Shown one piece after another: positions 1 through 64,000 of a stretch of 64,000 bases of DNA. This DNA comes from Promethearchaeota archaeon. Lineage in GTDB: Archaea; Asgardarchaeota; Lokiarchaeia; Sigyniarchaeales; SOKP01. Location of the stretch: contig JAHPZI010000018.1 of assembly GCA_019058295.1 (NCBI GenBank), positions 9,478 through 73,477 of the forward strand. The letters run 5' to 3'. Below the pieces are notes generated by a model. The model did no database searches. It saw nothing but the letters and a program-made list of their open reading frames with translations, and was not told the DNA's origin. The number at the start of each line of letters is the position of its first letter. The stretch's first letter is position 1. Both the position numbers and the translations under genes were made by a program.

Positions 1-1
1 C

Positions 2-1300
2 GGTAACATGGTGAAATTGATTTCGGATCCCGCCTTTATCTTTAATTCTTTTTGGCCAATGCATGATTAAAGGATCTCGAACTCCCCCTCCGTGTGTGTT
101 CATTTTGTACCATTTGAGTGGAGTATTGCCCACTTGGGCCCATCCCCATGGATAATTTGAAGAACTATTTGGTCCGCCAATATCATCTAAGCGATCTTGA
201 ATGGCGTCTACATCTGTTGACCTTGCATTAAAATATCTCAATACATCCATCATTCCTTCTTGACCGCCTTCTTGACTCGCTCCATTGTCAGACAACAAGA
301 TGATTAATGTATTTTCTTTTTCATCGATTTCTTCAAGGAACGAGATTAATCGTCCGATTTGATGATCTGTATGATCAAGAAAAGCTGCAAATGCTTCTTG
401 CAATCGACATGCGAATCTTTTTTGATTTTCGGATAATTCATCCCATGCTTGCACACCTTTATTACGTGGAGCCAAATCTGTTCCTGGTGGAATGACGCCC
501 ATTTCGAGCTGTCTTTTGTACCATTCCTCTCGCGTGATGTCCCAACCAGCGTTAAATTTCCCTCGATATTTTTGCCGATACTCTAGCGGAGATTGATGTG
601 GAGCGTGAGTCGCGCCAAAGGCTAAATATAAAAAGAAAGGTTTGTCAGGTCGTATGGATTTTAGATCCCGGATGAATTCAATGGAACGATCAACGAGATC
701 TTCACTAACATGATATCCATCTTCAGGCCCATACGGAGGATCAACGGGGTGATTATCGTAAGTTAATTCAGGGTAGAACTGATCGGTTTCGCCTTGCATG
801 AAACCATAATACCGATCAAATCCTCTCCTGATAGGCCAAGTATCAAATGGTCCACCCATCGTTGCTTCCTCCATTGGAGTAAGATGCCATTTTCCTGTCA
901 TTAATGTGGCATAGCCATCTTCTTGTAAGATTTCTCCAAGAGTCGCTGCGTTTTTTGAAATGGAACCACGTAGATTAGGGAACCCCGAAATCATGTTTGA
1001 GAGTGCCCGCATTCCAACGGTGTGATGATTACGCCCAGTTAACAAGCAAGCCCTCGTCGGGGAGCATAATGCCGTAGTGTAGAAATTTGTATATCGCAAC
1101 CCTCCATAGGCGAGCTTGTCAATGTTTGGAGTATCAATGGAAGAACCAAAGCAACCAAAATGCGAAAAGCCAGTATCGTCAAGCAAGATCACGATTACAT
1201 TTGGACTTCCATCGCCAAGTCGCTTCGGTGTCGGCCACCAGGGTTCTGATTCATCAAGTGTGCGACCGATCTTTCCTTTAAAAATTTCTTTTCCAGTCAT
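2..1300 (-). CDS. Arylsulfatase (formylglycine-dependent), 3' end runs off the window
   Basis: Not in the ORF track (no stop in window). My translation from ATG 1300: MTGKEIFKGKIGRTLDESEPWWP...PNVIVILLDDTGFSHFGCFGSSIDTPNIDKLA...TALCSPTRACLLTGRNHH. CxPxR motif at 1052-1066; GKWHL motif later; adjacent to a sulfatase maturase. Confidence 0.93.
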   Translation of the reverse strand, partial: MTGKEIFKGKIGRTLDESEPWWPTPKRLGDGSPNVIVILLDDTGFSHFGCFGSSIDTPNIDKLAYGGLRYTNFYTTALCSPTRACLLTGRNHHTVGMRALSNMISGFPNLRGSISKNAATLGEILQEDGYATLMTGKWHLTPMEEATMGGPFDTWPIRRGFDRYYGFMQGETDQFYPELTYDNHPVDPPYGPEDGYHVSEDLVDRSIEFIRDLKSIRPDKPFFLYLAFGATHAPHQSPLEYRQKYRGKFNAGWDITREEWYKRQLEMGVIPPGTDLAPRNKGVQAWDELSENQKRFACRLQEAFAAFLDHTDHQIGRLISFLEEIDEKENTLIILLSDNGASQEGGQEGMMDVLRYFNARSTDVDAIQDRLDDIGGPNSSSNYPWGWAQVGNTPLKWYKMNTHGGGVRDPLIMHWPKRIKDKGGIRNQFHHVT

Positions 1301-1384
1301 TTTAATCAACTTTTTTGAATAAAAATTATACTATTCCTAATTGTTTCATATATCATAATATAATTAAAATTGAATTTAAATTTA

Positions 1385-2593
1385 TTATTTCATACAACAA
1401 TCTTTATATTTTTTACCGCTTCCACAAGGGCATGGATCATTACGACCAATTTTTGGTATTTTAATTGGAATATGAGTCTTAATATTGCGTTCAGTTCTAA
1501 TTTGCTGCGCTATTCTTTTAAATTGCGTTAAAGTATGTGCATAAAACATCCTCCAGCCTTTGCATAGAAGACTTAATGTTCTTGATGATTTAGAACCACC
1601 AATTCGAAATTTTTGGCAATCTCCATGACAGAGATTTAGATAAGGACAGTTATTACAATACTCATTCCAATTAACTTTTTGGCGTCCAAAGCGAAGATAT
1701 AACGGAGATTTTAAAAAACCATCCCAAGTACCTGTTTTCAGATTTCCAAGTAAAAGATCTTTGCGAACAAAAAAATCGCATGGATAAACATTACCATCAT
1801 ATTCAACAACAAAATACTGACAACAATTATTATTCATGAAGCAAACATTATACCGTCCATATACTAAATATTCCAAAATTGAATCAAATAAACGGATAGA
1901 AATCTTATACATATCCTCTTTTATCCATTCGTCAAATAATTCGCATAGAAAAGTTCCCCATTCTTTTCCAGTTATTGAATAGCTATGAGGTTTATTATTT
2001 TTATCAAATTCAATACAAGGGATATATTGATGATAGAAAAAACCTTGTGACTTCATATATTGATATATTTCCCTTGCCTTCTTTACAGTTTTATTATTAA
2101 CTAAAATTAAGATGTTAAACTCTACATTTTGTTTTTTTAGAATCTCAATACCACGCATAACTAAAGAATGAGTTGGTGTCTGACCGAGAGTTTTTCTATA
2201 ATAATCGTGAAGATATGGAGGTCCATCTAGGCTCACTCCAAGAAGGAATTTATATTTTCCAAAAAGTTTAGCCATTTCTTCCGTAATTAACGTCCCATTT
2301 GTTTGAAGGCCATTACTTACAGCAGCACCAGGAGTTCCGTATTTTTTTTGGAATTCTACAACCTTTTCAAAGAATTTTAATCCCATTAATGTAGGTTCCC
2401 CTCCTTGCCATCCAAAAGAATAGTTATTATATTGATTTGTGTTCATATAACTTTTAATCAAAATCTCTAATGTTTCATCAGACATGCGAGGAGCATTTGT
2501 TCCCTCTTCTAAATGGTCTATATAAAAACAATATTCACATCTGAGATTACAATCTGCTGAAGCGGGTTTTATCAATAGCGAAAAAGGTTTCAA
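1385..2593 (-). CDS. Anaerobic sulfatase-maturating enzyme (radical SAM/SPASM) with C-terminal SEC-C motif
   Basis: [33 protein letters not shown] cysteines (YPCD; CxxC..C.GDC), C-terminal [18 protein letters not shown]; directly upstream of the sulfatase. Confidence 0.93.
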
Positions 2594-2643
2594 TGTATTA
2601 TTATAAAAATTATTTTAATTTTTAATTAATTTTTATTTCATAT

Positions 2644-3606
2644 TTAATTTATTTCATACTGTTGTTCATCACTCTTTCTTTCTCTTACAATCATTATTAT
2701 TGAAAATATTACTATAATGGTTCCAATTAAGTGAAATAACGTAAAAGCATCTCCCAATATAAAAAAAGCAAATAAAGCTGTAATAATCGGCGTAGGAGCG
2801 ACTAGTATTGTAGCTTTTGAGATCTCCATGTACGAAATCGTTTTATACCAACAAAATAAACCTAATCCTTGAACAACTCCAATAGCTATAAAATAAAAAA
2901 TATTAACAGGGTCGTAAAACAGATTGACTTGAAAGGGAAAGAACAATAGATATGTAGAAAATAAGACTATTGTTCCTATAATGCTTCTTATAAAAACTAT
3001 TGAAACCGGTGTAGCTTCTTTATTGTCAATAATAGGTTTAGTCTGGGTATGAGCCAAAGTCCAAAAACCACATACAATTACTAAAATTATTACTCCAAGT
3101 ATTATTTCGGCATTAAACTCAGATACATCCACCTTCAACTCAGTTACAGCTAAAAAAAGACCAAAAAACAAAAAAATTGAAAAAACTATTTGTTTTTTTG
3201 AAATTTTCTCATTTAAAAACAAATAACCAAATACTAATGCAAATATTATCCTTGTCTTCGTTGCTAATGCACCATTAATTGCCCCTGCTAATTCAAATCC
3301 TATGAAGTAAAAAATACGTCCAAGACCAAATAAAACTCCTAAATATATTAAAAATTTTTTATTTTTTTTCCAACCATTTAAAAGAGATTCACTCTCATCT
3401 TGAGTTAATAGCCCATTTTCATATTTCGCTTTAAGATTCTTTCTCTCTATTATCATTAATGGCAGAAACACAATACTCACAATTAAGAACGATGTAGCTG
3501 CGAATATATAAGGATCCAGAACTACTGGTCTTGAGAGTATTACTATTGGTTGTAACCCAATTAAAAATCCACAAATAATGCCGAAGATATACCCTTTTTT
3601 TTCCAA
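2644..3606 (-). CDS. DMT/EamA-family transporter
   Basis: About 10 hydrophobic segments in two repeats; FGYLFLNEKIS and FAFFILGDAFT EamA-type endings. Confidence 0.85.
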   Translation of the reverse strand: MEKKGYIFGIICGFLIGLQPIVILSRPVVLDPYIFAATSFLIVSIVFLPLMIIERKNLKAKYENGLLTQDESESLLNGWKKNKKFLIYLGVLFGLGRIFYFIGFELAGAINGALATKTRIIFALVFGYLFLNEKISKKQIVFSIFLFFGLFLAVTELKVDVSEFNAEIILGVIILVIVCGFWTLAHTQTKPIIDNKEATPVSIVFIRSIIGTIVLFSTYLLFFPFQVNLFYDPVNIFYFIAIGVVQGLGLFCWYKTISYMEISKATILVAPTPIITALFAFFILGDAFTLFHLIGTIIVIFSIIMIVRERKSDEQQYEIN

Positions 3607-3677
3607 GATATAGATAAAAAAGAGGAGAAAATTAAAAACTTTGAGAAACTTAACAAATTAAAAAAGAGGTAAAAATA

Positions 3678-4175
3678 ATGAATTTAAGAGAAGTGTTTGA
3701 AAAGAGAAAGAGCATTCGCAAGTTTACAGGCGAGCCAATTAAAGAGGATCAAATCAAATTAATTATGGAAGCTGCACAAATCGCTCCATCTGCATCTAAT
3801 AAGCAACCTTATAAATTCATTGTAATAAAAAATGATGAATTCAAGAAGGTATTGAGAAAAAAAGCTGTACCACAGCGTTTCATAGAGAAAGCAGCCGTGA
3901 TTTTTGTAGCATTAGGAAATAAAAAAGAAGCTGATTATTTTTATAAAGTGGATATTGGAATAGTAGTTCAACACATGGCTTTACAAGCAGCGGAATTAGG
4001 TTTGGGATCTTGCTGGTTGGGAGCAATTAAGAGAGATGAGCTCAGGGAATTGTTAAAAGTTCCAAATGATTGGGAAATAGTTGCCTTATTGGCAGTTGGC
4101 GTTCCTGGTCAAGATCCTCCTGCCAGACCGCGTAAGTCTTTGGATGAATTATTTGTCAATGACAGTTTTCAATAG
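3678..4175 (+). CDS. Nitroreductase family protein
   Basis: KRKSIRKF, APSASNKQPY, AAELGLGSCW motifs. Confidence 0.92.
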   Translation: MNLREVFEKRKSIRKFTGEPIKEDQIKLIMEAAQIAPSASNKQPYKFIVIKNDEFKKVLRKKAVPQRFIEKAAVIFVALGNKKEADYFYKVDIGIVVQHMALQAAELGLGSCWLGAIKRDELRELLKVPNDWEIVALLAVGVPGQDPPARPRKSLDELFVNDSFQ

Positions 4176-4266
4176 ATTTAACTTATAAGTTATTAAAGAA
4201 GAAATAGAAAATGATATTTGTTTTGATGTTTTTTAACAAATAAATAGAATGAATACAAGTGATTGA

Positions 4267-5637
4267 ATGTCCAAGAAATTTTCTAAGGAGCCATTAAGGG
4301 GGATGCGGGATTTTTACCCGACTGATTTAAGGGAAGTAAATTGGATAAAGAGCATTATAGAGGGGATTGCAGATATATATTGTTATGAAGAATTTGAGGG
4401 CCCACTTCTGGAGCCAATAGAGATTTTCGCTGCGAAATCCTCTGATGAATTGGTAAATGAGCAATCGTTTGTTGTTGAAAAGAAAAAAGGAGAGAGATTA
4501 CTTTTAAGACCAGAGCTTACTCCAACGCTTGCGAGAATGATTGCTAAAAGAAGTCAGGAAATTAAGAAGCCCATACGTTGGTATTCAATCCCTATTTGTT
4601 ATAGATACGAACGACCTCAAAAAGGGCGTCGAAGAGAGTTTAAGCAAGTAAATTTTGATATTTTAGGCGAAGATAGTCTTTATGCAGAATTAGAGATATT
4701 TAACATCAGCGTTGATATTTTTGTGAGTTTTGGTGCAACCGCTGATCAATTTCAGATTTTTTATAATAATCGTAGATTTATAGACGCTATTTGTGAGCTT
4801 ATTCTTGAGATTCCCGAGGATAAAATACCTCTGGTCTTTAAGATTTTAGATAAATCAGATAAAATGGAAGAGAGCGAATTTGAGAAGTATGTCATTGATT
4901 CCTTCCAAGATGAATTCATTGTTCAAGGAATCTTGAAACTGAAGGATTCTGACGGAATAAAAGAATTATTGGATAAATTTGATAATATTCCTGAAAAATT
5001 TTACGATTCTGAGGGATATAAAGAAATTAAATCTTTAGAGGATTTAATCAATGAAACGGGGCTTTCAGATTATTGTACATTCTCGTCGAGTGTCGTAAGA
5101 GGATTAGATTATTATACTGGAACTGTATTCGAGGTATTTGACACAGGGAAAGAAAATATAAGAGCTATTTTTGGTGGTGGAAGATATGACGATTTATTAT
5201 CTTTATTTTCTGATGAGCAATTATCTGGGATTGGATTTGGAATGGGAGTGTTGATGTTCTCTTTATTTTTAAAAACGTATAATTTAATTCCAGAGTTTGT
5301 TTATGAAAGGGATTTCTCTGATACAGTTTATATCACATGCGTTAACGAAAATGTAGCTAATTACGCTATTCAGCTCGCAGATATTATTCGGAGTGAAGAT
5401 TTTCCTTGTATTATAGATTATAAATTTAAAAATTTAAAAAGTCAATTGAGCAGAGCGAGTGAGTTAGGGATTTTAATAGCTTTAATCATTGGAGAAGAAG
5501 AAATGGAACAAAATAAAGTCTCAATAAAAAATATGGCTGCAAATGAACAAAAAACGATAAATTCTGAAGATATAATAGAGGAAATTTACAAAATTCTTGA
5601 TGAATTTGAAGAGAAAAATGAGATTGAAGATAATTAA
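4267..5637 (+). CDS. hisS: Histidine--tRNA ligase
   Basis: RGMRDF, LRPELTP, YRYERPQKGRRREF, VRGLDYYTG, GGGRYD, C-terminal anticodon-binding domain. Confidence 0.97.
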   Translation: MSKKFSKEPLRGMRDFYPTDLREVNWIKSIIEGIADIYCYEEFEGPLLEPIEIFAAKSSDELVNEQSFVVEKKKGERLLLRPELTPTLARMIAKRSQEIKKPIRWYSIPICYRYERPQKGRRREFKQVNFDILGEDSLYAELEIFNISVDIFVSFGATADQFQIFYNNRRFIDAICELILEIPEDKIPLVFKILDKSDKMEESEFEKYVIDSFQDEFIVQGILKLKDSDGIKELLDKFDNIPEKFYDSEGYKEIKSLEDLINETGLSDYCTFSSSVVRGLDYYTGTVFEVFDTGKENIRAIFGGGRYDDLLSLFSDEQLSGIGFGMGVLMFSLFLKTYNLIPEFVYERDFSDTVYITCVNENVANYAIQLADIIRSEDFPCIIDYKFKNLKSQLSRASELGILIALIIGEEEMEQNKVSIKNMAANEQKTINSEDIIEEIYKILDEFEEKNEIEDN

Positions 5638-5809
5638 TTTTATAACTTTCAAAAATAAATAAGAAAGTGTGATATTTTCACAAAATTTTTAGAAAAAGAA
5701 TATTTTTTTATTTTCTTATTCATTATACTTTTTTGTTAAGGAAAAGCTCTTTTAGGCTTTTAATCATCATTAAATATTAATTTGTAATTGAAAAGGGTGA
5801 AATACTAAA

Positions 5810-6919
5810 TTGAATATAAATATTGGTGTAATTGGTACGGGATTGATTGGATTAATTCATTTATTCTCATTAAAACAAATAAAAGAAGAAAATTTAATAT
5901 CTAAAAATGGAGTAAATATCAATATTAAACAAATCGCTGATATTGATGAAAATAAATTGAATAAATTAAAAAAAAATAATCCTTATAATGTGGAGCGTTT
6001 TACGACTAATCCAGAGGACTTAATTTATGATAATTCAATTGATATCATATACATAGCGACTCCCACGAAATTTCATAAAGAATTTTTTTGTAAAGCGGCC
6101 GAGGAAGGTAAGAATATTTTCTGTGAAAAACCAATAGCTTTTTCTTTAGATGATATCAAAGAAATGATTTCTTATGAAAAAAAATATGGAATTCTTACAC
6201 AAACAGGATTAGTTTTGAGATATTGTCCGATATTCTGGAAATTCAAAGAAATTTTATTAGATAAGAATCTACAATTTGGAGAGAGATTATCATTCATATT
6301 TCGAGATACACAGGAATGGCCTTTAGGAACTCAAACTCATCCGTCTGAATGGAGAAAAGATCCTTCCTTAGCGTATGCTGGTTGTTTATATGAACATGGT
6401 ATTCATGATGTGGATTTGTTAAACTACCTTTTTAATGAAGAAGCTGAAATTTCGAAATTAAAAGCTAAAATACGCTATGTTTCTCAATTAACGCAGGGAA
6501 GCATTGAAGATGTTGCAATCTTAAACATTGAATATTTAGATGGATTTTCGGGCAATTTAATCGGAATTTGGAATAATGCTAGAATGGATGAGAGGCGGTT
6601 TGAAGTCTCTTTTGAAAATGGATTTCTGGTTTTGGATGGATATACTGGATTTTCTCTTAATAAATTTGAATATCTAATTAAAAAGAAAAAAAAAAGATTC
6701 ACTATGAAAGATGTTACAATAGAATATTTGGAACAGAAAAATTATCCAAAGACAACTTCAAACTTAGGGCCTTATTTATACGAGAATTTAAGTTTTTTAA
6801 ATTCAGTGCTTAATGAGGAGAAACCATACCCTGGATTAGAAATTGGATATAAAGCGCATAATATTATTGAACTTGCTTATCAATCTTCAAAGGAAAATAC
6901 AATAATTAATTTTAATTAA
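5810..6919 (+). CDS. Gfo/Idh/MocA family oxidoreductase
   Basis: GVIGTGLIG Rossmann motif, IATPTKFH, CEKP, GCLYEHGIHDVD. Confidence 0.9.
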   Translation: MNINIGVIGTGLIGLIHLFSLKQIKEENLISKNGVNINIKQIADIDENKLNKLKKNNPYNVERFTTNPEDLIYDNSIDIIYIATPTKFHKEFFCKAAEEGKNIFCEKPIAFSLDDIKEMISYEKKYGILTQTGLVLRYCPIFWKFKEILLDKNLQFGERLSFIFRDTQEWPLGTQTHPSEWRKDPSLAYAGCLYEHGIHDVDLLNYLFNEEAEISKLKAKIRYVSQLTQGSIEDVAILNIEYLDGFSGNLIGIWNNARMDERRFEVSFENGFLVLDGYTGFSLNKFEYLIKKKKKRFTMKDVTIEYLEQKNYPKTTSNLGPYLYENLSFLNSVLNEEKPYPGLEIGYKAHNIIELAYQSSKENTIINFN

Positions 6920-6952
6920 TAGAAGATAATTAATTGAATTTTTAAATAAATT

Positions 6953-7549
6953 ATGGAAACCATTAAACCAATTTTAAATATAGATGAAAAAATTTTATGG
7001 AAAAGTAATCCCTCATTTTATAAATCAAAACGAGCAATATTAATTACTTATATTGTATGTGAATTATTCTCAAGCTTCTTGTTAATTATTAGTATAATAA
7101 AAATAGATTTATTTTGGATTATATGGTCACTAATTTATATGGTTTTCTTTAATATAATAATCTATCTAGGGCATATACTTTTAAAAAATGTTGAAAAATC
7201 TATATATTTGATTACAGACAAACGAGTTATTGAAAAATCCTCTATAGTTCGCCGAATCGATTTTTCTAAGGCTCCAAGTAATTCTTTAAAAGTTGAAGGA
7301 GATATAGTTGCTGTTGATATTTCATCAATTAAAAGAATTATAATTAAAAGGTTTGAATTATCTTGGAAATTTGAATTCTATATAAATTTGGAAAAAGATG
7401 TTTATTCTTGGATAACTTTTCGAGGAATTACCGAATTTTCGGAAATAAAGAAAATTTTAGCTAAATTAATCCCTTTCAGAGAAGAAAGGATAAAAAAAAG
7501 AAATAAACTTAAAAAAATTATCCTTTTAAGAGAAAATGGAACGATTTGA
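6953..7549 (+). CDS. Membrane protein with bacterial PH-like domain
   Basis: DEKILWKSNP, two TM helices, YLITDKRVI. Confidence 0.6.
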   Translation: METIKPILNIDEKILWKSNPSFYKSKRAILITYIVCELFSSFLLIISIIKIDLFWIIWSLIYMVFFNIIIYLGHILLKNVEKSIYLITDKRVIEKSSIVRRIDFSKAPSNSLKVEGDIVAVDISSIKRIIIKRFELSWKFEFYINLEKDVYSWITFRGITEFSEIKKILAKLIPFREERIKKRNKLKKIILLRENGTI

Positions 7550-7599
7550 TGTTAATACTTTTAATTTTTTAAGATTATGAAAATTAATTAAATAGAAAA

Positions 7600-9315
7600 A
7601 TGTTGAGGACTTTGGATATCACATTATTTAAAGACGCAGAAATCATTACTATGGACAAAGATAATTCGATATATGATTGCATGGCGGTTTATAATGACAC
7701 AATTTTAGATATTGGAGAATATAATAATGTTATAAAGAATGTAAATAAAACTATCAAAGATATTGAAGAAAAAGAAAATAAAAAAATAACATTTAAAGAG
7801 AAGATCTTAAAGGGATGCTGTATTGTTCCTGGTTTTATCGATGGTCACCTCCATCCAATCATAGCAATTTATTTTAAAACACAGATTGAGTTATCAAATA
7901 TTAAAAGTTATTCACAATTGAAAGACGTTTTAATAAATGAAGATAAAGTGAGAGAAAAAGATGAATGGATTTTAGGTTTTGATTTAATGGAAGATAGATT
8001 TATAAATGAAGAAGAAAGATATTTTCCAAATAGAACGAAATTGGATGAATTTGGTTTAAATAGACCAATTGCAATTTTTAGATCTGATGGTCATATATGC
8101 GGAGTAAATTCTATCGCTTTAGATTTGATGGGTATAAATCAGTCAAATGTTAAGGAAATGATTCTTACATTTGGAGAGATTCAAATTGATAGAAAGGGCA
8201 TCCCAACGGGCATATTTATAGAAGACGCAAAAAATATCATTTTAGAAAGAATACCTGTCCCCAGTATTGAAAGAATTAAAGAAGCAATCCAATTGTTTTC
8301 TGATGAATTAGCATCATATGGAATAACATCATTTGGATGTTTTGTACAGGAGGGTGAAAAGGGATTCACTGGGAAAATCGGGAGGGTAGAAATACAATTA
8401 TTAAAATATTTGATTAAAGAGAATTTAATCAAACAAGATTTCACTATTTTTTTGGATACTGAGAAACCTAAAAAACTAAATCGTTTAAACAATACTATAA
8501 TCAAGTTAATTGGTAATAATGAAAAAATTAATGTGGGAGGTATCAAAGGTTTTGCTGATGGTACTTTCGCGGCTTTCACAGCATATATGTATGAACCTTT
8601 TTCTGATTCATTAGAAAAGAAGACAGGATTTTTGGTAAAAGAAAAAGAAGATCTTTTTCAACTTTTTAAAGAATCTTTCAATTTAAAATATCACTTAGCA
8701 TGTCATGCTATTGGTGATAGAGCCAATAGAATCATTGTAGATGTTTATAAAGATATTATAAAGAATGATGGTAATAATCCATCTTTAAAAAACAACAATC
8801 AACCCATAAGATTTAGAATTGAACATGCTTCTCTAATTAACGATGAAACTATAAAAGATGCAGCAGACCTTGGCATTATTATAGTAAGCCAACCTCTCTT
8901 TATAGACAGTGATCATACTTTGTTAGAAAAAAGATTAGGACCTGAACGGATAAAGAATTGCTATCCATTTAGGTCTATTATTGATTCAGGTATAATCTTA
9001 GCAGGAGCTTCCGATGCGCCAGCCGAACCCCCCGATATATTAAAGGCAATTCAAATTTGTATTACTAGAGACGGATTTGTTCCAGAACAAGCAATTACAG
9101 TAAAAGAAGCTTTAAAAATGTTTACTTATAACGCAGCTTATTCACTCGGGCAAGAAAAAAAGAAAGGTAGTTTAGAGAAAGGGAAACTAGCTGATTTCGT
9201 CATTTTAAATCGAGATATTACGTCAATTTCTATTGATGAAATTACAAATACTAAAATATTAGGTACATATCATAGAGGAAACAAAATATATTCAAAAAAA
9301 AATATTAACGAATAA
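7600..9315 (+). CDS. Metal-dependent amidohydrolase (YtcJ/Amidohydro_3 type)
   Basis: VPGFIDGHLH, KGFADG, HAIGD, RIEHA, GASDAP, GSLEKGKLADFVIL. Confidence 0.92.
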   Translation: MLRTLDITLFKDAEIITMDKDNSIYDCMAVYNDTILDIGEYNNVIKNVNKTIKDIEEKENKKITFKEKILKGCCIVPGFIDGHLHPIIAIYFKTQIELSNIKSYSQLKDVLINEDKVREKDEWILGFDLMEDRFINEEERYFPNRTKLDEFGLNRPIAIFRSDGHICGVNSIALDLMGINQSNVKEMILTFGEIQIDRKGIPTGIFIEDAKNIILERIPVPSIERIKEAIQLFSDELASYGITSFGCFVQEGEKGFTGKIGRVEIQLLKYLIKENLIKQDFTIFLDTEKPKKLNRLNNTIIKLIGNNEKINVGGIKGFADGTFAAFTAYMYEPFSDSLEKKTGFLVKEKEDLFQLFKESFNLKYHLACHAIGDRANRIIVDVYKDIIKNDGNNPSLKNNNQPIRFRIEHASLINDETIKDAADLGIIIVSQPLFIDSDHTLLEKRLGPERIKNCYPFRSIIDSGIILAGASDAPAEPPDILKAIQICITRDGFVPEQAITVKEALKMFTYNAAYSLGQEKKKGSLEKGKLADFVILNRDITSISIDEITNTKILGTYHRGNKIYSKKNINE

Positions 9316-9482
9316 AAGCCGATTAATATTTAACATGGAACTTGGAAAGATTGATAATGATCAAAGGGCAATAGGTAATATTATATGGTTATTTAGAGAA
9401 TGCATGAGAAAGGATTATATGTCCGTGTTGATTGATTTAAAAGTTTCTAATCCATACTATATTAATATAAATTAAAAGAGAA

Positions 9483-10652
9483 TTATTTTTCAATAGATAT
9501 TGCGGGTTTAACTGCATATTTTTCTAATGCTTTTTCATCTAATTTAACGCCCCATCCAATACCGTCAGGGACTTCCACAGTACCCTTATCATATTTAAGA
9601 GCATCAACAATTAGATCATCTTCAAACATAATATATCCAAATAATTCTGGATGAAATCCCAATGAATCAAATTTAGCTGTAGCTAAATGAATAAGAGCTG
9701 CTGATGAAATACCTAAAGGTTGACTATTTATAATTGTGCCCATTCCTTTTTGCTTGGCATAATCAATTACTTTTATAATATTGGAAATTCCTCCAGGGAG
9801 CTCCATATTCACTCCCGCAGCTCTAACCGCACCAAGTTCAACTAAGACAGTGAAATCTCTGAAAGAATAAAAACCCTCATGAGCAAATATCGGGATATTA
9901 ACATTTTTTTGAACAAAAGCCATTCCAAGATAGTCATCTTTATCAACAGGTTGTTCTGCGGCTTCAATTCCGAAAATCTCAATTGCATTGATTGCGCGAA
10001 TGGCTTCTTCTGTTTTATAAGCTTGATTATAATCTACGCGTAATCTTATATCAGATCCAACTTCATCCCGGATGTTTTTAGAGATTTCTATGTCCTCCTC
10101 AACATTTCTGCCCAATTTATATCTAATAGTTTTATAACCTGACTTTACATATCCTTTAGTAATAAATTTCATGGTATTTAAATCAGCAAGAGGAACTAAA
10201 GCTGTTAACGGGATTTTATCAACTTGTTTTCCTCCTATTAGATCATATACAGGTTGACTAGAGATTTGTCCTATTAAATCATAACAAGCCATATCTAATA
10301 TACCTTTAGCAACTTCAGTTCGAGCGACATTATCATTCATTTTTTTATTGATTTTATTAAAATTTTGAGGGTCTTCACCTAATACATACTTATATAATTC
10401 ATTTTCAATAGCATCAATTATTTGGTTAGGTGATACTCCCGTCTCAGGTAACCAAACCACCATCTCACCAAGACCCATTGTTCCATCTTTAGTAAATATT
10501 TGACAAATAACAGCTTCTCCTCCCTGCCAAGGTTCATCTGTATGAATTGCCATCCCATGCCCTCCTTCGCTGGAATCCATAATTGCTCTTACAGCTTTTT
10601 TAAATGGCACAAAAATAGGAGTTAATCTTATTTCTACAATCTCATTGGTCAT
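9483..10652 (-). CDS. Enolase superfamily (mandelate racemase/muconate cycloisomerase-like) enzyme
   Basis: DMACYDLIG..PVYDLIGG capping domain, RVDYNQ, EQP, VPDGIGWGV. Confidence 0.88.
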   Translation of the reverse strand: MTNEIVEIRLTPIFVPFKKAVRAIMDSSEGGHGMAIHTDEPWQGGEAVICQIFTKDGTMGLGEMVVWLPETGVSPNQIIDAIENELYKYVLGEDPQNFNKINKKMNDNVARTEVAKGILDMACYDLIGQISSQPVYDLIGGKQVDKIPLTALVPLADLNTMKFITKGYVKSGYKTIRYKLGRNVEEDIEISKNIRDEVGSDIRLRVDYNQAYKTEEAIRAINAIEIFGIEAAEQPVDKDDYLGMAFVQKNVNIPIFAHEGFYSFRDFTVLVELGAVRAAGVNMELPGGISNIIKVIDYAKQKGMGTIINSQPLGISSAALIHLATAKFDSLGFHPELFGYIMFEDDLIVDALKYDKGTVEVPDGIGWGVKLDEKALEKYAVKPAISIEK

Positions 10653-10716
10653 AATTTATATTATATACTGATTTTATTATACTTTTTTATTAATAGGAAG
10701 TTCAATTATAAATTAT

Positions 10717-11844
10717 TCATTCAATAAATTGTTTAATTTTAATAGGTTTCCCTCTCGAACGAGCTGATTGAGATGCAGCCATTCCCGCTATACAGAAATT
10801 TGCCCCGATTTTCGCATGTATTGGTGATTTTTTATTTTTTTCAATTGCGGTTAGCCACTCATTCATAATCCGAGTTGAAGCCCCATAATGAAGACCATCT
10901 AAAGGTGGAACAATTTCAGCTAATTGATCTTTATCAATTTTTTTTGATCTTCCTTTTCTATGGAGATTTTTCGTGATTTTATGCCCATCTGCCAGGAAAA
11001 ATTTACCTGGTTTACCAATTTGATAGCATTCATAGGTTCCCGTCCTACCAACAACTTGGATTATAAGGCGATTAGGCTCCCGGGCAAAAATGTATGCATT
11101 GGCACATTTCGCAATTGCTCCCGTTTCGGTTCTAAATAGTCCTACATGAAACGCTTTAGCAGGATTGCATATAGCCTTCCCTTCAAATCCCCCAATATCA
11201 TTTGAATAGCTTACTACTTCTATAAAGGGCATAGGAGTCTCAATACCACCCATAGCAACTTGAGCAGGACCAATAGAATGAGCATACATTAAAGGATCAA
11301 ACTGCTGATACCAAGAGTCCACACGTGGGACATCAATATCCCCGTGTCTTTCTTCTCTCCATCGATAAGTAACATCATGTAGATATTCAGATTCTGCATA
11401 TACAATTGGACCAATTTTTCCAGATGAAGCAAGATAACCTGCGTATAATACCTCGGAAAAAAAGCAATAATTTTCTCCTAAGAGATATATTTTTCCTGAT
11501 TGTTCTTCAGCAGCGATAATTTTCTCAAGATATTTTTCCTCTATTGCCATTGGTACTTCAGAAAACACGTGTAAACCAGCCTCCAATGCAGCAACAGCTT
11601 GTTCTGCATGAAATCGTGGTGGACTACTAATAATTATAGCATCAAGTTCGGGAGTATCCAGAAAATCATCAAATGACTCAGCTGCTTTAATCTCATTTAA
11701 TTCCTTTAATTTTTGAGTAGCTTCTGGATTTGGATCAAATCCTGCAATTAGGATGGAGCGTCCTTGAAGTATTGGAAATTTCGAAAGCTCCATTACATGA
11801 CTGAAACCATTAAGTCCATACCCTACTAATCCATAATTTATCAT
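10717..11844 (-). CDS. Gfo/Idh/MocA family oxidoreductase
   Basis: GLVGYG, SPPRFHAEQ, SEVP, GENYCF, YAESEYLH. Confidence 0.88.
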   Translation of the reverse strand: MINYGLVGYGLNGFSHVMELSKFPILQGRSILIAGFDPNPEATQKLKELNEIKAAESFDDFLDTPELDAIIISSPPRFHAEQAVAALEAGLHVFSEVPMAIEEKYLEKIIAAEEQSGKIYLLGENYCFFSEVLYAGYLASSGKIGPIVYAESEYLHDVTYRWREERHGDIDVPRVDSWYQQFDPLMYAHSIGPAQVAMGGIETPMPFIEVVSYSNDIGGFEGKAICNPAKAFHVGLFRTETGAIAKCANAYIFAREPNRLIIQVVGRTGTYECYQIGKPGKFFLADGHKITKNLHRKGRSKKIDKDQLAEIVPPLDGLHYGASTRIMNEWLTAIEKNKKSPIHAKIGANFCIAGMAASQSARSRGKPIKIKQFIE

Positions 11845-11970
11845 TATAAAATTATTAAATCTATATTAATTGAGACTAATAATAATTATAGATTATAATA
11901 TGCTAAAAGTTAATTGATTAAAAAAAATATAATTCTCAATAATTAAAGTTATTTACATCAAGAATGAAAT

Positions 11971-12888
11971 ATGATCTTTGTAGAAAAATTAATTGAACTA
12001 ATCAAAGAGAAGAAAAGTGTTGTTTGTATGGGGCTTGATCCCCGAATGGACGACAGAGGGCAAATTCCTAAGTACTTAGTTGATGATCTTAATGAACCAA
12101 ACGAAATTATCACAGAATTCAATAAAACCTTAATTGATAATGCATACGATTTAATCCCAATTATTAAACCTCAAATTGCCTTCTATGAAAAATATGAAGC
12201 ATTAAGCGCTTTAAAAGAAACTATAAACTATGCTCATAAAAAAGACTTATTAGTAATTTTAGATTCTAAGAGAAATGATATTGGATCAACTTCTGAAGCA
12301 TATGCTCATTCTAATTTTAAAGTATATGGTGCTGATGCTTGCACTGTAAATGCTTATTTTGGAATTGATGGCGTCCAACCTTTTTTGGACTATAAAGATA
12401 AAGGCGTATTTATTCTCGTAAAGACTTCAAATCCAAGCAGTCGAGAATTTCAAAATATTTTTAGTGCTGAGATAAGAGGCATTCCTGATACTCAAATTGA
12501 GATGATTGCAAAAGAGATAAAATTAGAGCGAAATTATATCTATATGGCAAGATTGGTGAATAAATGGGGTAAAAATTTAACAGATTTTTCCGGATATCAT
12601 AATCTTGGTGTAGTTGTTGGTGCTACTTATCCTGATGAATTAAAACAAATCAGAGAGATACTAAAAAATTCATTTATTTTAATTCCTGGGTATGGTGCTC
12701 AAGGGGCTCAAGCAAAAGATATTAAATATGGTTTTAATGATGATGGTTTAGGGGGAATTGTAAATTCATCACGAAAAATAATGTTTGCTTACCACTATAG
12801 GAAAATAAAACCAACAGAGTATGCTAAGGCTGCAAGAGAAGAAATTATTGATATGAACATAAAAATAAATAAAGAAATAGGAATCTAA
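11971..12888 (+). CDS. pyrF: Orotidine-5'-phosphate decarboxylase
   Basis: CMGLDP, KPQIAFYE, LDSKRNDIGST, VVGATYP, LIPGYGAQG, VNSSR. Confidence 0.96.
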   Translation: MIFVEKLIELIKEKKSVVCMGLDPRMDDRGQIPKYLVDDLNEPNEIITEFNKTLIDNAYDLIPIIKPQIAFYEKYEALSALKETINYAHKKDLLVILDSKRNDIGSTSEAYAHSNFKVYGADACTVNAYFGIDGVQPFLDYKDKGVFILVKTSNPSSREFQNIFSAEIRGIPDTQIEMIAKEIKLERNYIYMARLVNKWGKNLTDFSGYHNLGVVVGATYPDELKQIREILKNSFILIPGYGAQGAQAKDIKYGFNDDGLGGIVNSSRKIMFAYHYRKIKPTEYAKAAREEIIDMNIKINKEIGI

Positions 12889-12913
12889 ACATTTAGTTTA
12901 GGAATTTAAAATT

Positions 12914-13330
12914 TTAGGTTGGAATAAATTGAACTATCAACGCAATGATAGAAAATGAAACGATTAAAAAAGGAGCCACCATTAATCCAAAGACGAGCAA
13001 TGCTCGTTTTATTCCAAGTCGGTGAAGAATATTTAAAATATTAACCTCCATAAATAATACTAAAACTAAAAATATAATTATTAAAATTATTTCAGGACCT
13101 TGTTCTCCAAAAGCACCTGAGAGACCCAAGAATATCAAAGGAAGGCCAATAAAAAAGAACATTCCAACTTGAATTCCAAAACTTCCTAAAAGCCATTTAA
13201 ATCCGGTTCTAGTTTCAGCTTTGCTAATTACTAATCCAATTTTTAACAAAATTAATCCTACTATGAAAGCTATAATAATTACATAAATTATTACTATGAC
13301 CCAGTATGGTCCACCATTTTGAAGTAACAT
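12914..13330 (-). CDS. Hypothetical 4-TM membrane protein
   Basis: Four hydrophobic segments; no recognised motif. Confidence 0.65.
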   Translation of the reverse strand: MLLQNGGPYWVIVIIYVIIIAFIVGLILLKIGLVISKAETRTGFKWLLGSFGIQVGMFFFIGLPLIFLGLSGAFGEQGPEIILIIIFLVLVLFMEVNILNILHRLGIKRALLVFGLMVAPFLIVSFSIIALIVQFIPT

Positions 13331-13539
13331 ACTACAAGTAATTCTTTAAAAATTAGTAAATTTTATTTTTAAATTAAATTTTGTTTCTTAACTTATAAAA
13401 CATATAAGCAAAATTTTTGATTTAAATTTATTTTTTCACAATTAGATATTTTATATTACATTGTGTATTTAAATTCTTAATTATATTTTACAATAATTTA
13501 AGGAGGAATAACCAAAAAATTAGAAAGGAATGATTTGCA

Positions 13540-15519
13540 ATGGTAGAAACTAAAAGCGATATTTCTAAAGATAACGAGGAAATTCGAATTTTCGTTGCTG
13601 TCTGTCAATGAGGAATTAACATTAGCGAGATTATAGACTGTACTGCTCTTGTAGAATTCTCAAAGACGCTTCCGAATGTTGTTGAGGCCTCAGAATATAT
13701 TAGTCTTTGCACAGAACCGGGCGCTGAGTTTATAAAAGAAAAAATGACTGAAAGTAATGCAAATAGATTAATAGTAGCCTCTTGTACTCCAAAAACTCAC
13801 GAACCTGTTTTTAAGAGTGTATTAGAATCAATGGATTTGGACTCCTCCTACTTAGAATTTGTAAATATCCGTGAACATTCAAGCTTTGTACATCGTAATG
13901 ATAAACCAGGAGCCCAAAAAGTAGCTGAAGACGCAATTAGGTCTGCAGTTGCCAGAGCTGCAGTTTTAGAACCTATTTTGGTAAAAGAAGTTGATATTAC
14001 TAAGAAGGCCTTAATAATTGGTGGTGGAGTTGCGGGTTTAACGGCTGGAATTGATTTAGCAGAGCAAGGTTTTGAAGTCCACTTAGTTGAAAAAAACCCT
14101 ACTATAGGAGGAAAAATGGCTAAATTAGATCGTACATTTCCAACAGACGATTGTAGCATATGAATTCTTGGTCCAGTAATGCTTCAGTCTGCTAGAACTC
14201 CAGGGCTCAATCTTTACACTTATAGTGAGCTAGAAGATGTAGAAGGATTTATTGGTAATTTTAAAGTAAAAATAAGAAGGAAGGCTCGATATGTTACAAA
14301 TGATTGTAATGGATGTGGGGCATGCTTTGAGGTATGTCCTGCGTTTGGATATAACGAGTTTAACGAGGGAATGGATCCAAGAAAAGCTATTTATGTCTCG
14401 TTTGCTCAAGCTGTTCCATCATTAGCACAAATTGATATGGATCGCTGTATAAGATGTGAATTATGTACAAATGCATGCGAACTTGAAGCTATAGATTTTA
14501 ATCAAGAAGATGAAATTATTGAGCTAGAAGTTGGTTCAATTATAGTTGCTACAGGTTGGGATGAATATATACCTGAAACCGGCTATTTAGGTTATAATAT
14601 CTATCCGAATGTAATCACAGAGTTACAACTCGAAAGAATATTAGCACCGAATGGACCGACTATAGGGCATCTTGTTAGACCATCTGATGGTAAACGACCC
14701 AAAAGAATTTTATTTATTCAATGCGTAGGATCACGGGATTTAAACAAAAATACCTATTGTAGTGCTGGAGTCTGTTGTATGATTGCAATTAAAAATACGA
14801 AACTAATCAAACAACATTATCCAGATACAGAAATCGATGTTGCTTACATGGATATACGGGCTGCTGGAAAAGATTACGAAGAATATTTTACAGCATCTAG
14901 AAAAGAAGGGATAAGATATATTAGAACAAACATCTCTAAATTAAAAGATGATCCTTTAACTGGTAATATTAAAGTCATAATGCAAAATACGCTAAGAGAA
15001 TCGCTTGGATTAAAAGAAATGGAATATGATTTAGTTGTTTTATCTGCGTCAATGATGCCTGCCCAAGGAATTGGAAAAATCGAAAAAATGCTAAAACTTG
15101 AAACAAGCCAAGATGGATTCTTCAAGGAGTTTCATTCGAGATTAAATCCTATTGACACAAAAATACCTGGTATTGCGCTTGCAGGGGTTGCTCAAGGACC
15201 TAAATCTATCGCTGAATCTATTGCACATGGGAGAGCTGCGGCTTCGTCTTTAGCTAGGTTAATGTCTAAAGATAAGTATCGTATACTCTTAATTCGAGCA
15301 ACTGTTGATAAAGAAAAGTGTGCTAAATGCGGTTTATGTGAATTGAACTGCCCTTACATGGCAATTACTATAAATGATGACGGAGCTGAAGTAAACGAGA
15401 TACTATGTAGAGGATGCGGATCATGCTTAGCAAACTGTCCTTCTGAAGCTATAACCCTCAGATATTATCGAGAACCTCAATATGAAAAACAAATAGATGC
15501 AATATTAGAAGAGATTTAG
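13540..15519 (+). CDS. hdrA: Heterodisulfide reductase subunit A-like flavoprotein, selenoprotein with two Sec (UGA 13609-13611 and 14161-14163), 659 aa
   Basis: One frame from ATG 13540 joins track ORFs 13744..14163 and 14179..15519. UGAs fall at conserved Cys positions: VAVCQ-U-GINI (HdrA CxCGxNI) and DRTFPTDDCSI-U-ILGP. Also GGGVAG FAD motif, ferredoxin CxxCxxC motifs, QCVGSRD. Confidence 0.95.
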
Positions 15520-15520
15520 A

Positions 15521-16006
15521 GTGGTGATAAAAATAACAATAAATAATGAGAGTAAGATTCTGGCTTTTTTATGCTGGAAATGAGGTTATGGCGCCGGAGA
15601 TATGGCTGGAACAATTCGAGCTCAATATCCTGCGACAATTAGACCTATAAGAATTAATTGTACCGGAAGAGTAACACCTAGTTTAATCATGAGAACAATT
15701 GGAAAAGGCGCTGATGGTGTAATGATTGCTGGATGATACAAAGGTGAGTGTGATTATGAAACCGGGAATTTAGTTGCTGAAAGAAATGTAGAATATGTAA
15801 AGAATATCTTGAAGGCAACTGGAATATCACCTGAAAGAATTCAAATGGTTCACTGTAGTGCAGCTGAAGGGCAAGTATTTCAAAATGAAGTAATTCGGAT
15901 TTCAGAAATAATTGAAAATTTAGGCAGCAATCCCTTGAAAGAGTCTTTATCTTCACATCCTGAAGCTAAGGATTCCGAAAAAGGTAAAAAAAATAAAACC
16001 GAATAG
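15521..16006 (+). CDS. mvhD: MvhD/VhuD [2Fe-2S] hydrogenase delta subunit, selenoprotein with two Sec (UGA 15581-15583 and 15734-15736); exact start uncertain (GTG 15521/15524 or ATA 15533)
   Basis: Read-through translation KILAFLCWK-U-GYGAGDMAGTIRAQYP...NCTGRV...GADGVMIAG-U-YKGECDYETGN...GISPERI...SAAEG matches the MvhD pattern with both UGAs at Cys ligand positions. Confidence 0.93.
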
Positions 16007-16065
16007 AATGAATATCCAATAAAAATTGTAGATTGGATATGACTGACCCATAGCATGGGATTCGG
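15999..16065 (+). ncRNA. Eukaryote-like SECIS element in the 3' UTR of hdrA-mvhD
   Basis: AUGA (16008-16011), 9-bp stem AUAUCCAAU/AUUGGAUAU, apical loop starting AAAAA, then GA (16041-16042) completing the tandem G.A core; outer helix CCGAAU (15999-16004)/AUUCGG (16060-16065) enclosing a CCCAU-AGC-AUGGG hairpin. Confidence 0.85.
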
Positions 16066-16181
16066 AAAAAATAGCATTAATTTATATTAATTAAAATAAG
16101 TATTTTATATCCCGAAGCTCAGGTTTCATGGGAATATCTAAAAACAATTTCATATACATTAGATTCATACCGAGTCAAAAA

Positions 16182-16505
16182 TTATAATTTGAATTCCTTA
16201 TTTAATATATTGATGACGATGGCGTGTTCTTCTTCATCTAAGTCTTTTAAATCCCTAGACTGATTATATTCAATAAAAAGTTCTTTTGTATTTTTTTCTT
16301 TGTTTTTATTTTTTAATTCTGCTCCACATTTTTGGCAGAATTTGCTAAAGCCACGATTTTTTGAATGACATATAGGGCAAGAAATTATCATACTTTTCTT
16401 TTTAAAATCTTCTACCAAATTCTCAAAACGTTCTCGATAGTATTCTTTTGGACTCTTACCCCTCAACTCCTCAATTCCGGTTATCCAATTTATTTTTGCT
16501 TCCAT
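16182..16505 (-). CDS. Zinc-ribbon protein
   Basis: CPICHSKNRGFSKFCQKCG; GAGGTGA RBS upstream. Confidence 0.75.
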   Translation of the reverse strand: MEAKINWITGIEELRGKSPKEYYRERFENLVEDFKKKSMIISCPICHSKNRGFSKFCQKCGAELKNKNKEKNTKELFIEYNQSRDLKDLDEEEHAIVINILNKEFKL

Positions 16506-16552
16506 AGCATTTTTTCACCTCAATTAAATAAAAATAAAAAAATCAATTTCTG

Positions 16553-16711
16553 TTAAATTTTGCTTTCTTTTTCTGTTTTAATAGAGTTCTTTAGTAGATC
16601 TACACCGCAATAAGAACAGATATTTTGCTCATTTTCTTTAAATTCAGATAATAAGGAGCCACAATAAAAACAAGATCTAACCTTATTTTTATTTACTTTA
16701 ATATTTATCAC
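16553..16711 (-). CDS. Small zinc-ribbon protein (~49-52 aa, below ORF-track cutoff)
   Basis: My translation: KVNKNKVRSCFYCGSLLSEFKENEQNICSYCGVDLLKNSIKTEKESKI*; two CxxCG knuckles; AGGTGAT RBS; start GTG 16711 or ATT 16702. Confidence 0.65.
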   Translation of the reverse strand: MINIKVNKNKVRSCFYCGSLLSEFKENEQNICSYCGVDLLKNSIKTEKESKI

Positions 16712-17084
16712 CTATATGTAAATAATAAAATCTTTAATTAGATAAAAGAGATTTAGAAATTTAAATAATCTGTAGTCCAATTCTTGTCTAAATCTATAAT
16801 TATAAAAGATATACTTAATTAATATAAGTATTTTCACTCAAATAATTTTAAAATATAAAATTTTTGAGTAAAAACTTATTAAGTTTTTATTAATGGTTAG
16901 AACTTAAGAAATCTTATATCTTAATAGATAATAATATCAGATTATCAATAAGGTCGACTGAGTAGAATAATAAACCTAATAAAAAAGACCAAAAATTTAC
17001 GCTTTCACACTAAAAATTTTATATAATTATTTTAATTCATAATTTTAACACTAAAGATTAGTGTAAAACTTATAAGTATTTAAT

Positions 17085-18395
17085 ATGCCTAAAGATCCTC
17101 TTATAGAAGCTGAAAAAAAGTTAAGTAAAGCAGAGTTATTTTTTAATGCTGATCAATTTAAAAAAGCGGGAAAATTATTCAATTCCGCAGCAGATTCATT
17201 TTTTAAACAAAAAGAATATAACTTAGCAAGGGAATGTTATAATAATGCGGCAAGTTCTTTTATTCATTTAAAAAGATACAGCCTCGCAATTGGAGCCTTA
17301 AGAAATGCAGGTGATTGTTCTTTATTTATTAACGAATACTCCGATGCGAATAGATTTTTCAAGAAAGTTATTAATTACCTACCTAATTATAAGAAAACGG
17401 CAGATCGTGATTATCTTTACATCCTATTTTCATCCTTATCGTATTTATGTTTATTTGTTGAAGGGAAACAAGACCAAGGATTAGATTTTATTAAACAAAT
17501 AAAAAAAAACGTAGATAGTGGATTTTTTAAGGAATCTCCAACCATTAGTCTTGTAAAGAATTTAACAATAGCGGTCCGAGATAAAAACAAAGATTATCTT
17601 GATAAGGTAATTAAGAGTTTTAAAAAATATGATTTTCATATAGTTGAAGAAAAACTTTTAAGAGAAGTATTGGTGGCAGCTAAATCAATTCTCTCTTTAG
17701 AAATAAAATTAAGCCTTGATAAAGAACAATACACTACTAAGGATATAATAAATTTAAAGATAGATCTAAATACACAACCTTTATTAGAGATTTCTCAAAA
17801 TTCTTTTTATAATTATAATATTGAGAGAATAAAAGTTACAAACATTGGGTTAAACCTTTCTGAAAATATTATTGCTCAAAAAAAACCTAATCTACCAGTA
17901 ACAATAAATGCTGGTGAGAGTTATCAGTTCGAAATTCTCTTAAAGTCCCACTTTCAAGTTGATGAGCCTTTTATTGGCCCTATTTCTTTAAATTGCGAGA
18001 TGGACGATAAATTCATGTTTCTGCTTCAAGAAAAAGAAGCCATAAAACCAAATATAATATCTCCTCCTCCTTCATTAGATATTTCTATAAAAAATCTGAG
18101 ACCTCCGTTAATCAGTCAAACATTTCCGTTAGAAATCTTAATCGAGAATAATAGTCAGGGAGATGCTCTCGAACTTAATATTAATATTGACTTCCCTAAA
18201 GAACTTAAAATAATGAGAGGTACAACTAAAAAGCAAGTATATTATCTTAGTTCAAACGATAATATAAAGTGGGAAATTAATCTTAAACCTCTTGAAGCAG
18301 GGGATTATATTATAAAAATGGATATAAGTTTTAAAGACCCCGATCAAAATTTAGTTGAAGAACAAAAAACCTTTCCATTTTCAATAAAATTATAA
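17085..18395 (+). CDS. TPR/SNAP-like alpha-solenoid fused to C-terminal Ig-like beta-sandwich domain(s)
   Basis: N-terminal Ala-rich helical repeats (AEKKLSKA..AGKLFNSAADSF..ARECYNNAASSF); C-terminal alternating beta pattern (LEILIENNSQGDA..WEINLKPLEAGDYII). Confidence 0.6.
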   Translation: MPKDPLIEAEKKLSKAELFFNADQFKKAGKLFNSAADSFFKQKEYNLARECYNNAASSFIHLKRYSLAIGALRNAGDCSLFINEYSDANRFFKKVINYLPNYKKTADRDYLYILFSSLSYLCLFVEGKQDQGLDFIKQIKKNVDSGFFKESPTISLVKNLTIAVRDKNKDYLDKVIKSFKKYDFHIVEEKLLREVLVAAKSILSLEIKLSLDKEQYTTKDIINLKIDLNTQPLLEISQNSFYNYNIERIKVTNIGLNLSENIIAQKKPNLPVTINAGESYQFEILLKSHFQVDEPFIGPISLNCEMDDKFMFLLQEKEAIKPNIISPPPSLDISIKNLRPPLISQTFPLEILIENNSQGDALELNINIDFPKELKIMRGTTKKQVYYLSSNDNIKWEINLKPLEAGDYIIKMDISFKDPDQNLVEEQKTFPFSIKL

Positions 18396-18451
18396 GTGAT
18401 TTTTTTTTTATATCTCTAGTTCTTAAAAACATAATAAAAGGTCGATGATAT

Positions 18452-19981
18452 ATCAAGCTTGTAGTAAAGAAAATCAATTTTGAAACTGGCACCACTAAGG
18501 ATGTTATCATTAATGCTAATGATGCGAAAAAACTCAATTTAAAAGCTGGAGATCGTATTAATATAAAAAATCCTGAATCTAAGTCTATAGATGACAAATA
18601 TCGCGTTGCAATTATACAGATTGCTTATTCAGATTCTATTGTAGCTCCGGGTGAAATTGGCATTTTCATAGATACTATTAAAGAGATTCAAAATAATACG
18701 GAAGTTTCAATACGGCCAATAGATCCTCCAGATTCCTTTAAATTCATAAAGAAAAAAATTAATGGATTAAAATTAACTAGTGAGGAAATTAATAGGATCA
18801 TTTCAGATTCAGTTTCAGGTCATCTTTCTCCAATTGAATTAGCTTCATTTATTACAGGTGTTTCTATAAATGGTATGGATAACGAAGAGATGACAGCTTT
18901 GACTCTAGCAGAAACTAAAAGTGGAAATACCTTTGATTTTGGTCCTGAAGTCTATGATAAACATTCAACAGGCGGAGTCCCCGGTAATAAAGTTAGTCTA
19001 ATTATCGTTCCAATTGTTGCTACTGCTGGGTTGACTATTCCCAAGACAAGTACTCGTGCAATTACATCACCGTCGGGAACTGCTGATAGTATGGAAGCGT
19101 TGGCACCTGTTGCTTTTGATTCAGAGGAGTTAAAGAAAATTGTTTCTAAATTAAAAGCTTGCATTGTCTGGGGGGGTGCTCTTGATTTGGCTCCAGCAGA
19201 TAATATCATGATTGAAATCGAACGACCACTGCGGATGGATCCATTCGGTTTGATGATTCCCTCTATATTGACGAAAAAGCTATCTGTTGGCGTAAAAAAA
19301 ATAGTCTTAGATATTCCAGTTGGACCAGGGACAAAATTTACGACCCCCAACGATGGAAAGAAATTCGCTCATTTGTTTAAAGAAATAGCTAAAAATGTTG
19401 GTCTTGAGGCAGAATGTGCGCTAACTTTAGCCCATCAACCTATTGGTCATAGTATTGGACCTGCAATTGAAGCTAAGGAAGCCTTAACTTTGCTTAGAGA
19501 TTATAATGCGGGTCCTAATTCCTTAATTGAAAAATCAACTTCTTTAGCGGGAATAATTCTTGAAATGGGGGGAAAAGCGGAAAAAGGACAGGGTCAAAGT
19601 TTAGCAAAGGAGATCCTGCGATCCGGGAAGGCTTACGAAAAAATGAAGCAAATTATTGAAGTTCAGGGAGGTGATCCCAACATTCTGCCTGAAGATATTA
19701 AATTAGGGACTTATGAGAGAGAATTTTACTCCACTAAGGAAGGACATATTACAGATGTAAACAACGCAATTATCAATCAAATAGCTAAAGCAGCTGGCTG
19801 TCCAAATTCAAAAACTTCTGGTGTATATATCTTTAAGAAACAAGGAGCTAGAGTTAAAGAAGGGGAAATAATTTTCAAGGTCTATTCGAACAGTCAATCC
19901 AATTTGAAAAGGGCAGAAAAAATTTATAATTCCACAGGCGGACCTGTTATCCTAGGTGGAATGATAATTGAGACGATTTAA
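18452..19981 (+). CDS. deoA: AMP phosphorylase (archaeal thymidine phosphorylase family), ~509 aa, apparent ATC start
   Basis: DKHSTGGVPGNK, PKTSTRAITSPSGTAD motifs. The frame is open from 18449, giving the expected N-domain IKLVVKKINFETG..IINANDAKKLNLKAGDRI; the track start at 18875 truncates it. Confidence 0.92.
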   Translation: MKLVVKKINFETGTTKDVIINANDAKKLNLKAGDRINIKNPESKSIDDKYRVAIIQIAYSDSIVAPGEIGIFIDTIKEIQNNTEVSIRPIDPPDSFKFIKKKINGLKLTSEEINRIISDSVSGHLSPIELASFITGVSINGMDNEEMTALTLAETKSGNTFDFGPEVYDKHSTGGVPGNKVSLIIVPIVATAGLTIPKTSTRAITSPSGTADSMEALAPVAFDSEELKKIVSKLKACIVWGGALDLAPADNIMIEIERPLRMDPFGLMIPSILTKKLSVGVKKIVLDIPVGPGTKFTTPNDGKKFAHLFKEIAKNVGLEAECALTLAHQPIGHSIGPAIEAKEALTLLRDYNAGPNSLIEKSTSLAGIILEMGGKAEKGQGQSLAKEILRSGKAYEKMKQIIEVQGGDPNILPEDIKLGTYEREFYSTKEGHITDVNNAIINQIAKAAGCPNSKTSGVYIFKKQGARVKEGEIIFKVYSNSQSNLKRAEKIYNSTGGPVILGGMIIETI

Positions 19982-20007
19982 GATTTTAACTTAATTTAAA
20001 AATCTAT

Positions 20008-21423
20008 TTATTCACTCAAAAGACCAAATCTTTTAAGACCTTCCCTCATTTCGGCTTGAAATGGACCCGGAGTTCCTTTTATGAATGCTTCAATAATATC
20101 TTGATCTTCTATCCTATTTGAGGAACGCTTTTTAGCCTTTTCCTCTGCAAGAGAAGAAATAGCCATCCTTGCCATGGATTGAAATGCCGGAGGGGATAAT
20201 TGTATAAGCTCCTCAAAGACATTTGCAGTTTCAGGATCCCAGTCTAATCCCTTTTTTGTTTCTTCACTAGGCTCAGAAAGATTAAGCCCAAATTCACGAC
20301 TTGTAATGATGTTTTTTAAATATTCCCTTAAGGACTGAACATAACGTGGAGATTTTTCTTGATCAAGAACCACTGCTTTTTTTGCCCATTCTTTACAATA
20401 GTTACAGTCATCGCACATTGCTACACAATCTTGCTTTTTAAAGAAGTCGATAAAGCCATCTAGTTTGGTGTTGTCAATATATAATTTAGATTTTGATTCT
20501 TTTCCAATAGTTTTAGTTATTCCTATATTAGGATCTTTCTCTTCCAATCCACCGTGAGACATCGAAAATCCTTGAATAATATCAACAAGATTACCTTCAT
20601 ATTTTCGTGATGAAAAAGCTTTTACAGACCTTAGGATCCAATCAGTGGTCATACGCCTTCCCGCGATTTTAAAATCAGTAATCCCAATCTCTTCATAGTG
20701 AACTAAATCTTCTGGACGAACCCAACGACATTTCAATACTTCTTCTGGTGTAGAAAATTTAATGATACTACAATTGATTATACATGTATCTACATAATTA
20801 CGTTCAAATTGTTGATATGTCTGTGAAGCATGTCCTAGGGTATTATAATGATAATATCTAAAAGGACATTGATATAAACATCCATCAGTTAAAAGTAATA
20901 CGATCTTACATTTTACTGCTTTCTTTATTTTACTGAGCGTCTTAAAATCACGATTAATCATTATATCCGGAGTTATTTCATCCGCCCCAAGCATCTCATA
21001 AAATTTAGCTCGATTCACACTATTTACGTGTGAGATGGTAGAAACTCGGACTTTAAGCTTAGGAAACTGTTCTTTAATCAGCTGTATTAAAAAGGGGATA
21101 GTTACAATTACGCTATCGCTACCAATATCACTAATCCATTGAATATACTCGATAAGCTTGCTATGATAATGCGAATCATACTCAATATTGTTCATACAGG
21201 GAGCATTTAGCAAATAAGAAAATTTCATTTTTTTCTTATGTACTTTATCGATATATTCTGCTATATCTCCTTTTGAAATGTCTGGTAATAAAAATGAAGG
21301 GCGCCCTCCTCCCACTATTGAATGATTAGAAACTCCATAGAGATCTGTCACAGGATATTTAGCCAATTCTTCTATTAAGCTTAAGTCCCAATTAGTTGCA
21401 ACATAAAATTGAATTAATATCAC
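20008..21423 (-). CDS. U32-family (UbiU/UbiV-like) Fe-S protein with C-terminal PCP_red/DUF2621-like domain
   Basis: GGGRP, YLLNAPC, GCLYQCPFRYYH..HASQ..C..C, WVRPEDL, FKIAGR; additional C..C..C..C cluster; C-terminal LDWDPE...TPGPF module. Confidence 0.85.
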   Translation of the reverse strand: MILIQFYVATNWDLSLIEELAKYPVTDLYGVSNHSIVGGGRPSFLLPDISKGDIAEYIDKVHKKKMKFSYLLNAPCMNNIEYDSHYHSKLIEYIQWISDIGSDSVIVTIPFLIQLIKEQFPKLKVRVSTISHVNSVNRAKFYEMLGADEITPDIMINRDFKTLSKIKKAVKCKIVLLLTDGCLYQCPFRYYHYNTLGHASQTYQQFERNYVDTCIINCSIIKFSTPEEVLKCRWVRPEDLVHYEEIGITDFKIAGRRMTTDWILRSVKAFSSRKYEGNLVDIIQGFSMSHGGLEEKDPNIGITKTIGKESKSKLYIDNTKLDGFIDFFKKQDCVAMCDDCNYCKEWAKKAVVLDQEKSPRYVQSLREYLKNIITSREFGLNLSEPSEETKKGLDWDPETANVFEELIQLSPPAFQSMARMAISSLAEEKAKKRSSNRIEDQDIIEAFIKGTPGPFQAEMREGLKRFGLLSE

Positions 21424-21522
21424 CTATTATTTTGGGTTATTTTTTGTTTATGTACATTTTTTTTCTTATTTAATACTTAAATAAAAATATTTTAGATTTA
21501 GATTATTTTCTTTTTAGCTTTT

Positions 21523-23559
21523 TCATTTATTTGCTATTTCATGAGCTTTTGCGTTAAGCGGTAATAAAGGTGCACATGCCATAAGTTTATTAACATCTCC
21601 TTCTACGATATATGTTCCTGCCATCGTTGCTTGAATCGGATCTGACTCTCCCGAATTAACCTTTTGGATGGTGGCAAAATCCGTTTTATGAATAATTTTT
21701 GGGGCGTCAGGTCCTGAATATTCACCCATCCCCCAATCCATCTTATCTTTATCAACAAATTGCCAGTAATTCATTTCAGGTTTATCACTTATATTATATT
21801 GAAAGATTAATGGAGCAATAGGTTCTAATAAAGGCTTTAAATCCGGCAATTCATTATAAGCTTTCATGAAACGCATAAGATATGCTTCCCATTCTTCCTT
21901 TGTATCCAATTTAATTATCACCTCCTTTAATTTTTGTTTTTCGTCTAATTTAGATTCTTTATTTACTTCTCCCACCTTTTTTACCTTCTGAGAGATGAGT
22001 TCAGTACTTAACGGGAGAGATGTTATATATTCAATCTCATCTCCCGTCATATATTGATTTATATTAATATTCTTTTTAATTAAAAAATCGATATAATCAT
22101 GTTTAAACGGTTGAGGAACTAATTCAATTATTATAGCTATCAATAAATCCTTAGTTACCCTCTTTAATTCTTGCTTTTCTGCAGTTCTTTCTGCAGTAAA
22201 TCCAATTCCCTTGGTTGCAGCCTCATGCATCTCTCTGGGAATTAGGTCCATTACTTCTTTCAAAAATTTTTTTGCATCATTATCCCAAGGAATCCCAAAA
22301 TATGTTCCTATTTCGGCTGATTTAACAGGACTTTTAAGTTTTCGCTCTTCTTTGGATAAAAACATATCTCCTGTATTTAGATATTTTAAGAGATATGCCA
22401 TATATTCCTTATATGATTCTGTAATTCCTCCTTCAGGTTGAGAATAAGCTATTTTTGTTAGACTATGACAATAAAAACATGTGATTCCACAAGTTTCTAC
22501 GCATCTAGCACCTCTATGTGGCATATTTTCAATGAATGTAGTCAGCTTGTTCCCATCTAATACTGCATCAAATTCGGGCACGCTTAACAGTAGACTTTGG
22601 TTATCCGTGTCAGTTCCCATTTTAACTTGCCTAGCGGAAAATTCATTGAATTGATTACCAGCTAAAATTAACGGATCAGATTCGAATGAATAACCATTAA
22701 AAATTTTACCGAGGTTACCATTGGAATTCTTATAACTATAAGCTTTTAATGCATTAAATAACCATTTGGTCCCATATCTCCTTCCAGATATCTTAAAATA
22801 ATCAATACCAATCTCAATATATTTATCAAGATCTGCTGGTTGAATCCATTTAGACATTACTATCTGTTCTTGATTAAAACATTTTTGATTCTGACAGGCA
22901 ATAGTAGCCCAATCATTATAATATCCTTCTAAACAATCATGGGTTTGGCTTGCGTGGGAGCATTCAGTATAATGAAAAAAACGAAAAGGGCATTCATTAA
23001 GACAGCAATCGTTAGTCAATAATTCTATATCACACTTTACTGCTTTTCTAATTTCTTCTAAAAGGGGAAAATTACGATTAAGCATTATAGATAAAGTCAA
23101 TACACCATCAGTACCAATTATTTCTTCCCATTCCAAAGCCCGGGTAAGAGAATTGACTTCAGCTATTACAGAAACCTTTAATTTTAATTTAGGATGATAG
23201 GTTTTAGCAAATTGAGCGAGATAAGGATCTGTAACTGTTAAATATTCTACGCCCAAATCATCTAACCAGTCTAATTCGTATAGTGCTTTTGTTTGTTCTT
23301 TGGAATTAAATTTATAATATCCAAGACACTCACCATTCCATAGCCATGTAAATTTGAAATTTAAATCATGAACTTTATTAATAAATTTTTCAATTTCAGC
23401 TTTATCTCGTTTAGCCATTAAAAAAAAGGGTCGCCCAGATCCAGTGAAACTCATGTCGGAAGCGCCATAAAAATCATTTATAGTTTTCATTAAATGATTA
23501 TCATTTTCTATGAGAGTCAATAAATCTATTTTCCAATTGCATGCTAATGATATTCTCAA
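21523..23559 (-). CDS. U32-family protein fused to PCP_red/DUF2621-like domain and C-terminal SCP2 lipid-binding domain
   Basis: GSGRP, CCLNECPFRFFH..HASQ, WIQPADL, FKISGR; internal IPWDND..VPQPF module; C-terminus SGESDPIQATMAGTYIVEGD typical of SCP2. Confidence 0.85.
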   Translation of the reverse strand: MRISLACNWKIDLLTLIENDNHLMKTINDFYGASDMSFTGSGRPFFLMAKRDKAEIEKFINKVHDLNFKFTWLWNGECLGYYKFNSKEQTKALYELDWLDDLGVEYLTVTDPYLAQFAKTYHPKLKLKVSVIAEVNSLTRALEWEEIIGTDGVLTLSIMLNRNFPLLEEIRKAVKCDIELLTNDCCLNECPFRFFHYTECSHASQTHDCLEGYYNDWATIACQNQKCFNQEQIVMSKWIQPADLDKYIEIGIDYFKISGRRYGTKWLFNALKAYSYKNSNGNLGKIFNGYSFESDPLILAGNQFNEFSARQVKMGTDTDNQSLLLSVPEFDAVLDGNKLTTFIENMPHRGARCVETCGITCFYCHSLTKIAYSQPEGGITESYKEYMAYLLKYLNTGDMFLSKEERKLKSPVKSAEIGTYFGIPWDNDAKKFLKEVMDLIPREMHEAATKGIGFTAERTAEKQELKRVTKDLLIAIIIELVPQPFKHDYIDFLIKKNININQYMTGDEIEYITSLPLSTELISQKVKKVGEVNKESKLDEKQKLKEVIIKLDTKEEWEAYLMRFMKAYNELPDLKPLLEPIAPLIFQYNISDKPEMNYWQFVDKDKMDWGMGEYSGPDAPKIIHKTDFATIQKVNSGESDPIQATMAGTYIVEGDVNKLMACAPLLPLNAKAHEIANK

Positions 23560-23563
23560 AATT

Positions 23564-24715
23564 TCACCTCTGTATTACTCCATTTTCCATAATTTTCATT
23601 TTTTCATCTATTAATCTTAAGATTTTAGCTTTCTCTTCTGCATTTCCATTCCTTAGCTTTTTGGAAAATTCAATGCAATAATTATTTATTTCCTTTTCTG
23701 AAGGATAGTGAGAATCATAAGAGTAATTATTGCAAAATTCATTAACAATTTCAGATTTCAACTCAAATAGAGAATTTTTAACATTATCATAAGGCCAGAA
23801 TTCACCATAAGGTTGAGGAATATTGATAAATTCATTAAAGTTAACTTTTAATTCTCTTTGGGTGTAGCTTCTAATTATTTCAATTATTTTTTTAGAAGTA
23901 AATCCCCCAGTATATAGAGAAAATGTATTATATCCAAGATCTTCATACAATTTTATATTACTTGGTGAAATCCATCCAGCTTTCAAGAGATTTTCAGGTT
24001 TCTCTAACCTTTTTTTCCAGCAGTAGAGTAGTGGGTAATCAAACTCATCTTCAACATCGGATAATTCTTCTTGATTTGAAAAAACAGGGGAACCTATTGT
24101 TCTATGACTTTGTAAGTTATGATGTTGATACCAATGAATACACCCCCAATTACACCCAATATTCAATGGTAAGATATAATCAAGATCTTCAGATCCTTTA
24201 AATTTGTTCTTAAGCTTAATAAAATTTTCTAATACTTTAAAATATCTCAAGATATCAGGATTTAAAATAATAATATCAGCACCAATTTCAAAAAAGATTT
24301 TCCCACGATTTAATGAAGTGACACATTGTGAATATGATAAGTAAATTTTCATCATTGGAGCATTTTCTTTAAAAAATCCAATATTATTTGGAGATGATAA
24401 TAATACATCTTTGTATCCCAACTTCTTTAAATTTTGAATTAAATCTTTTGTAGCTCTATATTGTTGAAAATGAGCTTCTAAATTCCCTTGACAAGTTGAA
24501 TCCAAACCTGCTATTGGAATTATTCCGTTTTCTTGAATTATTTTAGTATATTCTTCAAATTCTTTAATTGATGGGAGATTTCTTGGAAGAAATATTGAAC
24601 TATTCCCAATAGGATTTTGTGGCACGTGAACAATAATATGACTAACTGGTAATTTCTCTTTATTAATAAGAGCAATTAAATCCTTATGATAATCTCCATC
24701 AATTATAAATTTTAT
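23564..24715 (-). CDS. Divergent U32-family protein (apparent ATA start at 24715)
   Basis: LNIGCNWGCIHWYQHH, GWISPSNI; frame open 30 codons upstream of the track start, giving IKFIIDGDYHKDLI, which parallels the N-termini of the two adjacent U32 paralogs. Confidence 0.72.
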   Translation of the reverse strand: MKFIIDGDYHKDLIALINKEKLPVSHIIVHVPQNPIGNSSIFLPRNLPSIKEFEEYTKIIQENGIIPIAGLDSTCQGNLEAHFQQYRATKDLIQNLKKLGYKDVLLSSPNNIGFFKENAPMMKIYLSYSQCVTSLNRGKIFFEIGADIIILNPDILRYFKVLENFIKLKNKFKGSEDLDYILPLNIGCNWGCIHWYQHHNLQSHRTIGSPVFSNQEELSDVEDEFDYPLLYCWKKRLEKPENLLKAGWISPSNIKLYEDLGYNTFSLYTGGFTSKKIIEIIRSYTQRELKVNFNEFINIPQPYGEFWPYDNVKNSLFELKSEIVNEFCNNYSYDSHYPSEKEINNYCIEFSKKLRNGNAEEKAKILRLIDEKMKIMENGVIQR

Positions 24716-24757
24716 TCTAAAATCACTTTTTCTGTTTTTATCTTTTTAAAAAAAAAT

Positions 24758-25930
24758 TTAATTATAAGATTCAAGTCCCGCCTTACAACCCATTGATAAA
24801 AAGTCTACCATCGTGCCGTTATAATCGTTCTCAATCTTGTAATAAAATCCTTTTTGAGAGAATGTAGCGCCCCAAATAAATTTCTTAGAATCGCTTTGGA
24901 GAGGTGTTTTTTCTATGAAATCCCTCATTAAAGGATGAAGATGGGAAGGAACTTCTTTTGGATAATCACATGTGATCCCAAAACATAGTCGCTCGATTTT
25001 ATTTGAATCCCAACTAAAAGTATAGTTAAGATGTGCTGCTTTACGACATCCCTCCATCACCTCTTTGGACGCAGGCTCGAATCCTAGATCTTTCACCAGT
25101 GAAACGCAACTCTCATAAGAAGACTCAGCTGGTTGTTTAAGCATGAAATAAATATTAGTCGTATTATGAAGGAAATCGAATGCAAAAAGACTAAATGAGG
25201 TTAATCCATGCTTATTGAAGTAATCCTTATATGCGTTCATACTCTCTGGAATTGATTTCATGGAATAAATTGGATCAATTGAACCGGGCACAACAAATGG
25301 CCAAATTTTTGATAACCCAGTTTCTGCATCAACATCTACTCCATATCCCATTATCTCGAATGAATTTATAGCTTCAACAATCATTTTATGGATAGGATGT
25401 CCATTTTTTTCTAGTAATCCTTCATTAATTGCAGTTGTATATGGGTCTGGATTATGAGGGATAAAAAATTCAACATATCTTACCGCTACATCTCTTTTTC
25501 CAATGGGTTTAGCGGTGGTTCTTATGGATACGGGAGCTCCTCTAAAAAACTTTTCATAAGTATTAAAGGATTTCCAAATTGCATCCTTATTACATTTTAC
25601 ACCAGCGATATCGCAAATTTTAGCCATATCTTCAACCATTTTATTAAGATCGGTATTACATTTAAAATCACTTTTCACTTTAGCCATATATCTATCATAG
25701 TCCACTCCAAGTTTAGTTAAGTCCTCAATCATTGTTGGTTGAAATGCAGGTGGCGTTACTTCAAACAACGCAACTACTAAATCAACTTCTGCGACTTCTG
25801 TTCCACTTCTTTCCATACATTTTTTTTCTGCTCCTTCGAGGAGTGCAGGTTTTACGGCGGGGCGTACCATCTCAGGTACTCCTAATAACACTTTTTCAAA
25901 AAGTTGTTTTACTTCTGGTTGCCATTCCAT
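24758..25930 (-). CDS. ABBA-family aromatic prenyltransferase (NphB/CloQ-like) with N-terminal PCP_red/DUF2621-like domain
   Basis: DPYTTAINEGLLEKNGHPI, YGVDVDAETGLSKIW, DFLHNTTNIYF, YTFSWDSNKIERLCF, YYKIENDY match NphB/CloQ-type motifs. Confidence 0.85.
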   Translation of the reverse strand: MEWQPEVKQLFEKVLLGVPEMVRPAVKPALLEGAEKKCMERSGTEVAEVDLVVALFEVTPPAFQPTMIEDLTKLGVDYDRYMAKVKSDFKCNTDLNKMVEDMAKICDIAGVKCNKDAIWKSFNTYEKFFRGAPVSIRTTAKPIGKRDVAVRYVEFFIPHNPDPYTTAINEGLLEKNGHPIHKMIVEAINSFEIMGYGVDVDAETGLSKIWPFVVPGSIDPIYSMKSIPESMNAYKDYFNKHGLTSFSLFAFDFLHNTTNIYFMLKQPAESSYESCVSLVKDLGFEPASKEVMEGCRKAAHLNYTFSWDSNKIERLCFGITCDYPKEVPSHLHPLMRDFIEKTPLQSDSKKFIWGATFSQKGFYYKIENDYNGTMVDFLSMGCKAGLESYN

Positions 25931-25969
25931 TATGTTCTACCTCTTTTTTTTTTTTATTTTTTTTTTTAT

Positions 25970-27394
25970 TTATTGTAAATATTTAGCAAATTGAACTTGG
26001 CTCATTTCTGCAAATCCCTCTGGATTATTAAAACCAAGCCCAGGCATCATCCATCTTGGATTTGATTCCCCATACTTTCTTACTATTTGAAATAGATCTA
26101 CTTCCTTGATTTTTGGGGAAATATAAAATTTAGGTTTTAAGAGATTTTCTCCTTTTTGGATAACCCCTTCTTCTTCAGCAATTTGCTGAAGAATTGTATG
26201 AGGATAAATTCTCATACCTATAAAGATGATTACATCTCCATCGCCTTGCCATAAATTTCCTTGATAACTCTCCATAGTCTCAAGTCGATCTAAAGAAACT
26301 TGGATTGTTTCTAGAGTTTCTCCTGGACCTCCAACAATAACATGCAATAATTGCTCAATTTCCAAATCTATACACTTCTTTGACGTAAGAATCGCGTCAT
26401 CTGGAGATCTCGATTTATTCATATTTTTTAACATCTCTTCTGAGAGAGATTCGATACCAGTTGCAAAATGAACCGCACCACTCTCTTTCATGAGAGGCAT
26501 TAAATCTATAAATTTTTTGTTGGGGACATAATTTACGCCCCAGTTTAGGGCTATTTTATTATTAATTATTTCTTGACAGGTATTTTTTACGTGATTATAA
26601 TCCAAATTGAAAACACTGTCCACGATAAATATATTTTTAATTCCGTAATTATTTACAATTAAATCGAGTTCTTTAGCAATATTTCCGGGGGATCTATATC
26701 GAACATTAGAATCCTCAATATACCTATAACTACAGTAAATGCATTTCATAGGACAACCACGTTTAGTTTGAATATTACCCCAAACTGGACCTGATTTATT
26801 CATTGGATCTATAAGATAGGCATCATTTTCCAGCAATTCCCTTGTTGGTATTGGGAGATCATCTAGATTCTCAACCCGCCAAGGTGGTTTATGATGATAT
26901 TTTCCTTTTTGATCTATAAAACAAATACCCTTCTCAATTGTTCTAGGATCGTCATCGTTTTCAATCTTTTTTAAAAATTCCGCAAAGACATATTCACCAT
27001 CCCCAATTACCCCTATATTATGATTTAAATCTCTAAGAATTTCCTCTGAAAAAATTGAAAAACCAGCACCTCCTAACACAATTGGAATTTCCGGTTCTAC
27101 AAGTTCTTTAATATATAAAATAATATTTTTTACTGGTAAGTAAAAGAATAGATTTCCCGGGTATGTTGTTGAGTCAACATTACGAATTGAAATCCCTATT
27201 AAATGAGGATTAAAATCATAAATTACTTTTGAAACATCTTTTTTATAATCATTACTAAGAGTTAAATCAAGCAATTTAACCTCATGACCTTGACTAAGAA
27301 GGTAAGCTGCAAGATATGCTTCTCCTAAGGGAGGGACCATAACATGAACAATCTCCCTACTCCCAGAGATTATTAATACACGCAATTTAATCAC
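25970..27394 (-). CDS. Cobalamin-binding radical SAM protein (TsrM-like / 'lipid biosynthesis B12-rSAM' subfamily)
   Basis: PPLGEAYLAA, GISIRNVD, IQTKRGCPMKCIYC, DSVFN, GGPGET, GMRIYP, LLKPKFYISP. Confidence 0.88.
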   Translation of the reverse strand: MIKLRVLIISGSREIVHVMVPPLGEAYLAAYLLSQGHEVKLLDLTLSNDYKKDVSKVIYDFNPHLIGISIRNVDSTTYPGNLFFYLPVKNIILYIKELVEPEIPIVLGGAGFSIFSEEILRDLNHNIGVIGDGEYVFAEFLKKIENDDDPRTIEKGICFIDQKGKYHHKPPWRVENLDDLPIPTRELLENDAYLIDPMNKSGPVWGNIQTKRGCPMKCIYCSYRYIEDSNVRYRSPGNIAKELDLIVNNYGIKNIFIVDSVFNLDYNHVKNTCQEIINNKIALNWGVNYVPNKKFIDLMPLMKESGAVHFATGIESLSEEMLKNMNKSRSPDDAILTSKKCIDLEIEQLLHVIVGGPGETLETIQVSLDRLETMESYQGNLWQGDGDVIIFIGMRIYPHTILQQIAEEEGVIQKGENLLKPKFYISPKIKEVDLFQIVRKYGESNPRWMMPGLGFNNPEGFAEMSQVQFAKYLQ

Positions 27395-27417
27395 TCTTAG
27401 TCTTTACAAATTTAATT

Positions 27418-28830
27418 TCATTCAATTAATTCGATTTCTTCTTCAATTTCTTCTTTTTGAGAAACATCAACTTCATGTTCATGATCATTTTCATGCCAGC
27501 AGAACGGAAACGATCCAAAGAAATCACCCGTGATATATTCCGCAGTTACACGACATCCCCCACCGCAATATTTTAAATGATGGCAAGAGGCACATTTTCC
27601 TTTAATCTTCTTTCTATCACGAATATCCCTGTAGAGCTGTGAATTTAATACATCTTCAAAATCATCCTCCAATGCATTACCAAGAGTCAATGTTGTAGGA
27701 TATCCCGCAGGGAATATTGTTCCATCTATACCAATTCCCATCATTGTCCTACAAGCTAAACAACCTACTCCCCATTCAATCGCTGCCAATTCTTTATCAT
27801 TTTTTGGATGTTCCATAAAGGGCATCATATCATATATTTCATAAGCAGGTAATGTACCTGCCTTACCTTTCCTTATCGTCTCAATAGCATGTTTGTATTT
27901 GAAATCATACATTTTTTTATATTCTTCTGAATTAAGACCGATTTCATCCCAAAATTCAGCAGCCCGATTTTGTTTCACTACACATCGAAAATATGGTTGT
28001 GATCCCCATTTTTCTGATAATATTTTAATCTCTTCTAATTCATCAATGTTTTGCTTCATAATTGTAATTGAAGAGCATACAAATATTCCATATTTCAAAC
28101 AAAGATCTATTGCTTTCTTAGCATAATCTAAGGAATTGGGAAACCCACGAATCTCATCATTTTTCTTAGGATCAACACTGTCAAAACTAACAAATATATG
28201 ACTAATATTGTTATCTTTACACATTTTGGCGAAATCTTCATCGAATCTCACTCCATTGGTGATAAGAGCGTGAATATAATCCTTCTCTTTACAAAATCTC
28301 ATAATCTCACCAATGTCTTTTCTCAAAGTGGGCTCACCACCAAACCATATAAAGCAGGCATGTCTTCCTTGTTTTCGCAAACCTGTTTCAACATTTTCTA
28401 TTATTTGACACCATTTCTCTGCTGATAATTCTGGCCGTGCTATTTGATCATCCGCAGCACAGTGAATACATTTTTGATTACATTTGTCAGTCAAATACAT
28501 GGCAAAGTGTATATTTCCGGGATGAAACCCCCGCTCTAGTTTTTGCCATGAAACCTTCAATCGATCCTTGATTTCCTTCAGTTCTATATAACGTTCGACA
28601 TCAATTCCTAATTTTGTTAAATCTTCTACCATTATTGATTTAAATGCTTCAGGAATTATGTCAAAAATACCCAGAACAACATCAGCATCATTAATATAAG
28701 CAGCATTCCGATCAAGACATCTTTTTTCTGCAGCCTCTATGATTAATGGTTTCACGGAAGGACGAAATCCTTGTGGCATTTGTTCTACTATTCTACCAAA
28801 TAATTTCTGTGTCTCCTTTTCCCATTCCAT
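27418..28830 (-). CDS. Radical SAM/SPASM protein with N-terminal PCP_red/DUF2621-like domain
   Basis: CNQKCIHC, GGEP, TNG; SPASM GCLAC..KCASC..CGGGCR..PFCW. Confidence 0.9.
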   Translation of the reverse strand: MEWEKETQKLFGRIVEQMPQGFRPSVKPLIIEAAEKRCLDRNAAYINDADVVLGIFDIIPEAFKSIMVEDLTKLGIDVERYIELKEIKDRLKVSWQKLERGFHPGNIHFAMYLTDKCNQKCIHCAADDQIARPELSAEKWCQIIENVETGLRKQGRHACFIWFGGEPTLRKDIGEIMRFCKEKDYIHALITNGVRFDEDFAKMCKDNNISHIFVSFDSVDPKKNDEIRGFPNSLDYAKKAIDLCLKYGIFVCSSITIMKQNIDELEEIKILSEKWGSQPYFRCVVKQNRAAEFWDEIGLNSEEYKKMYDFKYKHAIETIRKGKAGTLPAYEIYDMMPFMEHPKNDKELAAIEWGVGCLACRTMMGIGIDGTIFPAGYPTTLTLGNALEDDFEDVLNSQLYRDIRDRKKIKGKCASCHHLKYCGGGCRVTAEYITGDFFGSFPFCWHENDHEHEVDVSQKEEIEEEIELIE

Positions 28831-28842
28831 AGAATTTCACCT

Positions 28843-30210
28843 TTAAGCACAATTATCATGCTCATGGTCATCATCATGCCAACAAAACGGGAGCTCAGCT
28901 AGAAAATCACCAGTTACGGTTTCAGCATGGACCCTACAACCCCCACCACATAAGTCAAGATGATGACAAGTAGAGCATTTCCCTTTTATTTTTCGATCTC
29001 TAATTTTTTTAAACATTTCGGTTTCCATAATTTCATCCCAACTTTGCTCAAGAATGTTGCCTAAGATTAAATCAGAAGGATAATCACAAGGGAATACATC
29101 TCCATTGGTATCAATCCCAGAAATTGAGCGGCAAGCTTGGCATCCTGTGCCCCATTCGATCGCAGTCCTTTCTTCATCATTTACAGGACACTCCATAAAT
29201 GGCACCATATCCCATGTATAGAATTTATTAAGCGATGAAGCTTCTCCTTTTCTGATAGCTTCTATAGCATGTTTATATTTGAAATCATAGAATTGTCGAT
29301 ATTCATCCATATTTAAGCCAATTTCGTCCCAATTTAAATCGGCCGAACGTTGTTTGATCAGGGGTCTGTAAAAGGGAGTTACTCCTCTAGAGTTAAAATA
29401 TTCCCTTAATTTATCTAATTCATCAAAGTTCTCTTTTTGTGCAGTTACATTAGCAATTGTAAAAAGTCCATATTTTGCAGCTAAATCTAACGCTTTTTCC
29501 CCTGCTTCGTATGCTTTTGGGTGCCCTCTAATTTTTGCAGCCCGTTTGGGATCTGTACTATCATAACTAATAAAAACATGGCTCATTTTAGCATCTGCGC
29601 ATATTTTCGCCAATTCATCATTAAATAAAATTCCATTGGTCGCAAGTGATTGATAATAACCCTTCTCACCGCAATATTTAATTAAATCTTTAAGATCTTT
29701 ACGAATTGTAGGCTCCCCGCCAAACCATATATAACATCCTCGACGACCACGTTTTCGTAAGCTTTGTTCAAGATCCTCAATAATTTCAATCCATGTTTCA
29801 ATGGGTAATTCTGGACGTTTATCCATTACCGAAGCAGCACAATGAAGACAATTTTGATTGCATCGGTCAGTGAGATATATAGTAAAATGATAAACCCCGG
29901 GTAAAAAGGCACCACTAATTTCATCCCATGTACGTGCATATTTTGTTCTAATTTCTGATAATTTTACATAGCGATCTGTATCAATATCTAATTTTTTTAA
30001 ATCTTCGACTACTGCTGGTTGAAATGCCTCGGGTGTTATCTCAAATAGTGCAGAAAGCAAATCATCTTCACTTACAAATCCAGAATTCCTAAGTCGTGCT
30101 GTTTTTTCAGCAGCTTCTCGCAACATAGGCTTAACAGAAGCACGAAATGCCTCAGGTACTTGATCTGTGATTTTTCCAAACATTTGTTCCATTTCTATAT
30201 TCCATTCCAT
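28843..30210 (-). CDS. Radical SAM/SPASM protein with N-terminal PCP_red/DUF2621-like domain (paralog of 27418..28830)
   Basis: CNQNCLHC, GGEP, TNG; SPASM GCQAC..FPCD..KCSTC..CGGGCR..PFCW. Confidence 0.9.
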   Translation of the reverse strand: MEWNIEMEQMFGKITDQVPEAFRASVKPMLREAAEKTARLRNSGFVSEDDLLSALFEITPEAFQPAVVEDLKKLDIDTDRYVKLSEIRTKYARTWDEISGAFLPGVYHFTIYLTDRCNQNCLHCAASVMDKRPELPIETWIEIIEDLEQSLRKRGRRGCYIWFGGEPTIRKDLKDLIKYCGEKGYYQSLATNGILFNDELAKICADAKMSHVFISYDSTDPKRAAKIRGHPKAYEAGEKALDLAAKYGLFTIANVTAQKENFDELDKLREYFNSRGVTPFYRPLIKQRSADLNWDEIGLNMDEYRQFYDFKYKHAIEAIRKGEASSLNKFYTWDMVPFMECPVNDEERTAIEWGTGCQACRSISGIDTNGDVFPCDYPSDLILGNILEQSWDEIMETEMFKKIRDRKIKGKCSTCHHLDLCGGGCRVHAETVTGDFLAELPFCWHDDDHEHDNCA

Positions 30211-30318
30211 ATTTTTTTCACCTTATTATGATTTTTTACTCTCTTTTTTCTAAAAATAATTCATTTTTAAGTTTAAATTGCAAATTAATTTTAAAATCAT
30301 AGGTAATAACAAATTTTA

Positions 30319-31002
30319 TCATTTTTTTCCCCCCTCCCGTATAAAATGTTTATTAAAATCAGCAAAATTATTAATTTTGGGATGGCAATAATGATTGATT
30401 AAACGAAAAATCAAAAAACTTTCAAAATCAGAATGATAACAGAATACTTTGAGATTATTGTAGCGATTATTTAATATATACTTGGTTTTTCTATGCAAAA
30501 TTCTGTTTTGAATAAAATTAATTCTATAAATTTTTCTTCTCAAATTGTCATTAAAATTATGAATTCTCTCATTTAAGCTATAATCTCTTTTATTTCGATC
30601 TCCTTTATTCTTATTATCGAGATATTCTATCGATTCATCATTTAGTCCAAGAGAACCCAAACTTATATAAAAAAATATTTTTGTATCTTCATTTAAGAAT
30701 GCATTTTTAACATAATGATAAAAAGCCGTATCAATATAACAAATGATATTATAAATTATGATGATGTCAATCAAATGACCGAGGCTAAACTGGATTGTGT
30801 GAGATTCGTGAGGCAAAAATCCTAATATATTGATGTAAGGTAAAATAGGAATGAAAATTGACTTGCCAGAGGTAATATATTCAGTTAATAAAGAAGAAAA
30901 AACTGGAACATCTCTTAAAAACATGAAAATGAACAAGCTCGTGAGATAAGAAAAAATAACGCTAAAGATCAAGACTATTTTCAAAATTTTAAGTTTATGC
31001 AC
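30319..31002 (-). CDS. Hypothetical membrane-anchored protein
   Basis: Hydrophobic N-terminal segments, GAGGA RBS before GTG; no motif recognised. Confidence 0.45.
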   Translation of the reverse strand: MHKLKILKIVLIFSVIFSYLTSLFIFMFLRDVPVFSSLLTEYITSGKSIFIPILPYINILGFLPHESHTIQFSLGHLIDIIIIYNIICYIDTAFYHYVKNAFLNEDTKIFFYISLGSLGLNDESIEYLDNKNKGDRNKRDYSLNERIHNFNDNLRRKIYRINFIQNRILHRKTKYILNNRYNNLKVFCYHSDFESFLIFRLINHYCHPKINNFADFNKHFIREGGKK

Positions 31003-31130
31003 GTATTTAATCCTCTCTCTATCATTAATAATTGATTATAATCTTAGAGTTATTGAATAATGAAAATACTGAAGCATTAGTTATAAATATAACTGTGATT
31101 AAATAATCAGATAATGCAATAATTAAATCC

Positions 31131-32621
31131 TTATTTATCTCTCTTTTTAGGATATTTCGAACTAGATGTTAGAAGCATAGGTGCAGTGCTTAAAAATAAT
31201 AGCATGTTTGCATAACGAATAAAACCTCCAGAAAAATGTTTCTTATCATAGTTAATTACATTATAAAAATAGGATGGTTTAGTTCGCTTGAAAATGTTAA
31301 CAATCTGCGGAAAAGAATTAAATTTTAGTTTTATTTTAAATTTTTCAGGAGATTCATGGGCAGGAGAACCAGGGAAAATATGATAAGGTTCACTCATAAT
31401 TGTAATTGGTTTGAAATTGGAATTACCATATTTTAAAAGGCATTTAGTCGCAAAATGAAAATCCTTAAGAATATCAAACCGATTTTGGAAAGGAAGACCG
31501 ATAGTTAACCATATCCGTAATAATATTTGAGATAAATTTGCATTTTTTATTAAATCATTAATTTGACTTTCTGGAAATTTAAATGTTGGATCACAAGTTT
31601 TAGCTATTTTTTGCTGAACTTTAGCTGATAATGTTCGAGGAGAAATACTGATTGATGAATATCTACGAGCAAAAGTCTTCTCAAAGATTCTCCACATTTC
31701 TTTAGGAAAGGGTAGCCGCCATATCTCTAAATCTCCACTAATATCAATTTTTTCCTTTTGAATCAGCCCAAATAATTTTTTCCAATATTTTAAATTAGCA
31801 GGATATGTACCATGTCCGAAAAAGACACTTGGAACTTTATAATTGTCGAGAATATTGTGGAGATCTTCTATTATTTTTTCTGGACTTCTGAGAACGACCT
31901 CATTTCGACCCGTTAGTTTTTGCTGAGCTCTTTGACCTCCTCCACAAAAAGGACAATTAAATGGACAGCCCCTTCCAATTGGAAGATTGAGAGAGATTCC
32001 CATAATCTTTCTGCTATACTCAAGATATTGTTTTGCATTATTTAGAAGTGATACATTAATAAAATTCAAATCATCCAATGTTTTTGCTGTATAGGAAAGA
32101 GAATTAACTTTTATGTGTTTAGAGGTATCTCGATAAGATAAATTGGGAACAGAATCTAATGATTGATTTTTATTAATCTTTTGAACATATTTTAAAAATG
32201 GAACTTCCCCTTCGCCTCTAATTATACCGTCAATTTCTTTATAGTATTTTAATAGTTCACTATGGTAATATGAAGCACTAAAACCTCCAAGAATTACATT
32301 AGCATGGGGATTTACTTTTTTTACGATTCTAGCAACTTCAATAGCACCATTTGCATTATGTATCCAATGTAAATCTATTCCACATACATCAAAATTAATA
32401 TTTTTAAGAAAGTCGGCTAATGACCAATTACGATTTAGATATTGCTCTAATGGATAATTTATAATTTTAACTCCAAAACCCCCTTTCTCAAGCAAATCGG
32501 CAATGCTAAAAACACCCATTGGAATGAATAAATATTCCCCTCGTTTAAATTTGGATCTTTTATTATTAATAGGTTTTACTACTCTAGGTGGATGGATGAG
32601 TAAAACATCGTAGCTTTTCAA
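31131..32621 (-). CDS. Cobalamin-binding radical SAM protein (CloN6-like N-terminus)
   Basis: DVLLIHPP, GIDLHW..A.E.A..VK, GGFSASYY, RGEGE, GRGCPFNCPFC. Confidence 0.87.
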   Translation of the reverse strand: MKSYDVLLIHPPRVVKPINNKRSKFKRGEYLFIPMGVFSIADLLEKGGFGVKIINYPLEQYLNRNWSLADFLKNINFDVCGIDLHWIHNANGAIEVARIVKKVNPHANVILGGFSASYYHSELLKYYKEIDGIIRGEGEVPFLKYVQKINKNQSLDSVPNLSYRDTSKHIKVNSLSYTAKTLDDLNFINVSLLNNAKQYLEYSRKIMGISLNLPIGRGCPFNCPFCGGGQRAQQKLTGRNEVVLRSPEKIIEDLHNILDNYKVPSVFFGHGTYPANLKYWKKLFGLIQKEKIDISGDLEIWRLPFPKEMWRIFEKTFARRYSSISISPRTLSAKVQQKIAKTCDPTFKFPESQINDLIKNANLSQILLRIWLTIGLPFQNRFDILKDFHFATKCLLKYGNSNFKPITIMSEPYHIFPGSPAHESPEKFKIKLKFNSFPQIVNIFKRTKPSYFYNVINYDKKHFSGGFIRYANMLLFLSTAPMLLTSSSKYPKKRDK

Positions 32622-32808
32622 AATGCCAACCGAAATTATGATTAGAAATGAATGTTAATTAAATTAAGGTTTAAGATATAAATATTAAACTTTGTTACTT
32701 ATTATTTTGGAAATGTAAATTTTCTATTAATATTAAAAATTAAAGTATCTAAAAAACCAAAATTTAAATATTTAAATTTCAATAGTTTAAATTACTAATT
32801 CAGAACTA

Positions 32809-33792
32809 TTGAATAAAATGAGTGATATGGCAAATATTTTAGAATATATGAATTTAGCAGATTTTTTATTTATTGTTGTATTTCCATCAGTTTTACTTTT
32901 ACTACTTTTAATTATCTTTATAAGTGGATTATTTAAAGAAAAACCAAAGCATGAGCTTATGACATTGGATGAATTCATGATGGATTGGCTTAAAGATCAC
33001 GGACAAGCTCACAAATTGGAAGAACAGTTTGCGAGAATGAAAAAAGATCCAGCAGGGAAAATTTATATGCCATTAACATATCATGGCGGAATAATTGCTA
33101 TAAAATGTGGTTTAACTCCAAATAAGGTATCTTATATAAATCTAATTTTATCCTTTTTCATATTTTGGGCTGTAATAATGATTAGTAAAGGTCATACTCT
33201 AAATCTATTTTCTAAACAACCGTACTTTGGCTCTTGGTTTATTCCTCTTGCCTTTTTAGCCTTATTTACAGGAATTATTGATGGGATTGATGGAGCGATA
33301 GCTAGGATATTGGATATAAAGTCTAAAAGTGGTGCGTGGTTAGATAATGTGATTGACAGAATTAGTGATATATTATTACTTGTTTGTTTCGTTCCAACTA
33401 GTTTTATGGTTGTTTCGATATTAGGATTTAAGTTTGATTTTACATGGATAGTTTGGACGAATATTTTCCTAATTTTTCTCTATGAATACATGAGAGCGAG
33501 ACATGAAGGGTTAGGTTTACATGAAACCAAACCAACTATAGGAGAAAGAATAACTAGATTTTTTGTAATCTTTATATTCTTTTTAATTTACGGTATTTCG
33601 AGCTTCTTTGTATTATTAACAAATTGGATTAATCCCAATGCTACGAAGATATGGACTGATTCGCACATTGGCACAATTACTTGGAATATGCTAATTTATC
33701 AGATAACTCTATTTTTGATTATGATCTTCTCATTGATTAAATTAGGGAGTTATAGTTTTAAAAACCTGAAGAAATTGGATAGTGGAGATTAA
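32809..33792 (+). CDS. CDP-alcohol phosphatidyltransferase
   Basis: Signature DGIDGAIAR..SKSGAWLDNVIDRISD, TPN motif, multiple TM helices. Confidence 0.92.
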   Translation: MNKMSDMANILEYMNLADFLFIVVFPSVLLLLLLIIFISGLFKEKPKHELMTLDEFMMDWLKDHGQAHKLEEQFARMKKDPAGKIYMPLTYHGGIIAIKCGLTPNKVSYINLILSFFIFWAVIMISKGHTLNLFSKQPYFGSWFIPLAFLALFTGIIDGIDGAIARILDIKSKSGAWLDNVIDRISDILLLVCFVPTSFMVVSILGFKFDFTWIVWTNIFLIFLYEYMRARHEGLGLHETKPTIGERITRFFVIFIFFLIYGISSFFVLLTNWINPNATKIWTDSHIGTITWNMLIYQITLFLIMIFSLIKLGSYSFKNLKKLDSGD

Positions 33793-33817
33793 AAAATAAA
33801 AAAAGAGGTTATGAAAT

Positions 33818-35167
33818 ATCAATTTCAAAGGTTTTATATACTTAGTTGTACTGGTAATCTTTTTTGTTCTATTACATATTTATTTTCCCCCTTATTTGTC
33901 ATCTGGAACTAAAGAAGCAATAGATACATTCATTGCCGACCCTTTGACTTATTGGTGGTTTGTATTTCCATTATTTGGATTAATCATGTGGTTAGTATTG
34001 ATTATATATTATGGAAAATATTTCTTAGCATCATTTGGTCGTGGTTATCGAACCAAAACACCTTATTATCCAAAAATAAGTATAATGATCGCTTCTAAAA
34101 ATGAAAGAAAATTATTAGAAAGAACATTAAATTCGATTGTTAAAACAGACTATCCAAAAGAGAATATCCAAATAATTATAATAACAAGTGGATCAACAGA
34201 CGATACAACAGAATTTAGTCAAAATTTTGCAAAAGAGCATCATACAATAGATATAGAAGTGTTATCAGAGAATTTACCTAAAAAAGGAAAGCCTCCAGCT
34301 ATGAATTACGGTCTAAAATATGTAAAAAATGATATTATTGTCCTTTATGATTCAGGTTGTATTTTACAAATAGATACATTGAGAAATTTATTATCCCCTT
34401 TTCAAAAGAATAAAATTAATGCTGTTATTGGACCTGTTTTAGTTGAAAATTGGAAGACTAATACATTGACTAGAGCTATTTACCTTGATTATGCTTTTTT
34501 ATCTGGTGGTGGATTATTATTTGAATCTAAAAATAGATTAGGTAAATCAGCTTTTTCATATGGAAGAAATTTTGCTGTTAGGACGAAATACCTTAAGAAA
34601 TATGGAGGTTTTAATGAAGATTCATGCACAGAAGATCTTTATCTTTCTGTGCTTTTAAATATGGATGGAATAAAAATTTACTTTTCACCTAAAGCAAAAG
34701 TTTATGAATATGTACCTACTACTTGGGAGATCTTAACAAAACAACGAGAACGATGGCTCGCAGGATATATCTTTGATATGCCACAATTAATGGCAATGGA
34801 AGGAGAAAAAAAGAATGGGAAATCGATAATTATTTCAAGAAATATGACAATGACATTCATAGGGAATATGGATTCGTGGATGCCCATATTTATTGGATTA
34901 GCAATACTCTTTTTCTTAATTGGAGAGTTTTATCTCTTAAGTTGGACCCTCGCTTGTTTATTTTTTCAATTTGGATTTTTGTTCAATTCAGTACGTAAGT
35001 ATGGAGATTGGCATATGAGCATTTTGTTTTTATGGCCATTATCGGGTTATATACATCTTTATATGTTTCTACATCAGTTCCATTTACCAAGAGAAATAAG
35101 TTGGGAAAAAACTCCAATGTTATTAGAAAAACAAGAGGAAGAAATAGAAGCTTTATCTGCTAAATAA
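33818..35167 (+). CDS. Membrane GT2 glycosyltransferase (processive type); N-terminus probably extends upstream of the track start 33896
   Basis: IASKNE, GSTDDT, KPPAMN, TED, QRERW; frame open from 33815 adds a TM helix (INFKGFIYLVVLVIFFVLLHIYF). Confidence 0.85.
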   Translation: MNFKGFIYLVVLVIFFVLLHIYFPPYLSSGTKEAIDTFIADPLTYWWFVFPLFGLIMWLVLIIYYGKYFLASFGRGYRTKTPYYPKISIMIASKNERKLLERTLNSIVKTDYPKENIQIIIITSGSTDDTTEFSQNFAKEHHTIDIEVLSENLPKKGKPPAMNYGLKYVKNDIIVLYDSGCILQIDTLRNLLSPFQKNKINAVIGPVLVENWKTNTLTRAIYLDYAFLSGGGLLFESKNRLGKSAFSYGRNFAVRTKYLKKYGGFNEDSCTEDLYLSVLLNMDGIKIYFSPKAKVYEYVPTTWEILTKQRERWLAGYIFDMPQLMAMEGEKKNGKSIIISRNMTMTFIGNMDSWMPIFIGLAILFFLIGEFYLLSWTLACLFFQFGFLFNSVRKYGDWHMSILFLWPLSGYIHLYMFLHQFHLPREISWEKTPMLLEKQEEEIEALSAK

Positions 35168-35300
35168 CTTTGTATAAACACTAATCAATTTTATTTATAT
35201 GAAATTAAGGTCTCTCTTTAACTATTATCTCTCTATTATATTTTAATAAGATTAAAAATAAAAAAATAACTACTAAGGTTAATTAAGGAGTATTTTTTTA

Positions 35301-36746
35301 ATGAAAATCAATCTTATTAATCCCGCACCTTCAAAAATAAAAGATGGCCAAACCGAAACATTGTTTTATGCTTCTGCTCCTCCATTAGGATTAATGTACC
35401 TTGCCACATATTTGAAAGATGCAGGTCATAAAATTTCTATTTTAGATCAAGCAGCTGTTAATTATGAAAATAGAGATGTTATTAATTGGGTTAAAAAGAG
35501 AAATCCAGATGTAGTAGGTTTTTCAATTTTATGCGCTTCCGTAGAGAATGCAAAATTAATATCTAAAGCATTAAAAACCCTAAATCCGAATCTAAAAATC
35601 ATTTTTGGGAATTATCTTGCTACATTCTATGCAAGAAAAATCTTAGAACATTATGATTGGGTGGATATATGTGTGAGAGGGGATGGTGAAATAACTTTCT
35701 CAGAGCTTATTGAAAAAATAGAATTGAATAAAGATCTTAATGATGTCGATGGAATAACATACAAACGTAATGGTAAAATTAAAGAGAATAAGAATCGACA
35801 GCTATTAAAAAATCTTGATACATTACCATTTCCTGACCAAAAATTGATTCCAAATGTATATAAGAATCGAATCGGTGGAATTGATGTTTCACCGCGAAAA
35901 TTTACTACGATGGTTACTTCTCGAGGATGCCCTTTTGGATGCAATTTCTGCGCATGCACAGCATTCTCTCAAGGGCTATGGAGGACTCGATCAGTAAATA
36001 ATATATTTGAAGAGATTTGTGAATTAGCTAATCAAGGTTTTCAAGAAATCCTTTTTGTTGATGATAATTTTACATTAAATACGAAAAGAATTATTAAGTT
36101 ATGTGATAAAATTAGGAAAGAAAAATTGGATATGGTATTTGTATGTGATGGAAGAGTAAACAAGAGCTCTATTGGTTTATTAAGAACCATGAAAAAAGCA
36201 AAATTTGAAATCTTAATGCTTGGATTAGAAAGTAGTTCTCAAAGAATGTTAGATTTTTATAATAAAAAAATAACACCACAGATGAGTGAAACTGCTGTGA
36301 ACAATGCCCGTAAAGCGGGTTTCAAGATGATTGTTGGTTCGTTTATGATTGGTGGATTCGATGAAACCTATACTGAGGCAATTAATACTCTTAAATTTAT
36401 TTCAAAACTTGATATTGATTTTCCTCATATAATTTTTACTCGTGCATTACCTGGAACTAAACTTTTCAATAATTTAATTCAAAATAATGTTATAGATGAA
36501 GATAAATATTGGGAAAGAGGTGTAGATCTTATTGATTTACCTGGTGCGAAAATGAAACGCGAGATAATCTATCAAATAATAAAGGAACAATTCCATAAAA
36601 ATTTCTTAAGACGAAAATATTTGATTAAAGCTTTTATACGAACAATAATGAGCAAATACAGACAAGATATGATTTTAAGTCATCTTAATTTTCATGATAT
36701 AGATAAATTTGTAAAGTTAATCAATAATCCCCCTGATTTATTTTAG
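35301..36746 (+). CDS. Cobalamin-binding radical SAM protein
   Basis: PPLGLMYLA, RGDGE, TSRGCPFGCNFC, DDNF, GLESSSQR. Confidence 0.92.
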   Translation: MKINLINPAPSKIKDGQTETLFYASAPPLGLMYLATYLKDAGHKISILDQAAVNYENRDVINWVKKRNPDVVGFSILCASVENAKLISKALKTLNPNLKIIFGNYLATFYARKILEHYDWVDICVRGDGEITFSELIEKIELNKDLNDVDGITYKRNGKIKENKNRQLLKNLDTLPFPDQKLIPNVYKNRIGGIDVSPRKFTTMVTSRGCPFGCNFCACTAFSQGLWRTRSVNNIFEEICELANQGFQEILFVDDNFTLNTKRIIKLCDKIRKEKLDMVFVCDGRVNKSSIGLLRTMKKAKFEILMLGLESSSQRMLDFYNKKITPQMSETAVNNARKAGFKMIVGSFMIGGFDETYTEAINTLKFISKLDIDFPHIIFTRALPGTKLFNNLIQNNVIDEDKYWERGVDLIDLPGAKMKREIIYQIIKEQFHKNFLRRKYLIKAFIRTIMSKYRQDMILSHLNFHDIDKFVKLINNPPDLF

Positions 36747-36774
36747 TGATAAATTAAAAATGTGAGATATAAAT

Positions 36775-38280
36775 TTGAAAATTGCGTTAATAAATCCAAG
36801 TTTAGAAACAAAAATTTATTCCCCGTGGCCTCCATTAGGAATATTATATTTAGGAACAATATTGAAAGAGAATGGGTTTACAGTTAAATTATTGGATGCG
36901 GCAGCTAAATTTTATGGAAAAAATGAAGTTTTAAATTGGTTAAAACATGTAAAACCTGATATAGTAGGTATTTCTGTCTTTACAATAGCATTTCTTCCAG
37001 CAATAAATCTCATTAAAGTAATCAAAAACTGGAATCCTTCCATAAAAATCGTAATAGGGCATTATCATCCCACTATGGAGGCAGAAAACATACTTCGTAA
37101 GTATGGAGATTATGTTGATTATTGCGTAAGAGGAGAAGGAGAGTATACTCTCTTAGAACTATGTGAATTTTTAGATAAGAATGACAATAAATTACCAAAT
37201 GATATCAAAGGTCTCGCATTTCGAGATTCTAATAAGAAAATTGTTTTAACTCCTGAAGCTCCTTTAATAATAGATTTGGACTCGCTTCCGTTTCCTGATA
37301 GAAGATTGCTTGATTTTGAATATAAATGGAATTTCTCAGGATTTGAGTTCTCGAAATCAAAATTAACTTCGCTAGTGTCGTCTCGAGGGTGTCCATTTAA
37401 TTGTTCATATTGTGCATGTACTAAATTTGCGAAACGTCGATTTAGACCAAGAAGTCCTGAGAATATTATAAATGAGATGCTTCTAATTCAAAATCATGGG
37501 TATACACAATTAAATTTTGTCGATGATAATTTTACATTACAACCGAAAAGAACCATAGAAATATGTCGACTAATGAAAAAAGAGAAGATTGATATCAATT
37601 GGCATACAGATGGACGAGTTGACCAAACGTCCCAAGAGATGCTGAATCTGATGAAAAAAGCTGGATGTAAATCGATATGGTTTGGATTTGAAAGTGCAAA
37701 TCAGAGAATTCTGAATATATATAATAAGAGAACAAAAGTGTCTCAATTCTATGAAGCGATTCGTAAAACACGGAAAGCAAATATAGAACTTATTGTTGGA
37801 TTATTTATGCTCGGTGCACCGACAGAAACGTTAGATGAAGTGAAAAGGACTATAGAATTTGCAGTTAAATCTGATATCGATGTGCCATTTTTTAATGTTG
37901 TAGAGATTTTTTCAGGAACAAAATTTTGGGATGATTACAATTCAAATGGAAACATCAATCAATATGATAAAGTAAAAGCTCTCGTAGGTGAGGAAATCTA
38001 TGAAGTTGAGCGATGGGAGACAACAACTAGAGTAATGGACTTTTTATTATCCCCAGAAGAACGAGAACAAATGTTAAATGAAATTCAAACTGCATACCAA
38101 ACATTTTTCTCTTTTGAGCGCAAGATGATATTTATGTGGAAGATGCTCTATCGTACAGTAAGAAGTAGATTCATGCTAAATATGGCATACAATATTATGA
38201 GAAACTTTAAAGGGGCTTTGGGAGCAATATCTGCATTTAGGAATTCTAAACCTCGAGGTTTTGGTACCTACGATGAGTAA
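36775..38280 (+). CDS. Cobalamin-binding radical SAM protein
   Basis: PPLGILYL, RGEGE, SSRGCPFNCSYC, DDNF, GFESANQR. Confidence 0.92.
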   Translation: MKIALINPSLETKIYSPWPPLGILYLGTILKENGFTVKLLDAAAKFYGKNEVLNWLKHVKPDIVGISVFTIAFLPAINLIKVIKNWNPSIKIVIGHYHPTMEAENILRKYGDYVDYCVRGEGEYTLLELCEFLDKNDNKLPNDIKGLAFRDSNKKIVLTPEAPLIIDLDSLPFPDRRLLDFEYKWNFSGFEFSKSKLTSLVSSRGCPFNCSYCACTKFAKRRFRPRSPENIINEMLLIQNHGYTQLNFVDDNFTLQPKRTIEICRLMKKEKIDINWHTDGRVDQTSQEMLNLMKKAGCKSIWFGFESANQRILNIYNKRTKVSQFYEAIRKTRKANIELIVGLFMLGAPTETLDEVKRTIEFAVKSDIDVPFFNVVEIFSGTKFWDDYNSNGNINQYDKVKALVGEEIYEVERWETTTRVMDFLLSPEEREQMLNEIQTAYQTFFSFERKMIFMWKMLYRTVRSRFMLNMAYNIMRNFKGALGAISAFRNSKPRGFGTYDE

Positions 38281-38300
38281 TTAGATGGGGGATCTTTATT

Positions 38301-39740
38301 ATGAAAATTGCGCTAATTTTTCCGGTTCCGATGGACTTAAAACGAGAAGACCCTCGTCCCATGTTTTCATCATTTGCGGAACCCTTGGGACTATTATATA
38401 TCGCAGGAGTCTTAATAGATGGGGGATATGATGTATCGATATTAGATCATGGTGCAACAGATTATACATTCGATGATGTATTAAATTGGATAAAAAAACA
38501 GAATCCTGATGTCCTTGGTATTTCAGTTTTAACCCGATCTTTTCAATCGGGAATAAGAATAGCGAAATTAGCAAAAGAGTGGAACCCAAACCTAACCATA
38601 ATTTTAGGTAATTATCAAACTGTCTGCGCTGAAAGGATATTACAGAAGTATAACTTCATAGATTTGTGTGTCCGTGGTGAAGGTGAATACACTATGTTAG
38701 AGCTACTACCATTGATTCAAAAAAATAACACCAACTATGAGAATATTAAAGGAATATATTATAGAAAAAACGGAATTGTCAAATCAACTCCGCCTCGTGA
38801 ACTAGAAAAAAATCTAGATAAATTCCCAATTCCCAATCGTACATTAATTGAAGGAGTAAAATATAAAATGTCTATGGGAGGATTAGAGCTTTCTAAAGAG
38901 AAATCGGCAACTATTATGATGAGCCGGGGATGTCCTTATCAATGTAGATTCTGTTCAGTTAATCATGAGAGTTGGAGGCATAGATCAGCTCACAATATAA
39001 TTCAAGAGCTACATCTTATGGAATCTCAAGGGTATCGAGAAATCATGATTATGGATGATAACTTTACAATAAATCCTAAATGGGTAATTGAGATATGCAA
39101 AAATATTATGAAAGAAAAAATCGATTTAGTATTTCATTGTGAAGCTAGAATTGAAGGAACAAAAGAAATGTATGAATATATGAACAGAGCTAATGTTAAA
39201 ACTATTTTTTATGGTATGGAAAGCGGTAGTCAACGAGTTTTGGATTATTACAAAAAAAATATTACCCCTGCTCAGTGTAAGTTGGCTTTAAAAAAAGCAA
39301 GAAAAGCGGGAATTGATATGTTATTCGCTTCTTTTATTGTTGGTGCCCCAATCGAAACAATCAATGATATACAAAAAACAACAAATTTAGCTTTGAGTCT
39401 GGACATTGATTATGCGATGTTTCATGTGTTTGAAGTATTTCCAGGTATTAAAATCTGGGATGAATTAGTAGAACAAAATAAGGTTGATGAAAATAAATAT
39501 TGGGAATCTGGTGTTCGAGTAGCTGAACTTCCGTTTTATAATATCAATCTTGATGTTTTAATAGAAACAATAAGAAGAACTTATAAAAAATTTTATTCAT
39601 TAGCAAGACCAAAATTCATTTTCAAGCAATTTTTAAGGTCAATAAAAAGTAATTATCGTCGTGATAAATTAAAAAATCTAGGAAAAGATTTTCATTCATC
39701 GTTAAAGATGTTGGAGTCATTAAGTGAAAAAAGATTCTGA
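38301..39740 (+). CDS. Cobalamin-binding radical SAM protein
   Basis: EPLGLLYIA, RGEGE, SRGCPYQCRFC, DDNF, GMESGSQR. Confidence 0.92.
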   Translation: MKIALIFPVPMDLKREDPRPMFSSFAEPLGLLYIAGVLIDGGYDVSILDHGATDYTFDDVLNWIKKQNPDVLGISVLTRSFQSGIRIAKLAKEWNPNLTIILGNYQTVCAERILQKYNFIDLCVRGEGEYTMLELLPLIQKNNTNYENIKGIYYRKNGIVKSTPPRELEKNLDKFPIPNRTLIEGVKYKMSMGGLELSKEKSATIMMSRGCPYQCRFCSVNHESWRHRSAHNIIQELHLMESQGYREIMIMDDNFTINPKWVIEICKNIMKEKIDLVFHCEARIEGTKEMYEYMNRANVKTIFYGMESGSQRVLDYYKKNITPAQCKLALKKARKAGIDMLFASFIVGAPIETINDIQKTTNLALSLDIDYAMFHVFEVFPGIKIWDELVEQNKVDENKYWESGVRVAELPFYNINLDVLIETIRRTYKKFYSLARPKFIFKQFLRSIKSNYRRDKLKNLGKDFHSSLKMLESLSEKRF

Positions 39741-39795
39741 ATACGATTATTCTAAAAAATTTATTAAATTTGAAAATAAGAGATACTAATTAAAA

Positions 39796-40383
39796 TTAGA
39801 AAATTATGAAAATTACTACTATAAATATAAGGGAAGCTATCAATGCTATTGCATTACCTATAATCCCCAAAATCCCAAAAATGCTTCCCACTTTCTCCAG
39901 ATTATTTACTGGTTCAGAATTCTTTGCTTTCGCCCTATTCACTCTAGATAAAATTCCAAATATTGTTCCTACAATATGAACTATTATGAATATAATTATT
40001 AAAACTAATAATAATATTAGTAAGTCTTTTGTTTGATAAATAGAGTAATAATTAGAGTAAAAATTCTGGAAAATTGTTCTATAAACTAAATAATTTAAAA
40101 TATTAGAACCAATATAGTAACCAACTAATATTATACAAATAGATAATATTCCAAAGATTAAACACTTTTTTGAATGTGGACCCGGGATCGTTCTCTCTTT
40201 CTTTCTAACTGGAATTTGAATATCAGCGGAAATTGGTTTGGTTCTAGGTATCGCTACGTAGTATTGAGTATTATTGGTTCTTGATTGAGAAGTTTTAGAA
40301 ATAATTGTGAGCTCATTTCCACAGTAAATACAAAACCTTTGATTTGGTATTTTCAATTCTTTACCACAATTCGGGCAAAACAT
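39796..40383 (-). CDS. Zinc-ribbon membrane protein (paralog 1 of 3)
   Basis: MFCPNCG..RFCIYCG, then 3 TM helices with GILSRVN..EP.N...GSIFG. Confidence 0.8.
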   Translation of the reverse strand: MFCPNCGKELKIPNQRFCIYCGNELTIISKTSQSRTNNTQYYVAIPRTKPISADIQIPVRKKERTIPGPHSKKCLIFGILSICIILVGYYIGSNILNYLVYRTIFQNFYSNYYSIYQTKDLLILLLVLIIIFIIVHIVGTIFGILSRVNRAKAKNSEPVNNLEKVGSIFGILGIIGNAIALIASLIFIVVIFIIF

Positions 40384-40433
40384 TTTTTTACATCCAAATA
40401 GATTTCTATTAATTTAATATGGATTATTAAAAA

Positions 40434-40982
40434 TTATAAAAATATTAATATTAAATTTTTTTCATTTTGTAAATTAATAAATAGTAGAAATGGGAATACA
40501 AGAGATATAACTACTAATGCTATTAAATTAATGATCATTCCTATTATCCCAAACACGTTTCCAACTTGCTGATAAGTGTTAATTGGTTCCGTCTTATCCG
40601 CTTTCACACTTTTTTGTTTAGATAGAATCCCAAATATTAATCCTACCACATTAGTCGCTAGGCATATTATGAAACCTACAATATACCATCCGAATCTTAT
40701 TATTGGACCTGATATTATAATTCCAATAATTGCCAATACAATTGAAGTTATTGCATAACCTAAACAACGTCTTGAATTTTGGTACAGATCATCTGGCAAT
40801 GATTTATTAACAGAAATATAAGTATATCCTGAGTCTTTTTGCGATATAGTAGGTGATTCATACTGAGGTCTTTCAGTTCTTAATTGAGCTGTTGTAAAAA
40901 TAATTTTAAGGTCAATTCCACAGATGTGACAAAACCTTTGGTTTGGGTTTACTAATTCTGTACCACAGTTTGGGCAAAAAAT
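40434..40982 (-). CDS. Zinc-ribbon membrane protein (paralog 2 of 3), ATT start
   Basis: Frame open upstream of track start to ATT-TTT-TGC-CCA-AAC-TGT-GGT (IFCPNCGTELVNPNQRFCHICG), colinear with the ATG-started paralogs. Confidence 0.78.
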   Translation of the reverse strand: MFCPNCGTELVNPNQRFCHICGIDLKIIFTTAQLRTERPQYESPTISQKDSGYTYISVNKSLPDDLYQNSRRCLGYAITSIVLAIIGIIISGPIIRFGWYIVGFIICLATNVVGLIFGILSKQKSVKADKTEPINTYQQVGNVFGIIGMIINLIALVVISLVFPFLLFINLQNEKNLILIFL

Positions 40983-41059
40983 ACTTTATCATCCAAATAG
41001 ATTTCTATTAAATAATATTATTAAATAAAATTTAAAGATTAGTTTATTAACTAAAACTA

Positions 41060-41662
41060 TTAGAGGCTGGCAACTGCGATAACAATCCCAATAATTGTTA
41101 GGGCTAATCCCAATTCTATTATATTGAAGCTAAGCCCTAGAATCCCAAACACGCTTCCAACTGTTTTAACAGAATTTGATGTTTCTGACTTTCCAGCTTT
41201 TGTATTATTTACTCTAGATAAAATTCCAAATATTACCCCTACACTATTAGCTAATATGGATACTATAAATCCTATTAACCCAACAAACGCATACCTCGAA
41301 ATATTAATTAATATTAATATAGCACCCCCCGAAAACACACAGAATATTCCTATCGCAAAAGAAACTATAGAGAAGGCTAAACACTTTTTTGAATATGATC
41401 CTACCTCTCTTTTTTTAACTAACATTTGCTGACTAACTGGAAAACTGGTATATACTGGCGTTGACTGTGATTTAGCTATTGCTGCATCTTGTCCTCTCTC
41501 AGTTCTTAATTGAGGTGTTTTAAAATTTATCGGTGTTGGCTGTGATTTAGCTATTGCTGCATTTTGGCCTCTATTAAGAATAAGTGAAAGGTTAATTCCA
41601 CAAGTTTGGCAAAATTTTTGGTTTATTTTTACTAATTCTGTACCACAGTTTGGGCAAAACAT
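41060..41662 (-). CDS. Zinc-ribbon membrane protein (paralog 3 of 3)
   Basis: MFCPNCG..KFCQTCG, linker with duplicated RGQxAAIAKSQxTP, 3 TM helices. Confidence 0.8.
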   Translation of the reverse strand: MFCPNCGTELVKINQKFCQTCGINLSLILNRGQNAAIAKSQPTPINFKTPQLRTERGQDAAIAKSQSTPVYTSFPVSQQMLVKKREVGSYSKKCLAFSIVSFAIGIFCVFSGGAILILINISRYAFVGLIGFIVSILANSVGVIFGILSRVNNTKAGKSETSNSVKTVGSVFGILGLSFNIIELGLALTIIGIVIAVASL

Positions 41663-41775
41663 ACTTTATCAACTAATTAGATTTGTATTAAATAATTCAA
41701 TATTGTCCTATTAAATAAAATTAAAATTTTAGTTTATAAACTTTTATCATACCTTAATGAGTGAATAATAATAGG

Positions 41776-42867
41776 TTAAAACTTTTTATCAACCTCTTCT
41801 TTTTCAGCTTCATTTAATTGGCGCACTATTTTAGCCGGGGAACCATATGCTATTGAATATGGTGGAATATCCTCTGACACGATTGATCCCGCTCCTATAA
41901 TCGATCCTCGACCAATTGTGACTCCAGGTAATATGATAGAATATGCACCAATTCTCGCATTTTCGCAAACTTTAATAGGCCCAAAGCTGAATGTCCCATG
42001 TTTTATATGCATCGCATTGTGAGTTAAAAATTTAGTACCAATCCCACAACCGCTCCCATCTTCAAATTCAATTAATTCAGGTAAAAGTGGATCAGGTATT
42101 GCTTTTTGAGAAATATGGCAATTTTTTCCTATTTTCATTCCTATAAATCGAAATAATTTATTTCTGCCTCGCGGCCATCCAGCTAAATATGTAGTAAGTA
42201 AGGAAAATAAATGATTAAACGCTCCTTTGATAAACCAAGAAATTGAAAATCCTTGACTCTGAAGATATTTTGCAATAATTAACATTGGGATAGGTGTAAA
42301 AAGAAAGTCATCAGTTTCTATATTTATATATGTTATTTTGCCCTTAACTTCAATTTTAAATTCAGGCCTTTTATGCTTCCAAATTTTTCTCGCCTTTCTT
42401 AAATCTTTATAAAAGATAGACAAATCTGTAATAACTACAACTAAGATTAGACTTAGCGCAAAAATAATAGGTAGAAAGAGTATGATTAACATCAACCTTG
42501 TATTAAGTGTTAAATTCTCATTAAATAAGATACCAAAATAAGCATAATAAATTCCGATGAATGTATTCAAAACAAATCCTAATAGACTAAAGACATATAG
42601 TTTTGAACCGGTTAATTGTCTAGATTTTGCTAAGTTGTATCCAAAGACGTATAATAGAAGTAGAACAGCATAAGCAATTATAATTCCACCATAGATAAAT
42701 ACACTAAATGTGTAAAAAACTAATGACAACCAAAATACAATAGAATCATATATCATATTAATCCATGGAATTGAAAAAAAAATACGATGTATTACGAATA
42801 AAACGACAAGTACTACATTTGAAAGTAAAAGAATAAATGAAATTATAAATCCTTTTTTCATTTTCAC
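41776..42867 (-). CDS. Membrane-anchored hexapeptide-repeat (left-handed beta-helix) acyltransferase
   Basis: 4 N-terminal TM helices; GMKIGKN, ARIGAYSIILPGVTIGRGSIIGAGSIV..DIPP...GSPAK. Confidence 0.85.
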   Translation of the reverse strand: MKMKKGFIISFILLLSNVVLVVLFVIHRIFFSIPWINMIYDSIVFWLSLVFYTFSVFIYGGIIIAYAVLLLLYVFGYNLAKSRQLTGSKLYVFSLLGFVLNTFIGIYYAYFGILFNENLTLNTRLMLIILFLPIIFALSLILVVVITDLSIFYKDLRKARKIWKHKRPEFKIEVKGKITYINIETDDFLFTPIPMLIIAKYLQSQGFSISWFIKGAFNHLFSLLTTYLAGWPRGRNKLFRFIGMKIGKNCHISQKAIPDPLLPELIEFEDGSGCGIGTKFLTHNAMHIKHGTFSFGPIKVCENARIGAYSIILPGVTIGRGSIIGAGSIVSEDIPPYSIAYGSPAKIVRQLNEAEKEEVDKKF

Positions 42868-42980
42868 AATTAATTTATTATTTAATTTATAACTTTGATA
42901 GAATAATTAGAAATCATCATTAAATAATTAATATATTTTCTTAACTCAAATGATTAATCAAAATGTTTTAAAAAAATAAA

Positions 42981-43751
42981 ATGAACACATTTAATCAGAA
43001 AAAGAAGCCAAGAATTTCTATTATCGTACCCACCTACAATGAGGAGAATCATTTAAAAGAAACATTAATCGCTATTAAAAAGCAAAGATGTGATATTTCT
43101 TATGAAATCCTTGTCGCTGATGGAAAAAGCACCGATAAAACCGTTTCTATTGCTGAAAATTATGCAAAAGTATTTATTTCACCACAAAAAGGTAAGGCCT
43201 TTCAATTAAACTATGTTGCACCAAAAACTTCTGGTGATTTACTTATATTTTTAGATGCCGATACATTAATAGAACCATTTTTTTTACAGAAAATTCACAA
43301 AATTTTCAAAAGAGATAAAAATCTTTTTGCCTGTAGTGCTAGAGTTAAATATTATGATGGAAAATGCCTAACCTTTAATTTGGGTTCTCTGACTTTTACT
43401 ATAACAAGTTATTTTTTTCTTAATATTAATGCGCACTTATATTATTTTTTCAAAACGTTATTTGGCTATCCTGAACTTTCAGGCACTAATATAATTGTTA
43501 GAAGAGACATATTTTTTAAAGCTGGTGGATTTAAGCAACCACCAGAGTCATTAGGAATCGACAAGGTTTTCTCAGATTCCTTATTATATTTGAAAAGAAA
43601 ACTAAAAAGGGGCAAAATTAAAACCTTAAATTTCATTTCAGTATTTACAAGTGGAAGACATTTAACCATGCGTCGTAGTTTTAAACGTATTAGCCAATAC
43701 CATTCTAAAAAAGAGATATATTATGAATTAGCAAAAGAAATAAATAAATGA
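42981..43751 (+). CDS. GT2 glycosyltransferase
   Basis: SIIVPTYNEE, DGKSTDKT, FLDAD, GGF. Confidence 0.9.
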   Translation: MNTFNQKKKPRISIIVPTYNEENHLKETLIAIKKQRCDISYEILVADGKSTDKTVSIAENYAKVFISPQKGKAFQLNYVAPKTSGDLLIFLDADTLIEPFFLQKIHKIFKRDKNLFACSARVKYYDGKCLTFNLGSLTFTITSYFFLNINAHLYYFFKTLFGYPELSGTNIIVRRDIFFKAGGFKQPPESLGIDKVFSDSLLYLKRKLKRGKIKTLNFISVFTSGRHLTMRRSFKRISQYHSKKEIYYELAKEINK

Positions 43752-43763
43752 ATTAATATTATA

Positions 43764-44525
43764 ATGAAGATTGCACTGACCTTTGATATTGAACGCGATA
43801 TTCCTACTGTTTTAGATACATATTTTGGAGTGAAAGTTGGATTATTGAAAATATTACAAATATTAGATAATTTTAATATCAGAGGAACTTTTTTCTGTAC
43901 TGGAAATGTTGTTGAGCATCTGCCTGAGCATATAAAATTAATTGAGCGTAAAGGCCATGAAATTGCTTGTCATGGTCTAAATCATGAACGATTAAATCAA
44001 TTGAATTTTAAAGAATGTCAAGAAATAATTGATCAAAACAAAAAGATAATAGAAAAGACATGTCCAAATTCAGAGATTATTGGTTTTCGAGCTCCTAAAT
44101 TAAGACCTCCAAAATTTCTTTTCAAAATATTAAGCAATTTAGGATTTAAATATGATTCTTCAATCAGATCTCCTGAAAAGTTAAAATCTTATCAAACAAA
44201 AGATAATCAAATTCAAGAATTTCATCCTTCAAATTTCAATATATTATTTAGATTACCTCAACCTATGGGTGATTCTTTAATACGAAAATGGATCTTTAAA
44301 AAAGAGGTAGTTATATTATTATTTCATCCTTTTGAAGCAATAGATATGAAAAATTTAATATTCAATATAAAAAATGTTTCCGGTATATTTAAAAATGTTT
44401 TCTTTAGACCAGATCGTTTGGGTCATACAGGAAATAAATTTAATACAGGATTGAGCAACTTTATCAAGGAATCTATTTCTAGAAAAGCCGAATTTGTTAG
44501 CTTAAAACAATTAATTAGTGAATGA
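43764..44525 (+). CDS. Polysaccharide deacetylase (NodB homology)
   Basis: LTFDIE, TFF, HEIACHGLNH, GFRAP, YDSS, FHPFE. Confidence 0.9.
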   Translation: MKIALTFDIERDIPTVLDTYFGVKVGLLKILQILDNFNIRGTFFCTGNVVEHLPEHIKLIERKGHEIACHGLNHERLNQLNFKECQEIIDQNKKIIEKTCPNSEIIGFRAPKLRPPKFLFKILSNLGFKYDSSIRSPEKLKSYQTKDNQIQEFHPSNFNILFRLPQPMGDSLIRKWIFKKEVVILLFHPFEAIDMKNLIFNIKNVSGIFKNVFFRPDRLGHTGNKFNTGLSNFIKESISRKAEFVSLKQLISE

Positions 44526-44527
44526 GA

Positions 44528-46006
44528 TTAATAAAGTGGGGTTTTATCATCAGAAAACCTTCCAAAACCTGACATTTTTAGATGTCTAAATTGCATAATC
44601 ATTCTCATTCCAGTAGGGAAATGTTTCAAGAAATTTAAACCAAGATTTCTCTTATATGGACTTAATAGCATACTAGGAAGGAACTTTACATTTCTAAATG
44701 AAATATGTTGCCTATAAGCTTTTCTAATCAACCCCAATATAAGTTTTCTCTGTCTTTCTGTGTGAGTAAAATCCATTACTCTAAGTGAAGTCTCCCAATT
44801 TTTATCTTCATCAATAAGTCCCTTTGAGACTAGATCATCCCACATTGGGATTCCGGGCCAAGCTTCAACTACATTTAAAAAGAAAAAATCCAAACCGGAC
44901 TTCAATGCAAATTGTATTGTGTTTTGGCACTCGGATATTGTTTCATATGGAGCACCAACCATAAATAATCCAATTACAAAATCTATTTTAGCTTCTTTTG
45001 CCATTTTAATAGCTTTTAAAGACTGGTCAGGTGTTATATTTTTATTATAATAATTTAAAATTCTTTGATTAGCACTCTCGATTCCAAAACTAATAGATTT
45101 ACAACCAGCCGATGCCATTTTTTCGAAAAATTCCCTTGTAACTCTATCAACCCGCATTTCAGCATGCCAATTGATGTCAAGATTTTCATTTTTTAGTAAT
45201 TTACAAAATTTTAACACATTCTTAAGATTTAGTGAAAAATTATCATCTACAAATGCAATTTCAGAATATCCTTGTGAAGCTAAATATGAAAACTCTTCAA
45301 CTAAACGTTCAGGAGATTTAGTTCTATATTGTCTATTGGAGAATTTAGCCACGGCGCAATAAGCACACCCATAAGGACAGCCACGAGTAAAAAAAGTTGT
45401 AGCTAATTTTGAATCCATTAATTCTATTCCTGCTAAATTCTGCCGATATTGAATATTGATAAGTGAACGATCAGGAAAAGACAGATCATCTAAATTTTTA
45501 GTAACTGGACAATCAGGATTGTGTCTAATTTTTCCATTAAATTGATAACTTATTCCTAATATATCAGTAGGTTCACGAATAGGATGTTTTTCCAGATAAT
45601 TAATTAAATTAGATAAAATATATTCATTTTCTCCTCGAACACAATAATCTACGAGATGATTATACTTTCTTAAAATATTATCCGCACAAATTGTTGGATG
45701 ATAATGTCCTAATACAATTTTTACATTTGGATTCCATTTTTTAACCATCTGGGATATTTTAATGGAAGATAAAAATCCTACAGTAAATGTTGTAATTCCA
45801 ATAATTTCAGGATCTACTTTTTTTATCCATTTTAATACTTCTTCAAAACTAAATCCGTTCGATGCTTGATCTAATAATTTAACCTGATGCCCCTGTTCTT
45901 TTAAAATCGTTCCTAATAAAATAATTCCTAATGGAGGCCATTTTTGTCCATAAAATTGTTCCTTTTCTCCTAAAACTGGACTAGGATTGATGAGTGCAAT
46001 TTTCAA
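44528..46006 (-). CDS. Cobalamin-binding radical SAM protein (close paralog of 36775..38280)
   Basis: MKIALINPS, WPPLG, GHYHPT, TRGCPYGCAYC, DDNF, GIESANQR. Confidence 0.92.
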   Translation of the reverse strand: MKIALINPSPVLGEKEQFYGQKWPPLGIILLGTILKEQGHQVKLLDQASNGFSFEEVLKWIKKVDPEIIGITTFTVGFLSSIKISQMVKKWNPNVKIVLGHYHPTICADNILRKYNHLVDYCVRGENEYILSNLINYLEKHPIREPTDILGISYQFNGKIRHNPDCPVTKNLDDLSFPDRSLINIQYRQNLAGIELMDSKLATTFFTRGCPYGCAYCAVAKFSNRQYRTKSPERLVEEFSYLASQGYSEIAFVDDNFSLNLKNVLKFCKLLKNENLDINWHAEMRVDRVTREFFEKMASAGCKSISFGIESANQRILNYYNKNITPDQSLKAIKMAKEAKIDFVIGLFMVGAPYETISECQNTIQFALKSGLDFFFLNVVEAWPGIPMWDDLVSKGLIDEDKNWETSLRVMDFTHTERQRKLILGLIRKAYRQHISFRNVKFLPSMLLSPYKRNLGLNFLKHFPTGMRMIMQFRHLKMSGFGRFSDDKTPLY

Positions 46007-46269
46007 GTTATCTGACCTGCTGTTTTATTTTTTTCTTTCCGATTTTAATTATGAGTACTTATTACTAATGTGTTGTATTTTAATATGATGAGAAGATATT
46101 AATAACTTTTTTTAAGTTAATACATATTTCATTTTTTTCCCGAGTCTTTTTATAATTATATTTAAATGAAATTGTTATTATCATAGTTTGAAATATAAAT
46201 ATTATTGAACCTAATTATAATATTAAACACAAATTTAATTTAACAATAAAGTAAGGTTGGTAAAGTAAA

Positions 46270-46764
46270 ATGACAATAATGGAAGGTTGGGAAGTTTCGC
46301 CTGATAGAATTGATATGTATGAAAAAATGCAATCTATGGACGCAATAGGTGAACCAATAATTACCTCAAAATGCGTACTGGATAAAGATAATGGCTTTTT
46401 AGTAGTCAGTGATGATGGTTTTGCTTGGAGAATCAAAATGGGGATGAGACAGGCAGGTATAATGAGGGCAGCGATGTCAAGTGGAAAAAGTAAATGGGTA
46501 AGATGGCATGATGTCGCTAATATTACACCGAAAAAAAATGGTCAAATATTAGTACATTTAAAAATAAGAAAAAAGGGAGCTCTATTAAAAGATAAAAAAG
46601 GCAATTATAAAGTAAAGAAGTGGAAACTCACAATTAGAAAAGCAAAAGGAGAAGAAAAAGATTCTTTTAAACAGAGATTAGAAACTTTCAATACTATTAT
46701 GTTAGAAATTTTTAGCCGGAACGCCGTAAAAGAAGATCCTCCTACAAGTGATTCTAGAATGTAA
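46270..46764 (+). CDS. Hypothetical protein, possible PH-like fold (paralog of 47003..47635)
   Basis: GFLVVSDDGFAWR..KWVRWHDVANI; shares MEGWEVSP start and DPPTSDSRM end with the neighbour. Confidence 0.65.
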   Translation: MTIMEGWEVSPDRIDMYEKMQSMDAIGEPIITSKCVLDKDNGFLVVSDDGFAWRIKMGMRQAGIMRAAMSSGKSKWVRWHDVANITPKKNGQILVHLKIRKKGALLKDKKGNYKVKKWKLTIRKAKGEEKDSFKQRLETFNTIMLEIFSRNAVKEDPPTSDSRM

Positions 46765-47002
46765 AAGGTTATTATTTCAACTTTAAAAATTCAACATTTT
46801 TTTTCTCTTTCTATAATTTTTTTAGTATTTCCACCTTAGTAAAGAATTTTTTTATAAATTTTATTGAAGAATCTTTTTCTTCCTTTATATTGAATTGGAA
46901 TAAAAAATATATTATCGTAAAATAATACTAGAATTAAATCCATATATTATATCTAAGAAAAAAATTAAAGGTTTATCTTTTAATTAGAATGAAGGGGAAA
47001 AA

Positions 47003-47635
47003 ATGGTTCAACAAGAGAAAACTACATGTCCTGCATGTGGTAAAGCTATAAAAGTTGGGTTTAATTTTTGTATCAATTGTGGAGTTAAATTAAGTGAATT
47101 AGATGTAAGGGAAATCCCTTCTGAGGTTTCACCACCGCCACAAACTACTCCTGTTATAAGAGGAACTTTGCTAATGGAAGGATGGGAAGTTTCCCCTGGT
47201 AGAATTCCAAAATATCATAAAATGATGACTATGGATCCAATCGGTGATCCAATCATAACTTCAAAATGCAAACTTAATAATCAAAATGGCTTTTTAATAG
47301 TCAGTGACAACGGTTTTGCTTGGAGATACCAGGGAAGTTCAATGTATTCAGCAGGAAAAAGAAAATGGATAAGATGGCATGATGTAGCTAATATTATCCC
47401 AATAAAATATGATCAAGTACTAGTAGAACTAAAAATTCGAAAATATGGATCTTTAATATTAGATGGAAGCGGTAAACTAAAAATAAAAAGGTGGAAACTC
47501 ACAATAAGAAAAGCTAAGGGTGAGCAAGACGCTCAATGGCGACAAAGATTGGGAACTTTCAATCAGATTATGCTAGAAATATTTAATCGTAATAAAGTAG
47601 AAATAGATCCTCCTACAAGTGATTCTAGAATGTAA
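47003..47635 (+). CDS. Zinc-ribbon + PH-like hypothetical protein
   Basis: CPACG..FCINCG followed by a domain colinear with 46270..46764. Confidence 0.7.
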   Translation: MVQQEKTTCPACGKAIKVGFNFCINCGVKLSELDVREIPSEVSPPPQTTPVIRGTLLMEGWEVSPGRIPKYHKMMTMDPIGDPIITSKCKLNNQNGFLIVSDNGFAWRYQGSSMYSAGKRKWIRWHDVANIIPIKYDQVLVELKIRKYGSLILDGSGKLKIKRWKLTIRKAKGEQDAQWRQRLGTFNQIMLEIFNRNKVEIDPPTSDSRM

Positions 47636-47665
47636 AATGTTAAAGATTCAAAATATCATTTTTTT

Positions 47666-49120
47666 CTAATTTTTCTTTATTGATATAATTTTACGTGAGA
47701 ATGGGTCGTATTCAATTGAATCTCTTTTACTAATTACTTTTTCAATTACTTTTCTAAAAATTTTAAAGAATAAATTTTCAAATCCGGCGCTGAAAACTTC
47801 ATTTTTCCATCTAAAATTCGCCGGATGTTTAATCAATTTAAAAATTGGCACGTTATTGGATTCAAAAACTTTTTTCCCTATGATTGCACTAGTAATTGAA
47901 ATCATTTCTAGAAAATTCTTATGTCTTAAATAGTCTGGAGCATGCTCTCTACGAATATTAGACCAGCTAACAAGGTTAGATGGTGGTGTGAAACCAGATT
48001 TTATAGCCTGTTCATATATTAATGTTTGGGGATAGGGAAAGAGTATTTTTATTGAAAATTCACTTTCAGGATTTATTTCTCTTACGTTTTTTATTAAAGA
48101 AATGGTTTTTCTTATATCTTTTTTAGTTTCACCTGGAATACCAATCATCCAACTATATTCAGCGATGATATCTAATTTATTAGTAATTTCTGCACTCTTG
48201 ATTATATCTTTTATTGAAATGTTTTTATTCAAGATATTTAATACGCGTTGAGAGCCTGATTCTGCCCCAAAATACATATTACTACAACCATGTTCCTTTG
48301 CCTCTTTAGCTAATGAGTAATTCATTTGATCAACACGCAATTCAGCTTTCCATATTATATCTTTTTCTTTAAAATATTGGAATAAAATTTTAATCCGATT
48401 TGGATTTGCGAAGAAATAATCATCATAAAAAGTTATTTTCTTAACTCCAAATTTAAATATTTTATTAAACTCTTCAATGCATTTTTCAGCAGTCCACCCT
48501 CTCCAAACATTATTAAATAGAGCATTATAACAAAAAGCACATTTAAACGGACAACCACGACTGGTTATCATGTTGAAATTACCACTTTTTAAATAACGCC
48601 TTGGATTTATCAAATCCCATGGAATACTTAATTCATTTAATTCAGAACTTTTTAACAAGGCGCGGTCAGGATTATGAAAAATTTTGGCGCCGTTTTTTAA
48701 TGAAAGACCATTTATTTGACTTTTATTTTTACCACTTACTAATTCATGATAAGATTTTTCACCCTCTCCACGAATAACAAAATCTATTAACTTATTTTGA
48801 AGGGTTTGGGTTGGAAGAATAGTTGAATGGATCCCGCCCCATACAATTTTAATTTTTTTAAATTCTTTCTTAATTGATTCACAAATCTTCAATGCATAAT
48901 AAATCTGCGGACCAGTCATTACAGAAATGCCAATATACTCGGGCTCAATATCTGAAATGGCATTCTTTACTTGATGGAGTGAATCAAATCTTAAATCGAA
49001 GATTTTTACATTCACGTTTCGTTTAATCAGGTAATCCGCAATAAATAAAATAGAATAAGGGGGAGTAGGGATTTGAGTCCCAATAAATTCAAGTTGGGGA
49101 TAAATTAATATAGTATTCAT
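47666..49120 (-). CDS. Cobalamin-binding radical SAM protein
   Basis: GISVMTG, WGGIH, RGEGE, TSRGCPFKCAFC, GAESGSQR, GIPGET. Confidence 0.92.
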   Translation of the reverse strand: MNTILIYPQLEFIGTQIPTPPYSILFIADYLIKRNVNVKIFDLRFDSLHQVKNAISDIEPEYIGISVMTGPQIYYALKICESIKKEFKKIKIVWGGIHSTILPTQTLQNKLIDFVIRGEGEKSYHELVSGKNKSQINGLSLKNGAKIFHNPDRALLKSSELNELSIPWDLINPRRYLKSGNFNMITSRGCPFKCAFCYNALFNNVWRGWTAEKCIEEFNKIFKFGVKKITFYDDYFFANPNRIKILFQYFKEKDIIWKAELRVDQMNYSLAKEAKEHGCSNMYFGAESGSQRVLNILNKNISIKDIIKSAEITNKLDIIAEYSWMIGIPGETKKDIRKTISLIKNVREINPESEFSIKILFPYPQTLIYEQAIKSGFTPPSNLVSWSNIRREHAPDYLRHKNFLEMISITSAIIGKKVFESNNVPIFKLIKHPANFRWKNEVFSAGFENLFFKIFRKVIEKVISKRDSIEYDPFSRKIISIKKN

Positions 49121-49367
49121 CTTATTTCTGGTTTAATATAAAAAGAATAGGATGTAATTCTAAATATTTATTTTATATATTATTTTTCATTTTAAAGATA
49201 TTATTATATTATATACTATTTTGCTTTTATTTTTACCATTAAACTAAAAATTGAAGATTCCTTAAAGAATTATCTCGAATATAACAACTTATTAAAATTG
49301 TAAGTTAAGTACTATTAGACCTATAAAAATATAAAAAAAAATTTTAAAATAAATTAAAATATTCGAT

Positions 49368-49880
49368 TTAATCTATTTCTGTACCACAGTCGCCACAAAA
49401 TTTTTCTGATCCATCCATTGGGGTCCCACAATTTGGGCAAAACATCTTATTTCCACTTGAAGCAGGTTCTGGTTGTGCTGGTTGAACTTGTGCTGCGGGT
49501 GTTGCTACTGGTGCTGGTGCTGGTGCTGGTGTGCCTGGCATGCTAGTAATTTCAGCGTAGATAGTACTCCAAATTTTTTGGTTAGGCACTTTATTACCGT
49601 GAATTGGACAAGTACACTTAATTATTGTCCAAGGCCCTGCTATTTTAATAAGATTTGGTGTTGCATCTTGTCCGCATTTAAAACATTTAAAGACTGAATT
49701 ACGAATGTAAGGCATAACAAGATCTTTTTGCATTAAAGGAAGTTTAATAGTTCTTCCTCCATGGGTTGGGCACCTTTGTTTTATGATCATTTGAGTTCCT
49801 GCAAGTTTTACAAGAAAAATAGCACCCATGGTTCCACATCGAGGGCAACTAAATATGGTACTATAATCTATGTGACTCAT
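49368..49880 (-). CDS. Multi metal-finger protein (2x CxxC..CPxHG + Pro/Ala linker + zinc ribbon)
   Basis: CPRC..CPTHG, CFKC..CPIHG, FCPNCG..FCGDCG. Confidence 0.78.
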   Translation of the reverse strand: MSHIDYSTIFSCPRCGTMGAIFLVKLAGTQMIIKQRCPTHGGRTIKLPLMQKDLVMPYIRNSVFKCFKCGQDATPNLIKIAGPWTIIKCTCPIHGNKVPNQKIWSTIYAEITSMPGTPAPAPAPVATPAAQVQPAQPEPASSGNKMFCPNCGTPMDGSEKFCGDCGTEID

Positions 49881-50079
49881 TAAATTTTCTCTCCAATTTT
49901 AATTTACAAAAAACTAATAACTTTTATTATATTTATAAAATCTTTAAAAAAATAATGAAAACATTTACTTAAATTTTTATGTAGCATAAAAAACTAAGAA
50001 TTTGAGAAATACCTAATTAAATCCTATTTGACATTTAAATATGAAAAAAAATATTTTTAGAAAAGTAATAATCTTCAAT

Positions 50080-50562
50080 TTAGTCTATTTCTGCGCCACA
50101 CGTGCCGCAAAATCTCCCTGATCCTTCTATTGGTGTTCCGCAATTTGGACAAAACTTATTTTCGTCGTTTGGAGTAGGTTGTGCTGGTTGAGGTTGTGCT
50201 GGTTGAGGTGTTGTATGGCCCTTGCTAGATATTTCAGCGTAAACAGAACTCCAAATCTTTTGGAAGGGCAGTTTATTTCCGTGAGTAGGACAATTACATT
50301 TGATTACAGTATAAGGTCCTTTTATTTTCACTTGATCCTCTGTAGCTTTTTGTCCGCATTTAAAACATCGAAAAACTCCACTTCGAAGGAGATCGATATA
50401 ATATTGTTCCTGCAAATAAGGCACTCTGAAGCTTCTTGCTCCATGTTTAGGACATTTTTGTTTTATGACCATTGAATTTCCAGCCATTTTTACGAGATAA
50501 ACAGTACCTATAGCTCTACATCGAGGGCAGCTAAACATCTTATTATAATCCATATAAGCCAT
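50080..50562 (-). CDS. Multi metal-finger protein (paralog of 49368..49880)
   Basis: CPRC..CPKHG, CFKC..CPTHG, QPAQP linker, FCPNCG..FCGTCG. Confidence 0.78.
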   Translation of the reverse strand: MAYMDYNKMFSCPRCRAIGTVYLVKMAGNSMVIKQKCPKHGARSFRVPYLQEQYYIDLLRSGVFRCFKCGQKATEDQVKIKGPYTVIKCNCPTHGNKLPFQKIWSSVYAEISSKGHTTPQPAQPQPAQPTPNDENKFCPNCGTPIEGSGRFCGTCGAEID

Positions 50563-50717
50563 TAGTTTTTCTCACCAATATTAAATTATTAAGAAAAAAA
50601 GATATGATTCACTTAAACTTTTATTATGTTAATTAAATTAAGAATTATTTTGTTTTTACTTAAATATAATTCTTTGAGGGATTTGAATGGATTTAAGATT
50701 AAAGAAAAAGCTAGGAT

Positions 50718-51398
50718 TTATGATTGAATTTCCAAAGAAATATCAATATGACTTTCTTCCTTTTTGCTTGAAAGATGAATATCTTCAACATTACATATGA
50801 CTTTTATATCTAAATTCCTCAAATATATTCCCTCGGTAATTCCGCACACTACATAAAAAAAATAAATGAAATCATCAGTATTGTCTAAATATTCTGAATT
50901 TTTAATTCTATATAATACTTTATTTTGATAAAGTTCTAAAATCGAAATATCTATATCATCTTGAAAAAAATCAAATGAATTATAGAATTCTCTAAAAAGT
51001 TTTAAAAAAGCTTTAGTATCAGAATTTTTTCTGAGTTTTTCTATTTCTTTACGGTAAGGATCTCCAAGAGAAAATTCAAAGTGGTCTAAAATTTTTAAAC
51101 CAACTTCTTTACAAAGATCCTCCTTATTTGGAAGTTTGCTTTTTAACGCATATAGCAATGCTTGAATAAAATTATTAACTAGTTTCTTACGGATAAATTT
51201 TCTTTTTTTACTATAGTATAGTCGCGCAGCGCCTATGTCCTTTTTATTTACTAATTCTTCAGCTTCTAAGATGCCTAAATATTTTGAAACAGTATTGCGA
51301 TGAATTTTTGCTTTACTTGAAATTTCTGTAATTGTTAAGCCAGAAGCAGAATCGGACAATGTATTTAATATTTTAGATTTATAATCGTTTTTTTCCAT
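50718..51398 (-). CDS. Winged-HTH transcriptional regulator with V4R/HNOX-like ligand-binding domain
   Basis: GLTITEISSKAKIHRNTVSKYLGILEAEELV; C-terminal CGITEG..CNV pattern. Confidence 0.75.
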   Translation of the reverse strand: MEKNDYKSKILNTLSDSASGLTITEISSKAKIHRNTVSKYLGILEAEELVNKKDIGAARLYYSKKRKFIRKKLVNNFIQALLYALKSKLPNKEDLCKEVGLKILDHFEFSLGDPYRKEIEKLRKNSDTKAFLKLFREFYNSFDFFQDDIDISILELYQNKVLYRIKNSEYLDNTDDFIYFFYVVCGITEGIYLRNLDIKVICNVEDIHLSSKKEESHIDISLEIQS

Positions 51399-51611
51399 TA
51401 TTATTAAAATGAATGAATTATTATTTATATGTTATTGTGCTTTTATTGTTGTGCTTTATTGCTTACATATCTTATTTTGAAGAGAAAATGTATTTTTATA
51501 ACTGAATTTGCTAAATTTTATTTTTAATTAATGCACAGCATTTAAATATTTTTCCATCCTTCTAAATTATGATAACTAATTAAATGTAATATAATAAAAA
51601 AAGGTCTAATT

Positions 51612-53453
51612 ATGATATCAGATAGAATTTTATTAACGACACCTTGTTATCCCTATCCTACTCTCCCTGCTAACGATTCCCTTACAGATGCTACTGGTCA
51701 GCGTTTTACTCATGGTGATGAACTTTTTACTATTGTTTCACATACTCACTGCTACGCAAACCATATTCTGGCTCAAAATATTGATATTCCTGCCACCTTG
51801 CTTGAATATCCTAGATGGGATAATTTTACTGAAGAAGTAGATAAAGGCTATGCCACAATCGGCATCAGCTCGTTTCCAGTTCATCTTGATATGGTCATGA
51901 AAATGTGCGAATACATCCGTAAAGCATCCCCTGAAACAAAAATACTTTTGGGTTCCTATGGGGCTCAGGCATTTGACGCGCAATACGACGAGGAAACTAA
52001 AAAAAAATATGTGGATCATGTGGTAAAAGGTGAGGGGGTAAAATGGCTTCGTGAATATTTAGGTGAGGATACAAACCGCCCTATTTCACAAAAGTTAATG
52101 CCTAAATGTGGTGGTGCGCCACCATTTCTAAATAAATATCCTAGAGGCGGTATCGGTTTTCTTGTAACAGGCTTAGGCTGCCCTGGTGGATGCGACTTTT
52201 GCTCAACAACCGAAATGTACGGCCAAAAACGGATTGAAATGCTTACGCCAGACGAATTTGTAAATAATGCTCAACTTTATCGTAAGAACTTTTCGAGGTG
52301 TACTTCACTTTTTGTAATAGAAGAAGATCATTTCCGTCATCCCCGATGGCTCGTTAAAACTAGGGAACGATGGCTGCAAGACAATGATCTTATAGAAAAT
52401 ATGGACTGGACTGGTTTTGGTTCAGTGGATTTTATCTGGCATTTTGCTAAAAATTATGGATGGGATGCCATTCCTGAATCAGGAATAGGAGCGATTTTCA
52501 TAGGTGTGGAATCCAAGTTCGCTGGCGAACATGGTTATAGGAAAGTTAAAGAAGCTGATGCTCGAGATGTGTTTTATAAGCTTCATTCGATGGGGATTCG
52601 TACACTTGGAGCATGGATATGTGGTTGGGATTTTCATAACCATTCAAATATGTACGAAGATCTTAATTATTTCGTAGCTTGTAAACCGACTTACGAACAG
52701 CTCACTCGCATGTCCCCGTTCCCTGGTACCGAATTATGGCGTAAGCTTAAAGATCAGGGACGTGTAATGGACGTGCCTTGGGAAGATGTACATTTTTGGA
52801 GCGGTGCGCAAAAAAACATCTCTATGGAAACCCACGAAACCTTAAATTTGACCGAATATGGATATGAGTTATTGTATAAAACGTGGGGCCCGTCCATACT
52901 TAGAAGGTTTGAATGTACACTCAACGGTTATGAACACTGTATGAATTCTGATAATCCCTTGATGAGGGATATCAGATCCAATTTATTCAAACGAGGATGC
53001 GTGGTAACATGGATGATGTTAGGTGCAATGGATCGCTTTGCGCCAAATGGTGTTGTAAGACGAAGAGTCATAAAAGCAGATGAAAAATTTAGGGATCTTT
53101 TTGGTGAACCCTCCCCAATAATGCAATTAATCTCCAGTGCTGTTGAACAGAAAGCATTGCAATTTAAAAAGAAACACCAGTTTGATCCATTTAATCGAAG
53201 ACCACGAGAAGAACCGGCTAAGATCTATCTTTACGAAAAGGATGGATCCCTGAAAGATGAAGATATCCCTTACCAAACAGTATATCCAAATAAAATACCG
53301 GAAAAGATCCAGAAAGAAATGGACGCTAGTGAAACTTTTTATACAAATTTAGTCGAAACTTATATGAATTCTGCGAGACCAAGCAATGCAAGAAACAAGT
53401 TAGATGAGTATCTTATAAAAAATATAGGAGAGCGAAGCTACGGCGGATTCTAA
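51612..53453 (+). CDS. Cobalamin-binding-like radical SAM protein (tandem copy A)
   Basis: GISSF..ILLGSYG, KGEG, GCPGGCDFC, GVES, SPFPGT. Confidence 0.85.
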   Translation: MISDRILLTTPCYPYPTLPANDSLTDATGQRFTHGDELFTIVSHTHCYANHILAQNIDIPATLLEYPRWDNFTEEVDKGYATIGISSFPVHLDMVMKMCEYIRKASPETKILLGSYGAQAFDAQYDEETKKKYVDHVVKGEGVKWLREYLGEDTNRPISQKLMPKCGGAPPFLNKYPRGGIGFLVTGLGCPGGCDFCSTTEMYGQKRIEMLTPDEFVNNAQLYRKNFSRCTSLFVIEEDHFRHPRWLVKTRERWLQDNDLIENMDWTGFGSVDFIWHFAKNYGWDAIPESGIGAIFIGVESKFAGEHGYRKVKEADARDVFYKLHSMGIRTLGAWICGWDFHNHSNMYEDLNYFVACKPTYEQLTRMSPFPGTELWRKLKDQGRVMDVPWEDVHFWSGAQKNISMETHETLNLTEYGYELLYKTWGPSILRRFECTLNGYEHCMNSDNPLMRDIRSNLFKRGCVVTWMMLGAMDRFAPNGVVRRRVIKADEKFRDLFGEPSPIMQLISSAVEQKALQFKKKHQFDPFNRRPREEPAKIYLYEKDGSLKDEDIPYQTVYPNKIPEKIQKEMDASETFYTNLVETYMNSARPSNARNKLDEYLIKNIGERSYGGF

Positions 53454-53562
53454 TATTATTTATAGAAAAAAAATAAATAAAAATTTTTTAAAAACAATTC
53501 AAAAGTATGGTAAATAATTAAAAAGTAAATAATTAAAAAAAATATAAAAAAAAGGGCTAAAT

Positions 53563-55410
53563 ATGATATCAGATAGAATTTTATTAACGACACCTTGTTA
53601 TCCCTATCCTACTCTCCCTGCTAACGATTCCCTTACAGATGCTACTGGTCAGCGTTTTACTCATGCTGATGATATTTTTACTCTTATTTCACATACTCAC
53701 TGTTACGCAAACCATATTCTGGCTCAGAATATTAAAATTCCTGCCACTTTACTTGAATATCCTAGATGGCAAAATTTTACCGAAGAAGTGGATAAAGGCT
53801 ATGCCACAATCGGCATCAGTTCGTTTCCAGTTCATCTTGATATGGTCATGAAAATGTGCAAATACATCCGAAAGGTATCCCCTGAAACAAAAATACTCTT
53901 GGGTTCCTATGGGGCTCAGGCATTCGATGCGCAATATGACGAGGAAACTAAAAAAAAATATGTGGACCATGTGGTAAAAGGTGAGGGTGTTAAATGGCTT
54001 CGTGAATATTTAGGCGAGGATACAGACCGCCCTATATCACAAAAGTTAATGCCTAAATGTGGTGGTGCCCCAGCATTTCTAAACAAATATCCTAGAGGTG
54101 GTATCGGTTTTCAAGTAACAGGCTTAGGCTGCCCTGGTGGATGCGATTTCTGTTCAACAACCGAAATGTATGGTAAAAAACGAATTGAAATGCTTACACC
54201 AGACGAATTTGTAAATAATGCTGAACTTTATCGTAAGCACTTCCCGGATTGTTCTTCACTCTTTGTAATAGAAGAAGATCATTTCCGCCATCCCCGGTGG
54301 CTCGTTAAAACTAGGGACAGATGGATGCAAAACAAAGATCTTATAGAAAATATGGACTGGACTGGTTTTGGTTCAGTGGATTTTATCTGGCATTTTGCTA
54401 AGAATTATGGATGGGATGCCATTCCCGAAACAGGAATGGGAGCGGTTTTCGTTGGTGTGGAATCCAAATTCGCTGGCGAACATGGTTATAAGAAAGTTAA
54501 AGAAGCTGATGCTCGAGATGTGTTTCATAAGCTTCATTCATTGGGGATTCGCACACTTGGAGCGTGGATATGTGGTTGGGATTATCATAACCATTCAAAT
54601 ATGTACGAAGATCTTAATTATTTCGTAGCTTGTAAACCAACTTACGAACAGCTAACACGCATGTCCCCGTTTCCCGGTACTGAATTATGGCGTAAGCTTA
54701 AAGAACAAGGACGTGTAATGAACGTACCTTGGGAAGATGTCCATTTCTGGAGCGGTGCGCAAAAAAATATCTCTATGGAAACCCACGAAACCTTAAATCT
54801 GACTGAGTATGGGTATGATTTATTGTATAAAACATGGGGGCCATCAATACTAAGAAGGTTTGAAGTTCAACTCAATGGGTATGAGCATTGTATGAATTCT
54901 GATAATCCCTTGATGAGGGATATCAAATCCAACTTCTTCAAACGAGAGTTGGCAGTAATATGGATTATGTTAGGATCTATGGATCTATTTGCGCCAAATG
55001 GTGTTGTTAGACGAAGAGTTATGAAAGCAGATGAAAGATTTAGGGACCTTCTTGGTGAACCTACTCCAATGATGGAATTAATTTCACGTGGTATTGAAAA
55101 GAGAGCTATAAAATTCAAAAAGAAACATATGTTTGATCCATTTAATCGAAGAGCACGGGAGGAACCGGCTAAGGAATATCTTTACGAGAAGGATGGATCC
55201 ATTAAAGATGAAGATATCCCTTACAAAACTATATATCCAAATAAAATTCCGAGAAAAACAAGAAGGGAAATGAGGCGTGTAAATAGGAGATACGGTGCAA
55301 TAAGTAATTTCTTAAGTTGGAGATATAAAATTAAATCAGACAAAAAAGGAAACGAGTTAGATGCAATTGTTGCGAAAAATATAAAAAAGCAAACTTACCC
55401 CGGATTTTAA
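53563..55410 (+). CDS. Cobalamin-binding-like radical SAM protein (tandem copy B)
   Basis: Near-identical to 51612..53453 except scattered substitutions and the C-terminal ~45 aa. Confidence 0.85.
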   Translation: MISDRILLTTPCYPYPTLPANDSLTDATGQRFTHADDIFTLISHTHCYANHILAQNIKIPATLLEYPRWQNFTEEVDKGYATIGISSFPVHLDMVMKMCKYIRKVSPETKILLGSYGAQAFDAQYDEETKKKYVDHVVKGEGVKWLREYLGEDTDRPISQKLMPKCGGAPAFLNKYPRGGIGFQVTGLGCPGGCDFCSTTEMYGKKRIEMLTPDEFVNNAELYRKHFPDCSSLFVIEEDHFRHPRWLVKTRDRWMQNKDLIENMDWTGFGSVDFIWHFAKNYGWDAIPETGMGAVFVGVESKFAGEHGYKKVKEADARDVFHKLHSLGIRTLGAWICGWDYHNHSNMYEDLNYFVACKPTYEQLTRMSPFPGTELWRKLKEQGRVMNVPWEDVHFWSGAQKNISMETHETLNLTEYGYDLLYKTWGPSILRRFEVQLNGYEHCMNSDNPLMRDIKSNFFKRELAVIWIMLGSMDLFAPNGVVRRRVMKADERFRDLLGEPTPMMELISRGIEKRAIKFKKKHMFDPFNRRAREEPAKEYLYEKDGSIKDEDIPYKTIYPNKIPRKTRREMRRVNRRYGAISNFLSWRYKIKSDKKGNELDAIVAKNIKKQTYPGF

Positions 55411-55448
55411 AATTTTTTAAAGAAGTAGCGATATAATTGGTGATTTAA

Positions 55449-56534
55449 ATGAGCGTCAAAAAAAATCCAGATTCCATTCCAAGTAATACACCAGTCAGTA
55501 GCATTCCAGCTGATTATTATCCACAAGGATGCGGATTCTGGTATGAAATAACAGAAGGACTTGATGCTGGGAAAAAAATTTTCTACAGAGATAGCATTCA
55601 TGGATCAGGAAATCCAGAAAACACAATTGTATTTGTTCATGGCAATCCCGAATGTTCCTACACATATAGAGATGTTATCAGTAACTTGATCAGTTCTGCC
55701 AAGAAACCTTTCAGGGTCGTTGCAATGGATCATATTGGTTTTGGCTTATCTGATCAAGCGTCATTTGAAATGGTTTGTATGGATCATGCCGAGAATCTAT
55801 TAGAACTTATAGAGCATCTTGATTTGAAAAATGTAACTCTAATAATACATGATTGGGGTGGTCCAATAGGTGTTGGCGCTTTCTTGAAAGTTCCTGATCG
55901 AGTAAAAAATCTTGTCATATTAAATACTACTGTTTTTCCGATACCAGATACAGGATTGACTTACCTTAATTATCCTTCTCCACGCTCTCCATGGGCTGGA
56001 TCACCTAAATTTATTCCAAACAAGAATTGGGGGTCTTTTGCTGCAACCATCATCTTTATTGAACCTATGGAATCAAAAGAATTGGTAGCACATTTGATGA
56101 ATTCTATGCGTGAAAAAGAGATGGGAAATTTTGTTCCTGAGAAGAAAACGGCTCAAATGATTTTTAAAGAACAATTTGAGACGGAAGCAAATGCTTTAAG
56201 CTCAAAACGATTAGTACTTCAAACGCCAGTATGGGGTCATGGAAATACATATAAAGACCCCAATCTTGGTGATCGGGATACAACTCCCTTCTATCGCTTT
56301 ATACAAGACAATATTAGTAAATTGTGGGGCCCTAATGGTCAAAATATTGGAGTCCGTGCCGTTTTAGGAAAATGGGATCCCTCAGCTAAAGATGAAGTTA
56401 TGCAACAATGGATTGACCATCTGCCTCAACTTGAAGGACATGTTAAAGAATTTGAAAACATAAGTCATTTCATTGAAGAACACAAACCAGAAGCAATTGC
56501 GAATGCTATTATTGATGTGGCTAGCTTAAAATAA
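55449..56534 (+). CDS. Alpha/beta hydrolase, haloalkane dehalogenase/OleB-like
   Basis: FVHGNP, DHIGFGLSD, HDWGG (Asp nucleophile), SHFIEE. Confidence 0.85.
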   Translation: MSVKKNPDSIPSNTPVSSIPADYYPQGCGFWYEITEGLDAGKKIFYRDSIHGSGNPENTIVFVHGNPECSYTYRDVISNLISSAKKPFRVVAMDHIGFGLSDQASFEMVCMDHAENLLELIEHLDLKNVTLIIHDWGGPIGVGAFLKVPDRVKNLVILNTTVFPIPDTGLTYLNYPSPRSPWAGSPKFIPNKNWGSFAATIIFIEPMESKELVAHLMNSMREKEMGNFVPEKKTAQMIFKEQFETEANALSSKRLVLQTPVWGHGNTYKDPNLGDRDTTPFYRFIQDNISKLWGPNGQNIGVRAVLGKWDPSAKDEVMQQWIDHLPQLEGHVKEFENISHFIEEHKPEAIANAIIDVASLK

Positions 56535-56692
56535 ATAGGAATCTTTTTATTAAAAAAAAATAAAAATTTTTTTTTATTTCGTTATTTTTGTTAGTTAATC
56601 ATTTCTATCTGAATTAGGAGGTCTGTTGATTGAAAGAATTTAATATTTTCCAATATTATAAAAATTAATCGAAATTAGGAAGCAAAAGGAAT

Positions 56693-58198
56693 ATGGCTTT
56701 AACACCAAAAAAAATATATGAAGATTTAAAGAAAAAAGACATAGATAAGTTAACGGCTGCTGATTTGCTAATTGATTTAATAGAAGCCGATCTCTCCATT
56801 GATACAAGATTGGAATGTATTGAAATCTTAAAAAAAATTAATCTTAAGCATAAAAAAATTTTTTCTATTCTAGAAAATTTATTGATATCTGATTCAGAAC
56901 CCCTAATTAGACAGCTTGCAGCAAATACCTTAAAGGATTTATTTCGAGAGAAAGCTTTATCTCCTTTAAAATGGGCATTAGAACATGAAAAATCATGGCA
57001 ATTTTTATTGACACTCACCTCAATTATAAGTGAAATTGACACTCAAAAGGCTAAATCAATTTTACTTGATAAAATAAAAAAAATTGATAATTATCAATTA
57101 AATAAAAGTCTTAGTCCTTTATTTAAATCTAAAGAAATTCAAAGTTTTAGCACTGATAAACTTGTAGAAATTATAAAAAACTATATTATTATTAATTATT
57201 TTAAAGATATTTTAAAAGATATCAATTATGAAGTAGAAAAAGGATTTGTAACTAAATTAAATTTATCCTTTATTAATAAAGAGTTGTATGGATGGAAAAT
57301 TTTACAAAATTTAACTAGGTTTATTAACCTCTTGAACCATCTCACCTCATTAAAATTAAGAGATAATGGGATTGGAAAAATCCCGAATTCCATTGTCTCT
57401 CTAAATTCTCTTAACTATTTGGATTTAAGTCACAATATTATAGACAAATTACCTGAATCCATTGGTAATCTTAAATCATTAGAGCATTTAAATTTAAGAT
57501 ATAACAACTTATCAGAGATTCCAAATTCAATTGGTTCACTAAGGTTTTTAAAAACTCTGGATTTAAAACATAACAAATTAACAACACTTCCTGATTCAAT
57601 AAGTAAACTGACATTGCTCGAAGTATTAGATTTACATGGGAATCAATTTATTGAGTTTCCAAATTCTTTAGAGGGACTTTCCTCACTTAAAAAATTAAAA
57701 CTAGGATTAAATAATTTGGAATATGTTCCGCAGTGGATAAAAAATTTGCATTCTCTAAAAAAATTAGGATTAGGGGGAAATAAATCTTTATCTAATTTTC
57801 AAGAATGGATTGATTTTTTGCCACCAGTAGTAGAATTAAATTTGTATGACAATGATATTAAAAAATTACCAGAATCAGTAGGATCACTAGATTCTCTAAA
57901 AGTTTTAAAATTACCTAATAATCAACTAACATCATTACCAGAATCATTTAAAAATCTGATTTTCCTTAAGAAACTTGATTTAAGTTATAATAATTTTAAA
58001 GAGCTCCCTGAATGGATTGGTTCCTTTTCTTCATTGGAAGAATTAAATTTAGAAAGTAATAACCTTAAGACTCTACCTGAATCCATTGCTTCTCTTTCAT
58101 CTCTTAAAATATTAAATATAATTCTAAACAAAGAGATTACCAAACTTCCCGAATCGATTAAATTATTACAAACTAAAGGGCTTCAGATCCAAAAATGA
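56693..58198 (+). CDS. HEAT-repeat + leucine-rich repeat protein
   Basis: LENLLISDSEPLIRQLAA HEAT-like unit; about 12 LxxLxLxxNxLxxLPxSI repeats. Confidence 0.92.
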   Translation: MALTPKKIYEDLKKKDIDKLTAADLLIDLIEADLSIDTRLECIEILKKINLKHKKIFSILENLLISDSEPLIRQLAANTLKDLFREKALSPLKWALEHEKSWQFLLTLTSIISEIDTQKAKSILLDKIKKIDNYQLNKSLSPLFKSKEIQSFSTDKLVEIIKNYIIINYFKDILKDINYEVEKGFVTKLNLSFINKELYGWKILQNLTRFINLLNHLTSLKLRDNGIGKIPNSIVSLNSLNYLDLSHNIIDKLPESIGNLKSLEHLNLRYNNLSEIPNSIGSLRFLKTLDLKHNKLTTLPDSISKLTLLEVLDLHGNQFIEFPNSLEGLSSLKKLKLGLNNLEYVPQWIKNLHSLKKLGLGGNKSLSNFQEWIDFLPPVVELNLYDNDIKKLPESVGSLDSLKVLKLPNNQLTSLPESFKNLIFLKKLDLSYNNFKELPEWIGSFSSLEELNLESNNLKTLPESIASLSSLKILNIILNKEITKLPESIKLLQTKGLQIQK

Positions 58199-58206
58199 CA
58201 AAGCAT

Positions 58207-58255
58207 TTTTAGAAATTATACATTACAGTCAAGTAATTTTAGAAATTATACATTA
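58207..58255. repeat. 19-bp direct repeat TTTTAGAAATTATACATTA x2 (58207-58225, 58237-58255)
   Basis: Exact duplication with 30-bp periodicity in the intergenic region upstream of a small wHTH gene. Confidence 0.85.
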
Positions 58256-58342
58256 ACGTCCGTGTTATTATACCGTAATTAAAAGAAATTACTCTAGTTT
58301 ATAAAAATCAATTAATTTTATATTATAAAAGGATTTTATAAT

Positions 58343-58627
58343 ATGTCGATCACCGATTTAACCTCACTTCTAAAGAAAAAGGGATTTCGAGACACTTATC
58401 ACATTTTAGCCTCCAAGAACTTTAAGTGCGAAAAACATGCGTTTTATAACGAATTAAACAAGTTTAGTTATTATAATTCATTTTTTCGCATCAAAGATGA
58501 GCTTATCAAAAGAGGGCTGCTCGAAATCAAAATTAATGATGGTAAAAAGTATATAACGCTAACCAAAAGAGGAGTAGACGTATATAATAAATTAATAGAA
58601 ATAAAGAACCTCATCGATGGAAAATAA
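58343..58627 (+). CDS. Small winged-helix DNA-binding protein
   Basis: KDELIKRGLLEI..KYITLTKRG wing motif. Confidence 0.7.
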   Translation: MSITDLTSLLKKKGFRDTYHILASKNFKCEKHAFYNELNKFSYYNSFFRIKDELIKRGLLEIKINDGKKYITLTKRGVDVYNKLIEIKNLIDGK

Positions 58628-58782
58628 ATTTCCATTCTTTAATTTTTTTAAAAAAGATCTATAATTCACATTCAAAATTGTCCCTAATTAAATTTGGGGG
58701 TATTTTAAAAGAAAGAATTTAATATATTTTTTTTAATTTATAATCATTAATTTAAAAAAACTAAATCTATATTCTTAAAATA

Positions 58783-60285
58783 ATGGATATAACTCCTAAA
58801 TTAATTCATAAAAGTTATAACAACAAAGAGTTAAACAAATCCTCTGCTATTGAACAATTAATCTCAATCGTCGAAAATTCCGATAACATTAATGCAAGGC
58901 TAGAAAGCATAAATTTTTTAGGAGTTATTGATGCTCAAACTAATGAGGTTTTTAAGCTTTTAGAGAATTTATTAATATCAGATTCAGACCCCCAAATTAG
59001 ACAGCTTGCAGCCGTAACTTTAAAAAATCTTTTTGAAGAAAAAGCTTTATCTCCAATATTATGGGCTTATCGACATGAGCCTTCATTGGATTGTTTAACT
59101 ACTATTATATCAATTTTGGGCGAAATAAATAACCAGAAATCTAAAGCTTTCTTAATTGAAAAATTAAACAAAATCAATAATCCCATATTTGAAAGCGGTT
59201 TAAGGAACATCTTTAAAAACAAGAATATTGAAAGTTTGTCGGGTGTAGAACTCGCAGAAATAATTAATAATTATATTATAATTGATTATTTTGAAAAAAA
59301 ATTCATAAGGATTAATTTCGCAGCAGAAAATGCTTTAGTTACCGAATTAGACTTATCTTGTGTGAGTAGTAATATTTTTGGATGGAATATATTAAAAACT
59401 TTACCTGAGTTTATAGCAGTTTTAAAATCGCTTAAAAAATTGGATTTAAAAATAAATAGGATTTTGAAGGTTCCCTCCTCTATAGGATCTCTTTCTTCAC
59501 TTGAATATCTGGATTTAAGTAATAATATCATTAAAAAACTCCCTGAATCGATTGGAAAACTCAAATCATTAAAATATCTCTATTTACGATATAATAACTT
59601 AAAAGAAGTTCCAATTTCGATAGGTTTGATCAATTCTTTAAGAATTTTAGACCTACGTCATAATAAATTAATAATCCTTCCCGACTCAATTAAAAATCTA
59701 TCTTCGCTTGAAGTTTTAGATTTGCACGGAAATCAATTAAATGAACTTCCAGAATCGTTAAAAGCATTACATTCACTAAAGCAGCTTGAAATAGGTGTTA
59801 ATAATTTAGAAACTTTTCCAGAATGGATAAAAGGACTTCTTAGATTAGAAAAACTAGGTTTAGGAGGAAATAAATTCTTAAACACTCTTCCTGAATGGTT
59901 AGATTCTCTTCATTCATTAAAAGAATTACACCTATACGATACAAATTTAAAAGATCTGCCTACCTCTATTGGATTGTTATCATCCTTAGAAGAGTTAACT
60001 TTAAGAAATAACCAACTCTCGACTTTACCGAGCACATTTAGAAATCTAACAAGTCTTAAAAAATTAAATTTAAGTTGGAATAATTTTACTTCTCTCCCAG
60101 AATGGATAAGTTCTCTATCTTCCTTAGAAGAATTAAATTTATGGGGGAACTGGATTGAAGAGTTGCCAGAGTCTATGGGGTCCCTGTCTTCCCTCAGGAT
60201 TTTAAATTTAACATATAATAAATTAAAAAATATTCCCGAATCGTTAGAACAATTAGAAAATAACGGATTGACAATATATAAATAG
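58783..60285 (+). CDS. HEAT-repeat + leucine-rich repeat protein
   Basis: LENLLISDSDPQIRQLAA; LRR array. Confidence 0.92.
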   Translation: MDITPKLIHKSYNNKELNKSSAIEQLISIVENSDNINARLESINFLGVIDAQTNEVFKLLENLLISDSDPQIRQLAAVTLKNLFEEKALSPILWAYRHEPSLDCLTTIISILGEINNQKSKAFLIEKLNKINNPIFESGLRNIFKNKNIESLSGVELAEIINNYIIIDYFEKKFIRINFAAENALVTELDLSCVSSNIFGWNILKTLPEFIAVLKSLKKLDLKINRILKVPSSIGSLSSLEYLDLSNNIIKKLPESIGKLKSLKYLYLRYNNLKEVPISIGLINSLRILDLRHNKLIILPDSIKNLSSLEVLDLHGNQLNELPESLKALHSLKQLEIGVNNLETFPEWIKGLLRLEKLGLGGNKFLNTLPEWLDSLHSLKELHLYDTNLKDLPTSIGLLSSLEELTLRNNQLSTLPSTFRNLTSLKKLNLSWNNFTSLPEWISSLSSLEELNLWGNWIEELPESMGSLSSLRILNLTYNKLKNIPESLEQLENNGLTIYK

Positions 60286-60300
60286 GTTTATCTAAACATT

Positions 60301-61641
60301 ATGGAACTAACACCTGAAAAAATTTATAGAAATTATAATAATAAGACCTTAGATAAGATCTCGGCAGTTGAAAATTTGATCTCAATCGTCGAAAATTCCG
60401 ATAACATTAATTTAAGGCTAGAAAGCATAAGAATATTGAGAAATATTGGCGCTCAAACTAATAAAGTCTTTAAATTTTTAGAAAATTTATTATTATCTGA
60501 TTCTCACGAAAAAATAAGACAGTTAGCAGCTGAAACTATGAAGAATCTCTTCATAGAAAAAACATTAGAACCAATGAAATGGGCTCTTCAGCACGAGGAA
60601 TCTCCTTATTGTCTAAATACAATATATTATACGTTAATTAATATCATATCGAAAATAATAGAGGAAAATGCATTAGTAGATGAAATAAAAAAAATTAATG
60701 ATCGAGAATTTAAAATTGGTTTTGAAATTTTATGTGAAAATAAGCCCATTAATAGATTTACTAAAATAGAATTAGCTGATATACTAATTAATTATTTTAC
60801 GATATTATATTTAAAGAAAACCTATTGGCGATTAAAATTTAAAATTGAAAAATGCAAAATAGTTGAATTAAATTTTATATTTAAAGGACTAACTAGTATC
60901 CCTGAAGCAATAAAAAATCTATCTTCGTTAAAATCATTGATCTTAAGATATAATCAGATTTTAAGCATACCTGATTGGATTGGCTCTCTATCATCCCTTG
61001 AAAGCCTCAATTTAAATATTAATAATATTAGGAGTCTACCTGAATCCATAGGTTCGCTTTCGTCTTTAAAAGAATTATCCTTATGGAAGAACGAATTAAT
61101 TTTTCTTCCTGAGTCAATGGGTTCTCTTTCTTCTTTAGAAACTTTGAATTTGAGACTAAATCAGTTAGAAGCACTTCCAGATTTTATTGGCAACCTAACT
61201 TCCCTTAAGGAGTTAAATTTACACGATAATAAGTTACCCGCAATCCCATATTCAATTGGTTCCCTTTCTTCATTAGAAAAACTTAATTTAAGTTGGAACG
61301 AATTAAAAATCATTCCTGAATCTATCGGTTCCCTATCATCACTTAAAGAATTAGATTTAGGAAGAAATGAGTTAGAAAAGATTCCAGACTCAATAGGCTC
61401 TCTAACTTCTTTACAATTATTAAATATTAGTGAAAATAAATTAATTAGTATTCCTGAAACGATAGGCTCTCTTTCCTCACTTGAAATTCTTAATTTATCT
61501 AGAAATGAATTAATATATCTTCCTGAATCTTTAAAGGGACTTACATCATTAAAGGAATTATATTTAGGAGATAATCGTTTTAAAGATTATCCAAAAGCTC
61601 TAAAGATATTAGAAAACAATAATGTTAATATCTATTATTAG
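60301..61641 (+). CDS. HEAT-repeat + leucine-rich repeat protein
   Basis: LENLLLSDSHEKIRQLAA; very regular 23-aa IPESIGSLSSLxxLxL repeats. Confidence 0.92.
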   Translation: MELTPEKIYRNYNNKTLDKISAVENLISIVENSDNINLRLESIRILRNIGAQTNKVFKFLENLLLSDSHEKIRQLAAETMKNLFIEKTLEPMKWALQHEESPYCLNTIYYTLINIISKIIEENALVDEIKKINDREFKIGFEILCENKPINRFTKIELADILINYFTILYLKKTYWRLKFKIEKCKIVELNFIFKGLTSIPEAIKNLSSLKSLILRYNQILSIPDWIGSLSSLESLNLNINNIRSLPESIGSLSSLKELSLWKNELIFLPESMGSLSSLETLNLRLNQLEALPDFIGNLTSLKELNLHDNKLPAIPYSIGSLSSLEKLNLSWNELKIIPESIGSLSSLKELDLGRNELEKIPDSIGSLTSLQLLNISENKLISIPETIGSLSSLEILNLSRNELIYLPESLKGLTSLKELYLGDNRFKDYPKALKILENNNVNIYY

Positions 61642-61642
61642 A

Positions 61643-63400
61643 TTATTGCGTTTCATATAATTCTTTAATTTCTCGAACGGTCGTGACATCTTTTGGTCCT
61701 TTTTCGGGTCTTAATCGTTGAAATACAGGAAATCTCATTGAATAACCTAAGGAAGAAAATTTTTCACTTACAGTAATCTCATCTCCAATAATTTCTATCA
61801 CGACTTCTGGTTTAAACCATACCTCAGGTTTGTCTTCACATATCACGTAATTAGGTTTCATACTAACTTCATATTGCTTCATATTTTTTGTTAAAGACTC
61901 AGATAATTCATCAGTTAGACCTGAGAAGAATCTAGTAAAAGCAATAAAAACATCATTTTCTGGGTCATACACAGCTCCAATATATGTCCCAAAAACTCCT
62001 GTCCTGCGACCTTTACCATAGAGTGCGCCTATAATAACAACATCCACAGAATCTTTTAATTTTCCTCCTTCTAATCCTTTTAATTTAATCCATATAAAAC
62101 CTCGATTACCTGCTTGATATACTGAATTTTCCTTAATTGATTTTGCCATGATTCCTTCAGTTCCTTCCTTCCTAGCCTTATTAAAAAAGTCTAGGAGCTC
62201 TTCGGTTGAGTTAATAGTTATTGATTTAACCAACCTGAGATCATCTCTTTCTAATAATATTTCTTCAAGTTTTTTACGTCGCTCTAAAAATGATTTATCA
62301 ATATATGATTCTTCCTCATACTTCAGTAAATCAAAAAGAAATACGCACACAGGTACCTCCTTTGCGATGTTTTCAATGTCGTGCACGCGTCTTCTTTTAC
62401 TTAGAACTTGAAATGGAAGCATTTTTTCATAAAAAGGATCCATCGCTACAACTTCACCTTCTATAATAACATTATCACACCTAATATTTTCTCTTATTGT
62501 TTCACATACATCGGGATACTGCTCAGAAATATCTAATAATCTTCTTGAGAATAATTGTATCTTACCATTTTGTTTATGAATTTGAAGTCGCTCCCCATCA
62601 AGTTTATGTTCTGCTGTAAATGGAGCCCCTAATTTAGTAATGATTTCTAGATATGGAACTCTTGAGGCTAACATCATTCTTATAGGTGTTCCATAAGAAA
62701 TCTCAATTTTATTTACCTCATCAATGCCTTCCTCAGCCAAAATTAGTGTTATATCTCCTAAATCGGGATGTAAATTAAATGCTCGTTCTATAATATCCCT
62801 ATTCTCTTTAACTCCTGTAAAACCAATAGCCAAACCGTCGATAATTGTTTGAGTTGATACTCCAACCCTTAGAGTTGAAGTTATTATCCTTAACAAATAC
62901 TTATTTTCCAAAGGTGAAAATTTACCCATAAGCCCTCTTAATATTCCTAACTTTATGTCATGAGAACCAGATCCTTCAGTTTTCGCAATTTTTATTAATT
63001 CAGAATATAAATCTGTTATTTCCAATGAAGGATATTCAGTAGGACCACTCTTTCCAAAATCAATGAGAGATGTTTGTTGCTTTTTTTTCGACAAAATCAA
63101 TTCTGCTGCAGCGCCGACATCGCCTTTCTTAATTAGTACTTCTTTAATCTTGTTTTTATTTATACCTGAGTGGACCGAGAGAGCCTCAATTAGCATCTTT
63201 TCTGCAATACCCATTTTCGGGAATTGTTTAATATTTGACACTAATTGACCTTGTAGAAGATAAATAATTTTATCTAAATCGTCGAAATATTTATTCTCCT
63301 TGATTTTTTTAAAGAAGATTGATAAAATATCAATCATTTCTAGTCTTTTCGTTGTGCTCTCTAGCTGAGAAAATAAATTTGCCAATTTACTGAATTTCAT
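61643..63400 (-). CDS. lig: ATP-dependent DNA ligase
   Basis: EHKLDGERLQIH (motif I), IEGEVV, FDLL, EGIMAK, WIKLK, MRFPVF; N-terminal DNA-binding domain. Confidence 0.97.
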   Translation of the reverse strand: MKFSKLANLFSQLESTTKRLEMIDILSIFFKKIKENKYFDDLDKIIYLLQGQLVSNIKQFPKMGIAEKMLIEALSVHSGINKNKIKEVLIKKGDVGAAAELILSKKKQQTSLIDFGKSGPTEYPSLEITDLYSELIKIAKTEGSGSHDIKLGILRGLMGKFSPLENKYLLRIITSTLRVGVSTQTIIDGLAIGFTGVKENRDIIERAFNLHPDLGDITLILAEEGIDEVNKIEISYGTPIRMMLASRVPYLEIITKLGAPFTAEHKLDGERLQIHKQNGKIQLFSRRLLDISEQYPDVCETIRENIRCDNVIIEGEVVAMDPFYEKMLPFQVLSKRRRVHDIENIAKEVPVCVFLFDLLKYEEESYIDKSFLERRKKLEEILLERDDLRLVKSITINSTEELLDFFNKARKEGTEGIMAKSIKENSVYQAGNRGFIWIKLKGLEGGKLKDSVDVVIIGALYGKGRRTGVFGTYIGAVYDPENDVFIAFTRFFSGLTDELSESLTKNMKQYEVSMKPNYVICEDKPEVWFKPEVVIEIIGDEITVSEKFSSLGYSMRFPVFQRLRPEKGPKDVTTVREIKELYETQ

Positions 63401-63558
63401 AAATTAATCCTAATAAAAATGTGAATATTGATAGTTACATATTTTAATAATGATTTAACTTTTTAAACTTTTAAAATCGTTGTTTAGAAATCTATCAAAT
63501 CTTAATAAACTAATAAATATCTAATAAACTATTTTTTAAGAAAAAAAGAAAAAAATAA

Positions 63559-63999
63559 TTATAATAATCTTGCTAATTCAGCATATTTCTTTTGAATTTC
63601 AGTCTTAACATTTGAACTTATTCCAGTAAAAGAATTTGTTGAAAATTTTATTGAATTTTCTTTAATCGAAAACTGACAGACAGGTCCATCCATCATTTCT
63701 ATACTGTATGACCCATCTTTTTTCTTACTAACCCAAATATCATCGTAATGGTCTAATATTGCCTTTAATACAAAAGAAATCCTTGCTTCTTCGACGGCAT
63801 TCTCTTCAACTTCTTTCGGAGCTGCTTCAGCTTTCGCTTCTTTTGCAGCGGATGAAGGTTCCAATTTGACAACGGGTGTAGGTAATTTTGAGCTCTCTGC
63901 CTTAACTGTTGGCGTAGGTAATTTTGAGCTCTCTGGTTTAACTGCTGGTTTAGGAGTAGGTTCTGATGAGATTACTCTAACATCCGCTTCCATCGTAGA
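63559..63999 (-). CDS. Hypothetical protein, C-terminal part (probably truncated by window edge) with Pro/Ser/Lys-rich 12-aa repeats
   Basis: Frame open to the window edge; VKPESSKLPTPT/VKAESSKLPTPV repeats. Confidence 0.6.
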   Translation of the reverse strand, partial: STMEADVRVISSEPTPKPAVKPESSKLPTPTVKAESSKLPTPVVKLEPSSAAKEAKAEAAPKEVEENAVEEARISFVLKAILDHYDDIWVSKKKDGSYSIEMMDGPVCQFSIKENSIKFSTNSFTGISSNVKTEIQKKYAELARLL

Positions 64000-64000
64000 A

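Follow-up and report, generated by a model that had tools for sequence, protein, structure and literature searches.

A nine-gene operon in Lokiarchaeia for the probable O2-independent synthesis or modification of a prenylated, likely aromatic compound

To our knowledge, experiments have so far linked O2-independent hydroxylases of the U32 family to just two kinds of target, proteobacterial ubiquinone and the bases of RNA. In the ubiquinone system, UbiU and UbiV are [4Fe-4S] U32 proteins that assemble into a complex and work together with UbiT, an SCP2 protein that in Zymomonas is fused to UbiU; UbiTUV is confined to ubiquinone-producing alpha-, beta- and gamma-proteobacteria, where it occurs with ubiA, ubiE and ubiG, and the cysteines of U32 [4Fe-4S] proteins usually follow the spacing CX6CX15CX3/4C (PMC6747719). 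All characterised U32 oxidases hydroxylate sp2 carbons of rings (PMC11574389). Here we describe, in a 64,000-nucleotide stretch of genomic DNA (the window), a nine-gene minus-strand operon of a Lokiarchaeia-class Asgard archaeon. Judged by its genes, its most likely role is to make or modify, independently of oxygen, a greasy prenylated compound that is probably aromatic. Lokiarchaeia is the archaeal class with cultured relatives of eukaryotes.

The original prediction had proposed seven co-oriented minus-strand genes separated by 4-99 bp. All seven are present as open reading frames, and the gaps are as proposed once the start of g5 is moved upstream: in comparison with orthologues its frame is open and conserved to ~24715, about 90 bp above the GTG, with a non-canonical start codon of ATA/ATT type, which restores a g4-g5 gap of ~42 bp. 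Two further genes, g8 and g9, are co-oriented and syntenic with the set in other genomes; the unit thus comprises nine genes rather than seven, with intergenic gaps of 4-128 bp. The predicted domains were upheld by Pfam, in the case of g5 as a U32 protein only via profile-profile comparison. As had been supposed, no paper describing a pathway with this gene set was found, and the literature yielded no published description of the nine-gene operon. Its features are as follows:

g9: 31131..32621, minus strand; radical SAM enzyme of class B (B12-binding), heads the operon
g8: 30319..31002, minus strand; small membrane protein, constant core
g1: 28843..30210, minus strand; helical module (aa 1-84; nt 29959-30210), radical SAM and SPASM domains
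g2: 27418..28830, minus strand; module (nt 28579-28830), radical SAM and SPASM domains, g1 paralogue
g3: 25970..27394, minus strand; class-B radical SAM enzyme, probable C-methyltransferase, no module
g4: 24758..25930, minus strand; module (nt 25679-25930) and ABBA aromatic prenyltransferase barrel
g5: 23564..24715, minus strand; divergent U32 paralogue, start revised upstream (initial ORF 23564-24625)
g6: 21523..23559, minus strand; U32 core, module (aa 425-504; nt 22048-22287) and SCP2 domain
g6 SCP2 domain: aa 548-678, nt 21526-21918, minus strand; from Pfam
g7 (U32c): 20008..21423, minus strand; U32 TIM barrel and CX3CX2CX2C cluster, constant core
g7 C-terminal module: nt 20011-20250, minus strand

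Among the U32 proteins, g6 and g7 match Peptidase_U32 (PF01136; cut-off 22.4) in Pfam with 35 and 45 bits, respectively, and residues 1-497 of g6 are 33% identical to g7 (E 8e-74). While g5 gave zero matches in Pfam or NCBIfam, the profile of its orthologues aligns with that of g7 over 358 columns (hhalign probability 99.7%, E 4e-27), which identifies it as a divergent U32 paralogue; it carries neither the module nor the second cysteine cluster and always lies directly downstream of the ABBA gene. By its AF2 model (pLDDT 85), g7 has the U32 fold, with 5D88, the U32 protein Mk0906, as best PDB match (E 1.4e-10, TM 0.71 by target). In the alignment of g7 orthologues C186, C218, C337, C340 and C343 are invariant and C76, C182 and C333 nearly so. 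Four of these (C76, C182, C186 and C218) are conserved in g6 and g5 as well, resulting in a CX3C spacing with one far-upstream cysteine. The SCP2 domain of g6 is marginal in Pfam (21.0 bits against a cut-off of 21.3); its orthologues, both stand-alone and fused, reach 24-25 bits and thus exceed that cut-off, and the g6 SCP2 part is 82% identical to stand-alone SCP2 genes. At another locus, L036, SCP2 is fused to a SPASM radical SAM enzyme instead of a U32 protein, which points to a carrier serving several enzymes.

The parallel to UbiT/U/V drawn in the original prediction holds in part. In terms of genes, both systems place at least two different U32 Fe-S proteins beside an SCP2 lipid-binding protein, and the U32-SCP2 fusion g6 recalls the UbiT-UbiU fusion of Zymomonas. 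As in UbiV, one cysteine of the operon U32s lies far upstream of the others, and an anaerobic setting and a prenylated substrate are expected in both. What did not stand is a specific affinity to UbiU or UbiV. In the tree, g5, g6, g7 and their bacterial kin are separated by a deep 100/100 split from the four E. coli U32s UbiU, UbiV, TrhP and RlhA, so that the three proteins group as a clade of their own, with bacterial homologues found in isoprenoid-lipid clusters; they do not fall with the RNA hydroxylases, a placement that the original prediction had named as counting against it; none of the three outcomes named there as refuting was observed. In line with the tree, NCBIfam gave zero UbiU/UbiV matches and hhalign a probability of at most 3.6%, arguing against orthology. 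Unlike UbiTUV, the operon resides in an archaeal rather than a proteobacterial host, encodes three U32s instead of two, and combines them with ABBA and radical SAM enzymes where the Ubi system has UbiA, UbiD, UbiE and UbiG. Moreover, g6 and g7 bear the extra CX3CX2CX2C cluster, the helical module is added, and the cysteine spacing differs from the usual CX6CX15CX3/4C.

The predicted ABBA assignment of g4 is borne out by sequence on the criterion of fold. Pfam aligns g4 with PTase_Orf2 (PF11468) over profile positions 2-283 of 287 (1.6e-53, 182 bits, cut-off 22), and the closest solved relatives are the indole prenyltransferases AmbP3 (1.9e-37) and AmbP1 (1.2e-35), followed by 4ee6 (1.6e-32), NphB (2e-26) and CloQ (3e-13). 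The alignments span the whole barrel of AmbP3, AmbP1, NphB and CloQ, making g4 a full-length PT-barrel relative of AmbP3, AmbP1, EpzP, NphB and CloQ. Entry 4ee6 is deposited merely as 'Prenyltransferase'. Every characterised PTase_Orf2 relative known to us prenylates an aromatic ring. In contrast to that family, g4 is archaeal, adds an ~85-aa helical module, which is N-terminal here and C-terminal in one sub-lineage, and is part of an Fe-S and radical SAM operon rather than of a polyketide, phenazine or isonitrile cluster. Its homologues form more than 120 clusters, nearly all from Asgard archaea and mostly of exactly 390 aa, and are highly conserved (55-95% identity).

The paralogues g1 and g2 (50% identity, hhalign E 2e-175) match Radical_SAM and SPASM in Pfam and show CX3CX2C as well as the CX2CX5CX3C SPASM motif. 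Their best NCBIfam matches are of the AhbD, NirJ and AhbC type, with which they have a radical SAM core and a full SPASM domain in common; compared to these enzymes, g1 and g2 reach only about a quarter of the cut-offs (136-139 bits against 500) and carry the module as an N-terminal extension. We therefore rejected an assignment as AhbD/NirJ haem or haem d1 enzymes, and ALAD was not found in the 79%-complete host genome. Both g3 and g9 match B12-binding and Radical_SAM in Pfam and have the class-B architecture, i.e. an N-terminal B12-binding domain and a radical SAM core, with no equivalog cut-off reached. For g3, the nearest NCBIfam family is TIGR04072 ('lipid biosynthesis B12-binding/radical SAM'; 261 bits, cut-off 360), followed by BzaD (195 bits, cut-off 450), class-B methylases whose architecture it shares; the match to TsrM is weak (89 bits). 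Thus, g3 is a probable C-methyltransferase by sequence, while TsrM-like sp2 methylation in place of UbiE, as originally proposed, does not follow from its nearest families. The g9 protein contains CX3CX2C, is nearest to TIGR04190 (248 bits, below the cut-off of 500) and in most loci is encoded syntenically upstream of g8-g1. Neither Pfam nor NCBIfam matched g8, and no informative structural match was found. Across 37 distinct orthologues of g8 only a handful of positions are invariant (Y42, G46, S48, F50, P52, G75, L77 and D79), and in the AF2 model (mean pLDDT 75) a pair of long hydrophobic helices precedes a long helix on the cytoplasmic side.

A helical module of ~80-85 aa is fused to g1, g2, g4, g6 and g7, and in the host genome it occurs in those five genes only. 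Among 1.84 billion representative proteins its long hosts are mainly U32 (14), PTase_Orf2 (13), radical SAM/SPASM (8/6) and SCP2 (3) proteins. On ABBA proteins it is N-terminal or C-terminal depending on the lineage, which suggests a mobile add-on. All five copies align with positions 57-137 of DUF2621 (PF11084) at E 1e-5 to 1e-2, with 16-26 bits against a gathering score of 27.7, and of the 61 long module hosts collected worldwide, 16 have a DUF2621 match with E <=1e-4. Two copies additionally match PCP_red (PF08369) weakly, a faint likeness of the module to the C-terminal domain of subunit B of protochlorophyllide reductase. What sets the module apart from these small helical domains is its attachment to catalytic enzymes from three families that are unrelated to one another. 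No paper on a DUF2621/PCP_red-like module domain was found.

As the original prediction had anticipated, the gene set is co-conserved across genomes, namely in ~45 of 400 Asgard genomes from one class only, with synteny kept at over 30 loci. Even inside single genera the cluster is scattered (15 of 90 high-quality genomes; 7 of 54 and 13 of 42 in two genera), a pattern more in keeping with an accessory metabolite than with a core membrane electron carrier. Constant are g8, SCP2 and U32c, whereas the remaining content varies in a cassette-like manner: g5 and g6 are always paired, and the sub-blocks ABBA-g5-g6(SCP2) or ABBA-SCP2-g7 always stay together. The ABBA gene is found in ~32 genomes, ~70% of those bearing the cluster. 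It is undetectable in ~14 of 45 U32c genomes, several of them 93-100% complete (e.g. G206, 100%, and G173, 98%), and two ABBA-less versions (L087 and L090) occupy the same chromosomal site. The core chemistry would thus not need the ABBA step, and the original view of ABBA as an integral part of the pathway is weakened accordingly.

The operon is divergent from a second one encoding CDP-OH_P_transf, GT2 and three class-B radical SAM enzymes, and these neighbours recur in many genomes. In Polyangiaceae and Deferrimicrobium, the U32c homologue belongs to the gene string rSAM - methyltransferase - TrpD-like - U32 - B12-rSAM - Tes-like rSAM (300 bits) - UbiA - squalene-hopene cyclase. On a Thermodesulfobacteriota contig it lies among genes for MMPL, a LolA-like protein, a GT28-type glycosyltransferase, a CrtI/HpnE-like oxidase, IspH, a squalene/phytoene synthase and a polyprenyl synthase. 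The ABBA gene is absent from these bacterial U32c-clade contexts. Given the proximity to Tes-like, UbiA, squalene/phytoene-synthase and polyprenyl-synthase genes, what these settings have in common appears to be an isoprenoid lipid, and an aromatic ring need not be involved. Lipid-tailoring radical SAM enzymes of the Tes type thus accompany the bacterial U32c clade along with UbiA and class-B radical SAM enzymes, and Tes is also encoded in the host genome (478 bits, above cut-off), which by this gene is predicted to make tetraethers. The operon itself, in contrast, contains no Tes gene, and g1 and g2 match only the radical SAM core of Tes (~58-62 bits). Chorismate synthase is present in the host genome, so aromatic precursors should be available; a CM_2 chorismate mutase, which would supply the prephenate that ring hydroxylation in the UbiT/U/V system depends on, was not detected in this genome at 79% completeness, and the operon has no gene for an enzyme that would form the acceptor (of polyketide, chorismate-utilising or similar type).

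From the genes and domains, the U32 fold, the co-conservation and the modular make-up with its exclusive module, we infer what is made, by which reactions and in which order, as follows. The enzymes would act on one hydrophobic, isoprenoid-bearing molecule held by the SCP2 carrier domain. Soluble g4 would prenylate an aromatic acceptor from a prenyl diphosphate, the product would pass to the SCP2 domain of g6, and the U32 Fe-S proteins would hydroxylate it without O2, whereby g5 and g6 may heterodimerise like UbiU-UbiV and g7 would be the third U32. C-methylation by g3, and perhaps also by g9, would follow, and the SPASM paralogues g1 and g2 could then catalyse e.g. an oxidative decarboxylation, a dehydrogenation or C-C bond formation. 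Finally, g8 would tie the enzyme system to the membrane, and the helical module may provide one common handle for the unrelated g1, g2, g4, g6 and g7, with the substrate, the carrier, the membrane or the enzymes themselves as candidate binding partners. To this reading, in which SCP2 chaperones the O2-independent formation of an aromatic lipid that is prenylated, hydroxylated and C-methylated, by a pathway analogous to the UbiT/U/V system but outside it, we assign nearly, though not quite, an even chance.

Instead of an aromatic product, the operon could tailor a membrane isoprenoid lipid such as an ether lipid/GDGT, a polyprenol or a carotenoid-like chain; this is the main rival, which we consider less likely than the first reading. 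Hereby U32c would hydroxylate without O2, class-B enzymes methylate, SPASM enzymes cross-link or desaturate, and SCP2 extract the lipid; the new hydroxyl may gain a sugar or phospho head group through the neighbouring GT2 and CDP-alcohol phosphatidyltransferase, and ABBA would be optional. Such a role would suit a core of g8, SCP2 and U32c that persists with or without ABBA, the recurrent divergent neighbours, the isoprenoid-lipid gene strings around bacterial U32c homologues, the proximity of g3 to a lipid-biosynthesis family and the host Tes. It is harder to reconcile with an ABBA gene rigidly linked to the SCP2 and U32 genes in ~70% of cluster genomes, with the aromatic acceptors of characterised PTase_Orf2 relatives, and with characterised U32 oxidases hydroxylating ring sp2 carbons rather than aliphatic chains. 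The bacterial contexts are also few and heterogeneous, and the TrpD-like and UbiA genes of the Polyangiaceae cluster would suit an aromatic-prenyl product. That the operon makes a genuine quinone-like carrier, respiratory or redox, for membrane electron transport seems improbable to us. Prenylation, up to three anaerobic hydroxylations, C-methylation and SCP2 do follow the logic of quinone assembly, and the expanded locus L036 ends in a gene pair for an FAD-binding oxidase and an HdrD/GlcF-like CCG Fe-S protein. Yet the cluster is patchy within genera, no quinone-dependent complex is linked to it, and none of 60 loci from species-representative genomes bears a cultured-strain name. Of the novel membrane electron carrier or prenylated metabolite originally envisaged, the former is unsupported as a respiratory quinone. 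Rather than a universal quinone of respiration, we expect an accessory metabolite soluble in lipid, such as a phenolic or quinol-type lipid.

RiPP pathways are known to employ SPASM enzymes, class-B radical SAM methyltransferases and also ABBA-fold prenyltransferases. A RiPP cluster in which the module recognises a leader peptide would agree with weak NCBIfam similarities to several peptide maturases, and a domain common to several tailoring enzymes recalls the RRE. We nevertheless regard it as very improbable: there is no conserved short ORF within the 4-128 bp gaps, PqqD/RRE, protease and exporter genes were not found by Pfam, SCP2 and three U32s are foreign to RiPP pathways as known, the radical SAM proteins match small-molecule enzymes best (AhbD/NirJ; BzaD/TIGR04072), and the module is all-helical and PCP_red/DUF2621-like with no winged helix. 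The lack of a conserved precursor-peptide ORF and of an RRE domain is counted in favour of the preferred prenyl-aromatic lipid. Least credible to us is the tailoring of a tetrapyrrole or another cofactor, which the AhbD, NirJ and AhbC matches of g1 and g2 and the weak PCP_red likeness of the module would suggest; the scores (136 against 500) and the ALAD (porphobilinogen synthase) search argue against it, and ABBA, SCP2 and U32 fit it poorly.

Beyond the assignment of single genes, the analysis reveals a separate deep U32 clade that in Asgard archaea is wired to SCP2, ABBA and five radical SAM genes, so that anaerobic hydroxylation is likely to extend to lipid-soluble metabolites as well. The adaptor domain, almost confined to these enzyme families, may organise a soluble pathway around a greasy substrate in a new way. 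At its furthest, and we deem this a long shot, a subset of Lokiarchaeia would make a new redox-active prenyl-aromatic lipid without O2, using a UbiTUV-independent U32/SCP2 machinery whose enzymes are assembled by the ~80-aa adaptor; if true, organisms regarded as living by fermentation or syntrophy alone would have electron transport in their membranes, or a chemistry of redox lipids. The operon provides a concrete, testable gene set for a new Asgard lipid or cofactor, and it is a candidate origin of some of the many orphan archaeal compounds in sediment lipidomics.

The seven minus-strand open reading frames of the original prediction, which had read them as a candidate operon for O2-independent prenyl-aromatic (quinone-like) biosynthesis, are all present where they had been placed. 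Pfam bears out the domain calls for g1 and g2 (Radical_SAM plus SPASM), g3 (B12-binding plus Radical_SAM) and g7 (Peptidase_U32, here called U32c). The prenyltransferase gene g4 encodes a full-length PTase_Orf2 (ABBA) barrel (Pfam, 1.6e-53), and g6 combines Peptidase_U32 with an SCP2 domain at aa 548-678, whose match lies slightly under the Pfam cut-off. For g5, neither Pfam nor NCBIfam returned a match; its profile, built from eleven aligned orthologues, aligns to the g7 profile with an hhalign probability of 99.7% (E 4e-27), and the U32 call made for this gene was thus correct. The g5 frame remains open and conserved for ~30 codons ahead of the GTG listed as its start and begins with an ATA/ATT-type codon, the revised start leaving a g4-g5 gap of ~42 bp. 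Two more co-oriented genes, g8 (a small membrane protein) and g9 (a class-B radical SAM enzyme), belong to the unit, since their place is kept in other genomes. The AMP phosphorylase gene adjoining g7 was rejected as a member, being a housekeeping gene (480 bits) that is convergent with g7. In both g5 (window 24626-24715) and this AMP phosphorylase gene (18449-18874), conserved sequence coding for the N-terminus lies ahead of the first ATG/GTG/TTG, and the protein would in each case open with 'IK...', read from ATA or ATT, reflecting either non-canonical starts in the host genome or truncation by gene callers.

The source assembly of the window comprises 3.2 Mb and is 79% complete. The ABBA protein has its homologues almost exclusively in Asgard MAGs, and the listed sequencing runs are all metagenome DNA from sediment, soil and other sources, with no RNA among them. 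None of the 60 loci drawn from species-representative genomes is labelled with a cultured strain's name. A literature search found no paper describing the cluster, nothing on an Asgard aromatic prenyltransferase or on U32 and SCP2 together with archaea and radical SAM, and only reviews for ABBA and archaea.

The three U32 proteins of the operon group with bacterial homologues. In a maximum-likelihood tree, a 100/100 split separates g5, g6, g7 and these homologues from a second group, made up of E. coli TrhP, RlhA, UbiU and UbiV and of the three canonical U32 genes found elsewhere in the host genome (257-278 bits); the long UbiU and UbiV branches make any finer placement unsafe. The cluster U32s therefore resemble neither the RNA hydroxylases nor UbiU/UbiV. 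Comparison of the g7 and g5 profiles with single E. coli U32 sequences by hhalign gave weak, uninformative scores (best TrhP, 77%). Residues 1-497 of g6 share 33% identity with g7, whose AlphaFold model (pLDDT 85) is structurally closest to 5D88, a U32 structure. Conserved residues C76, C182, C186 and C218 suggest a cluster site common to g5, g6 and g7, and a CX3CX2CX2C motif suggests a second predicted site in g6 and g7 only.

Among the remaining enzymes, the ABBA barrel is nearest to AmbP3/AmbP1, followed by 4ee6, NphB and CloQ. The two SPASM enzymes g1 and g2 are 50% identical to each other and find their best NCBIfam matches in AhbD/NirJ, at one quarter of the cut-off. In view of these sub-threshold scores, and since ALAD was not found in the host genome (79% complete), a tetrapyrrole substrate is unlikely and this reading was set aside. 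So was a RiPP pathway, as neither a short conserved ORF that could serve as precursor nor an RRE was seen in the operon. The class-B enzyme g3 is nearest to TIGR04072 and BzaD, both below cut-off. For g8, no usable match came from the atlas feature search, and the structural search returned only generic helical ones (TM 0.5 or less).

Five of the operon's proteins share an 80-aa module of four helices, which is N-terminal in g1, g2 and g4, internal in g6 and C-terminal in g7, and which is restricted to these proteins in the host genome. Every copy gives a sub-threshold match to DUF2621 positions 57-137, and two also resemble PCP_red weakly; nothing relevant was found on either family in the literature. 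Searched with a module profile, 1.84 billion representative proteins yielded only 288 clusters, many of them free-standing (80-100 aa); the long hosts are mainly U32, PTase_Orf2, radical SAM/SPASM and SCP2 proteins. The module is C-terminal in the ABBA proteins of one sub-lineage, and a different ABBA cluster (with methyltransferases, an ABC exporter and a terpene-cyclase-like gene) holds it as a single copy. From this distribution and variable position we conclude that the module is a mobile add-on accompanying this enzyme set. Free-standing or separately encoded copies also adjoin the cluster in other genomes (L034:17605-17805, L090:12875-13069, L113:9744-9989). Complex prediction for the SCP2 domain and the module gave ipSAE values of 0.07/0.06, which is evidence neither way.

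U32c occurs in 45 of 400 genomes of the phylum, all within six families of one class, and in 15 of the 90 high-quality genomes. The full ABBA gene is found in ~32 genomes, once matches made through the shared module only are excluded. Comparison of twenty 20-kb loci and further loci from species-representative genomes revealed four versions of the cassette. Besides the full version, i.e. the arrangement of the window, there is a short version with a stand-alone 130-aa SCP2 gene in place of g5 and g6, a second, paralogous layout (g1-ABBA-g5-g6-g2), and an ABBA-less minimal version, arranged as g9-g8-g1-SCP2-g7 in L051 (a 100%-complete genome) and L087 and as g8-SCP2-g7-g3-module in L090. Both flanks of the cassette in the window are common to L087 and L090; one chromosomal site thus holds cassettes of differing content. 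Constant across loci are g8, SCP2 and U32c. An SCP2-bearing gene always directly follows ABBA, and the g5-g6 pair occurs only behind ABBA. An expanded cluster in L036 (288-2851, 11135-12655) has a radical SAM-SPASM-SCP2 fusion and extra SCP2 genes, and ends with a FAD_binding_4 oxidase and an HdrD/GlcF-like CCG Fe-S protein.

Divergently oriented to the operon is a plus-strand one with genes for a CDP-alcohol phosphatidyltransferase, a GT2 and three class-B radical SAM enzymes of BchE/HpnJ-like type, neighbours which recur beside the cluster in other genomes. Farther along are additional glycan genes and another two genes for class-B radical SAM enzymes.

Repeated gene families in the window
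25970-49120: seven class-B (B12-binding) radical SAM genes in 24 kb, i.e. g3 and g9 (minus strand), 35301-36746, 36775-38280, 38301-39740, 44528-46006 and 47666-49120
16182-16505, 39796-40383, 41060-41662 and 47003-47635: small proteins with an N-terminal zinc ribbon (Zn_Ribbon_1/DUF7575), repeated through the island

Between these class-B genes lie the CDP-alcohol phosphatidyltransferase, two GT2 genes, a hexapeptide transferase and a polysaccharide deacetylase. Relatives of the zinc-ribbon proteins also follow the cluster in L033. Elsewhere the host genome encodes a Tes tetraether synthase above cut-off and a second Tes-like protein (G000:C22:140586-142145 and C13:16872-18464). The match to the second is split in two inside one stop-free open frame of 574 aa, and the ~80 bases between the two parts, skipped by the model, could be a short insertion. 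When TIGR04190 was tried as a candidate family for GDGT ring synthases, not one control genome passed the cut-off, which makes this test uninformative.

Outside context for U32c comes solely from the few members of its clade that are not from Asgard archaea. Polyangiaceae and Deferrimicrobium contigs share the order radical SAM - methyltransferase - TrpD-like - U32 - class-B radical SAM - Tes-like radical SAM (300 bits) - UbiA - squalene-hopene cyclase.

Conserved bacterial cluster
L122:6519-18835 and L123:2652-9569: first radical SAM enzyme PA0069-like; squalene-hopene cyclase fused to MacB/FtsX

Its Glycos_transf_3 gene is TrpD-like and was rejected as a counterpart of the AMP phosphorylase. 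On a Thermodesulfobacteriota contig, the U32c-like gene lies among MMPL, LolA-like, glycosyltransferase, CrtI/HpnE-like oxidase, IspH, squalene/phytoene synthase and polyprenyl synthase genes. This gene (L114:4655-5845), in a carotenoid/squalene-type cluster, shares 58-63% identity with a Promethearchaeota subfamily that bears the module (P0274-P0278), which suggests inter-domain transfer or mis-binning. Another metagenomic contig carries four class-B radical SAM genes, GH3, U32 and two SPASM radical SAM genes; the U32c-like gene for P0319 is solitary and hence uninformative. What the bacterial contexts have in common is isoprenoid or lipid chemistry alongside class-B radical SAM enzymes, and not an aromatic ring. 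A possible carboxylate on the substrate is hinted at by a LuxE-like acyl-protein synthetase adjoining the cluster (L033:16920-18236), by the fusion of the module to a LuxC acyl-CoA reductase elsewhere and by the adenylating enzymes (AMP-binding, GH3) that adjoin bacterial U32c homologues.

Because ABBA-less cores exist and the bacterial U32c contexts are of isoprenoid/lipid type, tailoring of an isoprenoid membrane lipid is a strong rival explanation for the operon, if one less likely than our preferred reading. Against a core respiratory quinone as product, within the quinone-like scope of the original prediction, counts the patchy distribution of the cluster. Our preferred reading, held tentatively and at somewhat less than an even chance, is that the full version in the window would constitute a pathway that needs no O2, is chaperoned by SCP2 and leads to an aromatic lipid with prenyl, hydroxyl and methyl groups; it would work analogously to the UbiT/U/V system (PMC6747719; PMC11574389), outside of which the operon falls by both orthology and taxonomy.

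Follow-up and report, generated by a model that had tools for sequence, protein, structure and literature searches.

A helical domain of the PCP_red/DUF2621 superfamily on five enzymes of one Asgard archaeal operon, and its possible role as a per-enzyme adaptor

Five of the seven enzymes encoded by one Asgard archaeal operon carry the same ~80-residue helical module, which belongs to the PCP_red/DUF2621 superfamily though it falls below the cut-offs of both Pfam families. We tentatively favor the reading, at a probability of roughly 0.4, that the module is an autonomous, non-catalytic helical adaptor, one per enzyme, that aids in dealing with a shared hydrophobic aromatic intermediate or with the SCP2 carrier of that intermediate. 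PCP_red/DUF2621 is a widespread domain without an assigned function. In Asgard archaea, the prokaryotes most closely related to eukaryotes, the module here marks five enzymes of one uncharacterized, apparently oxygen-independent route leading to a prenylated aromatic lipid. The literature we searched (on PCP_red, DUF2621, and the gene combination of the cluster in Asgard archaea and other archaea) contained no description of the function of the domain or of this cluster.

All seven genes, and with them the module copies and other domains described here, lie on the (-) strand. Two SPASM enzymes carry the module at residues 1–81: P0007 (28843..30210, 455 aa; module, Radical_SAM, and SPASM by Pfam), with copy 1 at 29968..30210 (HMM domain E 2.7e-26), and P0006 (27418..28830, 470 aa; module, radical SAM, and SPASM by Pfam and NCBIfam), with copy 2 at 28588..28830 (HMM E 2.7e-25). 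The best NCBIfam match of P0007 is AhbD/NirJ-like, at scores far under the cut-offs of those families. Residues 1–81 are likewise occupied by copy 3 (25688..25930, HMM E 2.4e-27) in P0004 (24758..25930, 390 aa), an ABBA aromatic prenyltransferase whose PTase_Orf2 domain spans residues 94–378 (Pfam E 1.6e-53). Copy 4 (22051..22293, HMM E 1.1e-15) is internal to P0002 (21523..23559, 678 aa), in which Peptidase_U32 (residues 96–275, Pfam) is followed by the module (residues ~423–503, flanked by polar K/E-rich linkers) and, directly downstream, by an SCP2 lipid-binding domain (residues 572–666, 21562..21846, Pfam E 4e-4). At the C-terminus of the U32 protein P0001 (20008..21423, 471 aa; Peptidase_U32 E 1e-11), residues ~393–468 form copy 5 (20020..20247, HMM E 4e-23). 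The two remaining enzymes are without the module by HMM: P0005 (25970..27394), with B12-binding and Radical_SAM domains (Pfam), and P0003 (23564..24625, 353 aa), a U32-like paralogue that has no Pfam match and was assigned through BLAST matches to the U32 proteins of relatives.

The HMM was trained on 75 relatives, each <40% identical to every one of these copies, and was run over a six-frame translation of the window (the whole 64-kb stretch of DNA that was analyzed), covering all 391 open frames of 40 aa or longer. It matched exactly five domains, at E 1e-15 to 2e-27, and nothing beyond them even at E ≤10. Since no further open frame scored, the window's five other B12-radical-SAM genes are without the module; searching the full assembly (79% complete) yielded no additional copies. 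The original prediction had placed five copies of one pattern on these enzymes, as fusions to three mutually unrelated catalytic folds (at the N-terminus, internally, or at the C-terminus), and had noted its absence from the other radical SAM genes. The independent HMM recovered the copies at coordinates matching within a few bases, and Pfam and HMM matches bore out both the fusions and the absences. The claim that the five segments are one homologous module was likewise upheld by their alignment, which spans ~80 residues with W3, P19, A34, E35, P60, F63, and L71 invariant, at 21–49% identity to copy 1.

In a tree of modules, the copies of the window fall into three lineages by host type: one clade mixes the N-terminal modules of SPASM enzymes and prenyltransferases, one group holds those at the C-terminus of U32 proteins, and one clade has the internal U32-SCP2 modules. 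In the last (SH-aLRT 100), copy 4 joins modules from other proteins of U32-module-SCP2 architecture. The independent HMM scores and these host-type lineages indicate that the module, judged by its sequence, is a real and old domain rather than a recent duplicate within the operon. Matches listed in a protein homologue search were Asgard SPASM and U32-SCP2 proteins (Promethearchaeota, Lokiarchaeota, Thorarchaeota, and Hodarchaeota).

Among the best relatives, about half stand alone as proteins of about 80–100 aa: 77 of the best 150 are ≤125 aa long and have no other domain, and complete free-standing module genes occur in loci L037, L038, L042, and L044, which together point to autonomy. Fused partners include ABBA prenyltransferase (PTase), U32, SPASM, LuxC, HpaB, PNPOx, methyltransferase, VOC, and FMN reductase proteins. 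Alternation between free and fused forms suggests a one-to-one pairing of module and enzyme. A Heimdallarchaeote locus (L042) has a B12-rSAM gene and then a free module gene, and the two are fused in P0150; within one bacterial cluster type, the module is free (L038) or fused to a methyltransferase (L041) or to HpaB (P0092). Position on the host is also free, since the prenyltransferase module is N-terminal here and C-terminal in G128 and P0016/P0020, the SPASM module is N-terminal in Asgard archaea, C-terminal in bacterial locus L065, and internal after LuxC in L045, and the linkers joining U32 and module are polar and vary from ~7 to 30 aa. On these comparisons of gene architecture, we regard the module as mobile and autonomous. 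It is restricted to clusters acting on greasy or aromatic substrates.

An AF2 model of copy 2 (residues 1–90, pLDDT 90.3) predicts five helices and a short, two-residue beta bridge, the ~80 residues of the module being all-helical apart from that bridge. The strongly conserved positions (W3, P19, A26, A34, A38, V46, A54, P60, F63, M67, and L71) look like core or helix-capping residues, and the conservation profile of the module reveals no evident conserved pocket or surface patch, no conserved Cys, His, or Ser pointing to a cofactor or prosthetic group, and no evident long hydrophobic or amphipathic surface helix. In the full-length AF2 model of P0004 (pLDDT 91, pTM 0.83), the linker block at residues 81–90 has a pLDDT of 69; the pTM lies between the values expected for a docked and an undocked module. 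A sequence-profile search of the PDB with a 108-row module alignment gave no significant match (the best being a histone fold at E 0.04, the Lon lid at E 0.26, and Asr4154, 2L09, at E 2), Foldseek with the module model found no PDB match at E ≤0.001, and an ESM Atlas feature search for the module produced no usable match.

Kinship to PCP_red/DUF2621, noted as a resemblance in the original prediction, held up on sequence and fold. By sequence, each of the five copies matches DUF2621 (PF11084) best, at 16.4–25.8 bits and E 1e-5 to 9e-3 (copy 5, E 1.1e-5; copy 1, E 5e-4), all short of the gathering cut-off of 27.7 bits; in every copy, the match covers model positions 54/57–137 of 139 and leaves the first ~55 unmatched. 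Some relatives do reach this cut-off (P0139, 30.9 bits; an 84-aa gene of L044 has an unmarked PF11084 match). PCP_red (PF08369) matches two of the copies at 13.8–14.4 bits against a cut-off of 32.5 and does not match the other three; its best E in a family search of the genome was 0.14. Its matches are stronger on relatives P0033 and P0121 than on the copies of the window, and the free-standing relative P0041 matches the BchZ C-terminus (positions 416–467, E 0.0013). Among ESM Atlas models, free-standing DUF2621 proteins superpose on the module at TM 0.81–0.86 over 83–86 residues, a 96-aa PCP_red protein at TM 0.62, and the BchZ tail on module residues 1–63 at TM 0.63 (63 residues, rmsd 1.5 Å), with a helix-strand-helix core in common. 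Nostoc Asr4154 (NMR structure 2L09) matches at Z 6.8 and rmsd 3.3 Å over 57 residues. BchB/ChlB crystal chains were absent among the top 50 structural matches of either VIA search, so the PCP_red link rests on the Atlas models and weak sequence matches; these are predicted models with middling scores, and the fold match to PCP_red supports membership of the superfamily rather than of the family.

PCP_red, the tail of BchB/ChlB and BchZ (protochlorophyllide and chlorophyllide reductases), resembles the module in its placement, at the terminus of an enzyme with a large hydrophobic aromatic substrate. The module differs from it in length (~80 residues versus 45 model positions, with two further helices), in the presence of five copies in one operon, and in its hosts, which have U32, SPASM radical SAM, or ABBA-PTase (PTase_Orf2) folds; PCP_red sits on a nitrogenase-like subunit, and by Pfam no module host in this operon is such an Oxidored_nitro subunit. 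To our knowledge, the C-terminal tail of BchB/BchZ is the only relative of the module to have been studied, and this tail reportedly helps to enclose protochlorophyllide bound in the neighboring half of the enzyme; a description of the BchB tail was not found in the DPOR literature searched. DUF2621 and free-standing PCP_red/DUF2621 proteins (80–100 aa, e.g., Asr4154) are, like the module, of unknown function, and differ in that the five copies in the window are fused to enzymes.

Resemblances to other small domains were also weighed. In structure, residues 1–60/69 of the module matched AAA+ lids best and most uniformly (for Rpt3, 2dzn_B, Z 8.8 and rmsd 1.7 Å over 57/57 residues); these made up all of the top 50 entries of the second structural search (Z 6.9–8.8, values under the tool's level for specificity among helical bundles). 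Such lids (Rpt3 C-domain, RuvBL, MCM, Lon, BchI) have a similar local pattern, A-E-x2-A-x2-R-G ... V ... D-L-V-x-A. We rejected homology to them: an hhalign comparison with six AAA_lid_3 domains from this genome returned a probability of 0.7% (E 0.085, 25 columns), sequence searches gave weak lid matches alone (Lon lid, as above, and RFC lid, E 0.09), and a P-loop AAA+ core is absent from every host protein (Pfam). The likeness is one of fold only and not a family assignment. Docking domains of PKS/NRPS systems are short complementary terminal helices in matched pairs, whereas the module is globular, has ~80 residues, and also occurs internally, free, and singly per cluster. An acyl or peptidyl carrier protein was rejected as well, as the 108 aligned modules have no invariant Ser that could carry phosphopantetheine at the start of helix 2 (the best position, 43, is S in 37%).

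The RiPP recognition element (RRE, PqqD-like) follows the same logic of distribution, being a domain of ~80–90 aa on several unrelated cluster enzymes, at either terminus or free. An RRE binds a shared leader peptide, and its usual slot is the N-terminus of PqqE/MftC-type SPASM enzymes, which is the slot that the module fills in the SPASM enzymes here. The predicted five helices and two-residue beta bridge are not, however, the winged helix with a three-stranded sheet of an RRE (AF2), a difference of fold on which we rejected this reading, and no RRE/PqqD family appeared among Pfam matches at E ≤10. No convincing small ORF for a precursor peptide was seen between the operon genes, although small precursors can escape notice; the sole extra frame (30319–31002) is a low-complexity, AT-rich ORF without a family. 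In contrast to RRE systems, the gene content (PTase_Orf2, SCP2, and shikimate genes) points to a small-molecule pathway.

Each copy sits on one enzyme of an apparently oxygen-independent pathway, whose most likely chemistry is the prenylation, hydroxylation, and methylation of an aromatic compound derived from chorismate to yield a quinone-like lipid. As an adaptor, the module would help its own enzyme to capture or cover the shared intermediate, whether by direct contact or through the SCP2 that carries it. The model for this is the BchB/BchZ tail, which reportedly contributes similarly to the protochlorophyllide pocket. Binding of a shared carrier or hydrophobic intermediate had been raised in the original prediction and fits the genomic contexts better than docking does; the binding itself, whether of a ligand or of SCP2, and the choice of partner are what we infer. 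The module adjoins SCP2 in every protein seen with both (U32-module-SCP2, SCP2-module-PTase, module-SCP2, and SCP2-module), and of the 48 genomes of the phylum that carry the module, 38 also have cluster-type SCP2, the module being present in all 38 genomes with that SCP2. Several module-carrying bacterial clusters have no detected SCP2, so SCP2 is not the universal partner. These clusters count against the adaptor reading, as do rSAM-SCP2 fusions that exist without the module.

The ubiquinone metabolon (SCP2 proteins UbiJ/UbiT, UbiK, and the U32 O2-independent hydroxylases UbiU/UbiV) likewise combines U32 paralogues and SCP2 in a pathway of aromatic prenylation and hydroxylation, and a small helical accessory element accompanies SCP2 in both systems. 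UbiK is a coiled-coil protein, unlike the globular module, we know of no Ubi enzyme with a PCP_red-like module, and prenylation here falls to a soluble ABBA enzyme rather than to membrane UbiA.

Several observations sit uneasily with an adaptor. Its conserved residues are of core or capping type and outline no obvious pocket, an acidic, 80-residue helical bundle is no obvious lipid binder, free switching between termini is hard to square with a lid of fixed geometry above an active site, and the fusions of tandem modules to a NuoE-like ferredoxin are not explained by substrate binding. It is possible, if rather unlikely, that the module serves as a pathway-wide recognition element in a non-peptide pathway, binding lipid-loaded SCP2 or a common handle of the prenylated intermediate so that five unrelated enzymes take turns on one carrier-held substrate. 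Such an element would be, by analogy, the small-molecule counterpart of RRE/leader-peptide or carrier-protein logic, and would represent a new function for the PCP_red/DUF2621 superfamily.

The original prediction had favored a docking or assembly tag, with modules binding each other homo- or heterotypically and gathering the five enzymes into a metabolon. This would suit a module found on five of seven operon enzymes and nowhere else in the genome (79% complete), its flexible tethers and its placement at either terminus, and the soluble Ubi metabolon around the SCP2 protein UbiJ provides a precedent. Whole-enzyme fusions, such as the two-module SPASM-PTase protein of 999 aa in locus L046, suggest that enzyme proximity is useful, and tandem modules inside one protein (P0056, P0095, and P0139) hint at pairing. 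Yet free-standing is the commonest form among the best relatives, and a tag without cargo recruits nothing; four bacterial loci of 10–19 kb (L037, L038, L041, and L063) hold exactly one module each, a reduced syntenic cluster in the same genus (G173) has only two, and a conserved surface patch is not evident. A complex prediction for two module copies from the 108-row alignment, run without controls, scored 0.01 (mark, 0.42), which gives no verdict either way on self-association. The free-standing relatives, single-copy bacterial clusters, and mobility thus argue against module-module docking, which we now consider doubtful. A passive structural element, that is, a stable helical spacer or an aid to solubility or folding that came along with its host genes and has no specific partner, seems improbable. 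The core-like conservation, the lack of residues suited to a cofactor, and the use of the module as a connector between enzyme and SCP2 in three-domain proteins would accord with it, but an inert spacer would not be kept as a free gene inside biosynthetic clusters, would not have been acquired time and again, at one end or the other, by some ten unrelated enzyme families, and would not stay recognizable across Archaea and Bacteria at E <1e-20.

Fe-S or redox enzymes are numerous among the hosts (SPASM and B12 radical SAM, U32, BchB/BchZ, FMN reductase, PNPOx, and HpaB), a NuoE-like [2Fe-2S] ferredoxin with two tandem modules is found among the relatives, and the module is acidic, as are many electron-transfer docking surfaces; one could therefore imagine that it docks a low-potential carrier (ferredoxin or flavodoxin) onto Fe-S enzymes. 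We judge such redox-partner recruitment to be highly improbable: the module is found on or next to proteins that have no use for electrons, namely prenyltransferase (among the commonest hosts, with 18 of the best 150 relatives), SAM methyltransferase, VOC protein, and SCP2, and the B12-radical-SAM enzymes of this operon are without it. Very little credence can be given to a peripheral membrane anchor, by which soluble enzymes would reach a membrane-resident prenylated substrate, even though the substrates are lipophilic and the ~55 additional N-terminal positions of the DUF2621 model, unmatched here, may form a membrane segment in the Bacillus members. Each of the five copies is acidic (pI 4.7–5.3, about 4.8; net charge −3 to −5), and pI is <6 in 65% of relatives, which is unfavorable for anionic membranes; a long hydrophobic or amphipathic surface helix is not evident, and the cluster already has SCP2 for lipid handling in solution.

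Should the module prove to be a shared adaptor for substrate or carrier, it would illustrate how soluble enzymes pass along a greasy intermediate without a membrane or covalent carrier, would supply a function for the BchB/BchZ tail family, and would offer a sequence marker for related anaerobic lipid or quinone pathways. It already connects Asgard clusters with bacterial clusters of type II PKS-like, hopanoid-like, and HpaB/HemN type. The neighbors of module genes include type II PKS genes with cyclases and a squalene-hopene cyclase, and in L046 and L063 genes of the shikimate pathway and for chorismate mutase lie beside the cluster.

The seven-protein operon on the minus strand (window 20008-30210) encodes, by Pfam and NCBIfam, two radical SAM/SPASM enzymes (P0007 and P0006, closest to AhbD/NirJ at scores far under those families' cut-offs), a B12-binding radical SAM enzyme (P0005), an ABBA aromatic prenyltransferase (PTase; P0004, PTase_Orf2 E 1.6e-53), a U32-like protein (P0003), a U32 protein with an SCP2 domain at its C-terminus (P0002) and a further U32 protein (P0001). 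To exclude circularity, the helical module seen in five of these proteins was sought with an HMM built from 75 relatives, each <40% identical to any window copy, in all open frames of >=40 aa across the six reading frames of the entire window (64 kb). Exactly five domains were matched (E 2e-27 to 1e-15), all on the minus strand: in P0007 (29968-30210), P0006 (28588-28830), P0004 (25688-25930), P0002 (22051-22293) and P0001 (20020-20247). No further open frame of the window matched even at E <= 10. The original prediction of five homologous copies on operon enzymes is thus confirmed, as is the absence of the module from the window's other radical SAM genes, since the five other B12-radical-SAM genes gave no match; the remaining assembly (79% complete) held no further copy either. 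The copies (residues 1-90 of P0007, P0006 and P0004, 418-512 of P0002 and 385-471 of P0001) align over ~80 columns, with W3, P19, A34, E35, P60, F63 and L71 invariant.

Its fold and a weak sequence signal place the module in the PCP_red/DUF2621 superfamily, and the resemblance first noted from the sequence holds at that level, with the curated Pfam cut-offs of both families missed. DUF2621 matched all five copies under its gathering score at model positions ~56-137, the N-terminal part of the model being missing from the module; PCP_red matched two of the five weakly, NCBIfam has no model for the module, and a free-standing relative matched the final 50 residues of BchZ (E 0.0013). A confident AlphaFold2 model of the module from a 108-row alignment (pLDDT 90.3, pTM 0.80) folds into five helices, and residues 2-3 are joined to 45-46 by a short beta bridge. 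In the ESM Atlas, this shape recurs in Asgard SPASM enzymes (TM 0.98), prenyltransferases (0.87), a mostly bacterial U32 cluster of 321 members (0.85), free-standing DUF2621 proteins (0.81-0.86), the BchZ C-terminus (0.63 over 63 residues, rmsd 1.5 A) and free PCP_red proteins (0.62), and also in VOC and FMN-reductase fusions.

Among solved structures, AAA+ lid domains matched module residues 1-60/69 best and most uniformly. They include the Rpt3 C-domain (Z 8.8, 57 residues at rmsd 1.7 A) and the lids of RuvBL, MCM, ORC, BchI, FtsH and Lon (Z 7-8.5); for PCP_red, the NMR structure 2L09 scored Z 6.8. The module stretch A-E-x2-A-x2-R-G...V...D-L-V-x-A recalls the helix-strand-helix motif of the lid. 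We take this resemblance as fold likeness only, because a profile-profile comparison with the same genome's AAA_lid_3 domains was negative (probability 0.7%). The module has no conserved Cys, His or Ser, and its strongly conserved positions resemble core or helix-capping residues.

Module matches are few (243 of 1.84 billion cluster representatives at E <= 0.001), and a survey of the enzymes carrying the module elsewhere, covering the best 150 of the 243, found 77 proteins of <=125 aa without another domain, 23 U32 proteins, 18 PTases, 11 SPASM enzymes, 6 proteins with SCP2 (with or without U32), 1 B12-rSAM fragment and 14 other or unknown proteins of >125 aa. Partners in this last class include HpaB, PNPOx, a SAM methyltransferase, a NuoE-like [2Fe-2S] ferredoxin carrying two modules, LuxC-module-SPASM, and HEAT with PNP_UDP_1. 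The source names of close relatives are Promethearchaeota, Lokiarchaeota, Thorarchaeota and Hodarchaeota. Within the phylum, 48/400 genomes have the module, 37 of them in the window's own family (37/134), and most of the 48 carry 2-10 copies clustered within ~10 kb. A module tree, poorly resolved with only 82 columns, places the window copies in three lineages matching host type: an N-terminal SPASM/PTase clade, a C-terminal U32 group and an internal U32-SCP2 clade (SH-aLRT 100). The five copies are therefore old paralogues and not recent duplicates within the operon.

The module behaves like a self-contained unit that is shuffled among enzymes. In orthologous PTases it is N-terminal in the window and most relatives and C-terminal in genome G128 and proteins P0016 and P0020; in SPASM hosts it is N-terminal in Asgard archaea, C-terminal in bacterial cluster L065 and placed after LuxC in L045. 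A B12-binding enzyme is followed by a free 83-aa module in a Heimdallarchaeote (L042) and fused to it in P0150. In a type of bacterial cluster made up of HpaB, Amidohydro_2, a methyltransferase and two HemN-like rSAM, the module is free in L038, on the methyltransferase in L041 and on HpaB in P0092. This conserved cluster (L038:4742-15362, L041:3-9784) also has a cupin and a 140-aa gene without known function between the two HemN-like genes; its two versions differ in what is added, a heme-oxygenase-like protein in one and a P450 with a halogenase in the other.

Copy number varies as well: bacterial loci L037, L038, L041 and L063 (10-19 kb) have a single module, and Asgard clusters have two to five each. 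The syntenic site in G173, of the same genus (L057, G173:C1:289000-308900), holds only module-SCP2, U32-module and B12-rSAM. Its flanks match those of the window, with CDP-alcohol transferase/GT2 genes at one end and PYNP/TPR genes at the other, and it lacks the PTase and both SPASM enzymes; G206 (L056) retains just one SPASM enzyme, U32-module and a free SCP2. A relative's locus, L046:5307-8306, encodes a 999-aa SPASM-PTase fusion protein with modules at residues 6-87 and 479-557.

In every protein seen with both domains, the module adjoins SCP2 (U32-module-SCP2, SCP2-module-PTase, module-SCP2 and SCP2-module). Cluster-type SCP2 occurs in 38/48 module-bearing genomes of the phylum, and 38/38 phylum genomes with cluster-type SCP2 have the module. 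SCP2 was not seen in several bacterial module clusters, and rSAM-SCP2 fusions lack the module. Relatives' clusters at L060:6145-9305, L061:7473-10512 and L062:9638-11146 encode a 536-aa SCP2-module-PTase fusion and one or two such radical-SAM-SCP2 fusions of ~500 aa, with up to three SCP2 domains per cluster; both fusion types are missing from the window.

Hosts and neighbours of the module act on greasy or aromatic substrates: they include ABBA PTase, HpaB, VOC, PNPOx, FMN reductase, LuxC/LuxE, type II PKS genes with cyclases, and squalene-hopene cyclase. In a metagenome relative of the cluster, a complete archaeal-type shikimate pathway and a chorismate mutase lie directly downstream of a U32-module gene (L046:11663-20693), and a bacterial U32-module gene has a chorismate mutase-DAHP synthase fusion one gene away (L063:7135-8268). 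These neighbours fit a chorismate-derived aromatic substrate and, by analogy with TrhP and UbiU/V, prephenate-dependent hydroxylation by the U32 enzymes. On the bacterial metagenome contig L065:3403-15729, a cluster combines two U32-module proteins and two SPASM enzymes, one of which has the module at its C-terminus, with a B12-rSAM, PNP_UDP_1, two genes of the IF-2B family and squalene-hopene cyclase; here the same enzyme set is joined to a terpenoid cyclase in place of the aromatic prenyltransferase. In L037:7252-16273, a free-standing module is flanked by a PNP_UDP_1 gene and an ApbA-like reductase; downstream of it follow a KS/CLF pair, an ACP, two cyclases and a B12-rSAM.

What the module does may be judged from these patterns. 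To our knowledge, its only studied relative is the BchB/BchZ tail, which reportedly helps enclose protochlorophyllide held in the neighbouring enzyme half. Because of this tail, the substrate theme and the SCP2 adjacency, we tentatively favour (probability roughly 0.4) a putative adaptor that would assist each enzyme in taking up or covering a hydrophobic intermediate common to them, acting on it directly or via SCP2. The fused or split association of the module with a single enzyme in each case points to a per-enzyme accessory. In the full-length P0004 PTase model (pTM 0.83, linker pLDDT 69), the module may be either packed on its own enzyme or detached from it. The original prediction was headed by a docking or assembly tag, with module-module contacts linking the five enzymes; its alternative, binding of a shared carrier or hydrophobic intermediate, is close to the adaptor. 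Five tagged enzymes in one operon, tandem modules, flexible linkers and whole-enzyme fusions such as that of L046 speak for the tag, which stays a less probable alternative to the adaptor, but free-standing and single-copy forms are so frequent that obligate docking is unlikely as a general function.

Recruitment of an electron carrier is less likely than the adaptor or the tag given the non-redox hosts, as is a passive spacer, since free module genes persist inside clusters; a role as membrane anchor sits poorly with the acidity of all five copies (pI 4.7-5.3) and is also less likely. RiPP recognition elements and ubiquinone metabolon accessory factors are distributed much like the module but differ from it in fold and defining features. 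The literature searched gave no description of the domain's function or of this cluster; our analysis adds the independent-HMM confirmation, the three-lineage history of the copies, evidence against simple docking from single copies, split forms and swapped termini, a quantified SCP2 co-occurrence, the AAA+-lid-like fold and the link to chorismate/prephenate supply.

Upstream of the first module-bearing gene lies an AT-rich gap of ~920 bp (window 30211-31130), which may be the site of the operon promoter; a promoter there may put the upstream B12-rSAM gene (31131-32621) in its own transcription unit. The gap contains a 227-aa frame (30319-31002), low-complexity and without a family, that is probably not a gene. 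Elsewhere in the window, an ORF at 14179-15519 encodes a ferredoxin domain.

Follow-up and report, generated by a model that had tools for sequence, protein, structure and literature searches.

A 390-residue protein encoded by a Loki-type Asgard archaeon is an ABBA (CloQ/NphB-family) prenyltransferase by sequence and by predicted fold, and its gene lies in an operon with radical-SAM, U32 and SCP2-type proteins, four of which carry copies of its N-terminal helical module. We consider it likely from the sequence that the gene product is a functional, soluble, Mg2+-independent aromatic prenyltransferase that acts within an O2-independent, SCP2-assisted pathway encoded by this operon. To our knowledge, barrel-type soluble aromatic prenyltransferases have been studied only in bacteria and fungi, and no published description of the clade was found in the literature on archaeal or Asgard aromatic prenyltransferases, PF11468, Asgard UbiU, or PCP_red in connection with radical SAM. 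The NCBI pipeline already names such proteins "aromatic prenyltransferase" automatically. The coordinates of all features in the window, the whole 64,000-nucleotide stretch analyzed here, are collected in Table 1.

Table 1. Features of the prenyltransferase gene and its operon, with positions in the window.
Feature	Positions	Strand	Basis
Radical SAM/SPASM protein 1 with N-terminal module	28843..30210	(-)	Pfam Radical_SAM and SPASM; module alignment
Radical SAM/SPASM protein 2 with N-terminal module	27418..28830	(-)	Pfam Radical_SAM, SPASM and weak DUF2621; synteny
B12-binding (class B) radical SAM enzyme	25970..27394	(-)	Pfam B12-binding and Radical_SAM; synteny
ABBA aromatic prenyltransferase with adaptor module, 390 aa	24758..25930	(-)	ORF listing, single ATG-to-stop frame
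Helical adaptor module, residues 1-88, DUF2621/PCP_red-like	25667..25930	(-)	Sub-threshold Pfam, paralogue alignment, AF2, Foldseek, ESM Atlas
PT-barrel catalytic domain, residues 94-390 and stop codon	24758..25651	(-)	PF11468, AF2 model, Foldseek
Putative U32-like paralogue a, without module	23564..24625	(-)	No Pfam match of its own; syntenic with U32b in Asgard loci
U32 protein with internal module and C-terminal SCP2-like lipid-binding domain	21523..23559	(-)	Pfam Peptidase_U32, SCP2, and DUF2621 at residues 425-504
U32 protein with C-terminal module copy	20008..21423	(-)	Pfam Peptidase_U32 and DUF2621 at residues 394-453; synteny

The Pfam profile PF11468 (PTase_Orf2) matches residues 94-378 of the protein (E = 1.6e-53; 182.4 bits, cut-off 22) and is covered from position 2 to 283 of its 287, so that the family profile is matched over the whole domain. 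The motifs on which the original prediction of an ABBA-type enzyme was based are all present, namely DPY at residue 162, GLSKIW at 205, NIYF at 259, SWDSNKIERLCF at 306, and YYKIE at 363; only the quoted spacing of GL....HP is off, trivially, by one residue. Searches against PDB sequences matched FamD1/AmbP3 (E = 1.9e-37), EpzP (1.6e-32), NphB (2e-26), and CloQ (3e-13). The proposed kinship to NphB and CloQ was correct as to family, but the closest solved relatives proved to be the cyanobacterial AmbP1, AmbP3 and FamD1, together with EpzP. At least 120 homologues share 37-95% identity with the protein, most of them also 390 aa long, and among the homologues listed, those with a source name are nearly all proteins from Asgard MAGs.

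The AlphaFold2 (AF2) model of the protein (pLDDT 95.1, pTM 0.92) contains ten strands, at residues 134-139, 148-154, 193-201, 205-217, 245-252, 257-264, 300-306, 314-321, 351-358, and 361-369, arranged as five beta-hairpins separated by helices. The predicted structure is thus that of a PT barrel, with ten antiparallel strands in five alpha-beta-beta-alpha repeats, as the original prediction had anticipated for a structural check. Foldseek TM-scores, normalized to the target, are 0.91 for AmbP3, 0.85 for EpzP, 0.81 for NphB, and 0.78 for CloQ, and span 0.78-0.92 across all solved enzymes of the CloQ/NphB family. The expectation of a soluble enzyme was likewise borne out: the Kyte-Doolittle mean over 19 residues does not exceed 1.14, the GRAVY value is -0.25, the model is globular, and neither an (N/D)DxxD motif nor a hydrophobic segment is present in the 390-residue sequence. 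A UbiA-type membrane enzyme (PF01040) was rejected for this ORF, which has no PF01040 match, hydrophobic segments or Asp-rich motif; three separate UbiA-family genes occur in the same genome, all on other contigs. DMATS-type (FgaPT2/CymD) and cyanobactin-type (LimF/KgpF) enzymes were also rejected (TM 0.40-0.49, with LimF and KgpF at only 0.45; 8-11% identity; E = 2e-6 or worse), and the ORF has no Pfam match to these families. An Rfam search of the window returned no match.

The diphosphate site of EpzP is formed by R49, K117, R232, K283, N172, Y174, and Y220; R49 and R62 distinguish the Mg2+-independent enzymes, R267 holds the substrate carboxylate, and A285 occupies the position of the catalytic base E281 of CloQ, whose E281Q variant keeps 1% activity (PMC3485228). 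Residues were mapped to EpzP through an HMM sequence alignment and not from model coordinates. By this alignment R49, K117, R232, and K283 correspond to R137, K208, R314, and K365 of the Asgard enzyme, and N172 and Y174 to N259 and Y261, while the tyrosine at Y220 is not kept (N302). R137, K208, N259, Y261, R314, and K365 are conserved across 153 family members. EpzP R62 corresponds to R151, EpzP A285 and CloQ E281 to E367, and EpzP R267 to K349/K350; W210 is a further catalytic position that was mapped. The Mg2+-binding D62 of NphB aligns with A149, and an Asp at this position is found in none of the 56 anaerobe-clade sequences. With R137 and R151 present and the NphB-type Asp absent, the sequence is that expected of a Mg2+-independent enzyme of the CloQ/EpzP type.

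We propose that R137, R151, K208, N259, Y261, R314, and K365 would hold the diphosphate of an isoprenyl diphosphate within the barrel and favor its ionization, with W210 and tyrosines protecting the carbocation. The cation would then alkylate the aromatic acceptor, and the invariant E367 would take the proton off the sigma complex, as E281 does in CloQ. The acceptor probably derives from the shikimate pathway and is a phenol with a carboxylate group; the hint of shikimate chemistry is a DAHP synthase gene in the Pseudobacteroides cluster. Most likely, the enzyme prenylates a phenolic aromatic that is probably also acidic, without need of Mg2+, as part of a pathway that runs without O2 and with the assistance of SCP2.

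The N-terminal fusion noted in the original prediction is real and atypical, comprising about 90 extra residues that include a module aligning with copies on four neighboring proteins. The module is found on five operon proteins: the prenyltransferase, both SPASM radical-SAM proteins, and two of the three U32 proteins. Its similarity to DUF2621 lies below the Pfam threshold in the prenyltransferase (E = 0.0094), as do the scores of the module copies overall (16-26 bits, cut-off 27.7), the paralogous copies reaching E = 1e-5 to 5e-4 for DUF2621 and about 0.04-0.05 for PCP_red. The module is modeled as five helices (pLDDT 91), all-helical save for two short strand contacts. The best Foldseek rows are the PCP_red NMR structures 2l09 and 2kru, a weak and generic match (E = 0.15-0.3). 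A VIA fold search placed the BchI AAA+ lid first at Z 8.2, an indecisive level for helical bundles, and ranked 2l09 (Z 6.0) lower than generic AAA+ lids. When a profile of the module was run against PDB sequences, no row rose above chance level (E = 0.025 or worse). Its ESM Atlas neighbors are DUF2621/PCP_red clusters (0.86-0.95). Among relatives of the prenyltransferase the module is N-terminal, C-terminal, or absent, or forms the center of SCP2-module-prenyltransferase triple fusions, and this variability fits a portable adaptor better than a piece of the catalytic core. Most likely the 88-residue module is a common adaptor of the five operon enzymes that would dock each of them to one partner, be it each other, the SCP2 carrier, or a shared substrate feature.

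The link between the prenyltransferase and SCP2 recurs in several arrangements. SCP2 Pfam scores are borderline (19-23 bits, cut-off 21.3), and that of the U32/SCP2 protein is 21.0 bits; the SCP2 part of this protein shares 53% identity (E = 9e-44) with the N-terminus of 536-aa prenyltransferase variants, which are SCP2-module-prenyltransferase fusions. In short versions of the operon a stand-alone gene for a 129-aa SCP2 protein immediately follows the prenyltransferase gene, and in Thermoplasmata a SPASM enzyme carries the SCP2 domain as a fusion. The B12 radical-SAM gene lies 39 bp upstream of the prenyltransferase gene, and the best NCBIfam rows for its product are all below their cut-offs.

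Related loci were found by locus search and tblastn. The gene order SPASM-SPASM-B12 radical SAM-prenyltransferase-U32-U32/SCP2-U32 is repeated in dozens of Asgard loci, many of them in Loki-type MAGs, and SPASM protein 1 is syntenic in most related loci that hold the operon. On a Thermoplasmata chromosome and in bacterial MAGs the prenyltransferase gene adjoins SPASM genes, with or without U32 genes, and a reduced form of the operon occurs in one Thermoplasmata genome and in anaerobic bacteria, including the cultured Acetivibrio clariflavus DSM 19732, whose homologue is WP_014254177.1. The prenyltransferase clade is common to Asgard archaea and anaerobic bacteria and is not archaeal-specific. 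The trees included sequences of at least 250 aa with at least 220 aligned domain residues, and four sequences of the far clade in the quick tree were taken, by assumption, as the outgroup of the careful tree. None of the representatives at 50% identity matched the short diagnostic motifs of NphB, EpzP, AmbP1, or AmbP3, so the characterized enzymes are not on these trees. Of the 400 genomes examined in the phylum, only 32 have the gene, as do four of nine in the genus; so patchy a distribution would be more usual for an optional specialized metabolite than for a respiratory cofactor of core metabolism.

That the prenyltransferase shares its module with four neighboring oxygen-independent enzymes suggests a pathway, so far undescribed, whose product is a greasy prenylated aromatic. 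The lipophilic product would be carried by the SCP2 domain and modified further by the two SPASM radical-SAM enzymes, the B12 radical-SAM enzyme, presumed to be a methylase, and the U32 (UbiU/UbiV-like) Fe-S enzymes. Tentatively, prenyl transfer by this enzyme may be the step that commits an aromatic compound to becoming a quinone-like, prenylated redox lipid. The route, O2-independent and so far undescribed, would be common to Asgard archaea of the Loki type, to many anaerobic bacteria, and to some Thermoplasmata, with a soluble, SCP2-centered assembly recruited by the PCP_red-like adaptor. The operon contains neither an O-methyltransferase nor a decarboxylase of the kinds usual in quinone pathways.

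SPASM radical-SAM enzymes are typical peptide maturases, and the presence of one recognition domain on a number of tailoring enzymes is reminiscent of how RiPP recognition elements are used. A RiPP-type pathway, in which Tyr or Trp of a ribosomal precursor would be prenylated, the SPASM proteins would be the peptide maturases, and the module would recognize the leader peptide, accordingly has to be weighed, and the NCBIfam rows for the SPASM proteins do include mycofactocin, PqqE, and several RiPP maturases (E = 1e-20 to 1e-31). We regard it as unlikely. The 1,146 small ORFs at 45 loci, in a search that covered ORFs of 18-130 aa at these loci, include none that is conserved except the SCP2 gene and its shadow frames, and an SCP2 lipid-binding domain as neighbor and fusion partner argues for a lipid rather than a peptide. 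The enzyme itself belongs with the small-molecule CloQ/NphB family and not with LimF and KgpF of the cyanobactin family, and the nearly all-helical module is unlike the winged-helix elements of the PqqD type.

Somewhat less probable again is that the operon modifies a tetrapyrrole-like cofactor to which the prenyltransferase adds an isoprenoid tail. Both SPASM proteins have AhbD, NirJ, and AhbC as their top NCBIfam rows (E = 1e-35 to 1e-40), though with scores far under the equivalog cut-offs (e.g., 139 versus 500 bits); the module is distantly similar to PCP_red, a domain of protochlorophyllide reductase subunit B; and the Pseudobacteroides cluster holds a HemN-like radical-SAM gene. Known tetrapyrrole prenylation is, however, carried out by membrane UbiA-type enzymes, and the CloQ-like Glu base, the basic residue at the carboxylate-binding position, and the neighboring DAHP synthase fit a small phenolic acid better than a tetrapyrrole.

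A bacterial contaminant, a chimeric contig, or a decaying, non-functional import is very improbable, even though the wider family is mostly bacterial and the source MAG is 79% complete with 3.6% contamination and yielded no archaeal 16S rRNA gene when one was sought, since the same operon lies on long contigs (the largest 498 kb and 461 kb) of Promethearchaeota MAGs that were assembled independently, the gene occurs in other genomes of the genus, the DNA ligase of the window is 96% identical in another same-genus genome, and the prenyltransferase frame is intact, with all catalytic residues kept and the same length in homologues down to 37% identity. The composition of the gene (GC 0.361, GC3 0.266, codon-usage correlation with other genes r 0.85) falls in each measure inside the range spanned by the window's 34 other tabulated ORFs (GC 0.26-0.40, GC3 0.18-0.33, r 0.77-0.96). 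These results uphold the original prediction of an archaeal host, of a contig neither bacterial nor chimeric, and of a codon style like that of the neighbors, now ameliorated and not that of a very recent import.

PT-barrel prenyltransferases are usually seen as belonging to the secondary metabolism of aerobic bacteria and fungi, and Asgard archaea are the closest prokaryotic relatives of eukaryotes. The clade described here is a well-conserved PT-barrel group in Asgard archaea and strict anaerobes, linked with radical-SAM, U32, and SCP2 proteins. If the proposed redox-lipid route were correct, it would parallel the ubiquinone metabolon in a soluble and anaerobic form, with a PT-barrel enzyme in place of UbiA; a redox-active lipid product would alter the view of the membrane chemistry of these organisms and of their electron carriers, and the shared adaptor domain would be a new mode of organizing a soluble pathway that modifies lipids. 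The clade is also a source of predicted Mg2+-independent prenyltransferases from anaerobes for biocatalysis, and the homologue in cultured A. clariflavus makes the question experimentally accessible now.

AmbP1, AmbP3, and FamD1 are cyanobacterial prenyltransferases of hapalindole and ambiguine biosynthesis, an aerobic secondary metabolism with indole isonitrile substrates. These enzymes (PDB 5yk9, 5y4g, and 5ynt) are the best matches in both sequence and fold, with 28-30% identity, E = 1e-35 to 1e-37 for the single sequence and 1e-59 for the profile, and TM 0.84-0.92 over about 290 residues. They share with the Asgard enzyme the IR(T) arginine, G..K.W, N.YF, ER.CF, and Y.K.(E/D).DY, but have an Asp at the position of E367 and are single-domain proteins of about 300 aa, without the adaptor module or the radical-SAM/U32/SCP2 gene context. 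EpzP and PpzP, the Streptomyces phenazine prenyltransferases (PDB 4ee6), resemble the Asgard enzyme in the R49 and R62 arginines, in the basic residue at the R267 position, and in the diphosphate site except at Y220. EpzP differs in its use of water as the base (A285) in place of Glu, and it is a monomeric, single-domain protein encoded in an actinobacterial phenazine cluster. NphB/Orf2 of Streptomyces sp. CL190 (PDB 1zb6) has the same fold and belongs to the same family, but depends on Mg2+ through an Asp that no sequence of the anaerobe clade has.

A precedent exists in the synthesis of ubiquinone without O2, where UbiU and UbiV, both U32 Fe-S proteins, act with the SCP2 protein UbiT (PMC6747719). 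The Asgard operon resembles the system of UbiA with UbiT, UbiU, and UbiV in combining ring prenylation, SCP2 handling of a lipid intermediate, and U32 Fe-S modification without O2, whereas the ubiquinone route prenylates through membrane-bound UbiA and the operon through a soluble PT-barrel enzyme. It has in addition the SPASM and B12 radical-SAM enzymes and the shared adaptor module; homologues of UbiE, UbiG, and UbiD/X are absent from it, and a quinone product is unsupported by the evidence. CloQ and NovQ are Mg2+-independent 4-hydroxyphenylpyruvate prenyltransferases of aminocoumarin biosynthesis. Although CloQ (PDB 2xlq) is more distant in sequence and fold, and is a single-domain enzyme of an aerobic actinobacterial antibiotic pathway, its Glu base E281 corresponds to E367 and it shares the Mg2+-independent architecture; with its phenolic acid substrate, it appears by analogy to be the best functional model for the Asgard enzyme.

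The prenyltransferase gene is a single ATG-to-stop frame on the minus strand (24758..25930) encoding 390 residues. Each motif quoted in the original prediction of a soluble ABBA-type prenyltransferase was located in the translation (DPY at residue 162, GLSKIW at 205, NIYF at 259, SWDSNKIERLCF at 306 and YYKIE at 363), and Pfam PTase_Orf2 (PF11468) matches residues 94–378 (E 1.6e-53, profile positions 2–283 of 287); NCBIfam holds no model for the protein. The AlphaFold2 model, run on an alignment of 39 homologues (mean pLDDT 95.1, pTM 0.92), is composed of a five-helix N-terminal domain followed by ten strands forming five hairpins with helices between them, the barrel that structure prediction had been expected to return. 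All solved members of the CloQ/NphB family were among the Foldseek matches to this model in the PDB, with TM-scores of 0.84–0.92 for AmbP3, FamD1 and AmbP1 (E about 1e-27), 0.85 for EpzP, about 0.81 for NphB and about 0.78 for CloQ, and only 0.40–0.49 for DMATS-type and cyanobactin-type barrels; PDB sequence searches ranked the solved relatives identically. Because of these fold matches, and because the protein has neither a hydrophobic segment (maximum 19-residue hydropathy 1.14) nor an (N/D)DxxD motif, it is, as modeled, a soluble prenyltransferase (PT)-barrel enzyme, not a UbiA-type enzyme. Three UbiA-family genes lie separately on other contigs of the same genome. Two distant family members are natural fusions, of the barrel with a polyprenyl synthetase (P0261, 627 aa) and with an FAD_binding_4 oxidase (P0144, 611 aa).

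The diphosphate site of EpzP is formed by R49, K117, R232 and K283 plus N172, Y174 and Y220, and EpzP positions R49 and R62 tell Mg2+-independent from Mg2+-dependent enzymes; in CloQ the sigma complex is deprotonated by the base E281, whose EpzP equivalent is A285, and E281Q retains 1% activity (PMC3485228). HMM alignment of the family profile to EpzP places R137, K208, R314 and K365 at the first four positions, N259, Y261 and N302 at the next three, R151 at that of R62, and E367 at that of the CloQ base. R151, K208, N259, Y261, R314, K365 and E367 are near-universal among 153 family members. NphB carries a Mg2+-binding aspartate, D62, whereas the aligned residue here is A149, and none of the 56 sequences of the anaerobe clade has Asp at this position. 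K349/K350 occupy the place of EpzP R267, which fixes the substrate carboxylate. From these aligned residues we infer that the enzyme would be Mg2+-independent with a CloQ-type glutamate base, its acceptor being probably an anionic phenolic. Not every member of the anaerobe clade keeps K208, R314 and K365, and the activity of some paralogues may therefore be altered or gone.

The N-terminal accessory-domain fusion was likewise borne out: residues 1–88 form a helical module that recurs on four further operon proteins (see table). Pfam returns sub-threshold DUF2621 (16–26 bits against a cut-off of 27.7) and faint PCP_red matches, and modeling the module alone gives a five-helix bundle with high confidence (pLDDT 91). 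The top Foldseek rows are two PCP_red NMR structures, at E-values of only 0.15–0.3; a wide VIA search places AAA+ lid domains first (BchI, Z 8.2, a level the tool treats as indecisive for helical bundles), and the module's neighbours in the ESM Atlas are free-standing DUF2621/PCP_red proteins, 85–89 aa long. Most prenyltransferase homologues carry the module at the N-terminus; a subclade (P0114, P0115, P0117, a Thermoplasmata protein, and Aminicenantes and Clostridia MAG proteins) has it at the C-terminus, and others lack it, among them Odinarchaeota P0116 and Pseudobacteroides. A profile search for longer carriers returned prenyltransferases, SPASM enzymes, U32 proteins and one aldehyde:ferredoxin oxidoreductase (AFOR_N + AFOR_C) with a C-terminal module (P0299, 711 aa, metagenome), and the module therefore extends beyond the operon's enzyme families. 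It behaves as a portable adaptor, not as part of the catalytic core.

Features of the window, with module copies and other annotations
Feature	Coordinates	Annotation
SPASM radical-SAM protein 1	28843-30210	module at N-terminus
SPASM radical-SAM protein 2	27418-28830	module at N-terminus
B12-binding radical-SAM, operon	25970-27394	
Prenyltransferase	24758-25930	module at residues 1-88
U32a	23564-24625	
U32b/SCP2	21523-23559	module internal, residues ~425-505
U32c (third U32 protein)	20008-21423	module at C-terminus
B12-binding radical-SAM	31131-32621	
B12-binding radical-SAM	35301-36746	
B12-binding radical-SAM	36775-38280	
B12-binding radical-SAM	38301-39740	
B12-binding radical-SAM	44528-46006	
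B12-binding radical-SAM	47666-49120	
ORF, 613 aa	51612-53453	no Pfam match
ORF, 615 aa	53563-55410	no Pfam match
Leucine-rich-repeat protein	56693-58198	HEAT repeats also
Leucine-rich-repeat protein	58783-60285	HEAT repeats also
Leucine-rich-repeat protein	60301-61641	

The seven operon genes run from 30210 to 20008 in one orientation with gaps of 4–132 bp. When the cluster proteins were compared by tblastn with 44 loci fetched from species-representative genomes, the order SPASM1-SPASM2-(B12 radical-SAM)-PT-(U32a-U32b/SCP2)-U32c was found in most Asgard loci, some on long contigs (461 kb, 498 kb). In some genomes there are two paralogous clusters, or the prenyltransferase gene occurs in tandem; among the Asgard MAGs, L010:8715-11167, L012:6-2341 and L026 (two copies) show extra prenyltransferase paralogues at 51–58% identity or a second complete cluster. 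A shorter operon form has a stand-alone 129-aa gene for SCP2, a lipid-binding domain, directly after the prenyltransferase gene, and 536-aa variants are SCP2-module-PT triple fusions (three metagenome clusters of 4 to 48 member sequences, P0049, P0053 and P0065, 66–68% identical to the window enzyme) in which the SCP2 portion shares 53% identity with the U32b C-terminus (E 9e-44). The Thermoplasmata chromosome CP070629 encodes a SPASM protein, a prenyltransferase with C-terminal module, a SPASM-SCP2 fusion and a SPASM protein with module. A Pseudobacteroides MAG cluster comprises a HemN-like radical-SAM protein, three U32 proteins with module, a radical-SAM protein, three SPASM proteins with module, the prenyltransferase, a NUDIX hydrolase and DAHP synthase. 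From these Asgard, Thermoplasmata and Pseudobacteroides contents, the core that travels together is prenyltransferase, SPASM radical-SAM, SCP2 and module, with U32 and B12 enzymes as frequent extras. The DAHP synthase and NUDIX genes at the Pseudobacteroides cluster end (L036:14777-15826) hint at a dedicated supply of shikimate-derived precursor.

Elsewhere in the window, which holds seven class B (B12-binding) radical-SAM genes in all, three in tandem adjoin a CDP-alcohol phosphatidyltransferase and a GT2 glycosyltransferase. The two adjacent ORFs lacking Pfam matches have the highest GC of those tabulated (0.39–0.40; GC3 0.31–0.33). The leucine-rich-repeat genes are in tandem; such leucine-rich-repeat/HEAT proteins are frequent in reports on Loki-type Asgard genomes.

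A bacterial or chimeric contig, or contamination, is very unlikely: the ATP-dependent DNA ligase of the window shares 96% identity with that of the same-genus genome G168 and 77% with that of G174, and the GC, GC3 and codon usage of the prenyltransferase gene lie inside the range of its neighbours, as the original prediction had judged from codon style. PF11468 is present in 32 of 400 genomes of the GTDB phylum, 28 of them among the 134 from the family to which the window belongs, with the others in the same class (13/90 high-quality genomes; 4/9 in the genus). NCBI titles some positive MAGs Thor-, Hermod-, Hod- or Odinarchaeota, titles to be taken with care because the GTDB tally puts every positive in one class. 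The family is small: of 1.84 billion representatives, all scored, just 215 clusters reach an E-value of 0.001 or below. A quick tree of 153 domains gathers all module-bearing enzymes in one 56-row clade (SH-aLRT 92). In a careful tree (69 rows, LG+C20+F+G4, with four rows of the quick tree's far clade assumed as outgroup), a 17-row Asgard core (support 99/84) and a 9-row clade form sister groups (100/97), the latter with three proteins that NCBI places in Deltaproteobacteria MAGs, and the Odinarchaeota protein without module branches next (100/99); resolution is poor for the remaining sequences, bacterial and Thermoplasmata. Branches in the Deltaproteobacteria-type clade (P0162, P0189, P0191) are long. 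Cultured Acetivibrio clariflavus DSM 19732 contributes a protein to one of the bacterial clusters (WP_014254177.1, 380 aa, N-terminal module). Transfer of the clade between domains has clearly taken place.

The best-supported reading is that a Mg2+-independent barrel enzyme would prenylate a phenolic, probably carboxylated, shikimate-derived ring, that SCP2 would hold the lipophilic product, and that the radical-SAM and U32 enzymes would then modify it without O2. The patchy distribution favours an optional specialised metabolite rather than a quinone-like cofactor. Less likely is a peptide (RiPP) substrate: among 1,146 small ORFs (18–130 aa) from 45 loci, conservation was confined to the SCP2 gene and its shadow frames, with no precursor found, and the SCP2 links point to lipid. 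The case for a tetrapyrrole is weak: AhbD/NirJ-like best matches, the PCP_red-like module and the HemN-like neighbour speak for it, but all such scores are far under family cut-offs. A literature search found no published link of the PTase_Orf2 family to Asgard or other archaea and no description of the operon; the NCBI pipeline already labels homologues 'aromatic prenyltransferase'. The enzyme belongs to a known family; its architecture and pathway context are new. The proposed route of prenylation, SCP2 holding and O2-free modification parallels the logic of UbiT/UbiU/UbiV in O2-independent ubiquinone synthesis (PMC6747719), whereas in the operon described here the prenyltransferase is soluble and several enzymes share an adaptor module.
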